This document shows positions 1 through 64,000 of a DNA stretch of 64,000 nucleotides, in pieces. Every line of letters begins with the position of its first letter. Positions within the stretch are counted from its first letter, which is position 1. This DNA comes from Salinispira sp. (GTDB lineage Bacteria; Spirochaetota; Spirochaetia; DSM-27196; Salinispiraceae). Made by a program: the position numbers and the translations under genes. Under the pieces are notes generated by a model. The model was not told where the DNA came from. It saw only the letters and a program-made list of their open reading frames with translations, and did not search any database. The DNA lies in NCBI GenBank assembly GCA_965602015.1, contig OZ271918.1:2752001-2816000 (forward strand), in the 5' to 3' direction.

Positions 1-1502
1 TCGGCCCTCAGGGCATCCAGGGGCGAGAACAGAAGAGCTTCGATAAACGCCGCACCGTCATATCCGGCGGCCCGTCGGCGACCGGAAAGCTCATATAGGA
101 GGATGCCGCCGAAACTCTCGGCGGGCATCAATCGGCCACCGGAATACACCGCCAGATCCTCTGTCATAGCTCCAGTCGCGCCGCCGATCAGCACAAAAAG
201 CGCGATACATGCGCAGAACATGAGCAGGATCAAAGCTGATTTCATGACCGGCTTTATCCTATCCGGCAGCACAGCGGCAGCGGTCTGGTGATCAACTCCA
301 CCACCCGGCATCACTGCTGAAGCGCTCCGGCGTTCAGCTCCAGCGGCCGGCATCACTGTTGCTGCAGATGGATTTTGCTTCGCCCCGGACAGTTTGGCTC
401 TCCGCTTTTTCTCCCCCCGCCTTCTTTCACCGCGGCTGAAATAGTGGAACAGAAATCCGAAAAAACTGATTCCCGTTCCTATGTAGGGCAAGAGAGCGCC
501 TCCGGTCTTTTGAACAGAGAACACAGAAGCTGCAGTGCCGTCATTATTAAACTGATATGAACTCTGATAAAAGACATAGTTCCGATACCTCAGGGGCCGA
601 TTCATAGCGATGCTGCGCCTGATAGCAGGACCGGCGTCGCGAATCTCCACCTGACTCACGAAGGAGCGCGGAATATCCGTGTCGGGAAAGAACTCCGCTT
701 CAAAGTCAAGCAAGCCGATGGTGAAAGGAAGCGGCTCTTCTGCAGGCCGAAGCGCAAGCTCGAGGGTTGCAGGACGGCCGCCCACCGGGATTGTCAAACC
801 GGTCCCGATAGCCGATCCCGCCCAAATATCAACTGCATTAGTTCCGCCGCCGGGAGAAATTAGACGTCCGGAAAGCAGGGGAAGGTTAGAGGCTGCGCTG
901 TCCGCCCAGGGCACCGGGAGGTACATCCCGGGAGCCTCGGCATCAGGACGGGCATTTGCAATGACCTGGTCGATCTCAAGGCGGTATGTTCGGCGGGAAT
1001 CGTCAGCCCCGATTTCCCAGGTATACACAGTGTTTCCCCGATGCGATCCGAGCACAAAGCTTCCCAACACCGCATCCCGATCAGCAATGGGAAGGGCATC
1101 CTCTGGACCCGAAATCCGATACGTCACTTCCCAGCGGTCGCTGTAAAAGATCCTGTCAGCCTGCTGGCCCTCCCAAATACCCAAAACGAAATACTCGGAA
1201 AAGACATCCGAAAAGCCTCCGAACAGCAGAACAACAAGGCCGATGTGGCCGATTATCAAGCCGAACGGCCGTCTGACACCGGGGAACCTTCTGATAATCG
1301 AGAAAAGCATATTGACCAGGAAGAGGGCCAGTATCAGCCCACCGCCGTACCAGGCATAGAATAGCTGCTGCTGAACTTGATAAATGCCAAGACGTATTTG
1401 AAGCAGGGTGCCGGTAAGTACGAGAAAAAATGACGCAACGAGGATAATGAGGGTGAAATTCATGGAACCGATGAAATCAGCTGCCCTACGGGAGAATCGC
1501 AT
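1..1502 (-). CDS. Fused cytochrome c biogenesis system II protein (ResB/CcsB fused to a CcsA-like N-terminus), running off the left edge
   Basis: Absent from the ORF track because it has no stop in the window. Manual translation from ATG 1502 is open to base 1: N-terminal TM helices with 'GHIGL', ResB-type 'LPFTIGLLDFEAEFFPDTDIPRSFVSQV...IAMNRPLRYRNYVFYQSSY', then a TM helix and 'GGRLMPAESF...ELSGR', resembling the start of CcsA-type domains. Confidence 0.75.
   Translation of the reverse strand, partial: MRFSRRAADFIGSMNFTLIILVASFFLVLTGTLLQIRLGIYQVQQQLFYAWYGGGLILALFLVNMLFSIIRRFPGVRRPFGLIIGHIGLVVLLFGGFSDVFSEYFVLGIWEGQQADRIFYSDRWEVTYRISGPEDALPIADRDAVLGSFVLGSHRGNTVYTWEIGADDSRRTYRLEIDQVIANARPDAEAPGMYLPVPWADSAASNLPLLSGRLISPGGGTNAVDIWAGSAIGTGLTIPVGGRPATLELALRPAEEPLPFTIGLLDFEAEFFPDTDIPRSFVSQVEIRDAGPAIRRSIAMNRPLRYRNYVFYQSSYQFNNDGTAASVFSVQKTGGALLPYIGTGISFFGFLFHYFSRGERRRGEKKRRAKLSGAKQNPSAATVMPAAGAERRSASAVMPGGGVDHQTAAAVLPDRIKPVMKSALILLMFCACIALFVLIGGATGAMTEDLAVYSGGRLMPAESFGGILLYELSGRRRAAGYDGAAFIEALLFSPLDALRA
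264..370. repeat. Imperfect 42-bp tandem repeat (~2.5 copies) inside the ResB-CcsA linker
   Basis: Units start at 264, 306 and 348 with CGGCA(G/T)CAC. Confidence 0.65.
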
Positions 1503-1583
1503 ACGCTGCTTATTGTGCTTTTAGGGCTTGTGAGGGTCAAGGGATTTCACTACACGTGAGGCCATCCAGTGTTTACCTTATAG

Positions 1584-1695
1584 AGTGCCCGAAAGCTTGT
1601 TGAAAAACAGATTGTTGTCAGTGAATGGGGCAAGAGGAATGCCGTTAACCAGTTTTTCCCTCTCAGGCAACGGCTTCAACAAGCTTTGGGGTACT
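1584..1695. mobile_element. MITE-like element A (112 bp) with ~21-bp terminal inverted repeats
   Basis: AGTGCCCGAAAGCTTGTTGAA (1584-1604) ... TTCAACAAGCTTTGGGGTACT (1675-1695); same ends as the transposase-bearing element at 5296-8739. Confidence 0.65.
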
Positions 1696-1722
1696 GTATG
1701 TCTCGCATAAGGAGTATGTCAC

Positions 1723-2298
1723 ATGAAAAAAATAGTGGTTGTTTTTATATTGCTTGTCTCAAGCGTGAGTCTACTGGCATCAGGAGGCAATGAAGACGCG
1801 AACGATGCGCTCTCTCAGGAGGAATGGCCCGATCAGATCCAGGGCATACCGATCACCAGGTTTGAGGACGATTTCGAGTATCCGATCCAGTATAGCGAAG
1901 AAGAGTGGAGACAGTTTCTCAGTGATTTCGACTACATTATCCTTCGGGAAAAGGGAACGGAACGGGCCTGGCTGAACAAGTACAACGGAAATAAAGAACG
2001 GGGCACCTATTACTCAAAGGCTACCGGCCAGCCGCTCTTTAGCTCAGAGACAAAATATGATTCGGGAACTGGCTGGCCGAGTTTCTGGGAGCCCATCGAT
2101 TCAAATGCAGTACATCTTATTCCCGATTATTCATATGGCATGATCCGTGTAGAAGTTGTCGATAGCTTAAGCGGCTCGCATTTGGGACATGTGTTCCCCG
2201 ATGGACCGGCACCAACAGGGCTTCGCTATTGCATGAATTCTGCTGCAATGATTTTTGTTCCTGAAGGAGAATCGCCCCCACAAGTAGGACTGAGGTAA
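1723..2298 (+). CDS. msrB: Peptide-methionine (R)-S-oxide reductase MsrB, exported
   Basis: 'KYDSGTGWPSF', 'SHLGHVFPDGP', 'RYCMNS' motifs; N-terminal signal peptide; AAGGAG RBS. Confidence 0.93.
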   Translation: MKKIVVVFILLVSSVSLLASGGNEDANDALSQEEWPDQIQGIPITRFEDDFEYPIQYSEEEWRQFLSDFDYIILREKGTERAWLNKYNGNKERGTYYSKATGQPLFSSETKYDSGTGWPSFWEPIDSNAVHLIPDYSYGMIRVEVVDSLSGSHLGHVFPDGPAPTGLRYCMNSAAMIFVPEGESPPQVGLR

Positions 2299-2354
2299 GG
2301 AATCCCTTGATTTAGCTCCGGCTATGGGCATAGACTCTCAATCAGGAGGAACAC

Positions 2355-3113
2355 ATGCTCATAGCTTTGATTGTTCTTGGGTCCTTAATCGCCCTATTTA
2401 TCATCATCTATTTTATAGAACCCTTTGTTATCGCCCTACTATTTTCGTGGATACTGTCGCTATTCGTGAAAAATCCCCCGTATGTGGATGTGGAAGAAGA
2501 GTTTCCTGAAGGTAAACTGCTCAAAGATAACTGGAAGGTTATCAGGGAAGAGCTTGATGTGGTCTTAAGGAATATTGAGAACATTCCCAAATTCCACGAA
2601 GTTGACAATCTGCAACGCTTTATTTCTGCGAAAGATGATAAAGCATGGAGGACCTTTATTATAAAAGGCTTTAACGAATGGTTGGAGAACAATTGCGAAC
2701 AGGTGCCAAAAACTACTGAACTGATCAAACAGATACCCCGGGTATCCATGGCAATGTTCAGTATTATTGATGGAGGTAAACATATCCCTCCTCATTACGG
2801 CTTTTTCAAATCAGTGTTGCGCTACCACCTGGCAATGATCATCCCCGAGGGCGAATGCTACATACTGGTTGATGGCCAGAAGTACAGTTGGGTTGAGGGA
2901 GATCATGTTCTTTTCGATGATACCTACAAACATGAGGTATGGAACAAAACGGATCAACGACGAGTAGTTCTATTCATCGACGTCCTTCGGGAAAAGGGCT
3001 TGCCAAAATGGATGCAGGCGATCAACCGATGGATGTTTGGGATTCTTCGGAATTCGAAAAAGCTACAAAAAGCAGCAAAAAACGCTGAAGTGGCAAAGGA
3101 CATATCCGCATAG
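2355..3113 (+). CDS. Aspartyl/asparaginyl beta-hydroxylase family Fe(II)/2OG dioxygenase (LpxO/OlsC-like), membrane anchored
   Basis: 'AMFSII..GKHIPPHYG..KSVLRYHL', 'W.EG..VLFDDTYKHEVWN..DQRRVVLFID'; hydrophobic N-terminus; AGGAGG RBS. Confidence 0.88.
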   Translation: MLIALIVLGSLIALFIIIYFIEPFVIALLFSWILSLFVKNPPYVDVEEEFPEGKLLKDNWKVIREELDVVLRNIENIPKFHEVDNLQRFISAKDDKAWRTFIIKGFNEWLENNCEQVPKTTELIKQIPRVSMAMFSIIDGGKHIPPHYGFFKSVLRYHLAMIIPEGECYILVDGQKYSWVEGDHVLFDDTYKHEVWNKTDQRRVVLFIDVLREKGLPKWMQAINRWMFGILRNSKKLQKAAKNAEVAKDISA

Positions 3114-3123
3114 TTATTAACCT

Positions 3124-3223
3124 AGTACCTGGAAGCTTGTTAATACGTACGATTAGCCTACTGAGCACGAGTATGATTCGTCGGCTGGTCCCTTTTTCTT
3201 TTTTCAACAAGCTTTCAGGCACT
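3124..3223. mobile_element. MITE-like element B (100 bp) with terminal inverted repeats
   Basis: AGTACCTGGAAGCTTGTTAA (3124-3143) ... TTCAACAAGCTTTCAGGCACT (3203-3223). Confidence 0.65.
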
Positions 3224-3230
3224 CGAATCA

Positions 3231-3995
3231 TTAGCTTCGATATAGCAACGCATTCGCCGGGCAAATATCAACTTGAATGTCCGCCGGTATTTTATTTTCG
3301 AGAGCCACACTCCATAGAAGGTGATCACCATAACCGTCGCTTGTACCGTTGACCCGATGGCCGTCGTGTTCAAGCCATGGGACGCTGCAGCTATCCGCCA
3401 GGTATCCATGGCTTCCGATGCTCAAACCGAGAGCTTTAACTGCTGCCTCTTTCACCGTCCAAATTGATAAAAACTTCTTCTTGTCCAAAGTGTCAGATTC
3501 GACAATCAACTTTTCGCTTGGGTTAAAATAATACTTCATCACTGCACGGATACTCGAGGGTAGCAATGAGCGTCTCGTGTCCTCGAGATCGACCCCGATA
3601 TGACACTCCGCACTCAGGCCGATAAGCAAAGCATCCGAGCGTGTGCTCATGTTGAAAAACTCGAACTTTTGTCCGTTCATCCTTCGAAGTCGTGGCTTAC
3701 CCAGAGGACCGTTCTCAATTTCATCTCCTATATCTAATGGTTCCATGCCCTGAGAACTAAACCAGCTATCCAGTCCGCTATACAGACATATCCTACGCCG
3801 TAAATAATCCTTAGCATCATCGGTTCTGACATAAGCCTTTGTCGCATCAAAATCAACCGGACGCGGCATGATTACCGGTGATAGGTTTGAAGCGTTCCAA
3901 GGATCAGGAATTAGCTCTGGAATATCAGTGAATAATAAAAGGGCGGGATCTTGAGGACTTTCACTTTGAATAAAAACATCTTCCCTGGCGGACAT
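3231..3995 (-). CDS. Sfp-type 4'-phosphopantetheinyl transferase
   Basis: 'GKP', 'IGVDLE', 'FLSIWTVKEAAVKALGL' motifs. Confidence 0.85.
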   Translation of the reverse strand: MSAREDVFIQSESPQDPALLLFTDIPELIPDPWNASNLSPVIMPRPVDFDATKAYVRTDDAKDYLRRRICLYSGLDSWFSSQGMEPLDIGDEIENGPLGKPRLRRMNGQKFEFFNMSTRSDALLIGLSAECHIGVDLEDTRRSLLPSSIRAVMKYYFNPSEKLIVESDTLDKKKFLSIWTVKEAAVKALGLSIGSHGYLADSCSVPWLEHDGHRVNGTSDGYGDHLLWSVALENKIPADIQVDICPANALLYRS

Positions 3996-4050
3996 AGGTC
4001 ATGTATAGTACTCTATCCGAATCCGAAGTGAAATAGATCTGGAGGCACAA

Positions 4051-5295
4051 GTGGCAGAGCAACGCAGAGTCGTGATTACCGGTTTAGGAACCGTAAACCC
4101 CCTGGGAATGAACGTCAGTGAATTCTGGGATAATCTAGTAAAAGGTAAAAGCGGCGCCCGAGTAGCCCAAAATATGAACTTGGACGACTTCCATGTCCAG
4201 ATTGCTGCGGAAATTGATCTGCCCGATGTTCGGGACTTCTTTAAGCAACGAAAAATGGCACGGAGGCTGGACCGACATATTGTTCTCGGACATATCGCAG
4301 GGGTTCAAGCCGTGAAAGATGCCGGCTTTGAAGAGGCTGATAGGCCTGAGCGGATCGGGGTCCTCATCGGTACCGGCGATGCAGGGTTGATCACCCACTT
4401 TGAGCAAATCGGCCGGATTTACAAGACTGGACTTTCATCGGTCAGCCCCTTCTATATCTCAGCAGCGATCCCTAACTCGACAAGCGCCATGATTAGTATG
4501 GAATTTGGTTTCGGCGGTCCCAGCTTCTCGGTCAGCTCGGCTTGTGCGTCAGCAAATCATGCATTTGGTCTCGCAGTAAATATGATACAAAGCGGCATGA
4601 CTGATGTGATGTTCACCGGAGGAACGGAAGCAGTAGCTACAGAGCCCTCAATCGCCGCATTCGGCCAGATCGGCGCCCTATCAACAAGAAATGACGACCC
4701 CCTTACCGCATCGCGTCCATTTGACATCGACCGTGATGGTTTCGTAATGGGAGAAGGCGCAGGCGTGCTATGTCTCGAAGAACTCGAACATGCGAAAAAA
4801 CGCGGGGCAAAAATATACGGAGAAATTGCAGGATACGGATTTACCAGTGACGCCTACGACCTCGTTGCCCCTCATCCGGATGGAGAAGGCGCATCCCGAG
4901 CGATCACCATGGCCCTCGAGGCGGCCAAGGTCAATGCCGATGAATTAGATTTTATAAATACTCACGGGACCAGTACTCCACTGGGCGACAAAGCCGAATG
5001 CATGGCAGTTAATAAGGCCATCGGAGGCGATTTAGCCTCCACCATACCTGTGCATAGCACCAAAAGCATGACGGGCCATTTGATCGGGGCTGCGAGTGCG
5101 GTCGAAGCAATAGCAGGTATTATGTCGTTTGAACAGGGCGTGATACACCATACGATAAATCAATTCACAAAAGACCCTGAGCTCAATTACAACATAATCA
5201 CAGAACCCCTGGAAAAACGAGCGGAGGTGTTTTTATCGAATGCTTTTGGCTTCGGTGGTCAAAACGCATGCGTAGTATTCAAGCGGCAGCTTTAA
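4051..5295 (+). CDS. fabF: Beta-ketoacyl-ACP synthase II
   Basis: 'RRVVITGLG', catalytic 'SACAS', 'HGTST', 'KSMTGHLIGA', 'NAFGFGG'. Confidence 0.93.
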   Translation: MAEQRRVVITGLGTVNPLGMNVSEFWDNLVKGKSGARVAQNMNLDDFHVQIAAEIDLPDVRDFFKQRKMARRLDRHIVLGHIAGVQAVKDAGFEEADRPERIGVLIGTGDAGLITHFEQIGRIYKTGLSSVSPFYISAAIPNSTSAMISMEFGFGGPSFSVSSACASANHAFGLAVNMIQSGMTDVMFTGGTEAVATEPSIAAFGQIGALSTRNDDPLTASRPFDIDRDGFVMGEGAGVLCLEELEHAKKRGAKIYGEIAGYGFTSDAYDLVAPHPDGEGASRAITMALEAAKVNADELDFINTHGTSTPLGDKAECMAVNKAIGGDLASTIPVHSTKSMTGHLIGAASAVEAIAGIMSFEQGVIHHTINQFTKDPELNYNIITEPLEKRAEVFLSNAFGFGGQNACVVFKRQL

Positions 5296-6358
5296 GGAGT
5301 GCCCCAAAGCTTGTTGAGTTCTTGTTTCAGTCATAAATATACTTTGGGACATAGCGTTTCATTGAAATCCCTGGATTTCTCCATGCCATAAACCAGGTTT
5401 TATTCGCTTGATCATCAAGTTCGATTTTTGATCTAAATACCCGACGCATCATGCCTTTGGATAGATTGTCAAGGATTAACTCCCTATTCGCACCTGCTAT
5501 CTCGGCACGAGTAGTTTGTGTTCCTTTTCGATACTGCCTTACCCGATGAGGGATAATGCAGTTATGAAAAAGCTGGTATACCGTCAATCTGCTCATCATT
5601 GCCGACGGACATCGAGCAAACTGAACCGTCTCGCGCACATGATCAGACAAGTCTTTCCGGAATTGCCGATCACAATAATTCACCGGAAACAAAGGATTTG
5701 AACGAGCTCTAAGCTCTTTTGAAGAGATCCTGGAATGATGCATACATCGAGATAACCCCCTGACCTCATTAAATGCTTCGGGATAGCAGTGGTGTTCATC
5801 TGTATACAATCGCGCTTCGATCTGCTCTTTTTGAGCAATCAGCTTAAGGAGCACATCGAAGAGCATCTTCATTGATCGTTTTGTAGATCTGGAGTCTGCA
5901 ACTGCTGTTTCTTCTAATAATTTCCGCTTCCTTTTCTGTGCTTTTGTCATTTTACCTTTACGTCTGAGTATTGATAATCCAATCGCATATAGATATTCGC
6001 TTTCAGAACCAACCAAGATATTGATATTGTTAGGGAAGAATTGGCTTCGAGAAAAAGATTCAAAGCCATCTGCACAAAAATTCTCCTTCGATTTGAGCAA
6101 GGGTTGAAGAAAACTGAGGATTCCGAGGGCTGAGCGCGATAACCTTTCAATTCGATTTTGAATCACATCAACGCTGACACCCAGCAATCGTGTCAAATCC
6201 CATAGCCCCGAGCAGGTTACCAAGTGATTGTCATCACCGGTGCTAAATTGCAGGAAATCACCGGACTAAAATTGCAGACTCCGGCTTGAAAAAAAGGGCG
6301 ATGCTACCTTGTAATGGTTGTTACCACACAATCATTCAAGTAAGGAGCACGCCCTAAA

Positions 6359-7609
6359 ATGCTGGAGCTACTGATGCATGAAGCACAGATGTTGAAACAA
6401 CAGGGTAAGAGAATCGGTCAGATCGCCGAAGCCCTGGGAAAAAGTGAACGCATGGTTCACTACTACCTTGCAGAGCCTTCAAGGTCTCGAAAGAAGCGGA
6501 ATTACACGAGCAAGCTCGATCCGTTCAAACCCTACATCGACACTATACTCGAGGAAGACCCGTCCTTCAATCGGGAGGTTCTGTTGAGGAACCTGCGAAA
6601 ACAGAAATACGATGGCGGGGTCACAATCCTCAGGGATTATGCTGCCAGGAAGGCTGCAGATATCACAAAACAGGCAGTTATCCGGTTCGAAACCGAACCG
6701 GGCTACCAGGCTCAGGTGGATTGGAAAATCCTGGGAAAACAGCTGGTGGACGGACGGTGGCAGAAACTCTATGCCTTTGTCATGGTATTCGGCTACTCGA
6801 GAATGCCGTTTGTCATTCATACCACGAGCATGGACATGGCCACCTTTCTGATGTGCCACGTATTGGCATTCACATATTTTGGCGGGGTGCCGGAAGAAAT
6901 CCTGTACGACAACATGAAAACCGCCTTTATCTACCAGGCCGCAGAGGAGAAATGGCAGGTCAACAAGCACCTGCTGTCTCTGGCCCGGCACTATGGATTC
7001 ACACCCCGCCGATGCCAGGTCCGCCGGCCTCAGACCAAAGGAAAGGTCGAACGGTTCATCCAGTTCTACGAGAACAACTTCTGGATCGAGCACAAAGCAC
7101 TGCCAGCTGGACTGATTGAGTTAAACGAAGCAGTCATCACCTGGTGCGAGGATATCAGCCACAGAGTCATCGGCGGGCTCAATGAAAGCCGATCAGAACG
7201 CTTTACGCATGAAAAGGCTTTCCTTACCCCCTTACCAACGCAGCCGTTTGATTACCGGAAACCGACCAATGTGCGTGTCTCCGGTGAATCTCTGGTACGG
7301 GTGAGAAACAACTGGTACAGCGTTCACCCGCAATTCATTGGTGCAGAGGTAATTGTACGTATCGATCCGCTCACCGGTGAGGCCGAAGTATCATCAGAGG
7401 ATCAGATCATCCGAACCTTCATGCTTAACCTCGAATTGCGAAATCAACGGTTCTACCTGGCTGAACACTCAGCGGCGCTGACCGAGCTCTGGAAAAGGCA
7501 GTACCGGATACCCAAGAGAAGAAAACGGATAAAGGTTTCTACCGATGTTGATGTCCGCTCACCTGGGGAGTACGACCGCTTGTTTGCACTGCAGGAGGCG
7601 GCCTCATGA
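6359..7609 (+). CDS. istA: IS21 transposase IstA
   Basis: 'RFETEPGYQAQVDW', 'LYDNMK', 'KGKVER' DDE motifs; N-terminal HTH. Confidence 0.96.
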   Translation: MLELLMHEAQMLKQQGKRIGQIAEALGKSERMVHYYLAEPSRSRKKRNYTSKLDPFKPYIDTILEEDPSFNREVLLRNLRKQKYDGGVTILRDYAARKAADITKQAVIRFETEPGYQAQVDWKILGKQLVDGRWQKLYAFVMVFGYSRMPFVIHTTSMDMATFLMCHVLAFTYFGGVPEEILYDNMKTAFIYQAAEEKWQVNKHLLSLARHYGFTPRRCQVRRPQTKGKVERFIQFYENNFWIEHKALPAGLIELNEAVITWCEDISHRVIGGLNESRSERFTHEKAFLTPLPTQPFDYRKPTNVRVSGESLVRVRNNWYSVHPQFIGAEVIVRIDPLTGEAEVSSEDQIIRTFMLNLELRNQRFYLAEHSAALTELWKRQYRIPKRRKRIKVSTDVDVRSPGEYDRLFALQEAAS

Positions 7610-8367
7610 CTAGTAAAAGCACAATGATTACAGCCCGTATGGAAGAGTTGGGTTTGAGCTTCATGGCTGCCGGTCTGGACAGTTTTCTCTCAAGCCAGGT
7701 GAATCAGGATGCGCCTCTGATTGAAGCGATCGGAGAACTCATTGATCTGGAACTGATTCCCCGAAAGGAACGAATGGCCAAAACCCGCTTGAAGGTTTCA
7801 GGAATTCCCCAGGGAAAGAATCTTGAATCCTTTGATCTGTCATGGCCGAAAGGCGGTCTTACACACAAGCAGTTCAACGAACTGTCCACCCTTGCGTTCA
7901 TTGAACGTAAAGAGAATGTCATTCTGCTTGGTCCCAGTGGATTGGGTAAAACGCACCTCATGACAGCGCTTGGACAGAAGGCATGTATGAATGGGTATAC
8001 GGCCTATTTCATCAGCTGTCTTGATTTGCTTGAACGATTACAGCGTTCCCGGGATCAGGGAAGATTGAAAAACAAACTGACCTGGTTTGGCAAACCCCAC
8101 GTTCTGTTGATTGATGAAGTTGGGTATGAAAACCTGAATGCTGAGCAGGCAGCCTTGTTTTTCCAGCTGATCAATACCCGCTATGAGCATGGATCAATCA
8201 TTCTGACCAGCAACAAAGTATTCGGGAAGTGGGGAGAAATCATGACTGATGACGCAGTTGCTACGGCCACTTTGGACCGGCTGCTTCATCACTCCCATGT
8301 GATCAGCCTGAAAGGAGACTCGTATCGGATGAAGGATCGAATGAAAATCGGAGTCGTTGACTTCTAA
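7606..8367 (+). CDS. istB: IS21 helper ATPase IstB
   Basis: Walker A GPSGLGKT, Walker B LLIDEVG, 'ATLDRLLHH..I.LKGDSYR'; ATGA overlap with istA. Confidence 0.96.
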   Translation: MTSKSTMITARMEELGLSFMAAGLDSFLSSQVNQDAPLIEAIGELIDLELIPRKERMAKTRLKVSGIPQGKNLESFDLSWPKGGLTHKQFNELSTLAFIERKENVILLGPSGLGKTHLMTALGQKACMNGYTAYFISCLDLLERLQRSRDQGRLKNKLTWFGKPHVLLIDEVGYENLNAEQAALFFQLINTRYEHGSIILTSNKVFGKWGEIMTDDAVATATLDRLLHHSHVISLKGDSYRMKDRMKIGVVDF

Positions 8368-8819
8368 AAAATTTGCCGGAAGTCTGCAATTTAACTCCGG
8401 TGAAAAACTGCAATTTCATTCCGGCGTTGACAGTGATGGAAGATCATCAGATAGTCGACCTTCTTTTTTGCATAATAATCAATATTAAAACTCTTACTGG
8501 AAAAAGTTCGTCCACAACCTTTGCAACGAACACGAGAAATCTTTCCATCAATTTCTGTCCAATATGCGCCATGAGAACTCAACCATGAGCCTGTGCTAGG
8601 AGGTGAGCAAAAGAAGGTACACTTTGGATTCGGGCAGTGTGGCAACTTGCTCATTATCATCTCCTTGGCGCTATCTCATATATTAGAAACACCACCTGGT
8701 TATTGGCTTTGCTTCATTTAACAAGCTTTGGGGTACTCCAATTGATTTACCACTCCGACTGAATTAAGATTTAACTGAACCAGGCAGAAACAACCAAACA
8801 GAAGGAAGCCACCCAGGCC

Positions 8820-10235
8820 ATGAATCCGTTTTTTTCCACCCCCAGTTTGATTCTCGCCGGCAGCATGCTGGGCCTAACAATGGGAATTACGCTTCTGGTA
8901 CACGGCACAATGACAAAAACCAGGATGGGGCATTGGTTTGGGACTGCACTGCTCCTCGTTTCGTTTGGTATTATTTCATTCCTGTTTGATGGCCGTTTGC
9001 CGGCTTTGGTTCAACAGCTTATTTCAACTGTTCCGCTTCTTGCCGGGTTTATGGTCTATGAGTTCGGGTTCAGTCATATTTTTCGCAGACCGCTTCGGCC
9101 TGCGGTTCCCCTGATTGCCCTTTCGCTAAGCATTCCATTGCTCGCAGCGGGAACCTTGATCTGGGATAGTTTTATTTTCCGCACAGTGGCGGTAAACAGC
9201 ATTCTCGTTTTTTACTTGATTCGGGTGTCGCTACTTTGCTTTGCCCAAGCGAGGGTACTACCCAAGACCGCGGTCCGTCTTTTTGGTTTTTTAAATCTTA
9301 TGCTGGCATTGGCTCCGCCGATCAGTCTTGCGTTTATTCTTGCGGATTCCCAGACCATCACGGTTAGTAATCATGGTTTTATCAATAGTTTTTACTTCTT
9401 TATGTTTTATTTGTGGATGTTTGTCCTGGTCGGCGGGTACTTTGAGTTTCGCGGCTTGGATAATCGGCAAGAGGACAAGACACAGCGGGATGCTGAAGAA
9501 CTCCTCCTTGATAATCAGCGGTTCCTGAACAGGGTAATCAGTCATGATTTGAACGGTCCCCTGAGCAGCCTGCACAATCTTCTTGTGGAACTGAGAGATT
9601 TACTTCGCGCCGGTCAAATACCCGAGAGTCAGTTTGTCGACGTTATGGTAGACGTCAGCCGTTCGAGTAATCGCCTTCTGCAAAATGTGAGCGATCTTGG
9701 CAAGTATCAGCTTCACCGGGCACTTCCCCGTCCAAGGGAAACCCTCCTTGCACCTTTACTGTGGTCGTCCATTGAATCGATGGAGGTCGAGGCTCAGCTT
9801 CGCAATATTGAAATAATTCAGGAGTTTCAGGAAGATTTATTGGTGCTGGCTGACCAACAGGGTTTACAGGCAGTGGTTCGCAATCTTCTTGAGTTCTTCA
9901 TCGATAGGAGTCCGAAAAACAGTTTTATTCTTCTTCAGGCCGTGCGAAGCAGGGATGATAAAACGCTCATCAATATCCGGATCAAAGATCAGGGCGATGC
10001 TCTCGCTCCGGATTTTATTTCTGATTTAGCAGAATATCTGAATAGACGTCATAATCTCTATTCGAAACAGGAAAATGCCTCAAGCATTGGATTGATGGTT
10101 ATGCTAACGGTCTGCAGAGAACTCAACTGGGATTTGATTTTTTCCAACTTGGATAATAATGAGGGAGTTCAGGCGGAACTTCGCATTCCCGCGTCAGGCA
10201 GTAGGCAAAGCGGGATGATCGACCCGGAGGTCTAA
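8820..10235 (+). CDS. Multi-TM sensor histidine kinase-like protein with degenerate ATPase boxes
   Basis: About 7 TM helices, H-box 'ISHDLNGPL'; N/G boxes diverged ('NLLEFFI', 'DQGDAL', 'SSIGL'). Confidence 0.75.
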   Translation: MNPFFSTPSLILAGSMLGLTMGITLLVHGTMTKTRMGHWFGTALLLVSFGIISFLFDGRLPALVQQLISTVPLLAGFMVYEFGFSHIFRRPLRPAVPLIALSLSIPLLAAGTLIWDSFIFRTVAVNSILVFYLIRVSLLCFAQARVLPKTAVRLFGFLNLMLALAPPISLAFILADSQTITVSNHGFINSFYFFMFYLWMFVLVGGYFEFRGLDNRQEDKTQRDAEELLLDNQRFLNRVISHDLNGPLSSLHNLLVELRDLLRAGQIPESQFVDVMVDVSRSSNRLLQNVSDLGKYQLHRALPRPRETLLAPLLWSSIESMEVEAQLRNIEIIQEFQEDLLVLADQQGLQAVVRNLLEFFIDRSPKNSFILLQAVRSRDDKTLINIRIKDQGDALAPDFISDLAEYLNRRHNLYSKQENASSIGLMVMLTVCRELNWDLIFSNLDNNEGVQAELRIPASGSRQSGMIDPEV

Positions 10236-10765
10236 TCACCCAGTATTATTACTTCTCCGATCACCGTTACTGCAACTTTTCCATCAACGAGCGCCTGACC
10301 GATCATCGATGCAAAATACCCGTCGAAGTCGAGTTTTTTCGCCAAGAGGGTGACTGTGCTGCCTGGCAGGATGGGCTCGAGATAATATGCGCCTGCGATT
10401 CGGGTGGCCCGGGCCGGGACTGGAACCGCATCGGATGCAATATCGGTTTTCCCCCGGGTCTCGAAATAGTACATGCATAGGCCGAGCTGACCGATCATCT
10501 CGAGGGTAAAATTCCCCGGATAGAGCGGAGCGCCGGGGAAATGTCCCTGAAATACCGGATCGCCGGGATCGATATAACGATCTCCGGCGATAAGTCCGGC
10601 ATCCAGGTCAAGACCGGTGATTCGGTCAATGAATAGCAGAGGTTCCCGATGGGGAATGATTTTCTCTATATCCTTTTTTCCATAGTCGCAGCTGACCGGT
10701 AGCGTAGACGGGTCGAACAGAGCTTTTTTTCGGAAACTGCGAAGCAGCTTATCGGGATCGTTCAT
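10232..10765 (-). CDS. FabZ-like 3-hydroxyacyl-ACP dehydratase
   Basis: 'IPHREPLLFIDRI', 'FQGHFPGAPLYPG...EMIGQ' hot-dog dehydratase motifs. Confidence 0.88.
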   Translation of the reverse strand: MNDPDKLLRSFRKKALFDPSTLPVSCDYGKKDIEKIIPHREPLLFIDRITGLDLDAGLIAGDRYIDPGDPVFQGHFPGAPLYPGNFTLEMIGQLGLCMYYFETRGKTDIASDAVPVPARATRIAGAYYLEPILPGSTVTLLAKKLDFDGYFASMIGQALVDGKVAVTVIGEVIILGD

Positions 10766-10780
10766 TGTTGTCCGGTCCTT

Positions 10781-10842
10781 TTTTTTGCGCGCTCGTTTAA
10801 TTTTGCGCGATCATGTTTTTTGCGCAATCATGTTTTTGGCGC
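10781..10842. repeat. Short imperfect tandem repeat (TTTTGCGCRATCATG-like, ~18-19 bp period) in the spt-fabZ spacer
   Basis: ttttttgcgcgctcg / ttttgcgcgatcatg / tttttgcgcaatcatg / tttttggcgc. Confidence 0.55.
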
Positions 10843-10885
10843 TTGTACTATCATTCGGCACTTGAATTGTGCTTTACGGCGCAAA

Positions 10886-12142
10886 CTAGGCTTTAAGGCC
10901 CTTCGCGATGACGTCTTCCATTATGTTGAGTGCTGTATCCATATCTTCCCTGTTGAACTGGGATGAGACTGAGATCCGGAACCGTCGGGCATGGGCGGGA
11001 ACCGCCGGATAGTCAATGGGCTGGAGAAACAGTCCCCGCAGCTGCATTTCGGCGGCGAAGCGAAAGAGTTTTTCTCCGCTTGGCCCGATGATCACCGGGA
11101 TGACCTGGCTTTCGCTGTCGCCGATGTCCAGGCCCATAGCCTGTATGTTTTCCTTGAGGTAGCGGGTATTGGACCAAAGTTTATCCCGCAGGCTTGAATC
11201 TCTGGTAGCCACTTCCAGGGCCTTGATGAGTCCTGCTACAACAGGGGGGCTGGGGGCGCAGGAGAAATTCCAAGCGGATGCATATCCTTTGAGATAGCGG
11301 ACTATGGATGAATTTGAGGCGATGAATCCGCCGACTCCGCCGAAGCTCTTGCTCAGGGTTCCGTATGACATTCCCACCTTATCTTCAAGGCCGAAGTACT
11401 CGCCGATGCCCCCGCCATGGTCTCCGAACATGAGGGTTGAATGAGCCTCATCCAGGTAAACCGGTGTGTTGTACGCATCCGAGAGCTTGACGATTTCCGG
11501 GAGCTTGCAGAGATCCCCGTCCATTGAATACACGCCTTCGACGCAAATCAGTTTTCTCTTGTCTTTGAACTGCTCGAGCTTTTGCTCGAGGCTGTTCATA
11601 TCATTGTGATCGAAAAAGACCATCTTGGCGCCGGAAAGGGTTCCTCCGTCGATCAGGCTTTTATGGATTTTTTCATCGAAGATGACCACATCGCCTTTAC
11701 GGAGCAGTCCCTGGAGGGCGCCCACGTTTCCGCCGTATCCCGATGAGAATAAAAGGGCATCTTCCTTGCCTTTGAGTTTTGCCAGTTTTTTAGCGAACTC
11801 AAGGTGGAGATCCAATGTGCCCGATACAAGCGGTGCTCCGGAGGAACTCATGCCGTATTTATCCACCGCTTCCTTCACCGCTTCAAGCACTTCCGGATGA
11901 GTGGACAGACCCAGGTAATTATAGCTGGTCATGTTTATCATCTTCCGGCGTTTCCCATCCAGATTACTGAGTATTTCAGTCTCCGCGCTGGGCGCCTTCA
12001 ACAGGCTCTGTCCGGTAAAACTGAATGCAGTCTGAACTTCGGGATCCAGGAACCATTCCTCGAAATCCCGAGGCGGGTCCAGAACATTGGGACTGTCGTT
12101 ATAATGAAAATCCGCGAGACTAAAATCGGTAGCTTTTGCCAT
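10886..12142 (-). CDS. PLP-dependent alpha-oxoamine synthase (serine palmitoyltransferase-like)
   Basis: 'SYNYLGL', 'EGVYSMDGD', 'LDEAHS', PLP lysine in 'GTLSKSFG'; adjacent to an ACP and in an operon with a CerS-like GNAT. Confidence 0.85.
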   Translation of the reverse strand: MAKATDFSLADFHYNDSPNVLDPPRDFEEWFLDPEVQTAFSFTGQSLLKAPSAETEILSNLDGKRRKMINMTSYNYLGLSTHPEVLEAVKEAVDKYGMSSSGAPLVSGTLDLHLEFAKKLAKLKGKEDALLFSSGYGGNVGALQGLLRKGDVVIFDEKIHKSLIDGGTLSGAKMVFFDHNDMNSLEQKLEQFKDKRKLICVEGVYSMDGDLCKLPEIVKLSDAYNTPVYLDEAHSTLMFGDHGGGIGEYFGLEDKVGMSYGTLSKSFGGVGGFIASNSSIVRYLKGYASAWNFSCAPSPPVVAGLIKALEVATRDSSLRDKLWSNTRYLKENIQAMGLDIGDSESQVIPVIIGPSGEKLFRFAAEMQLRGLFLQPIDYPAVPAHARRFRISVSSQFNREDMDTALNIMEDVIAKGLKA

Positions 12143-12300
12143 GGTAATTCCTCATTTTGGGATAGATCCGGATGTGGGGTGGATGATGAGAAAGACGGGA
12201 TGATATCCAGGTATGACCGGAGGCCCCATCCCCTGCCGGAACGTCACCGTCCGGCGGAACGGAAATGATCCCGAGCCGCCGGTGGTGAAAGTGGAGCGTA

Positions 12301-12543
12301 CTACTCGACGTGCTCCATAAATTTGTCAGCGAGTCCGTCGATGTCACCGATGTCAGCCAGTTCGGAACGGGGGATCTTGATATCAAGGTCCCGCATTGAA
12401 CAGCTGACAACTTCGATAATATCGAGGCTGTTGGCGCCGTAATCCTTCATGGACTTGGAGGCGTCAATTTCATCCATTTCGATATCATCAAGATTATCGA
12501 CGATGTTTTTTTTGATGACTTCAATGACTTCGTTCTTCGTCAT
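12301..12543 (-). CDS. Acyl carrier protein, AcpK/donor-ACP type
   Basis: 80 aa, acidic; 'GANSLD' Ppant serine and 'IKIPRSEL', as in beta-branching donor ACPs. Confidence 0.88.
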   Translation of the reverse strand: MTKNEVIEVIKKNIVDNLDDIEMDEIDASKSMKDYGANSLDIIEVVSCSMRDLDIKIPRSELADIGDIDGLADKFMEHVE

Positions 12544-12610
12544 GATGTCTCTCCTCTATTAAATCCGTCTCAGTACGGCAAACTCACGGGCGAAAAACCC
12601 GTGGACCGAA

Positions 12611-13432
12611 TCAGGACGTTTGGTTCCGCTTCTCCTTCCAGAGGAGGAAGCGGTGCATGGTATTATCTGAAAAAGGATGGCCGTAGTCAACATTCACCAC
12701 CTGACCATTCATTCCGTCCATGTATCCGCTTGCAAAGGCGAATACCGCCTTTCCGCATTCGTCGGGAGTGAGAATGAGACTTTCATCCGCAAGCCCCTGC
12801 TCCCGAATGTAATCGAAAAACTCTTCCCCAAAAATGGCCGAGAAGCTTTCGGTTTTCACCTGTCCGAATCGAATGACATTAACCCGGGAACCCTCGGGCA
12901 GAAGATGGGCGGCCATATACTTGCCGAAAAATTCCAACAATGCCTTGGAGGCCGCGACATAATCATACCCCGGATAAAAATGATCGGGGCCGTCGCTCGA
13001 TATGCCGATTACCTTCGCCGGATATCTGCCGAATTTCGCCTTTATTTTCCGGGTGTATTCAATCATCGGCCAGGTTGAGTAGTCCAGGGTTTTATACAGG
13101 CTTCGTTTTTTGTATGCGTCGAGATTCTTCATGGTTGCCGCATAGCCCACATTGCTGATAAATATGTCGATGCCTTCGGCAATCCCGGCGGCTTTCTCGA
13201 GCAATGCGTCAGTATCATCATCGTGGGAAACATCAGCCTGAACCAACAGCGGTTCCGGTGCCCCGGCATCGGAAAACTGCTTCTTTAATTCGTCCATGTC
13301 CGCCGATCCCCATTTATAGGTGAGGATCGTTTGGGCGCCGGCCTTCCCGAAATAGAGGGCCGATGCCAGACCGATGCCCTTGGTGCCGCCGGTAATCAGA
13401 ACTGTTTTTCCGCTCATGTCTATTGTAATCAT
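12611..13432 (-). CDS. SDR, FabL/FabI-like enoyl-ACP reductase
   Basis: 'TGGTKGIG'; 'YPGYDYVAASK' (Y-x6-K spacing of SDR enoyl reductases). Confidence 0.7.
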   Translation of the reverse strand: MITIDMSGKTVLITGGTKGIGLASALYFGKAGAQTILTYKWGSADMDELKKQFSDAGAPEPLLVQADVSHDDDTDALLEKAAGIAEGIDIFISNVGYAATMKNLDAYKKRSLYKTLDYSTWPMIEYTRKIKAKFGRYPAKVIGISSDGPDHFYPGYDYVAASKALLEFFGKYMAAHLLPEGSRVNVIRFGQVKTESFSAIFGEEFFDYIREQGLADESLILTPDECGKAVFAFASGYMDGMNGQVVNVDYGHPFSDNTMHRFLLWKEKRNQTS

Positions 13433-13549
13433 GTTTTCTCCTCTCAGGCCTAATCTCCGCCCCGGCGCTGAGCCTCGCTATGATTTGCGGGCTTAGCCCA
13501 TCGCAGACGGATACATCAATAATTTTGCCGTTGCAGTATAGAGATTTTT

Positions 13550-14362
13550 TTAGCCAGCGTACAAATCGTCGATTATTTTTTTGGTTTCCGGATATCCGAA
13601 ACTCAGCGCATGCATCATATCCTCCTGAAGGCGGGCTTCGATGAGCAGCTTTTTTTTCACTGCTGCCAGGGAGTACTTAAGCAATTGCACAGATTTGGGA
13701 TTTTTTTCGGCGATCTGAATGGCGATATCCCGGGCTTTTTCCAGCACCTCGGAGCGCGGAAGAATGTAATTGATATTGGTGGATTTTTCCGCCAGCTCCC
13801 GTCCCTTGTACCGCTTCCCGGTAAACATCATTTCATTCGCAATGTAGGATCCCACGGCCTGCTGAAGCAGGGTGGTGGTTCCCATTCCCGGGGTGAATCC
13901 CATGTTCATAAACACCGTTCCATACCGGGCCTCGCGGGCGGCGATGATTATGTCGGAGCACAGTCCGATGACAAAGCCCCCTCCCATCGCATGTCCTTCC
14001 ATGGCGGAAATCACGGGAAACCGGCAGTTGATAAGCCGCTCGGAAATCACCAAATCCCGCACAACGATTTTACCGCTTGCCAGCTCCATAAGGCTGTCCT
14101 TGTCAGCACCGCCGGAAAATGTGCTGTCCAGCCCACGGAGAATCAAAACCCGGGGATTCGATTCTTCAATTTCATCGAGGGCCAGGAGAAAGTCGGCGAC
14201 AAAATCATGGGAGAATACATTCTGCCCGGGAACATCATGCATGAACAGGGTCGCAATTTCCCTCTCGTCGATTGCCCAGGAGACCCGGCCGTAGCGCTCG
14301 TGAAGCTCCTCGGCTGAACTCCCCTCCTGGTATTCGCTTATTTCTGCTTTTTTGCTCATCAT
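13550..14362 (-). CDS. Beta-branching decarboxylase ECH2 (PksI-like)
   Basis: Crotonase fold; 'GHAMGGGFV', 'FMNMGFTPGMG', C-terminal 'EDMMH'. Start set at ATG 14362, which overlaps the upstream stop. Confidence 0.88.
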   Translation of the reverse strand: MMSKKAEISEYQEGSSAEELHERYGRVSWAIDEREIATLFMHDVPGQNVFSHDFVADFLLALDEIEESNPRVLILRGLDSTFSGGADKDSLMELASGKIVVRDLVISERLINCRFPVISAMEGHAMGGGFVIGLCSDIIIAAREARYGTVFMNMGFTPGMGTTTLLQQAVGSYIANEMMFTGKRYKGRELAEKSTNINYILPRSEVLEKARDIAIQIAEKNPKSVQLLKYSLAAVKKKLLIEARLQEDMMHALSFGYPETKKIIDDLYAG

Positions 14363-15324
14363 TGCATTCCTTTTCCCGATATGGGATTCTCCGGCTTGAA
14401 CCGGGCGAACCACCCGGGAGCCTCTCCGTTGGCAAATGCTTCAAGCCCCGAAAGCACCGCAGGATCTTCCATCCGCGTTAACAGAGCGTCTCTACCTTGC
14501 GAGAGTTTGCTTTCAAAGCTGCTGTCTATCGCAGCAGAGAAAAAGTCCTTGGCGGAGGCCAGGGCCCCGGGTTCGGCGCGCATCATGGTCTTGATTGTGA
14601 TTTTCGCTTTTCGTTCGATCTGATCCGCGGGGTAGACCTCATCTGCCAGTCCGTAATCCCTCGCCCGTTCGGCTCCGATGCGCTGAGCGCTGAGAACGAG
14701 ATAGCGAAATCGCTGAGGGTTCATCCTCAGGGAGAACACATAGGGAAGCACATTGTAGGGAACAAGTCCGAACAGCACTTCCGACAGTTCCCAACTTGCG
14801 GTTTCCGACGCGATAACCACATCACAGGCGGCGGCAAGCCCCACCCCCCCGGCCTTTACGTCACCCTCGACCAGTGCGATTACCGGTTTCCCGCCTTTCA
14901 TTATTCGGGCCAGCAGCCGGGCATATGCATCAACCGCCTTCCGACGCAGTGCGACCGGGTCGCCGGACGATGGATCATTCGGGTCGCCGGCCGACGGATC
15001 ATTTGTGTCGCCGGCCGCCGGAGCATTCTGGCTGCCCGCCGCCGGAGCATCGGGGTCGCCGGGCGCAGCGGCAGCGCTATTGGAGCCCTCGCCCTGTTCT
15101 TCAAGGCTTTGCTGAAGATTATCCAGATCCATTCCGAGACAAAAGCTTTCCTCTCCGGATCGTATCAGGATTAGTTTGACCCGCGGATTGTTTAAGGACG
15201 ACTCAATTTCGGCAGACAGGGCCGCAATGCCGTCGTAGTTTAAACGATTTCCCCGCCCATCGGACATGTGAATAACCGCAAGCCCGCTATCTTCATAGGA
15301 GCTGACGGTTTTAGGCGAAGTCAT
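14359..15324 (-). CDS. Beta-branching dehydratase ECH1 (PksH-like)
   Basis: 'FCLGMDL', 'GDVKAGGVGLAAACD', 'LSEVLFGLVP'. Confidence 0.88.
   Translation of the reverse strand: MTSPKTVSSYEDSGLAVIHMSDGRGNRLNYDGIAALSAEIESSLNNPRVKLILIRSGEESFCLGMDLDNLQQSLEEQGEGSNSAAAAPGDPDAPAAGSQNAPAAGDTNDPSAGDPNDPSSGDPVALRRKAVDAYARLLARIMKGGKPVIALVEGDVKAGGVGLAAACDVVIASETASWELSEVLFGLVPYNVLPYVFSLRMNPQRFRYLVLSAQRIGAERARDYGLADEVYPADQIERKAKITIKTMMRAEPGALASAKDFFSAAIDSSFESKLSQGRDALLTRMEDPAVLSGLEAFANGEAPGWFARFKPENPISGKGMQ
14957..15070. repeat. 24-bp tandem repeat (~4.5 copies) encoding an A/G/D/P/N-rich insert in ECH1
   Basis: Units at 14957, 14981, 15005, 15029, 15053 (GGGTCGCCGGCCGACGGATCATTC-like). Confidence 0.85.
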
Positions 15325-16534
15325 AGCTGCGGTACCAGTCCTTCACCGCCTTGAGAACCAGAAGCCCCGAGCCCTGGTAATGTTTTTTGTACCAGCCGTC
15401 GAGAACCGTGAAGTCTGGTTCAAAATCGGGATTTTCGATATAGGTTTCCCGCAGTTTTTCTAGTTCTTCGTATTCCTCGACGCTGCATACCCGCCGGGCG
15501 TCGAGCTTTTGGTCTATTTTCATTTTTGCCAGTTCGGCCTTTGCGCCGGGAAGTACTTTGCCCGAATAGAATTCGCCGATAGCCCCGGATCCGTAGGCAA
15601 ACAGGGCGATGTCCTTGCCCTCCACATCGTCGGCATGGTTCACCAGTGCCGCCAGCCCCGTGAGATTGCTGGTGCCGTATGTCGATCCCACCCGCCGGCT
15701 GTAATCCAGAGCGGGCAATACCCGGGCATTAAAGTCTACCTTGAGCTCAGCCTTCTTTTTTGGAGCATTTTCCCGGGTCAGGGCCCGATGGGCCTGGAAG
15801 GCGATTCCCGGAAAGGGGGTGTGGTACACGAAATAGGCGAAATCCTTGTCGAAGTCGGTGGATCCGGCATTTCGCTGGTAATCCTCATATGCTCCCTGGA
15901 CCGCATCCATGTAGGAGAACAGGCTTACTTCATTGTTTCCCACTTCTGCCTGAGCGGAGGGACGGAAGGTATCGTAGATGTCGGTTGTCCAGGATCCCTT
16001 CTTCTCGGGATAGTATTCGAGTATTTTCGGCGTATCGGAGATTAGCGCCGCCGCTGCACATCCGCCGAGCACAAATTCTTCCATGAGGCCCAGATGCTGC
16101 CGGGAAAAATCAGTGGCGATAACCAGGGCTTTTTTTCCTTTATTGAGCCCGGAAGCGATCCAGTTCACCGCCGCATCGATTCCCGCAACCCCGGAGTAGC
16201 AGGCGAACTTCGTTTCGAAGTTGCGGACGTTTGATCCCAGGCCGAGGGCGCGGTGTATGTTTGTCGATATGGGTTTACCGAAATCAACCGAACCTTCGGT
16301 ACCGACGATGAGCATGCCGATATCCTTTTTATCTTCCTCGCTCAGTATGGCAAGGGCGGCATTGGCCCCCATGGTTACGGTATCTTCCCAGGCCGGATTG
16401 AGGCTTCGGGTTTCGATGAGATAGTCGTTTTTGATCTGCTCGGGATCCCTGCCCCGGGCAACGGCCAGGTCGGCCTGATTGAGACACATGGATGTGCCGT
16501 ACATGTTCAGCTTTTCTATGCCTACTCTATTCAT
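15311..16534 (-). CDS. HMG-ACP synthase (PksG/HCS-like)
   Basis: 'TEGSVDFGKPIST', catalytic 'ETKFACYSG', 'HTPF', 'YGSG'; AGGAG RBS before ATG 16534. Confidence 0.9.
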   Translation of the reverse strand: MNRVGIEKLNMYGTSMCLNQADLAVARGRDPEQIKNDYLIETRSLNPAWEDTVTMGANAALAILSEEDKKDIGMLIVGTEGSVDFGKPISTNIHRALGLGSNVRNFETKFACYSGVAGIDAAVNWIASGLNKGKKALVIATDFSRQHLGLMEEFVLGGCAAAALISDTPKILEYYPEKKGSWTTDIYDTFRPSAQAEVGNNEVSLFSYMDAVQGAYEDYQRNAGSTDFDKDFAYFVYHTPFPGIAFQAHRALTRENAPKKKAELKVDFNARVLPALDYSRRVGSTYGTSNLTGLAALVNHADDVEGKDIALFAYGSGAIGEFYSGKVLPGAKAELAKMKIDQKLDARRVCSVEEYEELEKLRETYIENPDFEPDFTVLDGWYKKHYQGSGLLVLKAVKDWYRSYDFA

Positions 16535-16572
16535 GCTTTGCTCCTGTATGTTCACGCTCCAGAGACAAGGTC

Positions 16573-17316
16573 CTATGGGGCGTAGGTAAGTCCGGCGGCA
16601 ACCCGTATGTCCTCGCCGGTAATAAATCCCGCCTCATCGGTGGAGAGGTAGTATACCGCGGAGGCAATTTCTTCTGCGGTGCCCACTCTCCGGGCGGGGC
16701 AGTGCTTGACCCAATAGTCTTTAAGCTGATGAGCCATGTTATCGTCTGTCATGTCTGTAGGAACGAAGCCTACGGTTACGATGTTGCTGGTTATGCCCTT
16801 TTTCCCGTATTCCTTGGCGATGGTGAGGCTCATCCCGTGAAGACCCGCTTTGGCCGCCGCGTAATTGACCTGTCCGCTTGAACCGTAGGCCGCCAGGGAA
16901 GACACATGGACAAGCCGGCCCTTTCTGTTGGAGAGGAAGTGGAGGAGAAAACTTCTGGACACAATAAACGGCGCGGTCAGGTCAACATCGATAACGGTCT
17001 TCCACTCCTCGTCGCTCATCAGGGCAGCCGCGTTGTCCCTGAGAGTGGCGGCGTTGTTTACCACAGCGGTCACGCTGCCGAAGTCTTTGATGGCGTTTTC
17101 GCACACTTCTTCAATGGCGTGGTGGTCTACCAGGTCGAGCTGGTAGGATCGGATGTCGGCATCGGAACGCAGTTCCTTGGCCTGGGCTATAGTCTCGTCG
17201 GCGGCTTTACTGTTGGATGCGTAGGTAAAACCCACGTCCCATCCCTCTGAAATAAAACGGAGCACGATGGCCCGCCCGATTCCCCGGGATCCCCCGGTAA
17301 TAAATGCTGCGGGCAT
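16573..17316 (-). CDS. fabG: 3-oxoacyl-ACP reductase (FabG-like SDR)
   Basis: 'TGGSRGIG', 'VNNAA', 'GQVNYAAAK'; start overlaps the KS stop (TAATG). Confidence 0.85.
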   Translation of the reverse strand: MPAAFITGGSRGIGRAIVLRFISEGWDVGFTYASNSKAADETIAQAKELRSDADIRSYQLDLVDHHAIEEVCENAIKDFGSVTAVVNNAATLRDNAAALMSDEEWKTVIDVDLTAPFIVSRSFLLHFLSNRKGRLVHVSSLAAYGSSGQVNYAAAKAGLHGMSLTIAKEYGKKGITSNIVTVGFVPTDMTDDNMAHQLKDYWVKHCPARRVGTAEEIASAVYYLSTDEAGFITGEDIRVAAGLTYAP

Positions 17317-18599
17317 TATTCCTCCCACTTTTTGATCAGGCTGCAGCAATTAAGGCCGCCGAATCCGAATGAATTTTTAAGCATGTACTTCACCTCCCAC
17401 TCCACGGGACCGTCGGCGCACACATCGGCCTCGATCTGGGGATCCAGGTTATCGACGTTGATGGTCGGGTGCAGTTTACCGTGATTCATCTGCATAATGC
17501 CCCCGATGGTTTCTACCAGGGGACTGGCCCAGCAGGTATGGCCAAGCATGGATTTGGGGGCGTTGATTTTCATGTTCTTGATATGCTCGCCAAACACGTT
17601 TTTGAGCGCGGTGAACTCCTGCACGTCTCCGGCGGGGGTGCCGGTCGCGTGGCAGTTCGCGTAGGAGACTTGCTCGGGCTTAACGCCGGCATCCTCCAGG
17701 ACCTTCCGCATGACCCAGGCCTGATGTTCGGATCCAGGCATGGGCAGATGGTTCGCGTTGGCATTTGCCCGGACCGCTAAGATTTCCGCGTATATCTTCG
17801 CGCCGCGGGCTTGGGCTGACTCCAGGGTCTCCACCACCAGAGCGGCGGATCCGTGACTGTACACGAATCCGTTTCGTCCGGTATCGAAGGGCCGACAGGC
17901 CTTTTCGGGATTATCATTAAGCTCTTTATCCATCACCACCGAATTGATGATGACTGAAGCCTGAATATCAGGCTCGGCGACATCGAAAAGGGCTCCGCTG
18001 ACCAGGGCCCGCTCGACCTCTCCGGACTTAATATCCCTGAAGGCATCCCTCAGAGCCAGGTTACCGCTGGCGCAGGCGCCGCCAACGGTGTAGCAGGGGC
18101 CGTGGACCTGCAGAACTTCGGAGATCAGGGCGGGCACATTGTTGTCGATGGCTTCTACGGAGCTGAGGGGATCGAGATACTCGGGCTCCTCCTGATACTG
18201 CTTGCTCATTTTATATATGTACTTTGAGTTGAGGTTATGACCGCCGACTACAACCATGGTCATGTAGGGATCGATATCCCGTGCTTCCAGACCGGCATCG
18301 AGCCAGGCATTTTGCGCCGTCAGGACGGCAGTTCGGGACGAGAATGTGGCACTGCGGAAGAGTTTGCGGACCCTCTTGAACTTTGCCTCCCCGATATTGT
18401 CCTTGATGCGCTCCAGGGCCGCGGCGGTGTCGTAATCTCCCAGATCCCCTCCAACCCGGTTTTCACAGGCATCGAGGTCAAGGCTCTCCCATTTTTTTAC
18501 TCCGGATTTTCCGGCCAGCAGGTTATCGTAATACTGGTCAACGTCATCTCCCAAGGGATTGATTGTTGCCATACCGGTTATAACTATTCGAGTGCTCAT
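17316..18599 (-). CDS. Stand-alone ketosynthase, PksF-like but with the active-site Cys
   Basis: 'VVVGGHNL', 'YTVGGACASG', 'HATGT', 'KSMLGH', 'NSFGFGG'. Confidence 0.88.
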   Translation of the reverse strand: MSTRIVITGMATINPLGDDVDQYYDNLLAGKSGVKKWESLDLDACENRVGGDLGDYDTAAALERIKDNIGEAKFKRVRKLFRSATFSSRTAVLTAQNAWLDAGLEARDIDPYMTMVVVGGHNLNSKYIYKMSKQYQEEPEYLDPLSSVEAIDNNVPALISEVLQVHGPCYTVGGACASGNLALRDAFRDIKSGEVERALVSGALFDVAEPDIQASVIINSVVMDKELNDNPEKACRPFDTGRNGFVYSHGSAALVVETLESAQARGAKIYAEILAVRANANANHLPMPGSEHQAWVMRKVLEDAGVKPEQVSYANCHATGTPAGDVQEFTALKNVFGEHIKNMKINAPKSMLGHTCWASPLVETIGGIMQMNHGKLHPTINVDNLDPQIEADVCADGPVEWEVKYMLKNSFGFGGLNCCSLIKKWEE

Positions 18600-18662
18600 A
18601 CTTTGTTAACTCCATTGCCCGTCGCCATAAAAACGCGAGCGGGATTTATAAATTGACTGCTA

Positions 18663-19610
18663 CTAGCTGATTTTGTCGATTGCCTCGATGGTGCCTGCGG
18701 GTTTTGCCCGTAATTCTTTGTAGAAAGATTTCCACAGGCCGCCTAAAACCTTGCCCGGTCCGACCTCGAGAACCAGATCGTCTTCTGCGCCGGTTATGAT
18801 TGAGTTGTCGATGAGGTACTGCATGGATGAAACCCATTGCACCGTTGAAACGATCTGTTCACCGGCCCGCAGCCGGGCTTTGTCTCCGCTCTCAAGCGGC
18901 CTTCCCGTAACATTCGAAATAATGGGCAGCTTAGGATCGGAAAAGCGTAGGTTCGCGGTGCGCTGCTGGAATTCCTTTCGGGCGCTCTCCAGAAGAGGCG
19001 AATGAAAGGGGCCGCTGACTTTGAGCCGAACGACTTTCATTGCGCCGGCCTCATCAAGGGCGGCTTCGGCGGCATCAAGGCCTTCGGCGGTGCCGGCAAT
19101 CACCATCTGAACCGGAGAACTGTGATTGGCTATGAATACACCCTTTCCCGCGAGGGGTTCTACCACAGCCCGGGCATCTTCAAAGGGGAGGCCCAGGACC
19201 GCTGACATTGCGCTGGGTCCCACGGGGCTGTCGGCAGCCCGGGAGCCTTTTTCCATCACTTCGCCGCGGATTGCCACCGCTTCAAAGAGGTCTTGAGTCG
19301 AAAGCACACCGGCTTCGTGCAAGGCGGCGTACTCGCCGACGGAAAAACCCATGACCGCGTCGGGTGTGAATCCCTTGGAACGCAGCAGGGCTGCCGCGCT
19401 AATGTTCATCAGGGTGACAGCCGCCTGGGTATTGTCGGTTTGCTTGAGGTCATCCTCGCTTCCATCAAACATCAACGCCGCCATGTCTTTTCCCAGCACC
19501 CGGGAAGCCGAGGCAAACAGCCCCCGGACCTCATCGCTGGCCTCGTACAAATCTTTCGCCATACCCGGATACTGGGCTCCCTGACCGGGAAATAAAAAAA
19601 CCGTGCTCAT
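18663..19610 (-). CDS. fabD: Malonyl-CoA:ACP transacylase
   Basis: 'FPGQGAQ', 'GFSVGEY', conserved Arg, 'VSGPFHS', 'EVGPG'. Confidence 0.92.
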   Translation of the reverse strand: MSTVFLFPGQGAQYPGMAKDLYEASDEVRGLFASASRVLGKDMAALMFDGSEDDLKQTDNTQAAVTLMNISAAALLRSKGFTPDAVMGFSVGEYAALHEAGVLSTQDLFEAVAIRGEVMEKGSRAADSPVGPSAMSAVLGLPFEDARAVVEPLAGKGVFIANHSSPVQMVIAGTAEGLDAAEAALDEAGAMKVVRLKVSGPFHSPLLESARKEFQQRTANLRFSDPKLPIISNVTGRPLESGDKARLRAGEQIVSTVQWVSSMQYLIDNSIITGAEDDLVLEVGPGKVLGGLWKSFYKELRAKPAGTIEAIDKIS

Positions 19611-19622
19611 ATAAACCGTCCC

Positions 19623-20750
19623 TTACAATGACTTGCCGTATACCCGGTGAGTCCGATAATGCTCGGCTCCCCAGTTTTCAAGCATATTCCTCAGATCGAG
19701 ATTGGATTCCAGAATCCAGCTGAACTCCGCCCCCGCTATGCCCATGCCGACGCTTCGCTTGTACAGTTCGTAGACGAACAGGGCGTCGATTCCCTTCTTT
19801 TGGTAGGCCTTGCGCACGCCGAATGCGGCGATGCGGATGTTCTCGCATTTTTTCTTGCCCGCCAGAAGCTTAAAGACCCCGAAAGGAAGAATTTTACCGT
19901 TTAAACCGTGGAAGACCGGGTTTAGATCGGGGATGGGGAAGGCAAAACCCACCGGCTCGCCGTCGACATAGGCGAACAAGGTAATATCGGGCATTATCGC
20001 CATCTTCAACCCGTCGGCCAGTTGATCGAATTCCTGTTTATTCCAGGGGACATATCCCCAGTTGTCAGTCCATGCGTCATCCCACATATCCCGGACGTAG
20101 TCAAGATCGCGCTTCCAATTCTTCATATCGACATTGCGGATCTCCACCCTGCTCCGTTTCCGGGCCAGTTCGGCAACCCGGACGATTTTGTCGCTGAGTT
20201 TCATGGTGGTTTTCATGCGGTAGGAATACAGATCCTGGTCCTTGGTGTAACCGGCGGACTCATAGTGTTTTCCGTAGTACGGCGGGTTGTAGGGCATCTC
20301 GATAACCGGCAGGGTTTCGAAACTGTCTATCTGGTTACCAAGCTGATAATTGGTCGAACCGTGAACCGGTCCCATGGCCTTTTCCATTCCCCGCTCGCGC
20401 AGCCAATCCTCTGCGGCGGCGAACAGCGCGGAAGATACCTCTTCATCGTCGTAGGCCTCGAAGAAGCCCACAAATCCGGTTTTGGTATTCTGATACGTGC
20501 AAAAAGCGCGGTCCACGATGGCGACGATGCGGCCCACAACCTCACCGTCCCTCCAGGCGAGGAACTCCTGCAGCTCCGCATGATCGAATAGTCCGTTATG
20601 CTTGCGGTCGAAAAGGTGCTTCACATCCATATCTAAGGGCGGGACCCAGGCGTCATATTTCGTCGCCTGGCCGCGGTACACCCGATAAGGAAATTTCATA
20701 AAGCGTGAAAAATCCTTTTTGCCGTCTAACGGCCTCACTTCAACTGCCAT
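19623..20750 (-). CDS. Double-GNAT acyltransferase resembling bacterial ceramide synthase (CerS)
   Basis: 375 aa; 'F.KFPYRVY...WVPPL..D', 'FLA.RDGEVVGRIVAI.D', 'GFVGFFE', 'MPYNPPYY', 'W.DNWGYVP', 'PDLN', 'EFSWILESN', 'YRTHRVY'. This pattern matches the CerS family as I recall it; not verified by search. Confidence 0.72.
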   Translation of the reverse strand: MAVEVRPLDGKKDFSRFMKFPYRVYRGQATKYDAWVPPLDMDVKHLFDRKHNGLFDHAELQEFLAWRDGEVVGRIVAIVDRAFCTYQNTKTGFVGFFEAYDDEEVSSALFAAAEDWLRERGMEKAMGPVHGSTNYQLGNQIDSFETLPVIEMPYNPPYYGKHYESAGYTKDQDLYSYRMKTTMKLSDKIVRVAELARKRSRVEIRNVDMKNWKRDLDYVRDMWDDAWTDNWGYVPWNKQEFDQLADGLKMAIMPDITLFAYVDGEPVGFAFPIPDLNPVFHGLNGKILPFGVFKLLAGKKKCENIRIAAFGVRKAYQKKGIDALFVYELYKRSVGMGIAGAEFSWILESNLDLRNMLENWGAEHYRTHRVYGKSL

Positions 20751-20788
20751 GAATAGCTCCTCAAGGTTTCCGGTGTAATATGGTCAGC

Positions 20789-20818
20789 AGTATACGGGGA
20801 ATTCTCAAAAATTGGCAA
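20789..20818 (-). promoter_or_regulatory. Putative sigma70 promoter of the lipid operon
   Basis: TTGCCA-18 bp-TATACT on the minus strand, ~40 bp upstream of the first gene. Confidence 0.5.
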
Positions 20819-20915
20819 GGTATGCCGAATCGGGTTCAGAGTCGCACAGCGCAGGGCATACATGCGGCATTCCGCCTTCTCTGTTATATTCCGGTGCACC
20901 TTCTCTATTATATAT

Positions 20916-20943
20916 AAAAAAAAGACCGGCCGGCGGCCGGTCT
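20916..20943 (-). terminator. Rho-independent terminator after the 21015-21683 gene
   Basis: AGACCGGCC/GGCCGGTCT stem followed by a T8 run on the minus strand. Confidence 0.8.
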
Positions 20944-21014
20944 CTTAATACTGCATACAATGCCTGTACCCCGGCGACAGATTCGTACGCGGGGGCACGT
21001 ACCGATTATACGGG

Positions 21015-21683
21015 CTATTCCGGCGTTCCCCCGGGAAGAACGGTCTGGGTCGCATCATCGACCCGGGCGGCAAAATGGGTGTCGAAGAGGGCGCTGTTCC
21101 GGCTGTCCGAAATCTCAATAAAACCGTCGGTTCCCACATCGGCGTTTTGCAGGTCCGCATCGGTCATGCTGCTGAACCAGTCGTCAGGATTGAGCACTAC
21201 CTGGATTTCGTAATTCTGGCCGGCTTCCACAGTCAGCTCTCCGGCCACCGCTTCAAAAACTTCCCCGGAAATAAACACCACCCGGATGTTGTTGCCGTTC
21301 CAGGTGCCTTCGAGCAGAATGCTGGGAGTCGAACCGTCATCGAGTAATTCGGCTCCGAAATTAACACTTCGGTATACCCCGGGAGTCAACACAAAAGACG
21401 GAAGCGCCGGTTCCGACACACCGGTTAACAGGTTCACTACGCTCAGCGAAGGCTCGGTAACCGAAACCGAACCGTCAGGTCCATCGTAATCGAATACTAT
21501 TTCGGTAATTCGGGCTTCGGCAGTGGTCCACACCGGCAGTTCAGTCAAAGCCCGTGAGGTTACGCTGGGGTGCAGTACGAATTTCGTACTGACAACGGGT
21601 TCCGAGTTAAACAGGCTGCAGCCTGCGGTAATGACGAGCAATAGCAGCATCGCCAACGGCGTAATAATTCGTTTCATAATCAT
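21015..21683 (-). CDS. Hypothetical lipoprotein
   Basis: Signal peptide with lipobox 'TAGC'; acidic, beta-rich mature part. Confidence 0.7.
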   Translation of the reverse strand: MIMKRIITPLAMLLLLVITAGCSLFNSEPVVSTKFVLHPSVTSRALTELPVWTTAEARITEIVFDYDGPDGSVSVTEPSLSVVNLLTGVSEPALPSFVLTPGVYRSVNFGAELLDDGSTPSILLEGTWNGNNIRVVFISGEVFEAVAGELTVEAGQNYEIQVVLNPDDWFSSMTDADLQNADVGTDGFIEISDSRNSALFDTHFAARVDDATQTVLPGGTPE

Positions 21684-21804
21684 CCTCCTCTCGAATGATA
21701 TGAGCGGAAAATTAACACCATCATATTCAAAAAACCATATGCAGCAATTTTTTTTTGGATTTTTGAAAAGAAAATGTCAGCGCTTTTTTACCTAATGGAA
21801 ATTT

Positions 21805-23943
21805 CTACGAACCGGCGGGTACAAAATCCGCCTTCTGTTCGTCCACCGACACGGCGGAAACTATCACATCGATGGGATCTCCGAGGCGATAGATCTTTCC
21901 GCTCTCCCGGCCCCGAAGCTGATACAGCTGTTCGTCGAACTCGTAACGGTCATCCTTCATGCTGCTCAAATGGATGAGACCGTCTATCAGGTATTCGCTG
22001 AGCCTGACGAAGAGTCCGAAGCTCGTCACTCCGGAAACGACGCCGGATGCTTTGACACCGATACGCTTCACCAGAAATTCCATGCTCTTGATGCGGACAT
22101 ACTCCCGTTCCGCATCGGCGGCGCGGATCTCCATGCGGGTGGCGTGTTCGCAAATAGCCTGGAGTTCTGACAACGCGTTCGCATTCCCGCGGAATTTACG
22201 GGGGCTGGCTGCGCCGGGTGACAGGCTGCCTTCCATGCTCATACCTGATGCGGCGTAGCTCTTCAGAAGCCGATGGACAACGAGGTCGGCATAGCGGCGT
22301 ATCGGCGAGGTAAAATGGGTGTAGGCATCAAAAGCCAAACCAAAATGACCGCGGTTTTCCGTGTCGTACACCGCCTTGCTCATGGACCTCAGGGCAACGC
22401 TCTGCACCAGATCCCGATATTCGAAGTTTTCTATAATACCCAGCAGTTTCCGGTAGTCATCGCTTTCAAGTTCTCCGGCGGGAATTCGGTAATCGATGCC
22501 GTAGCTTTTTAACAGATCCAGCAGCGCCTGGCTGTCGGATATTTCCGGCTGGGCATGCACCCGGTAAATCAGCGGCGGAGAGCCGCAGGATTGGACATGC
22601 GAGGCCACCACCCTGTTGGCGAGAAGCATGCACTCCTCAACCAGTCGATGAGCGTCGAGGCGCTGCGACGGCCGTATTTGACGGGGCAGGCCCCGCTTAT
22701 CGAGGGTAATAACCGGTACCGAAGCGTCGAAATCGATGCTGCCAGCCTCTTCCCTTCGACGCCGCAGCAAAAGCGTTACCGCATGAAGAAGATTGAGTTC
22801 CCGGGCGTTGGGGTCAGCGGCCCCGTTGAGGACATTTTCCACTTCCTCGTAACTGTATCGCCGCTTGCTGCGGATTATGGATTCGCGTATTCGGTAGCCG
22901 ATCACCTCGGCCCGTGAATCCAGGGTCATAATCACGCTGTACGCCGGGCGGTCGACCTTTGGTTTCAGGCTGCACAGGTCGTTCGCCAGTTTTTCCGGCA
23001 GCATGGGTATGACGCTTCCGATGAAGTAAATGCTGGTTCCCCGCTCCCGGGCCTCCCGATCCAGAGCGCTGCCCGACGCGACGAAATGACTGACATCGGC
23101 AATATGTACCGCCAGTTCGAAATAGCCGTTTCCCAACTGCTTTATTGAGATGGCGTCGTCAAAGTCTTTCGCGCTGACCGGATCGATGGTGAGAACATTG
23201 TCGCGGCGAAGGTCCAAACGGGTCTTCTTAAGTTTGCGAAAGTCGGGGTTGCCGAGCGACTGACTCTCCTTGGCAACATTCTCGGGAAAGCTGCCCGGAA
23301 GCCCGCGAACCCGGGAAATAATTTTTAAGTCCATGCCCGGATCGTCGGCCTTGCCCAGAACCTCGGTTACCACTCCCCTTCGGTCCATCACCACGACCTG
23401 GCCGACCCTGGCAGTTCCCGGGACTTTGACCGGAATGTCTGTCGCAGGCCCCTGCTCCGGGACCAGTACCAGCGCACCGGATTTTGCCTTTTTCAGGACG
23501 CCTACGGTGAAGGAATCCGAAACCTCGAGGATGCGGTCAATTCGCCCTATGGGATTGCGGCCCTGCGGTCTGCTAATAACCCTCGCCCGCACCGTGTCAC
23601 CGTCGCGGGCCTCGCCGATTGCTTCAAGTGGAATAAACAGGTCTGTGCCTCCGGGCACAAGGACGAAACCAAAGCCCCGGTTATGGACAGAAAGCTTTCC
23701 GCTGAGGATTTCCGGACCCGCAGCAGCGTTTTTTGCTGGCGCCTGCCCGGAGGAACTTCTGTTTCCCCGGACTCTTCGGGGGGGGCGGCGGTCCTTCTCC
23801 CGAGCCTTGTCCTTTCTGGGGGTGACTTCCCCGCCGCTCCGGTTCTTGTGTTTTGCCGAGGGACGGCGGCGCCGGGATGATTTCTTTTTTATGTTTTCGC
23901 CCTCAGGAGGGCCATTTTTTTTCTGTGATCTGCTTTCACTCAT
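21805..23943 (-). CDS. rnr: Ribonuclease R
   Basis: 'TIDP..AKDFDDA', 'VHIADVSHFV', 'YTHFTSPIRRYADL', C-terminal S1 domain. Confidence 0.93.
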   Translation of the reverse strand: MSESRSQKKNGPPEGENIKKKSSRRRRPSAKHKNRSGGEVTPRKDKAREKDRRPPRRVRGNRSSSGQAPAKNAAAGPEILSGKLSVHNRGFGFVLVPGGTDLFIPLEAIGEARDGDTVRARVISRPQGRNPIGRIDRILEVSDSFTVGVLKKAKSGALVLVPEQGPATDIPVKVPGTARVGQVVVMDRRGVVTEVLGKADDPGMDLKIISRVRGLPGSFPENVAKESQSLGNPDFRKLKKTRLDLRRDNVLTIDPVSAKDFDDAISIKQLGNGYFELAVHIADVSHFVASGSALDREARERGTSIYFIGSVIPMLPEKLANDLCSLKPKVDRPAYSVIMTLDSRAEVIGYRIRESIIRSKRRYSYEEVENVLNGAADPNARELNLLHAVTLLLRRRREEAGSIDFDASVPVITLDKRGLPRQIRPSQRLDAHRLVEECMLLANRVVASHVQSCGSPPLIYRVHAQPEISDSQALLDLLKSYGIDYRIPAGELESDDYRKLLGIIENFEYRDLVQSVALRSMSKAVYDTENRGHFGLAFDAYTHFTSPIRRYADLVVHRLLKSYAASGMSMEGSLSPGAASPRKFRGNANALSELQAICEHATRMEIRAADAEREYVRIKSMEFLVKRIGVKASGVVSGVTSFGLFVRLSEYLIDGLIHLSSMKDDRYEFDEQLYQLRGRESGKIYRLGDPIDVIVSAVSVDEQKADFVPAGS

Positions 23944-24312
23944 TATTCTTCTTCTTTCATGCTTATATTTTTCTTACTCGCCGGGCCGGTAAACCAGAAT
24001 TGTCCTCCGCGCCGTCCACGCGCGCCGCCCAGGCCATGCGCACCGGCCAGGTCATGCGCACCGGCAAGCGAAGGACAAAGCCAGATATTCCGGCGGGAAT
24101 TAGATTGTTGCAGCGGATGTCGGCAGCGAATCTGCCGGGGTCGATGCGGCTCATTGATGCGGTCTTGAACTATTCTCCGCATTTCCGGTGAATCATTCCC
24201 GGATGTATTACTCAGAGTACAGTAGTTATAGAGGACAAGCAAGCATGGCGCCTGGAAGCTTGTTGGAAACTCTCGAAAGCCGGGTGTCACCGTCGAGATT
24301 CACCGCCAAGAG

Positions 24313-25227
24313 TTACTCTGCCGACCCTTTACGAGCCAGGCTAGCCCCCATTTTTAATGAAAGCAGCTTGGTCCGGTCGTCGTCGGCCCGGCTGGTCATA
24401 ACTACGGGAATCCGGGGCCCGATAAGATTTCCCGCAATGGTTGCCCCTGCCATATACGTGAAGGATTTATAGGCTACGTTCCCGCTGTTCAGGTCGGGAA
24501 AAAGCAGGATGTCCGCGTCTCCCGCCACTTCGCTTTCTATGCCCTTGGTAGCCGCAGCCTCGGCGGACAGGGCCACATCGAGACCGAAGGGTCCCTCGAT
24601 GACCGCCGAACCCAGCTCATCGACGAGGATGCCGTCGCGGTACTCATTGACCATCCGATCGGCGTCGATGGTGGCCGGAATTTTCTTGTTTACCGTCTCC
24701 ACCGGCGCAACCAGTCCGACCTTGGGCTTTTCAATACCCAGGGACCGGACGGTTTCCAGGGCGTTCTTGAGGATTATAATCTTCGTTTCGTAATCCGGCT
24801 GGATGTTGATTGCGCAATCGCTGAGAAAGACGATTTTGTGATAGGCCGGCATCTCGCAGGCGCCAATGTGGCTGGCGAGCCTGCCGGGTTCAACCAATCC
24901 GTATTCTTTATAAAATATCGCCCGGCTGAAGTTTGCTGTGTGCACCGATCCCTTCATTGCCACATCCGCCCGTCCGTCCCGCAGGGCTTCGGCAGTGAAT
25001 GCGCAGGCCTGGTCTTCCCGCTGGGCGGGGAGAATTTCTATCCGATCCCGGGGCACCTGGTACTCATCCGCGGCCTGCAGTATGCCCTCCGGGTCGCCGA
25101 TTAAGAGGAATCGGGCCCAGCTGTGTTCGCAGGCCTGGGCAACCGTAGTCATTATTGCCCGTTCCTGGGGAAACGGAATGGCAACCACCGATTCACCGGC
25201 GGGTTTAAAAAAATCGTCTAAATTCAT
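24313..25227 (-). CDS. ptb: Phosphate butyryltransferase / phosphate acyltransferase
   Basis: 'MKGSVHT', 'SDCAINIQP', 'EGP..LDVA', 'PDLNSGN..YK', 'TSRAD'; directly downstream of buk. Confidence 0.87.
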   Translation of the reverse strand: MNLDDFFKPAGESVVAIPFPQERAIMTTVAQACEHSWARFLLIGDPEGILQAADEYQVPRDRIEILPAQREDQACAFTAEALRDGRADVAMKGSVHTANFSRAIFYKEYGLVEPGRLASHIGACEMPAYHKIVFLSDCAINIQPDYETKIIILKNALETVRSLGIEKPKVGLVAPVETVNKKIPATIDADRMVNEYRDGILVDELGSAVIEGPFGLDVALSAEAAATKGIESEVAGDADILLFPDLNSGNVAYKSFTYMAGATIAGNLIGPRIPVVMTSRADDDRTKLLSLKMGASLARKGSAE

Positions 25228-25243
25228 CGCGCTGTTTCTCCGC

Positions 25244-26418
25244 TCATTTGGTCGCCGACTCAGGCCGGTACGTCGATACCGGCCGGCTGCCGTTCAGGGC
25301 TGAGAAGGCATTCTCCGCAAGGGCTTCCATTTCGCCTTCGCCGGGGCGCAAAAACAGCGGCGCGAGCCAGCTTAGCCGGGCCTTGAGTTCTTCCACCACC
25401 CGCTTACTGTGAGCCATGCCGCCGGTGAGGATAATTCCGTCGATCTCGCCCCTGAGGCTCGCGCCGTGCCCTGCGATTTCCCGGCTGATTTGATGCATCA
25501 TTGCCCTCAGGGTGAGGTCGGCCCTGGCATCGCCTTCAGCGATCATCGCCTCGGCGTCGCGCAAATCATTGACCCCGAGGTAGGCAACCATTCCGCCCTT
25601 GCCGACCAGACGCTTTTTTAAGGTTTTATGAATTTGTCCGCCGACCGTCGGGGTCTGTCCCTCATCTGCAAAGGCAGTCATGACTTCGGCCATGAGCTGG
25701 CCGGTGGGCAGTCCGCCGCAGCGCTCGGGCGAGAATGGTCCGTCGCCGTCCAGGGCGTTGTTTACGTCGATGACCCGGCCCCTTCGATGAGCGCCTACCG
25801 ATACCCCGCCGCCCATGTGGGCGACGATGAAGTTGCAGTCCTCATAGGAACGGCCCAGTTCGCGAGCCACCGAACGGGCGCAGGCTTTTTGGTTCAGGGC
25901 GTGAAAAATGCTTCGCCGAGAGATTTCCGGCATCCCCGAAATACGGGCTTCGTCCATCAGTTCGTCAACCACCACCGGATCGGCAATATAGGCGGGGCAG
26001 CAATGCCGCTGGGCGATTTCCCGGGCGATAATGCCCCCGAGATTACTGGCATGCTCGCCGTAAAATCCCTGGGAGAGATGGTCGATCATCACTTCGTCGA
26101 CGGCATACACCCCGCCGTTCATGGGAGCCAGCAGGCCTCCGCGGCCAATTACCGCCGAGAGCCCGCTGTCTCCGTAGCCATGGTCCTGCAGGAAGTCCGT
26201 CACCGCCTTGGCGCGGAAACCCTTCTGCTCCGCTACTCCGTCGAAGTTGCAGATTACATCGGCGGCATGAGAGAGAGTGGCGGCGGCGACCTCCTTGAGT
26301 TCCGCGGAACCCGATGGCCCCGCGGAAGAACCGCCGCCGCCGTTTGATGAAAACAGCGCCAGTTTGGTGCTGGTTGAACCGGGATTGATGACGAGGACAA
26401 GGGCGTCGGCCGCCTTCG

Positions 26419-26422
<4 letters not shown>
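25244..26422 (-). CDS. buk: Butyrate kinase (branched-chain carboxylate kinase)
   Basis: 'INPGSTSTK', 'GRGGLL', 'HASNLG', 'HALNQK', 'HMGGGVSV'. Confidence 0.94.
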
Positions 26423-27828
<1,406 letters not shown>

Positions 27829-27840
27829 GTTCTATATCTC

Positions 27841-28914
27841 CTATACCGCAACCGCCGCGTCGGCTTCCGCCCGGGACACGACTTCTTCCACCGGGGGAAC
27901 CACTCCGCCCATCCACAGGTAGCGTTCAACGGGCACCATGGACGACACCGCCAGGTCCACGTCGTCGGCCATTTGCCCGTCGCTTAGTTCCATTACGGCG
28001 ATACGCCCGCCCTTTTTCGCCAGGGCATCGGCCAGCAGGGAAATCCGCTTTTTCGGGAAGGGAAAAAGGGTCTTGAGCCGCAGCAGACCGGCCCGTACCC
28101 CCTTGGCCCGCAGTTCGTCCACGGCTGTGTGGGCAATCCTGCTTGATATTCCGTATGCGATAAACACAAAATCAGCGTCATCCACCTGGTACTCTTCGAA
28201 ATCGATAATCTCTTCCAGGGACTTGTACTTTGCCATCAGGTGCTTATTGTGATCGGACAGCAGTTCACGGTTCATATGGATTGAGGTGATCAGGTTCTTG
28301 AAGCTGTCGTTGTCGGCGTACAGGGCCCAGTCATGACGCTTGCCGTGCAGCACCTTCTCGGGAAAGGCCACCGGCTCCATCATCTGTCCGATATAGGCAT
28401 CGGAAAGAATAAACGCAGTCATGCGGTAGGTGTCCGCCAGCTCGAAGGCCCGGTAGGTCATGTCGCACATTTCCTGGGCGGAATTCGGCGCCAGAACGAT
28501 GTTCCGGTAGTTGCCGTGACCGCCGCCTTTTACCACCATGTTGTAATCGCTTTGCTCAGGCCAGATATTGCCAAGACCCGGACCGGCGCGCTGCACATCG
28601 ACCATGACGCAGGGCAGTTCGGCCCCAGCCAGATAGCTCAGGCCTTCGGCCATCAGGGCGATTCCCGGTCCCGAGCTCGCGGTCATGACCCGGGCGCCGG
28701 CGCCGGCTGCGCCAAAGAGCATGCTGATTACCGAAACTTCGCTCTCCGCCTGGAGAAAATGCCGGCCGGCTTTCCGGTACAGATCGGCCGCCGCGTGGGC
28801 GATTTCGCTTGCCGGGGTTATGGGATAGCCGAAAAAATGGGTTCCGCCGCCCAAAAGAGCGCCGTAGACCACCGCTTCGTTTCCCTTCATCAGCTGTTTC
28901 TGGATATTAGGCAT
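27841..28914 (-). CDS. vorB: 2-oxoisovalerate-type ferredoxin oxidoreductase alpha subunit (VorB-like)
   Basis: 'MKGNEA', 'GYPITP', 'QAESE', 'RAGPGLGNI', 'KGGGHG'. Confidence 0.85.
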   Translation of the reverse strand: MPNIQKQLMKGNEAVVYGALLGGGTHFFGYPITPASEIAHAAADLYRKAGRHFLQAESEVSVISMLFGAAGAGARVMTASSGPGIALMAEGLSYLAGAELPCVMVDVQRAGPGLGNIWPEQSDYNMVVKGGGHGNYRNIVLAPNSAQEMCDMTYRAFELADTYRMTAFILSDAYIGQMMEPVAFPEKVLHGKRHDWALYADNDSFKNLITSIHMNRELLSDHNKHLMAKYKSLEEIIDFEEYQVDDADFVFIAYGISSRIAHTAVDELRAKGVRAGLLRLKTLFPFPKKRISLLADALAKKGGRIAVMELSDGQMADDVDLAVSSMVPVERYLWMGGVVPPVEEVVSRAEADAAVAV

Positions 28915-29158
28915 AACTTGCCCCCTTTGCGAATTCATCGGGAATCGAGTCTTCGTCGGCATAAACCGTAATGGCGCCGGGTTCGGGGCAGACGTAATAG
29001 CAGATGCCGCAGGCGGTGCACTTGTCGCTGCGGAAAATCGTCGCCTGATACCCGAGCTTGTTAATGGTAGACCCGATGGTCAGGCAGTTATTGGGACAAT
29101 AATGAACGCAGAGCCGGCAGCCCTTGCATTCATCAGGTTCGACATACACGTAGTTCAT
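28907..29158 (-). CDS. 2[4Fe-4S] ferredoxin-type delta subunit
   Basis: Two CxxCxxCxxxCP motifs. Confidence 0.9.
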   Translation of the reverse strand: MNYVYVEPDECKGCRLCVHYCPNNCLTIGSTINKLGYQATIFRSDKCTACGICYYVCPEPGAITVYADEDSIPDEFAKGASYA

Positions 29159-29184
29159 GTTTCCTCCTGAGGATGAGATGGTCG

Positions 29185-29727
29185 TTAAATTCCGCCGAAA
29201 ATATCTTCCTGACCGGTGCCGAAGTAATTGATGTCGCTTAACTCCTGGAGAACGGGCATGGGAATTTCTTCGACGATCAGTTCGTGATGAGGACAGCTGA
29301 TGCGCGGGCAGATGATGATTTTATTTTTTTTACCCGGCAGAAAGAGCACAATTTGCTCGTCGCAGCGGCATTCCGAATCGATGTCGGCGCATCCCTCGGC
29401 AATGTTCAGGTGAACATCGCAGTAAGGGCAGTAGGCATCCACTTTCGCATCGGGATCGAGCCCGTGCCCCATGAAGGTGAAGAGATTGGCATGGCTTCCC
29501 CAAATGGAGTCGAGAAACACATATCCGGGCTGGTCATCAATGCGGATTTTTAACTTGATGGAGGGCTCATCGTGAATTCTTACGCTGTCCACCAGCAGGT
29601 TATGTCCATTGGGACAAAACAGGGACTCCACCAGCAGGACTTCGACGTCCTGTTTCCATAACAAACGCATTCCCTTGGGAATGTTCTGTTTAAAGCTATC
29701 AGGTATGGCTTTGGTACGTAGTTCCAT
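29185..29727 (-). CDS. Cys-rich hypothetical protein heading the vor operon
   Basis: 'CPNGH', 'CPYC', 'CRC', 'CPRISCPHH'. Confidence 0.65.
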   Translation of the reverse strand: MELRTKAIPDSFKQNIPKGMRLLWKQDVEVLLVESLFCPNGHNLLVDSVRIHDEPSIKLKIRIDDQPGYVFLDSIWGSHANLFTFMGHGLDPDAKVDAYCPYCDVHLNIAEGCADIDSECRCDEQIVLFLPGKKNKIIICPRISCPHHELIVEEIPMPVLQELSDINYFGTGQEDIFGGI

Positions 29728-29886
29728 AAAGTCTCCCCGAGGGGTATCTGGCAGCCGGCGGTCCGCAGGACCGGTTCGTCGGTACCCGGCGTATCACCCC
29801 TCTGATAGCAATTGTAACCCCGCTTTACTCAGGGCGCCAGAAAATATTTAATATATTGAACACGACCTCATTTCGAAACTGAACTC

Positions 29887-30762
29887 CTATTTGATCCCAT
29901 ATGCTCCTATGCGGTGAAAAATAATCAGCGCCGCGAAGATGTCGATGACAAGGATGGATGGGATGATGATGATGGCCGGCATGATTTCCACAGCGTTTAT
30001 GCCCATTGCAATGAGTTTCGCAGTCAGGGCCGTCATGAGGTAAACCAAAAACACCAGGTAGATTGCCGATCCCAGTACTCCAAGGACACGCCCCTTGAGC
30101 AGCATGCAGCCGCAGATGATCGACAGGGGCAGGAAAAACGCCAAATCAAGCCCCTGTACAATAAGCGTGGTGTAATGGTCCAGCCCGGACGGATAGAGAC
30201 TGCCGTCAATTAGCGGCGGAACCACTTCCATGAGCCAGAGCGAGGCGATGATCGCGCCGTTTATAATGAGAAAAATTCCGGGAAAACGGAATCCCAGGTC
30301 CGCCCCGGGCTCAAGCCCGGTCATCAGTATCTGGGAAGCGATAATCTGCCGCATTAGCAAAACAAGCGAAGCGCCTGCAAGGAATGCATAAACTAGAAAA
30401 AGTGCGTTGTAGGTCCCCATGCAGAGGTACATGGTGTAGCTGACAAAAAAATACCCCAGTGTTCCACCGGCAAATAGCCTTCGTCGCAAAGTAATGTTAC
30501 TGAGACGCAAAGCGGCAATTATCAGCGCCGGTACAGCCAAAAACAGGGTAATGTAATCCTGAGCGATTCCCTGTATGGCGACATCGGCGGACATGTGCCG
30601 GTACAGCCCGGTTCCGTAGATTAGGATCTGCTCTCCGCGCACGCTCTCATGGTAGAAATTACCCGGTCCGCCTACTGAAAATATTCCGACTGCAGCGGCA
30701 TATGCGGCAACAATGGCGATGATGAGCATGAGAATCCTCGTGCTGCGTTCTGTGTGGTTCAT
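29887..30762 (-). CDS. Polytopic membrane protein of unknown function
   Basis: About 8 hydrophobic segments; co-oriented downstream of a TetR gene. Confidence 0.7.
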   Translation of the reverse strand: MNHTERSTRILMLIIAIVAAYAAAVGIFSVGGPGNFYHESVRGEQILIYGTGLYRHMSADVAIQGIAQDYITLFLAVPALIIAALRLSNITLRRRLFAGGTLGYFFVSYTMYLCMGTYNALFLVYAFLAGASLVLLMRQIIASQILMTGLEPGADLGFRFPGIFLIINGAIIASLWLMEVVPPLIDGSLYPSGLDHYTTLIVQGLDLAFFLPLSIICGCMLLKGRVLGVLGSAIYLVFLVYLMTALTAKLIAMGINAVEIMPAIIIIPSILVIDIFAALIIFHRIGAYGIK

Positions 30763-30818
30763 AAAATCTCCCGTTTATCATTTGATGTATATAGATCCGC
30801 CAGACAGCGCCCGGGCGA

Positions 30819-31433
30819 TTAGCCGCCGTTTTGCGCCTGACGGGTAAACGAAGCAAATATGCTGCTGCAGCAACGGGAAATCCGGTCGATGTTTTCCTGG
30901 TCCAGACGCCCAGTGCTTCTTCCCGCGCTTATGAACACCAGTTCTCCGTGCATGTAGCAGTGAAGAATGTGGGCCAGCCGGTTGATATCCGACTCGTTCT
31001 TCATTGGTCCGGGCATCCAGCGCCGTATCCAATTGGAGAACACCACTGAGGCCCGCTGTAACTCAAGGGCGGTGGACTCCGGTGCATCCCCCATCAACGG
31101 ATCCAGCCATACAAGGCGGTACCGGTGCGGGTATCTGCCGGCATACTGAAGATAGGTATCAAAAAGGTTTCCCCGCTCTGAGGGGCCGGGGATGCGCCGG
31201 TAGTCGATTTCTCCGGAGCTTCGGGGTAGATCATCCAGTAAACCGGCGAGGGCGCTGCTTATGGCATGCCAGCGCAGCTCATCCCAACTGGAAAAATAAT
31301 TGTACATATTGGTATGGGCGCAGCCGACCCTTCGGGCAAGCTTCCTCAAATTGAGGTCCTTGTACTCTACCCCTGCGTCGATCATTTCCATATAGCTTTG
31401 AATGAGACTGTGTTTGCTGATTTTCAACGCCAC
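30819..31433 (-). CDS. TetR/AcrR family regulator
   Basis: HTH 'LNLRKLARRVGCAHTNMYNYF'; C-terminal 'MHG'. Confidence 0.85.
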   Translation of the reverse strand: MALKISKHSLIQSYMEMIDAGVEYKDLNLRKLARRVGCAHTNMYNYFSSWDELRWHAISSALAGLLDDLPRSSGEIDYRRIPGPSERGNLFDTYLQYAGRYPHRYRLVWLDPLMGDAPESTALELQRASVVFSNWIRRWMPGPMKNESDINRLAHILHCYMHGELVFISAGRSTGRLDQENIDRISRCCSSIFASFTRQAQNGG

Positions 31434-31471
31434 TCCCCTCGGTATTCCCCTGCAGACAGCAGAATGTTTTA

Positions 31472-31486
31472 ATTACCAGTGGTAAT
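31472..31486. promoter_or_regulatory. Palindromic putative TetR operator
   Basis: ATTACCAGTGGTAAT, a perfect 7-1-7 palindrome ~40 bp upstream of the tetR start. Confidence 0.6.
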
Positions 31487-31646
31487 CTACCAATATGAAT
31501 AGTACCCGGTCAATACCACAAGGGGCAGACCGAACTTTCGAAGGCCCTCAAATTATGTGACACTTTTTATTTGCTGAGTTGTTGAATTCACCAAATGCGG
31601 CACTATACTTTGTTGCATACCATATGTAATGGATCGGGAGGTCCCC

Positions 31647-32615
31647 ATGAAAAAGATCAAATCAACAGCGGCCATCGCGCTGATTATGCTCGCCCTTTTG
31701 GGAATTAGCGGCTGCGACTGGCTTGTCGGCTCGTTAGTCGGCGGCAACGCAGTAAATGTATTCGCAGAGGGCAGTACTGCGGAATTCTGGAAATCCGGAT
31801 TCACCAGCGAATCCCTTGAAGGCGCCGTAATTACCCTGACCAACATCGACGACCCGTCGTTCAGCACAACCACATCTGTTGACTCCGAGGGCTATTTCTC
31901 GGTCGGCGGCCTGGAAGCCGGACGATATCGGGTGACCGGAAGTAAAAACGAATGGGTTTTTGTCCCCCGTGAAGTGTTTATCGGCGGAACATTCGCTACT
32001 ATCCCCGACATGTATGCCTACCCGGCAAGCCAGGCCGGTGACGTAAACGTCATTCTTTCCTGGACCGAGAAGAGCTACGACCTCGACCTTCTTGCCACTG
32101 TCGGCGGTGTTGATCGGGTTGCAACCGGTGCTACCCTGGTGGGAACCCCAGCCGGTCGAAGCAATCCCACTCCGGTCGAAAACTATGTGGGCAACGGCAT
32201 AACCTTGGAGCTCGAACGGGATGTCCAGATTACAACTGCCTCAGATGTACCCCGGGTCGAAGCGATGAAGCTTAAGTCTCAGAGTACGGTGGGCTTCCCT
32301 GCAGCACCACTGGAAATCCGCTTTTATGCCGACTATTTCAACAGCGGAACCCCGGGTTCCACAAGCGGACAGAATGGCGATGATTCTCTCACCGGTCTTC
32401 TTGACGGCAGTCCCGGCGAACACGAGCCGGCATATGCGCAGATGCACGTAATGTTCGGCGATGAATGGTTCGGAACATGGACCATACCCATCAACAGTTT
32501 CGAGGAAACGCTTCACATTTTGAATATCGATGTTGTCGACAATGCTGGACCAGACAACATCACCGTTTCGTCAGCGGGCAACTACGGAGACGACATCTAC
32601 CGCTCCATCCGCTAA
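31647..32615 (+). CDS. Lipoprotein with a carboxypeptidase-regulatory-like beta-sandwich
   Basis: Lipobox 'ISGC'; 'LEGAVITL...DSEGYFSVGGLEAGRYRVT'; GGAGG RBS. Confidence 0.7.
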   Translation: MKKIKSTAAIALIMLALLGISGCDWLVGSLVGGNAVNVFAEGSTAEFWKSGFTSESLEGAVITLTNIDDPSFSTTTSVDSEGYFSVGGLEAGRYRVTGSKNEWVFVPREVFIGGTFATIPDMYAYPASQAGDVNVILSWTEKSYDLDLLATVGGVDRVATGATLVGTPAGRSNPTPVENYVGNGITLELERDVQITTASDVPRVEAMKLKSQSTVGFPAAPLEIRFYADYFNSGTPGSTSGQNGDDSLTGLLDGSPGEHEPAYAQMHVMFGDEWFGTWTIPINSFEETLHILNIDVVDNAGPDNITVSSAGNYGDDIYRSIR

Positions 32616-32646
32616 TCTGCGCAGCGGCACAAACTTGGAATCAATA

Positions 32647-32679
32647 CGGCGGCGGGGATTTTCCTGCCGCCGTTTTTTT
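32647..32679 (+). terminator. Rho-independent terminator
   Basis: CGGCGGCGGG/CCTGCCGCCG stem followed by a T7 run. Confidence 0.8.
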
Positions 32680-32728
32680 ATGCGCTAAATTTTCATGCCG
32701 GTCAGATGTGATGAATATCTGCTTTCAA

Positions 32729-34066
32729 TTAAAATGTCCAGCTGTGATCTGAAATGAGCCTGTCCCGGGCTTCTATTGCTGCAGCTGATAGGGGATTACC
32801 CGCGGGGGCGGTTATTGGCACATTGTTTTGCACAGCCTGGGATTCCCAGCCGATGACCGTTGCGGACCAATTCTGCTCGTTCATACCATAGTTAAAAGAG
32901 AACATGCCATCCATCGTTGTAACGCTCGTCACATCCCAAGTTCCGATATTGCGGTTAAACATATGCTGCTGAGTACCTGCCACGCCCATCCCTGCGAACA
33001 TATTCTCCATCGTAAGGACATTGGCTGTATTCCACCCCCCTATGTCCCGGTTAAAAATCAATGCATTCTGGAACATCCCCCACATGCTTTCCACCGATGA
33101 TGTGTCCCAGTCACTGAGATCTCCGTTAAAAGCAAATGTGTTCCGGAAGGTACCTGCCATGGTGCTGACCGAACTAACATCCCAGGCATTTAAGCTGTTC
33201 GTGTTGAGCAGGACCGCATCCCGGAATGTTCGAAAAAGAGAAGTTATTGTGCTGGTATCCCAGGTTTCCAAACCGTTCGGGTTCGTTAGCGCCCTGGCAT
33301 TGTTGAAGGCGTTTGCAAGGCTTGTTGTATTGGACAGATCCGGGGAGTCGGAAGCGCTAATCACCATGTTTTGCGCCCCGTGAAACTGGCCGCTCGTATC
33401 GCCGAAGCTCAACGCACCCCATTGGCGGACCTCCAAAAGCTTTTGAGCATCACCGCCATTATTAAAACTCCAACCCTCTATAAGCCCGAATATTTCGACT
33501 TCGTAATCCCCCGGGGCCGCATAGGTATGAGTGACCTCATCCTGATTCCAGACTGAAATGATATCGCTGTTGCCATCGCCCCAATCGATGGTGAAATCGT
33601 ATACTCCGTTCGGCACAAGCGGAAGAGTAATCTGATTATCATCGCTTGTCCCGGAGTTGTCCGTTTGCCAGTGGGTAATGAAGGACCCGAGGGGGGTAAG
33701 GGTAATAGTCGCCGAGGGAGACTCGCCCCCGGCATTCCAGGCGACCACGCTGTAGCTGGTTTCGACGCGGCTTTCACCGCTGAAGTTAAGCGTCTCTGAG
33801 GTTATGGAAAAAATATCGGCGTCGGTGGCACCTTCGGGAATACCATCGGGTTGACCTTCATAAATTCGGAACCCCGAAATGTCCCCACCAGACCAGGACC
33901 AGGAAAGGGTGAACGCGTTATCACCGGTAAGGTCAGCACGTAATCCGATTGGGCCGATATCCGGTGCAAGTTCCGCCGGATCACCGGTCCCGCCACCGAG
34001 CAGATTACAACTCAAGGCGGTTATCAGCAACAAAGCAAAAAGCACAACAGTGAATATATTTTTCAT
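32729..34066 (-). CDS. BspA/DUF285 repeat surface lipoprotein with FN3/PKD-like domains
   Basis: Lipobox 'ALSC'; 'IDWGDG'; repeats of 'FN.D(I/L)..W(D/N)TS.V..M..MF'. Confidence 0.85.
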   Translation of the reverse strand: MKNIFTVVLFALLLITALSCNLLGGGTGDPAELAPDIGPIGLRADLTGDNAFTLSWSWSGGDISGFRIYEGQPDGIPEGATDADIFSITSETLNFSGESRVETSYSVVAWNAGGESPSATITLTPLGSFITHWQTDNSGTSDDNQITLPLVPNGVYDFTIDWGDGNSDIISVWNQDEVTHTYAAPGDYEVEIFGLIEGWSFNNGGDAQKLLEVRQWGALSFGDTSGQFHGAQNMVISASDSPDLSNTTSLANAFNNARALTNPNGLETWDTSTITSLFRTFRDAVLLNTNSLNAWDVSSVSTMAGTFRNTFAFNGDLSDWDTSSVESMWGMFQNALIFNRDIGGWNTANVLTMENMFAGMGVAGTQQHMFNRNIGTWDVTSVTTMDGMFSFNYGMNEQNWSATVIGWESQAVQNNVPITAPAGNPLSAAAIEARDRLISDHSWTF

Positions 34067-34142
34067 ATTTATCTCCGCTCACAGAATAAGGAATCTTTAG
34101 CAGGGTCGCAAATTTAGAGCAAGATTTGCTGCTTAGAATTTT

Positions 34143-35555
34143 CTAGTCGTCAGACAGATCGGCAATCCGGGCGGGAAACTCGATGGTGCATGCCATGCCC
34201 TTCCCGGGCTGCGGGTCAATGACAACCTTCCCCTGCATCAGGTGGTGGACGAGATTGTAGAGTTCGGACATGCCGAGGCCAAGCCGGCCGCGGGACCGGG
34301 CGGTGGTAAAAAACGGTTCGAAGATGCGCCGGCGTTCCTCGTCGTTCAAGCCTTTGCCGTCATCCCGATAGTGCAATCGGATGAGGCCTCGATCTTCCTC
34401 TGCGGAAATATGTATCGTCCCGCCTTCATCCTCGGGGAAGGCGTGCTGAAGGCTGTTCATGACGAGAATGGTAACTATCTGAACCGTGCTCGCCTGATAC
34501 CCGTGAACCGGTATTTTGGCGGGGAATGTGGTTTCGCATCGGATATTCCGCCCGTGCAGCCTGGACGTAAAGGTAATCATCAAATTCGAAATGAGCTCGC
34601 CCAGGTCAAAATCGATGAGCTTCTGCCCGTCGGGGTTTGATGAAAGCAGCTTGAATGCGTCGATGAGCTTGGCTGCGCGGTGCAGATTTGAAATGGTTAG
34701 TTCCAGGGTGTGGCTGCTGTTTTCCACGAACTGAACAAAGCTGCTGCGGCTGAGCATACCAGAGTTGTAGCGCTCATCGAGCTGTTCGAGCAAATTCCGC
34801 ATATGAGAAATCGCGGTAATGCTCGATCCGACAGGCGTATTTATTTCGTGGGCCACTCCCGCAACCAAAGATCCAAGGGAAGCCATTTTTTTCTGCTCCA
34901 CCAGCTGTTCCTGCATCTGATGCAGTTGGGTAATTTTCTCCGACAGCTCGGCGTTTGTCCGGTATAGCTCGGCAGTGCGTTCCTCTACGAGTTTTTCCAG
35001 TTCGTAACTCTGCGAGCTGACAGCCTGATGCAGCCGGGCATTGGATATGGCAATCGCCGCCTGACTTGCAAGCATGCGGACCAATGCCAACTCGTCCTCG
35101 CCGAACTCACCGGGAAGATCCCGGGCAATGTTCATGACGCCGATGACCCGCTGCCGGACTATCAGCGGAACCCCGATTATCGAACCGGTCCATGCCTTCG
35201 GCGCATCGCTGAACAGCGGATGGGTGGTCATATCCTCTACGGCAATCATTTCCCCGGTCTTTCGGACGGTGTTGGTGAGCCCCCCTTCCCGGGGCTGGGC
35301 GAAGGCTTCCCTGGCGGTGCCGTTTCGGTCGTAGGTGGCACCGAACTTGAGACCGCCGGCATCAACCAGGAATATATTTACATCGCTTACATCGGATATA
35401 AGACTAACCGCTTCGGCGGCCACCAACTCAAGAACCTCTGTCAGATCCAGATGGGCGGTGAGCGTGTTGGCGATTTTTTTGAATGCGCCGAGTTCGACGT
35501 CCTTCCGCTCAATGGCGGCTTGAAGCATCTGAAGGCGTTTGTCTACCGGTTCCAC
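34143..35555 (-). CDS. GAF-domain sensor histidine kinase
   Basis: GAF domain, coiled coil, H-box 'GVAHEINTP', 'DDGKG', 'FEPFFTT', 'GLGLG'. Confidence 0.9.
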   Translation of the reverse strand: MEPVDKRLQMLQAAIERKDVELGAFKKIANTLTAHLDLTEVLELVAAEAVSLISDVSDVNIFLVDAGGLKFGATYDRNGTAREAFAQPREGGLTNTVRKTGEMIAVEDMTTHPLFSDAPKAWTGSIIGVPLIVRQRVIGVMNIARDLPGEFGEDELALVRMLASQAAIAISNARLHQAVSSQSYELEKLVEERTAELYRTNAELSEKITQLHQMQEQLVEQKKMASLGSLVAGVAHEINTPVGSSITAISHMRNLLEQLDERYNSGMLSRSSFVQFVENSSHTLELTISNLHRAAKLIDAFKLLSSNPDGQKLIDFDLGELISNLMITFTSRLHGRNIRCETTFPAKIPVHGYQASTVQIVTILVMNSLQHAFPEDEGGTIHISAEEDRGLIRLHYRDDGKGLNDEERRRIFEPFFTTARSRGRLGLGMSELYNLVHHLMQGKVVIDPQPGKGMACTIEFPARIADLSDD

Positions 35556-35617
35556 ATACTTAAGTGTACTAGCGCGTTCCGCGCTTTTCCAGCGCGACGG
35601 TGCTGACTGTGCTCCCT

Positions 35618-38464
35618 CTATTCCTGGGAAAAAAACAGGCTGAATGAGAACGGGGACTCTGGTCTGTTGTAGAGATAGCGCAGTTCGGCGTATAACAAAA
35701 GCTCAATCATGGCAAGAATTCCAATATTAGCAAAAAACCGCTGGGTCGGCCGGAAGAATGTACTGTGCAGGAGCTCTCCGCCGGCATATGAAACCCGCTG
35801 ACCGAAGGCGGCTTCGATTTCACTGAGGTAGATCAGCTGCAAAAACCGCAGGTTCATGGGTATTGTGGGAGAAATCTGGAGCTCCGCCAGTCCGTACAAG
35901 CGATCAGAAGCTGCATCTTCGTAGCCCGGGTGGCCGATAAGCCCGCCGACCGCCAGGGGCAGTCCCCCGGCGAGGGTCAATCCCCCGGGCCCTACTGCGC
36001 TCTCGGGTCCAAGGGCCGATGAGCCAAACAAGCGCATGCGGATGCTCGCGGGAGCAAGGTATCCGTCGAATCGCAGACCGGCGAAACCGCCTGCGAAACC
36101 GGGTCTCCGGTTCGTAAACTGCAGGGAGCTGCTGCCTTCCAGCGCTATGCCTTCGGGACCCCGGGGGTCCAGGGAATTATCCCGCACCGCGGAATATCCG
36201 AGACGTAGGGACAATGGAAACAGGACGCTCTGCAGGGGCCAGCGGTAGACCCCGGCTCCGTCACCATTGTCGAAGTAATACAGTTCTCCTCCGCCTCCGA
36301 CGGCGCCGTAGAATTGCTTCCAGACCGGGAAGAGCGGAAGGTTGCGGCTCGCCGACGCCCGCAGGGACAGGTTTCTCACAACATCGAGACTTTCGACGCC
36401 GTCGAAGAATAAAAGCCGGTCGGAGGCCCCGAGGGTAACCGCGGTCGGGAGGGTATTAATTCCAAAATCGACGGACCACTGGGCGAATGGCCGGTCAAAT
36501 CGATATGAAGCTGAAGTTGATAGACTATAGGAGCCGCCGGGATCTTCACTGATGAAGCCCAGCCCGGCGCTTATCAGGGGATTTCCGCCGTTGAGCACCG
36601 AGCCGACGTCAAGCTGGACGAGGGGATAGCGGAGTTGGGGAAGCAATAGCCAGGGCAGAATGCGGTAATCGCTTTCGGCAACGAAGTCGGGAGTGACGAG
36701 GATAGGAGAAGCATCCCTTCGGCCGGGAAAGACATCATCCACGGCTTCCCAGCGGAGGTCATCTGACCAGAACATCTCGAGACTCGTTTCGTCGGGAAGG
36801 ATCATAAGCTGGGGCCCACGGCTGAAATACGCGACATATGCCGCGGTCTCGCCGAAGGATGCCGGGAATTGCACCCCCCCACTGAGTATTTCCCTTTGCA
36901 GCCCTAGACCAGCATCCGGCGAAAAACGGCCGAGCTTGCTGAGGGTCAGGTCATCATCATAGGTAAAAAGAAGTTCCCGGCGGACCCGGTCAACCGTCAG
37001 ATTGCGGACAGTGGTCAAGGGTGAAGAGCTGACGAGTATCCGGACGTCTGCCTGTGAGTCATGGTTCACAGACCGGCGGGCCAAAAAGTTGTCTCCGTCG
37101 ATTTGGAGGATAAAATACACTTGGTCACCGAGCTGAACCGGCTGGGAGGGAGCAATTCCGTAACTTCCGTCAAATACCAGCTCTATCTCGCCGCTGTCAT
37201 TCACATACACGACATCCCCGCTGTAGCCGTCCAGGCGGACCGCGAAGATACCTCGAGAGTCTTCAGCCCAGCTGGCCTCGGCGAGGGCGACTCCCATCGG
37301 AAGCTCGGTCGGAAAATCCCGGCTATAGCCTCCCTTTGTCAGGTCGAACAGCCGTAATTCGGCGGCGAATTGGCCTTCGGAATCCAGACGAAATCCGCTT
37401 AACAACAGGCGCTGACCGTCAGCCGACAGCGAGAGGCTATTGACCAGGGAATCCGATGGTCCAAGTCGGGTAATAACCGGATCTCCAGCTGCGTCCTTCA
37501 AACTCACCTGATACAAACCGCTGTTGTCGTTAATGAACAGCTGCCTGTCGCCTGCGGCAATAGCGCTGAGCCTCCTGTAGCGGTCTTCAAGATTGGCGGA
37601 ATAGTCTATGACCTCCCGGTCTATGGCCATCCATTGGATGAACTCATCCCACACCACCTGAATGTTCTCTCCGAAGGCCCGGGTGAACGCCCCGGGGAAA
37701 AACACGCCGTCCTGGTAGAGCTGTCCCCTGCCCAGCTCCGCCCAAAACTCTGCATAGGCCTCATGACCGTAGCGTTCCTGGACAAAGCGGGAAAACCAGC
37801 CGCCGTATATGTACCATGCACCGGAGGGGTAGGCTCCGCGGATGCCGTTGCTCTCCATGACGGACATGGGCCGGCCCTCCAAAATATCCTGCTGAATCAC
37901 CGCCGCATAGGGGGTGTCAGCGGCCCGGCCGTAGCCGTCGGCGCTCTCCCGGGCCACCGTTACCCCCTCGATAAAAAACGGCGGAGCCGCAAAAAAGGCC
38001 GGCGAAACAATGTCGCCGATCAGCACTCTGGCAGCGGAGTACAGGGGTCCGGCAATTGTCAGGGATACCGCATGGGTTAACTCGTGGAGAAAGAGCTTTC
38101 CCAGCACATCGTTGTAGCGGGCGAAACCCATGCCCGGCGACAGGTATGCCTGAAATATGCGGATGCGCATGGACGGATACACGGTAAACGAGCCGTTTAA
38201 AAGATCGGTGTCAGGGGTTATGACCACCGGAAAGCGGCGGAACCAGGTGGTGGTCCCCAACTCTGCGGCGACGTCCCGGTACATATCGTCGGCGATGGAA
38301 GCCAGATAGCGGGCCTCGGGAGCCGACTGTTCGGGGTAGATAATGACGAAGTGATCGGTCTCTATCTGCATCATTGTGTGATTTTCGCTGAACAGGTCGG
38401 CCGCCGCCGGCCGGAGAGGAATAAAAAGAGCGACAGCTGCAAGAAACAGAATGGAAGTTCTCAT
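35618..38464 (-). CDS. Large exported protein: HEXXH zincin-like domain, probable beta-propeller and beta-rich C-terminus
   Basis: Signal peptide; 'FLHELTH...FFIEGVTV'; aromatic-rich alternating C-terminal strands. Confidence 0.6.
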   Translation of the reverse strand: MRTSILFLAAVALFIPLRPAAADLFSENHTMMQIETDHFVIIYPEQSAPEARYLASIADDMYRDVAAELGTTTWFRRFPVVITPDTDLLNGSFTVYPSMRIRIFQAYLSPGMGFARYNDVLGKLFLHELTHAVSLTIAGPLYSAARVLIGDIVSPAFFAAPPFFIEGVTVARESADGYGRAADTPYAAVIQQDILEGRPMSVMESNGIRGAYPSGAWYIYGGWFSRFVQERYGHEAYAEFWAELGRGQLYQDGVFFPGAFTRAFGENIQVVWDEFIQWMAIDREVIDYSANLEDRYRRLSAIAAGDRQLFINDNSGLYQVSLKDAAGDPVITRLGPSDSLVNSLSLSADGQRLLLSGFRLDSEGQFAAELRLFDLTKGGYSRDFPTELPMGVALAEASWAEDSRGIFAVRLDGYSGDVVYVNDSGEIELVFDGSYGIAPSQPVQLGDQVYFILQIDGDNFLARRSVNHDSQADVRILVSSSPLTTVRNLTVDRVRRELLFTYDDDLTLSKLGRFSPDAGLGLQREILSGGVQFPASFGETAAYVAYFSRGPQLMILPDETSLEMFWSDDLRWEAVDDVFPGRRDASPILVTPDFVAESDYRILPWLLLPQLRYPLVQLDVGSVLNGGNPLISAGLGFISEDPGGSYSLSTSASYRFDRPFAQWSVDFGINTLPTAVTLGASDRLLFFDGVESLDVVRNLSLRASASRNLPLFPVWKQFYGAVGGGGELYYFDNGDGAGVYRWPLQSVLFPLSLRLGYSAVRDNSLDPRGPEGIALEGSSSLQFTNRRPGFAGGFAGLRFDGYLAPASIRMRLFGSSALGPESAVGPGGLTLAGGLPLAVGGLIGHPGYEDAASDRLYGLAELQISPTIPMNLRFLQLIYLSEIEAAFGQRVSYAGGELLHSTFFRPTQRFFANIGILAMIELLLYAELRYLYNRPESPFSFSLFFSQE

Positions 38465-39477
38465 AAAAAGCTCCTTAAAACGTCCTCGGCTGCGTCATAA
38501 TCATGGGTCTGCATTATCCGGTCCCGCAGCTCGTCGGCTCCTTCAAAGTGCATGAGGTAAATCTTGAAGAATTTCTTCATCACCTCAAAATTCCGCCGGC
38601 TGTGGTAAACCCTGCGGTACTCCAGTAAATGCTCAATGGCCCACTGCACCTGCTCTGCGGGGAGAAGCTGATGAAATTCGGTTCCGGCAAAAATGAACGG
38701 GTTTGAGAAGATCCCCCGCCCGACCATGACCCCATCCACCCCGTAGCGCGAGGGATACTCAGACAACTGATCAGGGCGGACCACATCCCCGTTTCCGAAG
38801 ATAAGGCTGCGGGGATTGATCTGGTTGCGGACCCTGACCGCACGGGCAATTTCATTCCAGTCCGCCTCTCCCTCGGATTGCTGGGCGGCGGTTCGCCCGT
38901 GAACCGTCAGGAGCGGGATATTCTGTTCCAGCAAAAAACCGCACCAGCTCTCGGTCTGCACCCGGGAAAACCCGATGCGGGTTTTTACGCTCACCGGCAT
39001 GGGCCCGCCGCTCTGCATCCTGCCCGGAGGGCCTTCATGAGCGTCGCCCCGTTCCCGATAGGCGGCCTCGGTTCCTTCCCGGGCGGCGGCTATGAGCTCG
39101 GCGGCCAGAGCCGGGTTCTGAATCAGGGCGGAGCACGCGCCTTTGGCTGTTATTTTTTTCTGCGGACATCCCATGTTGATATCAATGCCGTCAAATCCCC
39201 GGCGGTGCAATTCGACGGCGGCATCGAAATAATTTTGCGGATCATTACCCCAGATCTGGGCCACCATGGGGCGATGGTTTTCCCGAAACTCCAGGCGCCG
39301 GAGGGCTTCCCGGTCGTTGCGCTTCATAGCCCCTGTTGCGACGAACTCGCTGACGAAGACCTGCGGCCTGCCCGCCCGGTGAACAACATCTCGGAATACC
39401 ACATCGGTCACGTCCTCCATGGGAGCCAGCACGGTTACCGGACGCCGCAGAGCATGCCAAAACGAATGCTCAAACAC
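38461..39477 (-). CDS. tRNA-dihydrouridine synthase family protein
   Basis: 'LAPMEDVTD', 'DINMGCP', 'SVKTRIG', 'TVHGRT', 'GNGD', 'VMVGRG'. Start set at GTG 39477 behind a GGAGG RBS. Confidence 0.9.
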   Translation of the reverse strand: MFEHSFWHALRRPVTVLAPMEDVTDVVFRDVVHRAGRPQVFVSEFVATGAMKRNDREALRRLEFRENHRPMVAQIWGNDPQNYFDAAVELHRRGFDGIDINMGCPQKKITAKGACSALIQNPALAAELIAAAREGTEAAYRERGDAHEGPPGRMQSGGPMPVSVKTRIGFSRVQTESWCGFLLEQNIPLLTVHGRTAAQQSEGEADWNEIARAVRVRNQINPRSLIFGNGDVVRPDQLSEYPSRYGVDGVMVGRGIFSNPFIFAGTEFHQLLPAEQVQWAIEHLLEYRRVYHSRRNFEVMKKFFKIYLMHFEGADELRDRIMQTHDYDAAEDVLRSFL

Positions 39478-40339
39478 CGGTTTTCCCTCCGGGTTTCCGG
39501 GCAGCACACACAAAGCGCCGCTGCCCCTGAAGCCCATGTTCCAATGCGCCCCTTCGAATTCCTTCAAGTTCATCATCGAGCCGACGGCGCAGCTGCGGGG
39601 AAACGTCCAGGCCGAGTTTTGGGTCATCAATGGTGGAAAGGTACCCGGTAAAAAACTCCAGAGCTTTTTCCACGGCCCCGTCCTTCCTGCCGGGGAGAAC
39701 CGGAGCAGCCTGGCTCTCAATGAACCGCTGAGCAAGGCTTTCGTAGCCTCGGGACGTCATCCAGGACCCGATAAAATTCTCAAGCCAGGCCGCGGAAATG
39801 CTGTAAGAGTGGGAAATCCCGTGAAGGCTGTCGATTTGTGCCTTGAAATTATGCAATGCGACGCGCAGTTCCCGGGCCGGCGGATTGCGGCGGTCGACGA
39901 TGTACTCCGAGATAATCATAACTCCCCCGGGAGCGAGGAGCCGGTCAGCATTGTCGAAGTGGGCCTCTATAGCGGAGTGAAGCCCGGCGTCGGGCTGATG
40001 GGAAAAATTTCCTCCGGACAGGTGATGAAGCATATCCTGGAAGCTAACGGTGGTAAAATTATCCCGGGGAAGGCCGGGCGAAAGACTTGAGCCGGTAAAC
40101 AGATAATAGGGGATTTGGGGACCGGCTTTGGTAAAATACCGCTTCGCCTCGGAGACAGCATCCTCATCAGGATCTAACCCCCACACCTCCCGGGCGTCGG
40201 AAATGTTCAACAGCTCGTCGATAAATGATCCGTCGCCGCAGCCGAGGTCAAGCAGGGCACCGAGGTTCCGGCCCTCAAGAACCGATCGCAGGGTTTCTTC
40301 CAGGGGATCCGCCGGGGCCGGTCCCGGGCCGATGGTCAC
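39470..40339 (-). CDS. Class I SAM-dependent methyltransferase
   Basis: 'LLDLGCGDG', 'GLD', 'LHHL', 'LLAPGG'. Confidence 0.82.
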   Translation of the reverse strand: MTIGPGPAPADPLEETLRSVLEGRNLGALLDLGCGDGSFIDELLNISDAREVWGLDPDEDAVSEAKRYFTKAGPQIPYYLFTGSSLSPGLPRDNFTTVSFQDMLHHLSGGNFSHQPDAGLHSAIEAHFDNADRLLAPGGVMIISEYIVDRRNPPARELRVALHNFKAQIDSLHGISHSYSISAAWLENFIGSWMTSRGYESLAQRFIESQAAPVLPGRKDGAVEKALEFFTGYLSTIDDPKLGLDVSPQLRRRLDDELEGIRRGALEHGLQGQRRFVCAARKPGGKTGV

Positions 40340-41424
40340 CGAAGAACCCCCTGGAAAATATTTTCGGCCTCAGCCGGACTGTCCAGATGGTCCGCGGGCG
40401 CCGCGTCCAATCCCCTATTCAGAAACTCGTCGACGCTCATCGCCGCGGGCTTAGGTCCCGAAAGGGCCTGTTTCCACCTGCGGGCACCGGGAAGAGAAGC
40501 GAAGAGCTCAAGCACCGGCCAGATCAGGCTGCGGAAGTTGAGCCCGGGACCTTCAGGGTCGCTCCAGCGGCGTATGTAATCGAAATAGGCTTCGATGACC
40601 TGGCGCCGGGTGGGAGCAAGAAGCTCGGCTTCGGTCGAAGGACTGCCATTCCAGCTGCGCTCGGCGTAGTATCGGCGGTCCATCAGTGCGAACATCCAGG
40701 GACGCTCATAGCTCAAGCGTCCTATCATCACCCCGTTGATGTGACGCAGGTGTTCATCGATTTGCTCATAGGTTTTAATGCCGCCGTTGATTTCGACGTG
40801 GAGACCCGGGTATTCCCGTTTGAGCCGGTACACATCTTCATAGCGGAGGGGCGGAACCGTGCGGTTCTCCTTGGGGCTCAGCCCTTCGAGGATGGCGATC
40901 CGGGCATGAACCGAGTAGCGCATCGCCGGGCCGTCCTTGATGCGCTCGATAAAGTCAACCATGTCCCGGTAATCGCTCAAATCGATGTTTCTGGTCCGGC
41001 TCTCGATGCCGATCCGGTGTTTTACCGTTACCGGTTTGCTTCCCGCCCGGTCCATGGCCTCAAGCAGCTCAGCGACCCGGGGGCCGTCGGCCATGAGGCA
41101 GGCGCCGAAATTCTTATTCTGGACCCGGTCGCTGGGACAGCCCACGTTCAGATTGTATTCGTCATAACCCCAGTCTTCGGCGATGCGAATGGCCTCGGCC
41201 ATTTCATCGGGATCGTCGCCGCCGAGCTGGAGGGCCAGGGGCCGTTCAATGGGGTCGAAATCGAGGAGACGGCTGCGGTCGCCGTGTATAATCGCCGACG
41301 GAGTGATCATTTCGGTGTACAGCAGGGTCTGCCTGGTCATCTGGCGGAGAAACCAGCGGAAATGCCGATGGGTTTTATCGATCATCGGCGCTACCGAGAG
41401 CGGAGCGTGCACAAGGGTTTTCAT
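40336..41424 (-). CDS. dusA: tRNA-dihydrouridine(20/20a) synthase DusA
   Basis: 'SVAPMID.T.RHFR', 'NLNVGCPSDRVQ', 'VHARIAIL.GLSPKENR.VPPL.Y'. Confidence 0.93.
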   Translation of the reverse strand: MKTLVHAPLSVAPMIDKTHRHFRWFLRQMTRQTLLYTEMITPSAIIHGDRSRLLDFDPIERPLALQLGGDDPDEMAEAIRIAEDWGYDEYNLNVGCPSDRVQNKNFGACLMADGPRVAELLEAMDRAGSKPVTVKHRIGIESRTRNIDLSDYRDMVDFIERIKDGPAMRYSVHARIAILEGLSPKENRTVPPLRYEDVYRLKREYPGLHVEINGGIKTYEQIDEHLRHINGVMIGRLSYERPWMFALMDRRYYAERSWNGSPSTEAELLAPTRRQVIEAYFDYIRRWSDPEGPGLNFRSLIWPVLELFASLPGARRWKQALSGPKPAAMSVDEFLNRGLDAAPADHLDSPAEAENIFQGVLR

Positions 41425-42836
41425 AAAACCGCCGCCCCTGCGCCGTCCTGGCTGCTGGCGGTCTGATCACTCGCGGACTGGCCGCTGCCGGTCTGGCCGC
41501 TGTCCCCGGTCCCGCCGCCGGTCTGGCCACTGCCGGTCTGGCCACTGTCCCCGGTCCCGCCGCTGGACCCGGTCGCGCCGCTGGCCTGGTCCCCGGTCCC
41601 GCCGCCAGTCTGGTTGCCGCCGTCCTGGCTGCCGGCGGCTTCATCGCCGGGTGTGCCGGCCGAAGCTCCGGCAGGGAGGGTCGATTCATCGGGAAGGGCT
41701 TTTTCTATTTTGCCGCTTCCGATGCACTCGTCATCAAGGTAAAAAACGGCAAATTGGCCGGGGGCAAGTCCCTTGTCGCCTTCTTCCATGGCAACCGCCA
41801 GGCGAAAGTCGCCGTTTTTCCGGACTGCCCTGGGCAGGGATGCCAGGGCCAGGTCCGTGCTCTCGGCTGGCCGGACAACGCAGGCATCCATCCGGGGCCC
41901 GTGCCGCAGTTTGAGGCTGAAGCGGCGCCCCTCGGGGGGCGTGCCGCCGGCAATCCAGTCCGGCCTGACCGAAGAGATCCAGGTAAGCTCAGCGCAGAGA
42001 AAGCGCTTATGAAAGGCATCGCGGATGTCGTCGGCATGGGAGACAAAGACGATGTTATTATCCGGATCCTTGTCGCTGACGTACCAGGGGCCGTTGCCCA
42101 GCCCCAGCCCGCTTCGCTGTCCGATGGTGTGAAACCAAAAGCCCTTGTGGCGCCCCAGCTCTTCCCCGGTTTCCCGGCGGATTATCGGGCCGTCTTTTTC
42201 ACCGAGGTAATGCCGGACAAAATCCGGATACTTTATTTTACCCAGGAAGCAGATGCCCTGGCTGTCTTTGCGGTCCTTGTTCGGCAGGTTGAGCTCGTTC
42301 GCCAGGAGGCGGACTTCGGTTTTTTGCATGTTTCCCAGGGGAAACCACAGGCGGGAAACCTGTTCCTGGCTGAGGTGCGACAGGAAGTAGCTTTGATCCT
42401 TAACGGGGTCCGGGGCCTGGAAAAGATGGTGCTTGCCGTCCTCCCCCAACTCCACCCGGGCGTAGTGTCCGGTCACGACCCGGTCGTAGTGCTCATCGAC
42501 CGAATCAAAGAATGCTCCGAATTTTATCCGCTGATTACAGAAAATATCCGGGCTGGGTGTCCGGCCGCGTTCGAGTTCGGCCAGGGCGTAGGACACGACC
42601 TTGTCGTAGTATTCGAGCTGCAGAGGCAGGATCCGCAGTTCAACACCGGCCTGCTGACAGACCGCCCGGGCATAGGACAGATCTTCCTCCCAGGGGCATT
42701 CGCCCAGGAAGCTGACGTCGTCTTCTAGCCAGATTTTGAGATAGTATGCCGTTACCTGATGGTTCCCGGAGCGCAGCACCTGATGGAGAGCCACCGAGCT
42801 GTCTACACCGCCGGACAGAAGTACCGCGATTTTCAT
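41421..42836 (-). CDS. mnmA: tRNA 2-thiouridylase MnmA with a low-complexity C-terminal tail
   Basis: 'LSGGVDS', 'TPSPDIFCN', 'TGHYA', 'KDQSYFL', 'DSQGICF', 'TIGQR.GL', 'APGQ'. Confidence 0.94.
   Translation of the reverse strand: MKIAVLLSGGVDSSVALHQVLRSGNHQVTAYYLKIWLEDDVSFLGECPWEEDLSYARAVCQQAGVELRILPLQLEYYDKVVSYALAELERGRTPSPDIFCNQRIKFGAFFDSVDEHYDRVVTGHYARVELGEDGKHHLFQAPDPVKDQSYFLSHLSQEQVSRLWFPLGNMQKTEVRLLANELNLPNKDRKDSQGICFLGKIKYPDFVRHYLGEKDGPIIRRETGEELGRHKGFWFHTIGQRSGLGLGNGPWYVSDKDPDNNIVFVSHADDIRDAFHKRFLCAELTWISSVRPDWIAGGTPPEGRRFSLKLRHGPRMDACVVRPAESTDLALASLPRAVRKNGDFRLAVAMEEGDKGLAPGQFAVFYLDDECIGSGKIEKALPDESTLPAGASAGTPGDEAAGSQDGGNQTGGGTGDQASGATGSSGGTGDSGQTGSGQTGGGTGDSGQTGSGQSASDQTASSQDGAGAAVL
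41446..41650. repeat. 15-bp degenerate tandem repeats encoding the G/S/T/Q/D tail of MnmA
   Basis: Repeated GCCGGTCTGGCCRCT and GTCCCCGGTCCCGCC units (SGQTG, GGTGD). Confidence 0.8.
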
Positions 42837-42870
42837 AGGGAAGTATTTATGACAGAAAGACTTATATTGT

Positions 42871-43446
42871 TCAAGGTCCGGATGCGCCGCTACCCCTGAG
42901 GTTTCCGACGATGACAAAATCGTTTGATGCGGCGCCGGCGTGACAGGTAATGCATCCCATGAGGCTGCCCTCGGCAATGACCTCGCCGTCCTGGCTGTAC
43001 ACTGCCCAGAACCAGTCGCCGTTTTCCGGATCATAACCAGGCACCTTTGCCATGACCGTGAGGTTTCCCGGCCGCTCGTCTATATCGTAATTATCCTTGA
43101 CGATGATGGTTCCCGCAGGAGCCCGGCCGTCGCCGACGGGAATTGAGGACAGAAGCGCGTCATTCACAAAAATTCGGTGGAAAGCCCCGTGGGGGCTTTG
43201 GCCCAGGCGGAGCCCGTCGTGCTCCGGCCAATAATCATAGCGCCGGAAATCGGTCTCCTGGGTCATCCGCTCCCACAACCGGGCGGCGCTGATTTCCGAG
43301 GCGCTCAGGGGCGGCAGTTCCGGCTCCTGGTATTCGGCGCAGCCGGCCGCAAGGAGGAGCGCCGCCGCTATAACAGCAACCAGCGCCCTGGCTCGCGCTT
43401 TTTTATTTGCATGCGGCGTTTTTCGCCGAATATGCATTGTGTTCAT
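42871..43446 (-). CDS. Cytochrome P460-family c-type heme lipoprotein
   Basis: Lipobox 'AAGC'; 'GTIIVKDNY', 'TVMAK..GYDPENGDWFWA', C-terminal 'CITCH'. Confidence 0.78.
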   Translation of the reverse strand: MNTMHIRRKTPHANKKARARALVAVIAAALLLAAGCAEYQEPELPPLSASEISAARLWERMTQETDFRRYDYWPEHDGLRLGQSPHGAFHRIFVNDALLSSIPVGDGRAPAGTIIVKDNYDIDERPGNLTVMAKVPGYDPENGDWFWAVYSQDGEVIAEGSLMGCITCHAGAASNDFVIVGNLRGSGASGP

Positions 43447-45689
43447 TATTCTTCTCCCTGCCGGATCTCCGGCGACCGGGCAAATGTAATGGTGAAATGG
43501 GTTCCCCTGCCTTCTTCGGTCCACACGCTGATGCGGCCGCCCAGGGCGGCGACTCCGTCCTGCACCGCGTCGAGGCCGACGCCCCGGCCCGAAAGATCAT
43601 CGGCGGTTTCCCGGGTAGAGAATCCGCTGCTGAACAGCAGGCGGGTCAGCTGGGCGTTATCCGGATTATCACCCTCGGCAATCAAGCCGGCCTTAACGGC
43701 TCGCCGTCGCACTGCAGAGAAATCAATTCCTCCGCCGTCATCGGCGACGATAATCTTGTAGCTGCCGTCGGCCTTTCCGTTGAAGAGGAACTCCAGGGTT
43801 CCGTGTTCGCTCTTGCCGGCGCTTATCCTTTCGAAACGTTCCTCGATACCGTGATCCACCGCATTGCGGACCAGGTGAATCAGCAGGGGCCTGAGCTGCC
43901 GAAACGCCGGAAAATCCCTGAGGTTGCTCCTAAAAGAGGTCTTGATTACCTTTTCCCGCTCGTCCGCCAGCTCGGCGACCATCCGGTCCACCGCCCGGCG
44001 AAACTCAGCCAGGTTGCCACCTCCGGGAGACGAAGCCGGGCTCCCGGCGCCGGTCTGTCCGCCTGCCCGGGAAAAATCCATAAAACGGGACTGAATGTCT
44101 TCAATGCCCCGGATATCGGTCTTCAGGCGTTCAAGTTCCCGCGGGAAGGTCTTCTCTCCATCCCCGCCGCCGGTAAGCGCGGGCAGCGAGTCCTCCAGGG
44201 CGTGAATGCTGTCTCCGATGGCCGCAAAATTCAGATAACGCGCCGTGCCCTTGAGGCTGTGAAGGTCCCGGGAAAGGGAGTTCATATCCGGTTTGCCCCC
44301 ATCGGCGAGCTGCTCCAGCCGTCCGATCAGGTCCTTGGCATCCTCGCTGAACTCGGCAAAGGAACGCGGACCAATGCGCAGCACCGCCGCGATCTGCTCG
44401 AGCTCGGCGTCGCTTCGCTTGCGCTCCCGTTCGAGTTCTTCCTGGACTTCGACGATTCCCGTCCGGTCGGTAAAAATAACCATAACGTTCTCCACCGATT
44501 CCCCGTCCATAATGCGGTAGAACGCCGCGTCGATGACTATCCTCTTTTCTCCGCCCTGATGGTCGGGAACCATGAGCGCCATGTCCTGCAGCGGATTGAT
44601 AGACATTATCATGTCCATTTCAGTGCTCAGGCTCTCAAAAATGACATCGATGAATTCCCGCAATTCCTGACGGGCCTGGGAGTCATCGGATTTATCGGGA
44701 TATACGAACTCATCGAGAAAACGGCCGGCCACTTCTTCGGTACCAAAAAGCCGGGTTATGTATGCCGAATACTGGGAGCTGATTTTCCGGTCCGGCCCGA
44801 TGAGCAGGAGGCCTTCACCGATGTTATCAAGATATTTCTGGTTTTCCTGGTTACGGGCATCGATTACCTGGTTCTCCAGCTCCAGACGGTCCCGGTCCTT
44901 GAGACCGGAAATCATGGTATTGATCTGACCGGCCAGCAGTCCGAACTCGTCCTGGGTGCGGATATCTGCGGCGACGTCCAAATTCCCCTGCCCCACTGTC
45001 TGAACCACGGCGCCGATGCTTCGCACCGGAGAAATTACCACCCGGCGCATAAGACCAAAGAGCACCATGGCAATGACCGCGCCGGTTCCCAGAAAAAACA
45101 GTATGAGGATGTTCCGTCCCCGGTCGATCTGGGTGAACACCCGGTCCAGACTGATGCTGTAATACGCTACCCCTCGCACCAGGTGATCATCGCCGTGGCA
45201 TACCCGACAGTCGGCGGTATTAATAATGGGAAAAAAGAACTCGAGGCGCCGGTCTTCGATGCTCTCCACAACCTGTGGGGTAGAGCTGTTGACCGAACGC
45301 TGGAATGCGGCCTGGCTGACCGGCACGTCCTCCTGCCTGGGCGTTTCATCGAACATCATGAAGTTCTGAAACTCATTCACGAAATCAAGGGTTTCGAAAT
45401 CGCTGAAGGCGACGCTGCCGTCCCTTCGGTAAATCTGCAGCTGATCGACCCCGGGCACCTGCTGCAGATCCTCAATTGTGGATACCGCAAGTGGAGCCTC
45501 GCCGTCCAGCATGATATTGCGGATGACCGCATTGAGAATTTCGTTGGTGATCCGCACGTCCCGCTGGCTGACGTCCAGCAATGCGGTCCGCTGGTTGGCC
45601 ACCGAAATGACAATGGAAAGACTGACGGAAAGCAGCAAGACAGCGACGATTCCCGCAAGGATTTTTAATTGGATCGATACCCTGTTCAT
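43446..45689 (-). CDS. Membrane sensor kinase: periplasmic CxxCH domain, HAMP, PAS-like, Hpt and CheA-type ATPase
   Basis: Two TM helices flank 'CRVCH'; HAMP 'DEFGLLA'; Hpt 'RDLHSLKG'; 'HLVRNAVDHGIE', 'DDGGGID', 'GFST...SGRGVGLD'; no CheW domain. Confidence 0.88.
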   Translation of the reverse strand: MNRVSIQLKILAGIVAVLLLSVSLSIVISVANQRTALLDVSQRDVRITNEILNAVIRNIMLDGEAPLAVSTIEDLQQVPGVDQLQIYRRDGSVAFSDFETLDFVNEFQNFMMFDETPRQEDVPVSQAAFQRSVNSSTPQVVESIEDRRLEFFFPIINTADCRVCHGDDHLVRGVAYYSISLDRVFTQIDRGRNILILFFLGTGAVIAMVLFGLMRRVVISPVRSIGAVVQTVGQGNLDVAADIRTQDEFGLLAGQINTMISGLKDRDRLELENQVIDARNQENQKYLDNIGEGLLLIGPDRKISSQYSAYITRLFGTEEVAGRFLDEFVYPDKSDDSQARQELREFIDVIFESLSTEMDMIMSINPLQDMALMVPDHQGGEKRIVIDAAFYRIMDGESVENVMVIFTDRTGIVEVQEELERERKRSDAELEQIAAVLRIGPRSFAEFSEDAKDLIGRLEQLADGGKPDMNSLSRDLHSLKGTARYLNFAAIGDSIHALEDSLPALTGGGDGEKTFPRELERLKTDIRGIEDIQSRFMDFSRAGGQTGAGSPASSPGGGNLAEFRRAVDRMVAELADEREKVIKTSFRSNLRDFPAFRQLRPLLIHLVRNAVDHGIEERFERISAGKSEHGTLEFLFNGKADGSYKIIVADDGGGIDFSAVRRRAVKAGLIAEGDNPDNAQLTRLLFSSGFSTRETADDLSGRGVGLDAVQDGVAALGGRISVWTEEGRGTHFTITFARSPEIRQGEE

Positions 45690-45697
45690 AAACCGGC

Positions 45698-46165
45698 CTA
45701 CGCGATGTCACGCAGGGACACGTTAACCGAAAACTTGCCAATGTCGCTTTCGAAGGGGATAACGATGACCGGGATTCCTTCTGGCCAGTGGATTTTGTAT
45801 TCCTTGCCGGTGACCACCCCCGGGAGGGATATTTCGATGCGAAATTCCGTGAGACCCTGTTTGGCGTTGCCGGCTATGATATTGATCATTTCGCCCACGC
45901 CGTCTATCACTTCATTGCTCAATGCCCGGTACTGCCGCTGCTCCATTTTGGATACCGCTTCGATTGAGGTTTCCCGGCTGAAACTGAGAACTACCGCCCC
46001 CTTTGTTTCACCGGCGAGTCCGATAATGCCCGAAACTTCCAGGAGATTGCTGTCATCGGTCTTGAGGAATGGCGCCCCGGGAACCACCGGTACCCCGAGA
46101 AACTCGGTGAACAGATTATGCGTGGCTTGAATAAACGGGTTGATGTATTTGGCTTTCAAAGGCAA
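45698..46165 (-). CDS. cheX: Chemotaxis phosphatase CheX
   Basis: 'YINPFI', 'VSGIIGLAG', 'GEMINIIAG', 'ISLP.VV.G'. Confidence 0.92.
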   Translation of the reverse strand: MPLKAKYINPFIQATHNLFTEFLGVPVVPGAPFLKTDDSNLLEVSGIIGLAGETKGAVVLSFSRETSIEAVSKMEQRQYRALSNEVIDGVGEMINIIAGNAKQGLTEFRIEISLPGVVTGKEYKIHWPEGIPVIVIPFESDIGKFSVNVSLRDIA

Positions 46166-46219
46166 ATCCTTTCTCTTCTCTGCCCGGGACTGGTGCCGGA
46201 GCAGGCTGGCCGGCGGGGA

Positions 46220-46588
46220 CTAGTGAACGTAGTCCTTGATTTTCTCCCACAGGGTGTTGCCCCGCACGGGTTTTACAACGTAGTTGGTGACGCCGGCCTT
46301 GATGGCCTCCATTACATTGTACTTCGCTGATTCGGATGTGATCATGATGATAGGCGTCTTGGCGTACTTGTCGGACGACCGCAGATGCTTGACGAAGCTC
46401 AGCCCGTCGAGCTTGGGCATGTTCCAGTCCACCAGGAAGAGGTCGAAGGTCTTGTCCTCCGCCAGCAGCAGGGCGCTCTTTCCATCCGGCGCCTCGGTGA
46501 TATCGTCCTCGCTGATGTGCTGCTCCAGGAGGGTGTTTTTATGAATGCGGCGCATGACGCCAGAATCGTCGACGATGAGGATTTTCAT
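46220..46588 (-). CDS. cheY: CheY-like single-domain response regulator
   Basis: 'LIVDDS', 'DWNMP', 'IIMIT', 'YVVKP'. Confidence 0.88.
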   Translation of the reverse strand: MKILIVDDSGVMRRIHKNTLLEQHISEDDITEAPDGKSALLLAEDKTFDLFLVDWNMPKLDGLSFVKHLRSSDKYAKTPIIMITSESAKYNVMEAIKAGVTNYVVKPVRGNTLWEKIKDYVH

Positions 46589-46674
46589 TGTTGTCTCCCG
46601 CTTAAGCTTAGCCATTTATCGTCTGGGCGTATAGGTAAATTAGCGGTATTCATGAGAATCAATGGCTATTGACC

Positions 46675-46705
46675 AAAAAAAGGCGCTCCCTCAAAGGGAG
46701 CGCCT
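46675..46705 (-). terminator. Rho-independent terminator after the OMP-like gene
   Basis: AGGCGCTCCCT/AGGGAGCGCCT stem with a T run on the minus strand. Confidence 0.85.
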
Positions 46706-46724
46706 CATTAGGGCAAGCGTCGAA

Positions 46725-48395
46725 TTACTCGAGTCCGACGATAAGTTGAACGTCCAGAGAATCAAACACAAAGAGGTTGGATCCGTTAAGCTGAAGATCT
46801 GCCCGAACACCTTCTCCTAAATCGAAGGTCAGGCCAAAGCTGTGCTGAAAATCAAATGCCCAAAAATGATCCACTTCCCTGGTGGTATTACCGCCGCCAA
46901 CGGTGGTCGTGGGAGTCGTACCCTGACTGACATCGTTGATGTCGAAGGTTTCGACGCTGGAAGCCGCATTGGTATCGTTGCTGACTACCTCACGAGTATA
47001 GCTCATGCTCGCATCGGCGCCCATGATGACTCCGAAAAACCAGCCTTCGGGTTCCACAACTGCGGCCATGGGGATGTTCGCAGCAATTGTCGTACTGACA
47101 GTGGAATCATCCGTAGCGACTTCGGTAAAAGTCGTAGTCTGGTAAGAGACGATGTTGTCATATGCCCCGTCGCCGGTAGTATCTGAAACAGATTTGATGG
47201 CGTTCTCGGTGAGGGTCAGGTTTGTCTCGGGAGTCACATCGAGAAAGAATCCAAGAGACGGCTCAATTCCCACAGTGAGGAATGATGCAGGGTTATAGTA
47301 GAAGCTGTGGCTGGCTCCCACGTTGAAATTCATATCGAGATTGCCGCGATAGGTGAGAGTCTGATCCACACTGGTGCCGCCGGCAACAAAGGTTCCTGCC
47401 GCTCGTCCACCCGCATAGTCATTTACCACTGTCACGTCGTCAATGACAAAATTACGGGAATGCATTGTGAAGCTCAAACCACCGCCGACTTTGAAATCGT
47501 TCATTTCGTGCTCTCCGAAGAGGGCAGGAAGGGTGAGAATGTAGTTGGGACTGATGTTGATTTCAGTCGTAACATCCTTCGTGGAGTCGGTTGAAAGGGC
47601 AAGGCCCGCTGTTGCAATTTCCGGCAGGGTTGTCAACGTCTCTTCGGTAGATGTCGAATTATTTAGCCTGTCGTAGGTGAGGTTAAAGGTTATGAGATGG
47701 GCTAAATCACCGGTTGTCAAAAACACCGGAACACCAAGGGTAATTACCGTCGCGGTACCGCCGGCGTCCCGTTCCTTGGTCTCCTGAACATAATCGGTTT
47801 GCTGTGACGGTGTATCAACCGCCGGGGCGGCGGCGCCGTTGTAATTCTGGGTGAATGTTTCATCGAAGTTGTTGGCTGCCGCAGCATTGTCATCGATAAA
47901 AATATCCAGGTAGGCACCTACGTTCAATCCGCCCAGACCAATGAGGAACTGTGCCTCGGTGCTGAAGGTATTGAATGCCTGTGCCTGAAAGTTGACCGCT
48001 GTATTGCTACCGACGTACTGACCGCCGCCGTCGTTTGCGAGGGTGTCGGTATCAGAACTGATATCTACCGCAGTAATGGTTGTGGCATTCATGGTGCCGA
48101 CTACGGACATGGGCTGCTCGCCGGGCAAATAGAGCCCGATAAACGGCAGATTGCCCCCGGGGCCGAAAGTGTTTGCCCGTAGATCGAGGTTTTCAAGACC
48201 GCCGAAGAAGTACTTCTTCTCCAGACCGCTGAATGACCCTCCATACAGGGTTTCATCAACATTGAGAGAGTAATCCAACTCGTTGCTGAAAATATCGAAC
48301 GTCAACCTTTCCAGCAGCGAACCAGTCACGTACTGGGCTGATAGCGATGCGCCTAAGAGGGCAAAAATCGCCAGAAATAATACAAGTCGCTTCAT
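46725..48395 (-). CDS. Exported acidic Thr-rich protein, probable outer-membrane beta-barrel
   Basis: Signal peptide after GGAGG RBS; alternating hydrophobic strands; own strong terminator. Confidence 0.6.
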   Translation of the reverse strand: MKRLVLFLAIFALLGASLSAQYVTGSLLERLTFDIFSNELDYSLNVDETLYGGSFSGLEKKYFFGGLENLDLRANTFGPGGNLPFIGLYLPGEQPMSVVGTMNATTITAVDISSDTDTLANDGGGQYVGSNTAVNFQAQAFNTFSTEAQFLIGLGGLNVGAYLDIFIDDNAAAANNFDETFTQNYNGAAAPAVDTPSQQTDYVQETKERDAGGTATVITLGVPVFLTTGDLAHLITFNLTYDRLNNSTSTEETLTTLPEIATAGLALSTDSTKDVTTEINISPNYILTLPALFGEHEMNDFKVGGGLSFTMHSRNFVIDDVTVVNDYAGGRAAGTFVAGGTSVDQTLTYRGNLDMNFNVGASHSFYYNPASFLTVGIEPSLGFFLDVTPETNLTLTENAIKSVSDTTGDGAYDNIVSYQTTTFTEVATDDSTVSTTIAANIPMAAVVEPEGWFFGVIMGADASMSYTREVVSNDTNAASSVETFDINDVSQGTTPTTTVGGGNTTREVDHFWAFDFQHSFGLTFDLGEGVRADLQLNGSNLFVFDSLDVQLIVGLE

Positions 48396-48535
48396 GTGTA
48401 CCTCCGTGGTTTTGTACTCACCTATCATTTTATATCCCAGTCTGAAAAAAACAAGGTCCGGTATCGCCTTTCCGGATTATTTAAAGCATTTGGAATAATT
48501 CTTGAAATTTCTTAATCCCGACCTATTCTCAAAGA

Positions 48536-49858
48536 TTATTCCCTGACAGCGACGACCGCCTCGCTCCCCTCCCGATGGATCACCGGAACAAGGGGAATGA
48601 TTATCGCCATGCCGATGACGTAGATTCCGGCGGTAATGAGGAAGCAGAGGCGGAAGTTGTCGTCGCCGATGAGAAAGCCCCCGAGCAGGGCCGACACGTT
48701 CCAGAACAGGCCCCAGGCAACGGTCTGCAGACTGCTCCAGACGCCGCGCTGTTTCTTGTTCACATAGTCCATGACTATTGACCGGCTCAGGGGGCTGGTG
48801 GCGTTCATCAGGGCTCCCCGGACCAGAAACAGGGGAATCATCAGCCAGAGTGAGGGGTAGAATGCCAGAGCGACCAGGGCGGCGATGGAAAACGCCTGGA
48901 GGATGAGGATCATTTCCGCCCGGCCCCGGCGGCGGGAGAACTTCTGGGCAGCCACGGTGGCGGCTCCGGTGAGCAACAGCCCGGCTCCCATGATTCCCTG
49001 GACCGCGATGGGCTGAAGGCTGTAAATCGCCCGGAAGAACACCGGGAAGAATTTTACCGTCATTCCGGCGCCGAAACCGATAATAAAACTGGATGCCAGG
49101 AAGATATGGGGAATGTACCTGGCGCCCTTGCGGCGAACGGCGTCCATCCGCTGCCGGCGTCGCGAACGGGCGCTGGTGTCCGCCGAGTCGGCAGCCGGGC
49201 CGAATTTCTCATCCTGATGGCCGATATTGGAAAGCAGGGCCTCGCTTTCTGCACCCAGGGATTCCTCGCTTCGCACATTCAGAATGATCAGGCTGGATAT
49301 AAATGAGAACACGATTCCCACCGCCATAACAGAACGGAGAATCTCGATGTCCCAGCGGTCTCCTAAAAAAAGAAAGAGCAGGATGTTTAAAAGAGGACCG
49401 GTGCCCATGCCGAGCTGATCGATCAGGTGGGCCTTGGAATATATGCCCGAGCGGTCGCCACTCACCGTGCTGTTGGCAAGCATGGACTCCGCCGCCGGCC
49501 GGGAAAAACCCTGAAACATGCCCCAGAGGAACAGGCCGACAACTATGCCCGCCAGCTCAGCGCTGAGTAGCAGAACCGTTAGGCCCGCCACCCCCACCCC
49601 GGCGGCCAGTAGCAGGGTTCCCTTGATAGACCACTTGTCCGCCAGAATGCCCCCGGGCAGTACGGAAATGAGCAGGGCAACACCGGTTACCGCAGAGGTG
49701 GCCCCGAGAAGCTCGTTGGGGGTCAGGCCGAGGATGCCGCTGGAGCTTTCGGCGAGAAGGACGATGTACAGGCTGAGGATGTTTCCCATCCAGATGCCCC
49801 GGCCAAGGCTCTGCATTCCCGTGAATGCATAGAAGGTTTTCACATTTCGGTTGGTCAT
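48536..49858 (-). CDS. MFS transporter
   Basis: About 12 TM helices, motif A 'GILADKWS', central loop. Confidence 0.85.
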   Translation of the reverse strand: MTNRNVKTFYAFTGMQSLGRGIWMGNILSLYIVLLAESSSGILGLTPNELLGATSAVTGVALLISVLPGGILADKWSIKGTLLLAAGVGVAGLTVLLLSAELAGIVVGLFLWGMFQGFSRPAAESMLANSTVSGDRSGIYSKAHLIDQLGMGTGPLLNILLFLFLGDRWDIEILRSVMAVGIVFSFISSLIILNVRSEESLGAESEALLSNIGHQDEKFGPAADSADTSARSRRRQRMDAVRRKGARYIPHIFLASSFIIGFGAGMTVKFFPVFFRAIYSLQPIAVQGIMGAGLLLTGAATVAAQKFSRRRGRAEMILILQAFSIAALVALAFYPSLWLMIPLFLVRGALMNATSPLSRSIVMDYVNKKQRGVWSSLQTVAWGLFWNVSALLGGFLIGDDNFRLCFLITAGIYVIGMAIIIPLVPVIHREGSEAVVAVRE

Positions 49859-49972
49859 GGGCGCAAGAATACCCTCCATAGCCAGGACTGACCAGCGGCG
49901 GACGACGACTTTCCTTGCGAAAACGCCGTACAGGACTTTATAATGACATCACTCATCAAGGGGGTATTCTTT

Positions 49973-52357
49973 ATGAAATTACAAACTATTCGCCGCGTAA
50001 CTCTCGCGGCCCTGGCAGCTGCCGCGCTAATATTCGCCGCGGGCTGCGCAAGCGCGCCGGCGGCAGCGGAAACCCGGCTGTCGGTGGCGGAAATCTCATC
50101 GGTAAACCAGGTGGGCCTGCGCTTTATCGGACTGCCGGAAGACATTTCAGGCTGGGAATTCAGTATCGATCCGGCCGTCGAGGTTGTCAGCGTGGAGCGC
50201 AACCGCAACGTGGTGACTCTCACCGGCGCCGCCGATTTCGAGCTCAACACGGCCTACCGCGTAACCGCCGCCGACGCCGAAAGCGGTTTTAGCGCCACCG
50301 TTGCCGCCCGGGCGGACAAGCTCGAGGACCTGCTGTTCAACGAGATGTTCTCTGACAAGCCCATGGGCCACAGTGTTCAAAACGGCAGCAATGCATTCCG
50401 GCTCTTCGTTCCTCGGGGAAAGGCCGTGGAATTGCTCATCTACGATTCGGTGGAAGACGGTCCGTCGGTGGGCAGCGTCGGCTCGCCCAGCGCGGTAATC
50501 GCCATGGAAAACGACGGCAACCAGGTGTTCGAGGCCTTCGTCGACGGCGACCTCATGGGAACTTTTTACGGCTACCGGATAACCGAACGGTACGTGGATC
50601 CCACACCCTTCACCCTGGACATCCCCATGGATACGGTGTTCCCCGATCCCTATTCATATGCCTTGGCCAGCAGCAACGACTATCCGCAAATCGGCCTGAC
50701 GCTGATTATGGACCTGGACTCCTTCGACTGGCAGGGTGTCACGCAGCTCGGGGTTCAAATCCAGGATGCCATCATTATGGAAGCCCACCTGCGGGACCTG
50801 AGCATGGACGACAGCGCCGGCTCGGCCAATCCGGGCAGCTATCTCGGCGTGGTGGATGCCAGGACCGGCGGCCTTGCGTGGCTGGAGAGCCTGGGGGTCA
50901 ACGTTGTCGAGTTTCTTCCCCTGCAGGACTTCGGCAACATCGAAGCGCCGTACAAGGAAGATGCCCTGGGTTATTTCAACACCTGGAACGGATACGAGGA
51001 AAACTACTGGGGTTATATGACCATGAACTTCTTCGCGCCGGAAAGCTACTACGCCACCGGGGGCACCCTGGAACCCGGCACCTGGAACGGTACCGACGGC
51101 CGGCAGGTCGATGAAATGAAGACCATGGTTCGGGAACTGCACCGCTCGGGAATTGCCGTGCTAATGGACGTGGTTTACAACCACACTTCAAAATACGACA
51201 ACCAGCCCCTGTTGATTATCGACCGGGACTTTTACTTCAAGGATCAGGACGGCACGGGAACGGGATACGAGCTTGAATCCCGCCGGAAGATGGCCCGTCG
51301 CCTCATCCTCGATTCGGTGAGGTACTGGATGGAGGAATACCGCATCGACGGGTTCCGCTTTGACCTGGCGGCCAGCCACGACCCGGAAACCATCGCGGCA
51401 ATCTACCGGATGGCCAATGAAATCAACCCCGACGTTATGCTCATCGCAGAACCATGGGGCGGAGAGGGGGCCACCAGCTCTGAACAGTTCCTCGAACTCG
51501 GCTGGAGCAAGTGGAACTCGGAAATTCGCGACGCCGTGCGCTCTCAGAACCGGCCGACGCGGGAGGGCCCGGTCTTTGTCCTGGGCGACACCGACGGCGC
51601 CGCCAACCTCATCCCCTGGTGGGCCGACATCAACCCGGCGGAACCCTGGCAGTACGTCCAGTACATCGAAAGCCATGACGATTCCACCCTGGGGGACAAC
51701 CTGAGGATTCAGTCGGGCTTCTATTCATTTTACGATGAGGACGGCAACATCAACCGCATCGACGATCTGGAAGCCTATCACCGCCTGACTCCCGAACTGC
51801 TGGATGCCAACCGGGTAGCCGCGGCCAGCCTCATGTTCAGCCAGGGACCGGTCATGCTGCACCTGGGACAGGAGTGGGCGCGGGGAAAGGTGACCCCGGA
51901 TCTGGGAGGAAATCCCCCGGAAATTACGGAAAACGGCGGGCTTGGCGCCAGCAGCGACAACATTGTCTACCGCACGCCGGCGCCGAACAGCTACAGCGCC
52001 GATAACGCCACCAACTACATCGACTTCGACCTGGCGCAGGTTAACCGGGAGCTCACGGATTACTACCGGGGCCTCATCGCCCTGCGGCGGGCCGAACCCC
52101 TCCTCGGCGGGGCGACTCAGGTGATTCTCACCGCCATCGAAAGCGAAAACCGCAAAGCAGTGGGGGTCGAAATTGACGGATCCATGTACGCCTTCGTCAA
52201 CGCCGGCAGGGATGAAGATGCAGAGTTCGTCATTCCCCCGGGAAGCTACCAGATCCTGGTCGACAAGACCCGGGCGGGAACCGAGGTACTCGGGACAATG
52301 GAGGGCGGCACCATCAGCGTGGAGCCTGCCAGCGCGCTGTTCCTCAAAAAGCAGTAA
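49973..52357 (+). CDS. GH13 pullulanase/debranching-type lipoprotein
   Basis: Lipobox 'AAGC'; 'NYWGY', 'MDVVYNH', 'IDGFRFDL', 'AEPW', 'YIESHD'. Confidence 0.88.
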   Translation: MKLQTIRRVTLAALAAAALIFAAGCASAPAAAETRLSVAEISSVNQVGLRFIGLPEDISGWEFSIDPAVEVVSVERNRNVVTLTGAADFELNTAYRVTAADAESGFSATVAARADKLEDLLFNEMFSDKPMGHSVQNGSNAFRLFVPRGKAVELLIYDSVEDGPSVGSVGSPSAVIAMENDGNQVFEAFVDGDLMGTFYGYRITERYVDPTPFTLDIPMDTVFPDPYSYALASSNDYPQIGLTLIMDLDSFDWQGVTQLGVQIQDAIIMEAHLRDLSMDDSAGSANPGSYLGVVDARTGGLAWLESLGVNVVEFLPLQDFGNIEAPYKEDALGYFNTWNGYEENYWGYMTMNFFAPESYYATGGTLEPGTWNGTDGRQVDEMKTMVRELHRSGIAVLMDVVYNHTSKYDNQPLLIIDRDFYFKDQDGTGTGYELESRRKMARRLILDSVRYWMEEYRIDGFRFDLAASHDPETIAAIYRMANEINPDVMLIAEPWGGEGATSSEQFLELGWSKWNSEIRDAVRSQNRPTREGPVFVLGDTDGAANLIPWWADINPAEPWQYVQYIESHDDSTLGDNLRIQSGFYSFYDEDGNINRIDDLEAYHRLTPELLDANRVAAASLMFSQGPVMLHLGQEWARGKVTPDLGGNPPEITENGGLGASSDNIVYRTPAPNSYSADNATNYIDFDLAQVNRELTDYYRGLIALRRAEPLLGGATQVILTAIESENRKAVGVEIDGSMYAFVNAGRDEDAEFVIPPGSYQILVDKTRAGTEVLGTMEGGTISVEPASALFLKKQ

Positions 52358-52396
52358 TCTTTTTCGCCGGTGCACCGCCGGCGGTTTTACCACTAT

Positions 52397-52460
52397 CCGC
52401 CGGGTTCTCCCCCGGCGGTATTTCCGCTATCCGCCGGGTTCTCGCCCGGCGGTTTTTTTT
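52397..52460 (+). terminator. Tandem-duplicated hairpin/terminator after the pullulanase gene
   Basis: CCGCCGGGTTCTC(C/G)CCCGGCGG at 52397 and 52431; the second is followed by a T run. Confidence 0.75.
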
Positions 52461-52518
52461 GCTCCTAATCTTGCGCAGCCTATTCGCCTGTCATACAGTG
52501 GTACCCACAGGAGCAGCC

Positions 52519-53226
52519 ATGATAGGAATAATCGGAGCGATGGAAGAAGAGGTGGAAATTGTCCGCCGGTCGTTAAGAATCAGCGGCGAGACCCGACGAG
52601 GCGACTATGTGTTTATCTCCGGGACCTTTGCATCCCTCGATGTGGTGCTTCTCCAATCGGGCATCGGCAAGGTTAATGCGGCCATCGGCACCACCCTGAT
52701 GATAGAACTGTTTCATCCCCGATTTATCATCAACACGGGATCCGCCGGAGGACTGGTCCCCGCTCTGGACATCGGAGACGTGGTTCTGGCGACGGAGATC
52801 GGCCATCACGATGTGGATACCACGGCCTTCGGATACGCCAAGGGCCAGATTCCCCGGATGCCCCCCACCTTCCCCAGCGACCGGAAGCTCCTGGGCCTGG
52901 CGCACCGGGTGGTGGAAACCGAACACACGTACAAGGCCATCGAGGGCCCCATCGTTTCCGGAGATACCTTCCTCGATCATCCCGATGAAATTCGCGAACT
53001 GCTGGAAGAGTTTCCCCGCAGCCTGGCGGTGGAAATGGAGAGCGCGGCCATTGCCCAAACCTGCCATCAGTTCGATCTGCCCTTTCTTATCATCCGGTCA
53101 ATATCGGACAAGGCAGACTCATCTTCCGCCGGAGATTTCACCGAGAATCTACACCGGGCCTCGGAAAACTCCGCAAAAACCGTCCTGGAGCTGTTAAAAA
53201 TTTACGATGCCGAACACATCGGATAG
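52519..53226 (+). CDS. mtnN: 5'-methylthioadenosine/S-adenosylhomocysteine nucleosidase (Pfs)
   Basis: 'IGIIGAMEEE', 'SGIGKVNAA', 'NTGSAGG', 'VEMESAA', 'IRSISD'. Confidence 0.95.
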   Translation: MIGIIGAMEEEVEIVRRSLRISGETRRGDYVFISGTFASLDVVLLQSGIGKVNAAIGTTLMIELFHPRFIINTGSAGGLVPALDIGDVVLATEIGHHDVDTTAFGYAKGQIPRMPPTFPSDRKLLGLAHRVVETEHTYKAIEGPIVSGDTFLDHPDEIRELLEEFPRSLAVEMESAAIAQTCHQFDLPFLIIRSISDKADSSSAGDFTENLHRASENSAKTVLELLKIYDAEHIG

Positions 53227-53303
53227 GAAAAACCCTCCGCATATCATTTGATTATATTTCCCGTCAATATTATGGTACGAATAAGAAGCACATATCAAAA
53301 TGA

Positions 53304-53795
53304 ATGAGGAAAACCATGGACAAAATACCAAGCTTTACCATCGACCATAACACCCTGCTGAGGGGTATATATGTCTCGCGAATCGACGAAGTAGGTGGCG
53401 ATTTCGTCACCACCTACGATATACGAATGAAGGAGCCCAACCGGGAACCGGTAATGGATGTGCCGGCGATTCACACCATTGAGCACCTCGGCGCCACTTT
53501 TCTTCGAAACCGGGAATCCTGGAAGGACGATGTTGTGTACTTCGGCCCCATGGGTTGCCGAACGGGATGCTACCTGCTGCTCAAGGGTAAGCGCGGCAGC
53601 GGTGAAATCGCCCCCCTGGTGACTGAACTCTTCGAGTTCATGGCGAACTTTTCCGATGAGGTACCGGGCGCCGCGGCGAAGGACTGCGGGAACTTCCTGA
53701 GTCACGACCTGGCCATGTGCCGTTGGGAAAGCAAAAAATTTCTCGATGAAGTTCTTCTAAACCTCAAGGATGAAAACCTCAGGTACCCGGCATAA
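53304..53795 (+). CDS. luxS: S-ribosylhomocysteine lyase LuxS
   Basis: 'SFTIDH', 'HTIEH', 'GPMGCRTG', 'CGN'. Confidence 0.96.
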   Translation: MRKTMDKIPSFTIDHNTLLRGIYVSRIDEVGGDFVTTYDIRMKEPNREPVMDVPAIHTIEHLGATFLRNRESWKDDVVYFGPMGCRTGCYLLLKGKRGSGEIAPLVTELFEFMANFSDEVPGAAAKDCGNFLSHDLAMCRWESKKFLDEVLLNLKDENLRYPA

Positions 53796-53848
53796 AGAAA
53801 CCCCTGCCCGGCTCAGCCGGGCAATCTGTGAACCATCAGGAGCCCGCT

Positions 53849-54550
53849 ATGAAAAAAACGCTGACGCTCATGTTCCTGCTTTTTATCATGTGCGCCGGAC
53901 TGTCCGCCCAGTCATTCGGCACCGGTTTAACCGTCTGGATTCCGGAGACACTCTGGAAATCCGGCGAAGGCTCGGTGAGCCTGGAAAACGGGGTGGACAG
54001 TTCCCTGGGATTGGGGAGCCTTATCAGCCTGCCCTTCGGACTCACCTATCTCAAGGCCCACGGACTGCGACCCGACGGCAGCAGCCAGGCCTATAATTAT
54101 GAATCCGCCGACGGCTCATGGTATCTGGCTGATGTGCTTGTGGCGCATCTCGGCATACAGGCCAGGGCGGACTTCGCAGGGCTATACTTCAAGGCCCAGG
54201 CCGCGGCTGCGGGCAGCTGGCTGATAAGCCTTTCGCCTTTTTCCGCTAGCATAGAGCAATTCTACAAAAACACCGCTGGCAGCGCAGACGCGCACATTTC
54301 CGGCCTGACGACGGATTACCGCTTCGGATGGGGATGGACCGCCGGCGGAGCCATAGGAATGAGGATCGACGCCCTGGAGGTTGAGATCAGCGCCGCCTAC
54401 CGCAGCATTTCTCATGAGGGCATGTTCCGGGCGGGGCTTCTCCTGCTGGACGACGGAGGGAATGTCACCTCAAACACTGATTTGACCGAACAGGTCGCGC
54501 TGGTACTGCGGGGCTTGAGCATTGGCCTCGGCGGGTCTTTTTCCTTTTGA
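53849..54550 (+). CDS. Exported hypothetical protein, probable small outer-membrane beta-barrel
   Basis: Signal peptide; amphipathic strands; terminal 'GGSFSF'. Confidence 0.6.
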   Translation: MKKTLTLMFLLFIMCAGLSAQSFGTGLTVWIPETLWKSGEGSVSLENGVDSSLGLGSLISLPFGLTYLKAHGLRPDGSSQAYNYESADGSWYLADVLVAHLGIQARADFAGLYFKAQAAAAGSWLISLSPFSASIEQFYKNTAGSADAHISGLTTDYRFGWGWTAGGAIGMRIDALEVEISAAYRSISHEGMFRAGLLLLDDGGNVTSNTDLTEQVALVLRGLSIGLGGSFSF

Positions 54551-55572
54551 ATTCCGCGGCAGGTCCCTCATACAACGCCAAACAGTCCGACGCAAAGCAG
54601 TCAGGCGGCGCTCTGATCTACCGCCGATGGGGCGGTCCCGGGGAGCTTTCCTGGGAAGGCAGCTTTCCCCCCGGCCGATTGCCCGCCATTCCCCCGGGGT
54701 TTTTACGCGTCAGGGTGGCGGCAATCTCGGTTAATCCGGTGGACTGGAAGATAATGAAAGGGGAGCAGAAGCTTCTCACCGGGAAAAATTTTCCCCGGAT
54801 CTTCGGTTCGGATTTTTCCGGAAGGGTGATAGAGTCGGGTCCCGCTTCGGGCTATAAGCCGGGGGACAGAGTCGCCGGAATGATATCGCCGCTGCACAGC
54901 GGAAGCGGCCAACGCGAAGTGTGGCTTCCCGCCCTTCACTGCATTCCGGTCCCCGACGACATGACCCTGGAAGACGCCGCCGGGCTGCCGGCCGCGGGAA
55001 TCTCCGCCATCCTCGCCTCGGGATTTGCGGACCACAAGGTCACCGGTAGCGCTTTGGTCATCGGAGCCGCCGGAGGCGTGGGCTCGTTGGCGGTGCAAAT
55101 ATTACTGAAGCGGGGCTGGGATGTTCACGCCGTCGCCCGGGAGGGCAGGCAGCGAAGCGTCCTGGAATCCCTGGGGTGCTCGAACTTCATTTCACGGGAG
55201 GCCTGGGAAGATGAACTAAGGGGCGGATCATGGGATGCGATAATCGATGCCCCGGGAGTTCTGCACAAAAAGCATCCCCGAAGGCTCCTGGCTTCCGGCG
55301 GATGGTATGCTCCGGTGTACGTTCCCAACAGCCTCATCATTTCCAATTTCTTGAGCCGCCCGCTGTGGTGGATGACAAACCGGCACCGGTCTCTCTTTCT
55401 TGCAGCCCCCAGCGGCCGGCGAATGACCCGCTTGAGGGAACTGATCGAAAGCCGGGTTATCAGACCGGTGACCGACAGCGTATGGCCGGCCGAACAAGCT
55501 CGGGAAGCAATCAGTCACGCCATGGACGGCCCCCTGACGGGAAAGGTGATCATCACACTGCCCGGGGATTAG
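54547..55572 (+). CDS. MDR-family NAD(P)H quinone/enoyl oxidoreductase
   Basis: 'SVNPVDWK', 'GSDFSG', 'GAAGGVG', 'GKVII'. Confidence 0.85.
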   Translation: MNSAAGPSYNAKQSDAKQSGGALIYRRWGGPGELSWEGSFPPGRLPAIPPGFLRVRVAAISVNPVDWKIMKGEQKLLTGKNFPRIFGSDFSGRVIESGPASGYKPGDRVAGMISPLHSGSGQREVWLPALHCIPVPDDMTLEDAAGLPAAGISAILASGFADHKVTGSALVIGAAGGVGSLAVQILLKRGWDVHAVAREGRQRSVLESLGCSNFISREAWEDELRGGSWDAIIDAPGVLHKKHPRRLLASGGWYAPVYVPNSLIISNFLSRPLWWMTNRHRSLFLAAPSGRRMTRLRELIESRVIRPVTDSVWPAEQAREAISHAMDGPLTGKVIITLPGD

Positions 55573-55665
55573 GCTACGGGTGGAGTACCCGGTTAACCGA
55601 CCGGCCTGTACGAGGTTTTCTGTTTATCGCTGGACCGCTTCTACTCCCGGTGTTATTATTTCCGG

Positions 55666-55686
55666 AGTGCCCCAAAGCTTGTTGAA
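55666..55686 (+). repeat. Solo copy of the dispersed element-end motif
   Basis: AGTGCCCCAAAGCTTGTTGAA; first 20 bp identical to 5298-5317. Confidence 0.8.
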
Positions 55687-55733
55687 CGTTCCCACATTGC
55701 ACAAGATACAGGGTTTGCAAACGGAGGATAGCC

Positions 55734-56417
55734 TTGAAGAAACACATTTACGCCATAATCGCCCTGCTTAGTTTTGCCGGCCCCTTCGCCATGAGTTTCG
55801 ACCGGAGGGTGTATTTCATCCAGTACCTGGTCCCCATTCTCATAGCCACCCTCAGTATCGGCGCTCTGTACATCATCTGGGATGTGATGGTGACCAAAAA
55901 GGGGCATTGGCGCTTCAACGACGAGACCGTGGGACCCAAAAGGATCGCACACCTTCCTCCGGGAGAGTGGCTGTTTTTCCTTCTAATACCCTATGCCTGT
56001 ATTTTTATCTATGAGGTAATTGCCGCCTATTTCGGAGAAGGCAGCGCGCAACCCTCGCTTGTCTGGCTTCAGTATGCCCTTGCAGGCGTATTTGCCGTCC
56101 TGATCTTCCTTGTTCGGGGTAAGGGATACAGCATGCTCGCCATGACGTCGGCGGTCATCTACTTTCTGGCATCTGCGATTTTTACTCCCGGTATTTTCGG
56201 AGCCTCGGGATTCCTGATTTCCATGCTGTTTATATTCGTCGCATTCGGGCTGATAAACGGCTTGTACACCAGCATACCGACCATTTTTTACAACGAGAAC
56301 GCAATTCTCGGCGTGAGGGTCGGCACCATCCCGCTGGAGGATTTTATCTATAACCTGAGCTATATCGGATTGACCCTTACGGTGTACCTAGAAGCTAAAT
56401 CACTCCTGGGCCTCTAA
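55734..56417 (+). CDS. Lycopene cyclase domain membrane protein (two CrtYc/d-like repeats)
   Basis: 'WD......GHWRFN...LPPGEWLFF' and 'G.RVGTIPLEDFIY'. Confidence 0.8.
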   Translation: MKKHIYAIIALLSFAGPFAMSFDRRVYFIQYLVPILIATLSIGALYIIWDVMVTKKGHWRFNDETVGPKRIAHLPPGEWLFFLLIPYACIFIYEVIAAYFGEGSAQPSLVWLQYALAGVFAVLIFLVRGKGYSMLAMTSAVIYFLASAIFTPGIFGASGFLISMLFIFVAFGLINGLYTSIPTIFYNENAILGVRVGTIPLEDFIYNLSYIGLTLTVYLEAKSLLGL

Positions 56418-56906
56418 GAAGGCCACTGCACTGTCCCGGAATACGGGAAACATGAGCCCGAGAAACTGCGAGTCTATTCGGGCAAATTCCTCCGACTCGA
56501 TGAAACGCCGGTACTCCCCGGGACTTACCAAACCGTCGACATCCGAGGCAAGTGCGTCGCGGTCCACTCCTCGGATATCCAGTTCGGACAGGGCGAATCG
56601 GGAGGCCTCTCCCGCGCTTTGCGGAGGCGAGGCGGAGAAAGCCTCCCAGGCCCGAGTAAAGTCCCGGGTTCGGATTTTTCGAAGCTCTTCAATCGCCTCC
56701 TCCCGCCCGAGCCCGTAACGCTCCAACACGGCCAAAACCCGGTTTGAGGCCTCGGTTATGGCCTGACGGTCGCTTTGCTCCATCATGCTGCTGTCCGGAT
56801 TACTGATGACCGCAGCAATAATATTCGGCACCGCAAGACGGAGAAACAGATATCCCCCCACAACCAGCACTGCGATAACCGCAATAACAATGAGAAATAC
56901 CTTCAT
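56400..56906 (-). CDS. Hypothetical membrane-anchored protein
   Basis: N-terminal TM helix after a plausible RBS; no recognised motif. Confidence 0.55.
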   Translation of the reverse strand: MKVFLIVIAVIAVLVVGGYLFLRLAVPNIIAAVISNPDSSMMEQSDRQAITEASNRVLAVLERYGLGREEAIEELRKIRTRDFTRAWEAFSASPPQSAGEASRFALSELDIRGVDRDALASDVDGLVSPGEYRRFIESEEFARIDSQFLGLMFPVFRDSAVAFLEAQE

Positions 56907-57019
56907 TGATGTTCTTCCGTAAGCCATATAGTCTCCTAACCATATAAAAAAAACTGGAAGCCCGGCGCAGCCCCATGCCCACAGGTCGAGGCGCGCGTCG
57001 GGCAAAAAGCCTTCCCTTC

Positions 57020-58642
57020 CTACTCTCCGGTTAATTCACCGGCTAATTCCCCGCCGTATCCCAGAAAACCCGGCATGACCGCCAGATATTGCCTGTTGAC
57101 CGAGCTCATTGCCCGGGCCGCCGCGGCGGGGGTAAATGCCGCGGGAAAGACTCCGGCGTAGGGCGAGGACTTGCCTCCCCCTCCCAAAAGCCGGCTCATC
57201 AGGCTGCGCCGGCGCTGGGGTACAAACTCGACGGTCAGCGACTGGGCATCGAGGGTCTTCTTCATCCATTCGACGGCCGAATCCAATCCCCCCAGCTCGT
57301 CGACAAGCCGGTTTTCGAGTGCGTCCGGGCCGGCAAACACATGCCCCTCGCCCAGTTCATGCACTTGTTCAACACTCATGCCGCGGGCTTTTGCCACCCG
57401 CGAGCGAAACATATCGTACAAATCGCGAATGTAGTCCATGAGGAGCTTCCGCTCCTTTTCGGTCAAATCCCGAAGCGCAGACATCAGATCTGCTGATTCC
57501 CCGGTTTTTACCGTTGAATGGGTTATGCCGTGATGCCTGAGAAATTCGGCGATGTTGAAGTGGATATTTATCACGCCGATGGAACCGGTCACCGTGCTGC
57601 GCTCGGCGAAGATGCGCTCAGCCTCGGTGGAAATCCAGTAGCCTCCGGAACCGGCCACCGCGCCCATTGACACCACCACGGGTTTTTTCTCCCTGAGGCG
57701 GGCCAGTTCACGGGCAATGTCTTCCGAGGCGATGGCCGAGCCCCCGCCGGAGTTAACCCGAAAGATGACGGCCTTTACCGACTTGTCCTTGACGAGTTTT
57801 CGTATAACCGGGACATAGTCGTTGGAGCCGATCATTTGGCCGTAGAGCTGACTGTTCTCGTTGTGACCGTCCTTTATGCCCCCCTCGAAAACCAGCACCG
57901 CCACCTTTGGCCCCTTTCCGCTTTTGAGGGGAATCTTTTTTACCCGCGCCGGTTTGCTTTTTGCGTCGCGAAACTCGGCGATGAGGTCATCGAGGCTGCC
58001 TTCCCGATGAGCCCAGCCCTCTTCCACCGCATGCCGGGCGTAGAGTATTCGCCCCGAGCGCAGCTCCTGAAGTTCCTCCGTCGATTTTCCGTAGCCCTCG
58101 GCGATTACCGCTTCGTGCTCGCTCACCACCGAATCGAGGATCGCCTGATACTGCTGTCTGTTGTTCTCATCGATCTCGGCGACCCTGAAACTGTCTCCCG
58201 CAGATTTATAGCGGCCAACCCTGAGAACTTCCGCCTTGATGCGGTGCCGGTCCATGAGATTCTTAAAAAAACGGAATTCCCTACCGATGCCTAAATGCAT
58301 AACTCCGCCCAGTGGGTGAATAACCCGCTCCTGGCAGGCCGAGGCTAAAATGAGTTCGGTCATGCCGTATTGCCGGGCATAAAAAATCAGCGTCTTGCTG
58401 GCTTCCCGCAAGCGCATGAGTTGGCTCCTTATAGAGAGTGCGCCTGAGAGATTGCCCGCAGAGAAATCCATCTCGCAGTTTACCAGTACGCGGTCAATTC
58501 TTTTGTTTTTGACAAGGATTCCCGTTAAGCCGTAGAGCTGGTCAAAGCGCAAGCGGGGTTGAGCATTGATGTTGTTCAACAAACCGCCGGTTTGAGAGCC
58601 GGTTTCATAGTATGTTCCGCTGAGGTCGAGCTGGTAATACAT
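57020..58642 (-). CDS. sppA: Signal peptide peptidase SppA (two-domain type)
   Basis: 'VGRYKSAG', 'RVNSGGGS', 'PVVVSMG.VAGSGGYWI', 'TGSIGV'. Confidence 0.9.
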   Translation of the reverse strand: MYYQLDLSGTYYETGSQTGGLLNNINAQPRLRFDQLYGLTGILVKNKRIDRVLVNCEMDFSAGNLSGALSIRSQLMRLREASKTLIFYARQYGMTELILASACQERVIHPLGGVMHLGIGREFRFFKNLMDRHRIKAEVLRVGRYKSAGDSFRVAEIDENNRQQYQAILDSVVSEHEAVIAEGYGKSTEELQELRSGRILYARHAVEEGWAHREGSLDDLIAEFRDAKSKPARVKKIPLKSGKGPKVAVLVFEGGIKDGHNENSQLYGQMIGSNDYVPVIRKLVKDKSVKAVIFRVNSGGGSAIASEDIARELARLREKKPVVVSMGAVAGSGGYWISTEAERIFAERSTVTGSIGVINIHFNIAEFLRHHGITHSTVKTGESADLMSALRDLTEKERKLLMDYIRDLYDMFRSRVAKARGMSVEQVHELGEGHVFAGPDALENRLVDELGGLDSAVEWMKKTLDAQSLTVEFVPQRRRSLMSRLLGGGGKSSPYAGVFPAAFTPAAAARAMSSVNRQYLAVMPGFLGYGGELAGELTGE

Positions 58643-58680
58643 GTGTTCTCCTGTTGGGTTGCTTCTGATTGTATGTGTAT

Positions 58681-58700
58681 AGTGCCTGGAAGCTTGTTAA
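58681..58700 (+). repeat. Solo (or degenerate-paired) copy of the dispersed element-end motif
   Basis: AGTGCCTGGAAGCTTGTTAA; one mismatch to 3124-3143. Confidence 0.75.
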
Positions 58701-58804
58701 AAATATAGATAAATACCGGACAAACGGCCAACTGTCGCATCTGCGTTTTAACGGGGACCGGCTTCTTTGACAAGCGCCGGCTTCCATAGTACAGTATTGC
58801 GAAT

Positions 58805-58818
58805 TGACCACCCGGTCA
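58805..58818. promoter_or_regulatory. TetR operator upstream of tetR
   Basis: TGACCACCCGGTCA, identical to 59503-59516. Confidence 0.8.
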
Positions 58819-58850
58819 CAATTGATCCGGTTCCATCCGGCAGGAGTTGT

Positions 58851-59462
58851 ATGAATCACAGTTTTCTCAGGCTCAGCCCGGAAAAGCGAAACACCATCGA
58901 GCAGGCCGCCCTCGAAGAATTCGCCGAGTGGGGTTTTGACGGTGCCAGTACTAACCGGATAGTTCAATCGGCGGGAATATCCAAGGGCAGCTTGTTCAAG
59001 TACTTCTCTTCCAAGGAAGATTTATATCTGCATCTTGTGGATATCACCATGAAACAGGTAATTCCCGTTATACTCGAAAAATCCCGATCCCTCCCGACGG
59101 ACATCACCCAGCGGGTCGTTCTGCTATCTGAAAATGTCATCGATATCTATATCGCTAATCCGCTGTACTACCGGCTGTTCATGGGTATGCTGGATTCAGG
59201 CGCGCGCAAAGTTCAAGCGGAAATCCTGCATCGCTACGCCGAAAACCTGAGTTTCCTCGATCTGTTCACCGGAGTCGACAACTCCCGGTTCCGCCTCAGC
59301 GGAGAGTCGGTATTTCGGCTCATCAGATGGCTGTTCGCCGGAATCAAACAGGAACTTTTCGAGCTCACCAGCGTTCAGCAGGACCCTGCTGAGCTCAAGA
59401 GGGCCTTTATGGCAAAACTCGATGAGGTAGTTGAGCTGCTCCGCCATGGTATTTATTCCTGA
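58851..59462 (+). CDS. TetR/AcrR family regulator of the ABC exporter
   Basis: HTH 'GASTNRIVQSAGISKGSLFKYFSSKEDL'; AGGAG RBS. Confidence 0.92.
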   Translation: MNHSFLRLSPEKRNTIEQAALEEFAEWGFDGASTNRIVQSAGISKGSLFKYFSSKEDLYLHLVDITMKQVIPVILEKSRSLPTDITQRVVLLSENVIDIYIANPLYYRLFMGMLDSGARKVQAEILHRYAENLSFLDLFTGVDNSRFRLSGESVFRLIRWLFAGIKQELFELTSVQQDPAELKRAFMAKLDEVVELLRHGIYS

Positions 59463-59465
59463 CCG

Positions 59466-59486
59466 AGTGCCCCAAAGCTTGTTGAA
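59466..59486 (+). repeat. Solo copy of the dispersed element-end motif
   Basis: AGTGCCCCAAAGCTTGTTGAA, 3 bp after the tetR stop. Confidence 0.8.
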
Positions 59487-59501
59487 CTTTTAAATTTGCT
59501 A

Positions 59502-59556
59502 TTGACCACCCGGTCACTCGGGATTATAGTATTGAATAGCAGTGACCACATGGTCA
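59502..59556 (+). promoter_or_regulatory. Sigma70 promoter with two TetR operators
   Basis: TTGACC-17-TATAGT (59502-59530); TGACC-N4-GGTCA palindromes at 59503-59516 and 59543-59556. Confidence 0.8.
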
Positions 59557-59590
59557 TTAAATAGCATTTTCACATAAACCCGGAGGTAAG

Positions 59591-60445
59591 ATGATAAGCG
59601 TACGCGATCTCGTCCATGATTATACCGGACAGGGTAATCCTGCCGTAAAAGGCATCAGCTTTGAGGTGACCGAGGGGGAAATCTTCGGATTTCTCGGACC
59701 CTCGGGGGCGGGAAAGAGCACGGTTCAGGGCATTCTGACCGGGCTTCTGGACCTGCAACAGGGCGAAGTTCGCTACGGCGATATGAGCGTAACTGCGCTG
59801 AAGTCCTCGTTTTTTAACCGCATCGGAGTCTCCTTCGAGCACCCGAATCTGTATGCAAAACTGACGGGTCTTGAAAACCTCAGCTACTACGCCGGACTCT
59901 TCGATGTTCCTTGCGAGGATCCCATGCTGCTGTTGGAACGTGTCGGACTTGCCGACCATGCACATAAAAGAGCGGGCAGCTATTCCAAGGGGATGAAGCA
60001 GCGGCTGGTTTTTTGCCGGGCGCTGATCAACAGGCCCGAAATTCTCTTCCTGGACGAGCCCACATCCGGCCTCGACCCCAGCACCGCGGAAACCATCAAA
60101 GGCCTTATCCGTGAACGCCGGGACGCGGGAACCACGGTTTTTCTCACAACCCACAACATGCTCAGCGCTGACCAGCTCTGCGACCGGGTGGCGTTTATCA
60201 ATGAGGGCAGCATTGTCGCAATGGACAGTCCGAAGGCCTTAAAGCTCGCCTACGGAGAACGCGCGGTTGAGCTGGAATTCCTGGACGGCGAGTCGCCGGT
60301 CTCGAAAGTCTTCTCCCTTGATGACGACAGTGAACGGGTGGACCTCAACGCTCACATCAACAGCCGGAAGGTGCTCACCATTCATTCCCGGGAAGCCAGC
60401 CTCGAACAGATTTTTATACAGATGACCGGGCGGGGACTGAACTGA
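59591..60445 (+). CDS. ABC-2 exporter ATP-binding protein
   Basis: GPSGAGKS, 'YSKGMKQR', 'LFLDEPT', H-loop 'TTH'. Confidence 0.93.
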   Translation: MISVRDLVHDYTGQGNPAVKGISFEVTEGEIFGFLGPSGAGKSTVQGILTGLLDLQQGEVRYGDMSVTALKSSFFNRIGVSFEHPNLYAKLTGLENLSYYAGLFDVPCEDPMLLLERVGLADHAHKRAGSYSKGMKQRLVFCRALINRPEILFLDEPTSGLDPSTAETIKGLIRERRDAGTTVFLTTHNMLSADQLCDRVAFINEGSIVAMDSPKALKLAYGERAVELEFLDGESPVSKVFSLDDDSERVDLNAHINSRKVLTIHSREASLEQIFIQMTGRGLN

Positions 60446-61509
60446 TGAAAAACCGGTTCTTACCCCTGCTGCGGCAGGATATGGTGCTCAGCTGGCGAAA
60501 CGGCCTTATTCTGGTGACTCTTGTGACAATGGCCATCATCGTAGCCCTGTACTGGACCCTGCCCTTGATGGTTTCCTCGGATCACGAAGGCCCGAATCCC
60601 GTCGCAGTATACGACGCCAGCACGGCCGGCCTCGTCTCGGAACATCTTGCAGGTGAGGGGAATAGGGGTTTGTTTCTCCCGCTGGGAAGTGAACAACAAC
60701 TGGAAGAGTACGTGGAGCAAACCATGGGCTCGGGAATCATCGTCCAGGACAGCGGTTCGCCGGGCGGCGGGGTGGAGTTTATCCTTGTGTTTTCATCTCC
60801 TCCGTCGGGAAGTGCCGAAGCGCGGGTACAGGCGCTGGCCGAAGATTTATACCATTCACTCGGCGATTCCGACCGCTTTAAGGACCTGGGGCATGAAATC
60901 CTCAGACCAGGCTCCCGGCCCATAAACCTGAGCGGAAGGCTGATTCTGGTGACCCTTGCACTGGAGGCCATGATTCTCGGCTTTCTCTTTGTCGCGGTCT
61001 CGGTTTTTCAGGAAAAACAGGAGGGAAGCATCCGGGCATACCGGGTTTCTCCCGGAGGCCTGATATCATACGTGGCGGCGAAGGTTCTAACATTTAGCCT
61101 GATCAGCACCCTTTACGGCCTTCTGATGGTGCTGTTCACCAGAGGGCCCGCAGTCAATTGGATTGGCCTTGCGGCGGTTCTTCTGGCCTCCTGCCTGTTT
61201 ATGACCACCCTGGGCCTGGGCGTCGCGGTCCACTTTAAAAACTTATCCGAATGGTTCGCTCCGGGGGTTGTCCTGCTCTCGGTCAATATGTTGTCCATTC
61301 TGCCCTATCAGCTGCCGGGCTATGCCAACCCATTTATCACCATCCTCCCAGGGTACCAGATGATTTCGGCCATGAGCGGAATTCTGTATCCCGAAGGAAA
61401 TATCTGGGCGCCCGGCGAGACCTTTTTGTACCTGGCAGCATACCTCGCCGTTGCCCTGGCCTTTGCCGTGCCCGCGGTGCGCCGCAATATGCTAAAGGAG
61501 GGTAAATAA
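60445..61509 (+). CDS. ABC-2 exporter permease
   Basis: 1+5 TM topology; 'EKQEGSIRAYRVSP'. Confidence 0.85.
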   Translation: MKNRFLPLLRQDMVLSWRNGLILVTLVTMAIIVALYWTLPLMVSSDHEGPNPVAVYDASTAGLVSEHLAGEGNRGLFLPLGSEQQLEEYVEQTMGSGIIVQDSGSPGGGVEFILVFSSPPSGSAEARVQALAEDLYHSLGDSDRFKDLGHEILRPGSRPINLSGRLILVTLALEAMILGFLFVAVSVFQEKQEGSIRAYRVSPGGLISYVAAKVLTFSLISTLYGLLMVLFTRGPAVNWIGLAAVLLASCLFMTTLGLGVAVHFKNLSEWFAPGVVLLSVNMLSILPYQLPGYANPFITILPGYQMISAMSGILYPEGNIWAPGETFLYLAAYLAVALAFAVPAVRRNMLKEGK

Positions 61510-62511
61510 ATGAAGCGGATATTCACGTTTATGAAGCTTGACGCCCTGCTTTCAGTCAAGGACAGCATTACGCTGTACAGTCTGCTCAGCCCCCTGGCCC
61601 TGGCGTTCGTGATAACCCTGGTGCTTCCCGGAGTTCAGGAACAGACAATCCGCTTTGCCGCGGAGGCCAGCCTTCCGCAGGAGCTGATCAGCAGCCTCGA
61701 AGAGTACGGGCCGGTGGAACTGCTCGATGACGCGGATGCCGTCCGGCTGCGAGTCGGAGAATTCGACGATGCGGCGGGAATCCTGTCTTCCTCGGAGGGC
61801 ATTCGGGTTGTGCTCGAGGGAAATGAACGGGGCTTTGATGAGCTGCTGATAAAAAGTCTGGTGACATCAGCCCGGGGAACTCCCGAGGGCTTTATCAAGA
61901 GCACCCGGAGCCTCGGCGGAGACGGGGCACCCATTGCCGGGTATGCTGCGGTGCTGATGGTGATGCTGGGGCTGCTAATCGGGGGCCTGCTCATCGGTTT
62001 CTCCATTGTGGAAGAGAAAGAGAGCGGGGTAATCCGCGCCCTGGCAATCAGCCCGATAAAAATCAGGGAATACCTCATTGCCCGGGCTACGTTCGCGCTG
62101 ATAATCGGCGCGGTATCCGGCAGCCTGTCCCTGGTTATTATAACGGGATTCAGCGTGAGCTTTGCTTCGTTCGCTCCGGCGCTGATGATTTCATTACTGG
62201 CTGCCCTGCCCTTTGGGTTTATCATCGGCTCGTTCGCCGATAACCAAATGACTGCCTTTGCGCTGGTAAAACTGCTGATGGGGGTGTTTATGTCACTACC
62301 GTTGGTCAGCATTTTCGTTCCGGCGTCGCTTCAGTGGATTTTCTATCCGCTTCCCAATTACTGGATGTTTGTCCTTCTGAGTAATGCGGTCATTGGTGAA
62401 GCATGGACCCACACGGGCTACCTTGTAAGCGCCATCGCCACGGCGCTGAGCGGCGTACTGTTCACCCTTCTTTTACTGCCGGCCATGCGCAGAAGGCTAA
62501 AAATCCGATAA
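61510..62511 (+). CDS. ABC-2 exporter permease
   Basis: 1+5 TM topology; 'EEKESGVIRALAISP'. Confidence 0.85.
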   Translation: MKRIFTFMKLDALLSVKDSITLYSLLSPLALAFVITLVLPGVQEQTIRFAAEASLPQELISSLEEYGPVELLDDADAVRLRVGEFDDAAGILSSSEGIRVVLEGNERGFDELLIKSLVTSARGTPEGFIKSTRSLGGDGAPIAGYAAVLMVMLGLLIGGLLIGFSIVEEKESGVIRALAISPIKIREYLIARATFALIIGAVSGSLSLVIITGFSVSFASFAPALMISLLAALPFGFIIGSFADNQMTAFALVKLLMGVFMSLPLVSIFVPASLQWIFYPLPNYWMFVLLSNAVIGEAWTHTGYLVSAIATALSGVLFTLLLLPAMRRRLKIR

Positions 62512-62571
62512 GCGGGAACCGGGGTTTGCAAAAGCGCCCCTGCAATGTGAGAATAGAGGCAGGGGGAACTG

Positions 62572-64000
62572 ATGGACATCCTCAATCTGGGTTCGAGCAT
62601 ACAGAAAAAAACCGTGAAGGCGGGCACGGTTCTTATTCTCCAGGGCAGCACCGTGGATTCCATCCTGATTCTTCACTCCGGTATGGCCGAACTTATGACC
62701 CGCCAGGATTTCCGCCCGGAAATGAAGGATGATCATCAGCGGCTCCTGGAAGACAGTATTCGTGTGGGTCTGGTGAAGGGCCAGTCGGTTTGCGGCATAC
62801 TGGGACTGTACAACGGGAGCCCGCTGGAATACTCGGTAGTCTGCGTGAGCGAATGCATCATCAGCAACACCGTTGTGGAAGACCGGATGATTGTCGCCAC
62901 CCTCCAGAAAAACATGCGTCTGAACATCCAGGTGCTCCAGGCCCTGGTTCAGCGGATCGAGTCGGCGTTTTTCCTGTTCAGCAACTACAAATACCTCTGG
63001 CACAAGCTGGCTTCAATTCAGGACGGCATCGCGCTGGCCGCCGACCTGGGCGACAGCGCCGAGCCCGAAACCATTCCGGACCGCTACACCGCGGGCATGG
63101 AAGAGTACCGCAACTACCTCCTGTATCAAATGGAACAGATCGGCATTCGCAGTCCTGAAACCTGGGATCCGAATGTCTTCCTCGGCAGAATCCAAAACGA
63201 GCTGGACCTCTACATGGAATATGATTCAATGGGTTTCGAACGGATGATCGACAACTCCCAGTACCTCTTTATTAAGCGGATTCTGCGCAAGAACGATAAA
63301 ATCATTGCCGGAATTTTCTATCAGGATGAACCGACGAATTTCTATGTCTTCCAGTTCCTGGGAAACTGCCTTGAGTCGATGATGCGCTATAACCTAGGCA
63401 TTGCCCGACACATCAGCGAACTCAGCGATCAGCTGTATGCCGGCAGCGGGTGGGTCGAGCGGATCTGCGCCTTGAATCTTGAAGATAATCAGGCGTACCG
63501 GCTGTTCCGCCACTATCTGTGGAAATTCAGCTGGAGATGTCATCGGGATGCCATAAAGCTTCTTCATAGGGATTTTACCCTGGACTACCCGGCCTTCAAG
63601 GCCCTGACTGAATTCCGGACGCCGCCCGCCAAGGGAGAGGAATCTCCGGCGGCGAGCGGTGGGGAAAACATCTTTATAGAAGATTCCCAAGGGGGCAGAC
63701 TCGACAAGTACGGCAATGTTCTTGAGCGCATCCTTGAGTTTTCCGAGATGAGCCGGGAATTTTGTACAGAATTCCGCTCCTGCCTCGGCGCTATCCGCAA
63801 TCTACCGGATTACCTCTCCGACGAGGGCGAGCACACTGCCCTGCGCACCCAGTTCACCGCCCTGTACTGGCGGTTATATGAAGTCTGTTTTCTCAAGGTT
63901 ATCGATACGGATCTCAAGGCCTTTATACCGGGCATAATGCTGCATTTCGGACTGGTGGATGAAAGCCTCCTCTCACCAGAACAGTTGGACGTCCTGGACC
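62572..64000 (+). CDS. Large cyclic-nucleotide-binding domain protein, running off the right edge
   Basis: Absent from the ORF track (no stop in the window). ATG 62572 gives 'KKTVKAGTVLILQGSTVDSILILHSG...YSVVCVSEC' (cNMP-like); the same frame reads 'HFGLVDESLL' at the edge. Confidence 0.7.
   Translation, partial: MDILNLGSSIQKKTVKAGTVLILQGSTVDSILILHSGMAELMTRQDFRPEMKDDHQRLLEDSIRVGLVKGQSVCGILGLYNGSPLEYSVVCVSECIISNTVVEDRMIVATLQKNMRLNIQVLQALVQRIESAFFLFSNYKYLWHKLASIQDGIALAADLGDSAEPETIPDRYTAGMEEYRNYLLYQMEQIGIRSPETWDPNVFLGRIQNELDLYMEYDSMGFERMIDNSQYLFIKRILRKNDKIIAGIFYQDEPTNFYVFQFLGNCLESMMRYNLGIARHISELSDQLYAGSGWVERICALNLEDNQAYRLFRHYLWKFSWRCHRDAIKLLHRDFTLDYPAFKALTEFRTPPAKGEESPAASGGENIFIEDSQGGRLDKYGNVLERILEFSEMSREFCTEFRSCLGAIRNLPDYLSDEGEHTALRTQFTALYWRLYEVCFLKVIDTDLKAFIPGIMLHFGLVDESLLSPEQLDVLD

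Follow-up and report, generated by a model that had tools for sequence, protein, structure and literature searches.

A free-standing beta-branching operon with its own oxoamine synthase in Salinispira sp.: a candidate route to methyl-branched sphingolipid-like lipids

Gene content of the locus

The window analysed here is a stretch of 64,000 nucleotides from the genome of Salinispira sp. (3.87 Mb, 99.67% complete). ORF checks and family profiles confirmed that eleven co-oriented genes lie on its minus strand, with the coordinates and families originally predicted. Start and stop codons overlap at KS/fabG (1 nt), HCS/ECH1 (14 nt) and ECH1/ECH2 (4 nt), again as predicted, whereas the proposed single promoter can be retained as a candidate only. 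A sigma-70-like site (20789–20818, minus strand, 10/12 consensus matches, 39 nt before the GNAT start) is a plausible operon promoter, in a scan that gave 5 promoter-like sites where chance alone predicts 10.1. A terminator-like hairpin (20920–20946, minus strand, a stem of 12 bp with a T run behind it) ends the upstream gene and forms the 5' boundary of the operon. Related loci were considered complete if KS, HCS, ECH1, ECH2, enoyl reductase and ACP were all shown (n = 39).

Six of the genes encode chain-building enzymes. FabD, the malonyl-CoA:ACP transacylase (18663–19610), is the sole PF00698 match in the genome and groups with housekeeping spirochaete FabDs (support 99); in relatives that lack the operon, fabD lies beside fabG-fabF in 11/12 fabD regions. 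Judged by these comparisons, it is a housekeeping-type FabD relocated into the operon, and the placement of the genome's only copy there points to constitutive lipid synthesis. The ketosynthase (KS*, 17316–18599) has the PksF-type PRK07103 as its best NCBIfam model (335 bits, below the cut-off of 445) and is sister to a true PksF (support 100). Its Cys-His-His triad is intact, and Cys176 is kept in 35/35 other cassette KS copies, while the trans-AT PksF of locus L045 has a Ser at this position. As a KS0 by definition lacks the catalytic Cys (PMC7618002), a decarboxylation-only KS0 role for KS* was rejected; with the Cys retained, a feature missed in the first reading, KS* should be able to elongate. 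The FabG-like 3-oxoacyl-ACP reductase (16573–17316), assigned by family profiles and present in 39/39 complete loci, likely starts at the ATG that overlaps the KS stop. The FabL/FabI-like enoyl-ACP reductase (12611–13432, best PDB match a FabI) has a Tyr-x6-Lys motif that is invariant in 11/11 aligned sequences; being family-specific, it served as the marker for counting operon-positive genomes. The single ACP (12301–12543) is of the donor (AcpK/CurB) type, with PRK07117 as best model (below cut-off) and CurB as best PDB match (E = 6e-8), and is strongly conserved across loci. A FabZ-like 3-hydroxyacyl-ACP dehydratase (10232–10765, family profiles), found in 37/39 loci, is the last gene.

Three genes encode the beta-branching enzymes proper. 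HCS (15311–16534) keeps the catalytic Cys of HMG-synthases, and among solved structures CurD (E = 2e-75) and PksG rank above the CoA-type HMGS; the mevalonate-type HMGS of this genome is a separate gene (G000:C1:2817429). ECH1 (14359–15324) is a CurE/PksH-like dehydratase (PF00378, with NCBIfam PRK07112 among its top matches) carrying a low-complexity insertion of ~40 aa, its relatives being mostly 266–305 aa long. ECH2 (13550–14362) is a PksI/CurF-ECH2-like decarboxylase with the catalytic His kept; it scores above the PRK07110 cut-off, and its best PDB matches are PksI and CurF. Profile searches bore out the prediction that no modular PKS lies in the 64-kb window, and the same holds for the whole genome, where the 4 PF00109 matches are confined to frames of 428–446 aa (stand-alone KS), PF00698 matches the operon FabD alone and there are two ACP matches. 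The cassette is thus without a modular PKS partner at the level of these family searches.

Two further genes belong to the operon system, as judged by homology and recurrence, and were missed in the first reading. FabF2 (4051–5295, plus strand; 489 bits with TIGR03150, below the cut-off of 494), an operon-specific elongating FabF, forms its own clade (support 99) separate from housekeeping FabF and occurs in 25/39 loci, usually convergent on fabZ. An Sfp-type phosphopantetheinyl transferase (PPTase, 3231–3995, minus strand; PF01648) is found in at least 19/39. Both are separated from the operon by insertion sequences (5327–8660), including an IS21 element (6228–8432) that lies inside a split transposase-like gene and has 3 further identical copies in the genome. 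A membrane histidine kinase (8820–10235, plus strand, family profile), convergent with fabZ, is a candidate neighbour only, with a homologue at the same place in genome G002 only.

Distribution of the operon

The operon recurs in other genomes: the order KS-fabG-HCS-ECH1-ECH2-ER-ACP-AOS-fabZ is shared by records from Spirochaetota, Ca. Firestonebacteria and FCPU426, and metagenomes hold a rearranged form with two reductases. The enoyl reductase marker was present in 16/300 sampled Spirochaetota genomes. The alpha-oxoamine synthase (AOS) is part of 37/39 complete loci, the remaining two stopping at contig ends. Cassettes without an adjacent AOS occur at L023, whose genome (G007, 57% complete) gave no match to the source AOS, and on Serratia plasmid pSF001, in whose record PF00155 has no match anywhere. 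Across loci, the genes that recur nearby encode bCerS, reductases, glycosyltransferases and membrane proteins of the LPG-synthase type. No description of such an operon, or of a pathway with this combination of enzymes, was found in the literature searched, in agreement with the original prediction.

Oxoamine synthase and ceramide-type enzymes

The original prediction joined the cassette to an SPT and CerS-like module, which holds in part. The PLP-dependent AOS (10886–12142, minus strand) has catalytic His160, Asp231, His234, Lys265 and Arg389, invariant in 44/44 aligned sequences, and falls in a cassette-specific clade of 19 rows (support 100) that takes in both operon forms; the AOS proteins of L076 and L089 lie just outside it. 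As predicted, it is not BioF, Kbl or ALAS, which were ruled out in three trees, and a separate true Kbl is present in the genome. Nor is it a canonical SPT: it reaches 333 bits on the CFB SPT model (cut-off 640), and a single clade of AOS and SPTs was rejected (p-AU = 3.3e-5, on a quick tree with groups partly named after the tree was seen). It may be placed loosely near PigH/SgaB-type enzymes, a link for which SH-aLRT reaches only 81–94. Two SPT-typical Arg-bearing motifs are replaced, which leaves room for amino acids other than serine. The AOS probably transfers the chain to an amino acid, with serine the substrate suggested by its relatives. An AOS assigned by similarity may fail to make long-chain bases, as described for Nostoc in the available part of one study (PMC8895605).

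The first gene encodes a YghO/bCerS-family GNAT (19623–20750, minus strand; PF00583), a putative ceramide synthase (N-acyltransferase). It is 32.7% identical to YghO of E. coli BL21 over 382 aa (E = 5e-68, full-length); over the set of YghO plus the genes in the cerS position of Sphingomonas, Roseomonas, Rubrobacter and Streptomyces spt loci, its full-length identity is 32–38%. As yghO is listed as a homologue of Caulobacter CerS CC_1154 (PMC9386255), the predicted relation to CerS stands. Its place in the core does not: it adjoins the cassette in 12/39 complete loci, against 37/39 for the AOS, and was therefore considered an accessory neighbour. In the 300-genome phylum sample, a YghO/bCerS homologue was found in 16/16 reductase-positive genomes and 93/284 others (related genomes, so the counts are not independent), and also in 5/5 named-record genomes. 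Two observations weigh against the pathway proposed below: YghO homologues are widespread (109/300 genomes), and 4/16 reductase-positive genomes also have a CFB-type SPT. The source genome has three bCerS homologues, no canonical SPT was found in it, and its AOS family comprises the operon AOS and Kbl. In 7 loci (L013, L017, L018, L022, L032, L083 and L087) the operon has an extended SDR with a CerR fold as its neighbour, the one at L013 being 29–36% identical to CerR-position genes, and a classical SDR adjoins it in 6 more. No clear CerR orthologue was found in the source genome, where the best match to the BL21 CerR-position gene has E = 3e-10.

Relation to known systems

The operon shares a donor-type ACP, PksF-clade KS, HCS, ECH1 and ECH2, each most similar to its counterparts there, with the cassettes of bacillaene (AcpK/PksF/G/H/I) and curacin (CurB/C/D/E/F), but it lacks a modular PKS and an acceptor ACP domain and adds its own KR, DH, free-standing FabL-like ER, second KS and AOS. 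With the Spt-bCerS-CerR pathway of Caulobacter and E. coli BL21 (with AcpR/AasR) it has in common an AOS right behind the ACP, a YghO/bCerS GNAT and, near some cassette loci, extended SDRs; it differs in that the AOS is not an SPT orthologue, there is no AasR in the operon, the ACP is not AcpR-like (no match with BL21 AcpR as query) and the acyl chain seems to be made de novo on the ACP. PigH/RedN, which we take to be the seryl-transfer AOS of prodigiosin pathways, are likewise ACP-dependent, with a similar N-terminal extension and a substituted SPT-type Arg motif, but PigH has fused ACPs and forms a pyrrole, and the other pig genes are all absent from the operon locus. SgaAB(C) of Pseudomonas fluorescens MYb115 likewise pairs a dedicated chain builder with a non-canonical AOS that releases onto an amino acid, but its products are unbranched C24–C28 sphinganines and its chain builder, SgaA, is an iterative type I PKS (PMC12134224), in place of discrete enzymes, a branching cassette and bCerS; presumed SgaB homologues fall in the same broad group as the operon AOS (support 81). 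The Myxococcus AIB route to isovaleryl-CoA (MvaS, LiuC, AibAB, AibC; PMC5389471) runs through the same HMG synthesis, dehydration, decarboxylation and enoyl reduction, but is CoA-bound with another decarboxylase and reductase, the operon enzymes being PKS-type and ACP-bound.

Proposed pathway and alternatives

The observed gene content, conservation, catalytic residues, phylogenetic placement and absence of a modular PKS join a private fatty-acid line to branching and ceramide-type enzymes, from which we infer a methyl-branched sphingolipid-like lipid. We consider it fairly probable that the operon joins a methyl-branched acyl-ACP to an amino acid, probably serine, to form a branched sphingoid-type base, and that N-acylation turns this into a ceramide-like membrane lipid; the product, serine use, amide linkage and branch position are all proposed by homology. 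The PPTase would activate the ACP and FabD load malonyl. KS* would decarboxylate malonyl-ACP to acetyl-ACP and, through its Cys, also condense to 3-oxoacyl-ACP. HCS would then add acetyl to the beta-carbonyl, with dehydration by ECH1, decarboxylation by ECH2 and saturation by the enoyl reductase giving 3-methylacyl-ACP; as the operon has one ACP, the same carrier type is probably both donor and acceptor. After extension by FabF2/KS*, FabG, FabZ and the enoyl reductase, the AOS would join the acyl-ACP to an amino acid, most likely L-serine, yielding a 3-keto long-chain base, which the bCerS-family GNAT could N-acylate and an unlinked extended SDR reduce at the ketone. If the branch is introduced at the acetoacetyl stage, the chain would end in an iso group, and the route would be the myxobacterial AIB pathway run on ACP; if it comes later, the methyl would sit inside the chain, on an odd-numbered acyl carbon. 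The odds between the two are roughly even. There is precedent in SPTs that prefer ACP substrates (PMC9386255) and in the non-canonical AOS SgaB, which releases a PKS-made chain by joining it to serine (PMC12134224). If correct, this would be an undescribed methyl-branched sphingolipid-like membrane lipid in a spirochaete. In the type species of the genus after which the closest records are named, one of the major lipids is an unidentified aminolipid, and C16:0 2-OH makes up 1.8% (PMC4511686); against the proposal, that description lists no fatty acid with a mid-chain methyl and contains no mention of sphingolipids.

The same branched chain might instead receive another amino acid (Ala or Gly to 1-deoxy products, cysteate to a capnine-type sulfonolipid, or Lys), giving an amino- or sulfonolipid and not a serine ceramide. 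This is unlikely but deserves some weight, as the AOS lies outside the SPT clade and differs in SPT-typical motifs, and many 1-deoxy-, Gly- and Lys-ceramides have been found in marine anoxic bacteria, with no enzymes assigned to them in the part of the source available (PMC11334938). Against it, the cysteate acyltransferase structure scored 195 bits with the AOS and Sphingobacterium SPT 273, and serine is the substrate of the closest characterised members of its broad group: PigH and, if L169/L170 are its homologues as judged from gene architecture only, SgaB (PMC12134224). We see only a small chance that the product is a secreted or signalling small molecule, for which the AOS would condense serine with a beta-keto or unsaturated branched acyl-ACP and the product would either cyclise, as in the PigH pyrrole, or remain an amino ketone or amino alcohol in free form. 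In favour, the best full-length plasmid matches include PigH-type proteins from prodigiosin-like clusters, which also fall within the broad AOS clade, and the cassette enzymes come from secondary metabolism, but no exporter, regulator or tailoring gene was found to be conserved across loci, the recurrent neighbours are those listed above, and a housekeeping FabD shares the predicted transcript.

A role mainly in fatty-acid synthesis is similarly doubtful. Here the cassette would mainly be an acetate-only route to isovaleryl-ACP for iso-C13/C15 membrane fatty acids, with AOS and GNAT as downstream users of a shared pool. Its chemistry fits the AIB pathway (PMC5389471), the only genomic FabD lies in the operon, the type species contains 11.7% iso-C15:0 and 2.1% iso-C13:0 (PMC4511686), and the AOS is not adjacent on pSF001 or in L023. 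Yet the AOS almost invariably follows the ACP and co-diversifies with the cassette, the source genome encodes all the housekeeping proteins (FabH, two other FabF, FabG, FabZ, FabV and AcpP) and other possible sources of branched primers (VorAB-Buk-Ptb next door and an E1-lipoyl-FabH fusion), and the cassette cannot account for the iso-C14:0 and anteiso-C15:0 that are also present in the type species (PMC4511686). It is highly improbable that the cassette's partner is a modular PKS at another genomic locus, in bacillaene or curacin style: the nearest proteins to HCS, ECH2, ACP and KS belong to PKS cassettes, but the complete genome, whose only matches are four KS that stand alone, one AT and two ACPs, already refutes it for this organism at the sensitivity of the family searches used.

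An OlsC/LpxO-like 2-hydroxylase gene with an uncertain link to the operon (2355–3113, plus strand, profile match), found at that place only in the source genome and G002, might allow acyl 2-hydroxylation.

Operon organisation and conservation

The original prediction had placed ten co-oriented genes, plus a terminal fabZ-like gene, behind one putative promoter, and the ORF list and family scans confirmed all eleven on the minus strand. Running from 20750 to 10232 (−), they encode a GNAT protein of the YghO/bCerS family (19623–20750), FabD, a ketosynthase (KS, 17316–18599), FabG, HCS (15311–16534), ECH1 (14359–15324), ECH2 (13550–14362), an enoyl reductase (ER, 12611–13432), an ACP (12301–12543), an alpha-oxoamine synthase (AOS, 10886–12142) and a dehydratase resembling FabZ. 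At three junctions the genes overlap (by 1, 14 and 4 nt), the remaining gaps measure 12–158 nt, and the GC content of most of the genes is near the genome average (53.8%). The putative promoter is plausible: a sigma-70-like site is present upstream at 20818–20789, preceded by a terminator-like hairpin (20946–20920), but such sites are fewer than expected by chance, the same scan returning 5 promoter-like sites against 10.1 in shuffled sequences. Two genes absent from the first reading, an operon-specific FabF (FabF2, 4051–5295, +) and a PPTase (3231–3995, −), are separated from the operon by a histidine kinase gene and insertion sequences. The genome that holds the window (G000) is a single contig of 3,869,486 bases and is 99.67% complete.

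All parts of the operon belong to known families, and the operon is real and conserved. We found no description of the combination, a cassette joined to an AOS, in the literature searched, most subscription journals lying outside that search. The proposed check of cluster conservation showed that the operon recurs: KS, HCS, ECH1, ECH2, ER and ACP occur together in 39 of the 75 loci screened, although these locus counts are not independent, several loci being close kin. Among the 39 complete loci, FabG is present in 39, AOS and FabZ in 37 each, FabF2 in 25 (usually convergent on fabZ or ahead of KS), FabD in at least 20, PPTase in at least 19, GNAT in 12, a classical SDR in 6 and an extended SDR in 5, or 7 when counting loci L017 and L022, whose extended SDRs were credited to their own queries. 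Both complete loci that are missing AOS (L072 and L096) end at contig ends. The count of 39 excludes duplicates or halves (L012, L020, L021, L024, L147 and L149), as well as L145, a lone ER whose genome (G052) carries HCS and AOS on other contigs, and L023, a counter-example with unrelated genes after the ACP; the window query found no AOS in the genome of L023, which is 57% complete.

A scan of named genomes with one protein gave 9 loci, titled Salinispira (2), Spirochaetaceae, Spirochaetales, Brevinematales (2), Ca. Firestonebacteria, FCPU426 and uncultured bacterium; the closest named relatives are titled Salinispira sp. (the ER of L024 is 90% identical), which agrees with the spirochaete origin assumed in the original prediction. 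The metagenome scan confirmed 483 among the 598 pattern matches listed, and 78 loci were kept, of which the best 48 were analysed and 30 with at most 31% identity were left out. Cassette-type HCS was present in 7/7 other genomes of the family and 6/33 others of the order, and the ER marker in 16 of 300 genomes sampled across the phylum. The Serratia fonticola plasmid pSF001 (L043, L044) carries fabD, ACP, fabZ, KS, fabG, HCS, ECH1, ECH2 and ER; its record has no PF00155 match and no AOS.

Several variants were also noted. The cassette KS of pSF001 retains its Cys, and two copies each of KS and HCS, with frameshifts, span the record origin, probably through assembly overlap. A second operon form (L076, L082, L083, L086, L087, L089, L096 and others) has two ER paralogues around the ACP, both retaining the Tyr-x6-Lys motif, and is without FabF2; L083 additionally carries YghO, an extended SDR, a PPTase-like gene and an MMPL-type transporter, and L089 a sterol-type methyltransferase. 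LPG-synthase-type membrane proteins and MGDG-synthase-like or GT4 glycosyltransferases recurrently adjoin the operon (L014, L015, L017, L018, L019, L022, L031), hinting at glycosylated head groups. G000 gave no match for the LPG-synthase-type protein and has glycosyltransferase homologues elsewhere in the genome.

The oxoamine synthase lies outside the canonical SPT family

The window AOS has the expected fold with the PLP-binding Lys, His, Asp and Arg, and the catalytic residues are invariant in 44/44 aligned sequences. Its best solved structure is a Sphingobacterium SPT (273 bits), but it scores below all curated cut-offs, including those of the SPT models (333 vs 640, 264 vs 500 and 222 vs 670 bits). 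Phylogenies against Spt, BioF, Kbl and ALAS, as the original prediction had proposed, were built from 169 of 173 rows (4 short ones dropped) and from two smaller sets of 57 and 72 rows. In all three trees AOS falls outside BioF, Kbl and ALAS (separating branches supported at 99–100 in the two smaller trees), and also outside the clade of Sphingomonas, Roseomonas, E. coli BL21, actinobacterial and CFB-type SPTs. Identity as BioF, Kbl or ALAS is thus rejected by both scores and trees; a true Kbl is found elsewhere in G000 (613 bits against a cut-off of 460). Nor did canonical SPT identity hold, since a tree constrained to unite the SPTs with the operon clade and its sister rows was rejected (p-AU 3.3e-5; quick tree, LG+G4). 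This test is fairer than our first AU tests (SPT p 0.0012, BioF p 6e-45), which were biased by leaving out the sister rows.

AOS proteins of both operon forms make up one clade (19 rows, support 100), with those of L076 and L089 on a neighbouring branch outside it. A wider group (support 81–94) adds PigH-type proteins, in clusters recognised by their PigD/RedY labels and gene order. It also takes in two AOS genes (L169, L170), each located behind a monomodular type I PKS, and these AOS genes we take as SgaB homologues by architecture only. AOS would so work like an SPT-type off-loading enzyme outside the canonical SPT family, a function predicted from sequence. An ESM Atlas search with AOS returned generic AOS clusters only.

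Two further arrangements were seen along the way. P0057, a single polypeptide of 2140 aa with an ECH domain, two oxoamine-synthase and two HMG-synthase domains, links an AOS to HMG-type chemistry independently of the operon, and its AOS is unrelated to the operon clade. Bacteroidales conjugative plasmids of 43–95 kb (L034 and plasmid matches H32–H42) carry an uncharacterised stand-alone oxoamine synthase, adjoining a TetR regulator in the one such plasmid opened.

Acyltransferase and ceramide-pathway partners

The proposed relationship of the GNAT to CerS was upheld by a full-length match to the tandem-GNAT family of YghO, the CC_1154 homologue, the comparison being with YghO rather than with the Caulobacter sequence itself. 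The GNAT shares 32.7% identity with BL21 YghO (over 382 aa) and 32% with the gene at the cerS position in Sphingomonas (over 387 aa); yghO (ECD_02850) is given as a homologue of CC_1154, CerS, in PMC9386255. No NCBIfam model matched the GNAT, and we found no solved structure of the family. In 45 of 46 plasmid records the GNAT matches YghO and proteins labelled "dATP pyrophosphohydrolase" along their full length. All four of the plasmid loci opened for GNAT homologues lie within spt clusters, and the Roseomonas locus has the Caulobacter gene order (as described in PMC11324152).

YghO homologues were present in 109 of the 300 phylum genomes and in 16/16 ER-positive genomes. G000 itself has three YghO/bCerS homologues and no canonical SPT, so that AOS would be the sole candidate in this genome for supplying long-chain bases. 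A CerR candidate, the SDR at G000:C1:19509–20552, was the best match of all matching CerR-position queries, with weak scores (E 3e-10 to 5e-17), and shares 35% identity (E 4e-63) with an SDR adjoining the operon in L018. The BL21 AcpR query had no match in G000, and the AasR query matched just generic acyl-CoA ligases elsewhere in the genome. That AOS simply replaces SPT was considered and set aside, as there was only a weak trend: a CFB-type SPT (at least 480 bits) is present in 4/16 ER-positive genomes vs 48/93 genomes that are ER-negative and YghO-positive.

The two further YghO/bCerS paralogues (G000:C1:296255–297442 and 3036135–3037328) each adjoin a GPH-family MFS symporter, pairs that possibly salvage long-chain bases or lyso-lipids by taking them up and re-acylating them. 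CFB-type SPT-like genes scoring 480–608 bits, below the cut-off of 640, are found in 56 of 300 Spirochaetota genomes (e.g. L164, G046:C107; L165, G106:C1), and 52 of these 56 also have a YghO/bCerS homologue, sometimes adjacent. Canonical ceramide synthesis may thus be common in free-living spirochaetes.

Cassette enzymes and a ketosynthase that keeps its catalytic Cys

HCS is of the CurD/PksG type (CurD 258 bits, PksG 236, CoA-type enzymes at most 193), and its catalytic Cys aligns. ECH1 was assigned to the PksH type by family and position. ECH2 is above the PRK07110 cut-off, has PksI and CurF as best structures and aligns at the catalytic His; the CurF Tyr/Lys positions, in the numbering we assume for this comparison, are not conserved in its alignment and so predict no regiochemistry for ECH2. 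The ACP is of the donor type, with CurB as best structure and PRK07117 as best model, although below its cut-off, and we take the GANS motif in the ACP to be a mark of AcpK. The best structure for ER is a FabI, and its Tyr-x6-Lys motif is invariant in 11/11 aligned copies.

The operon KS is sister to the genuine PksF of a trans-AT cluster (L045) with support 100, in a tree with one PksF row. The KS0 of such cassettes is defined by a missing catalytic Cys (PMC7618002). This Cys is kept in the window KS and in all 35 other cassette-linked copies with the site aligned, whereas the control PksF in L045 has Ser, and both His motifs of the cassette copies are intact where visible. A non-elongating KS0 was therefore rejected, and with the Cys and both His motifs retained the KS can be a condensing enzyme, as judged from these residues. 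In the two-reductase loci L076, L082, L083, L086, L087 and L089, KS is the only ketosynthase in the locus; FabF2 makes up its own clade (support 99).

A predicted pathway and its alternatives

G000 encodes its housekeeping set separately (FabH, two additional FabF, FabG, FabZ and FabV), as well as a mevalonate-type HMGS in a separate gene just beyond the window. Because this set exists, the duplication of KS, KR, DH, ER and ACP in the operon points to a private purpose. We consider it probable, with some reserve, that a private fatty-acid synthase that includes a branching step produces a methyl-branched acyl-ACP, that AOS would join this chain to serine, and that bCerS and a reductase would complete a ceramide-like lipid. 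With a single ACP, selectivity would have to come from chain length or from AcpP as acceptor. Branching of acetoacetyl-ACP would give isovaleryl-ACP and then an iso terminus, an ACP-bound version, proposed here, of the myxobacterial CoA-bound isovaleryl (AIB) route (as outlined in PMC5389471); branching of a longer 3-oxoacyl-ACP would instead give an internal methyl.

Use of an amino acid other than serine by AOS is unlikely, though it is the strongest of the alternatives. PigH in the wider group uses serine. SgaB has proven serine-specific SPT activity (PMC12134224). The cassette might instead supply iso-fatty acids, which we regard as improbable. The lipids of the Salinispira type species were analysed by a method that would not show long-chain bases. 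They include iso-C15:0 (11.7%), iso-C13:0 (2.1%), iso-C14:0 (1.6%), anteiso-C15:0 (4.3%), C16:0 2-OH (1.8%) and a major unidentified aminolipid, data (PMC4511686) that are compatible with the predicted pathway and not diagnostic. The iso route is less needed where other branched-primer sources are possible, as in G000 with VorB and butyrate kinase (both above cut-off, near the operon) and an E1-lipoyl-FabH fusion; the fusion has no telling rarity in operon-bearing genomes (8/13 vs 21/27 other relatives).

A small-molecule product is given the same low probability as iso-fatty-acid supply, and here FabD bears on the choice. The operon FabD is the exception to the duplication: it is the sole PF00698 match in G000 and clusters with spirochaete FabDs of the housekeeping type (support 99). 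In G000 the fabG-fabF-fabH locus is without fabD, which adjoins fabG-fabF in 11/12 fabD regions of operon-less relatives; PF00698 matched in 38/41 genomes, with one copy in each of the 38. As the sole housekeeping-type FabD lies in the operon, the operon would have to be expressed whenever fatty acids are made, and a membrane lipid suits this better than a secondary metabolite would. That a modular PKS hidden elsewhere is the real partner of the cassette, which the original prediction had named as grounds for its own rejection, is hardly credible, because family searches of the complete genome found none: PF00109 has four matches, every one in a frame of 428–446 aa, and PF00550 has two, the operon ACP and the housekeeping AcpP, with no acceptor ACP of a modular PKS among them. 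SPT genes near fabD in G012, G020 and G028 were rejected as positional equivalents of the operon, being in housekeeping fab loci without a GNAT.

If the ceramide-like lipid reading is true, HMG-synthase beta-branching would extend from antibiotic assembly lines into membrane-lipid synthesis. The operon would then join canonical SPT and SgaAB as a third way for bacteria to make sphingolipids and would be, as far as the literature search showed, the first genetic case of sphingolipid-type lipids in spirochaetes. The predicted branched long-chain base would be a possible biomarker of uncultured anaerobes, and the operon a small, fully discrete enzyme set for putting saturated methyl branches on acyl chains. 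The claim is directly testable, because the genome is complete and the type species of the genus, which contains an unidentified aminolipid, is in culture. More tentatively, and in our view doubtful as a whole, the operon could be a PKS-free, self-sufficient branching fatty-acid synthase of primary lipid metabolism, spread over several phyla, in which an intact PksF-clade KS and a single donor-type ACP, acting as both donor and acceptor, would place one or more internal methyls on a sphingoid base of a new class, which a new AOS clade would release; the methyls might form an isoprenoid-like pattern that needs neither SAM nor isoprenoid precursors. The operon may then be the lipid-making relative that gave rise to the beta-branching cassettes of antibiotics.

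Other features of the region

The fusion at G000:C1:1660070–1663450 (L153:71–3451, −) comprises 2-oxoacid dehydrogenase E1alpha and E1beta, a lipoyl domain and FabH in 1126 aa without an E2 core; it has matches in 29/40 relatives and may feed starter units straight into fatty-acid synthesis. Upstream of the operon, window 24313–28962 (−) holds vorB, a fused 2-oxoacid oxidoreductase beta-gamma gene, butyrate kinase and phosphate butyryltransferase. The vorB/butyrate kinase genes directly adjoin GNAT in G002; in the window they are separated from it by genes for RNase R and for a 222-aa protein without a family. Long ORFs within 29185–30762, 35618–38464 and 46725–48428 (180, 291, 948 and 567 aa) had no NCBIfam match at the thresholds used, and the first three were also without a Pfam match. 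An OlsC/LpxO-like hydroxylase (2355–3113) occupies the same position only in the window and G002. The IS21 element at 6228–8432 (istA 6359–7609, istB 7606–8367) has three further identical copies in G000 and sits inside a transposase-like gene without an NCBIfam family, whose pieces lie at 5327–6223 and 8391–8660; ORFs resembling the split gene are found at G000:C1:15804 and 1392726.
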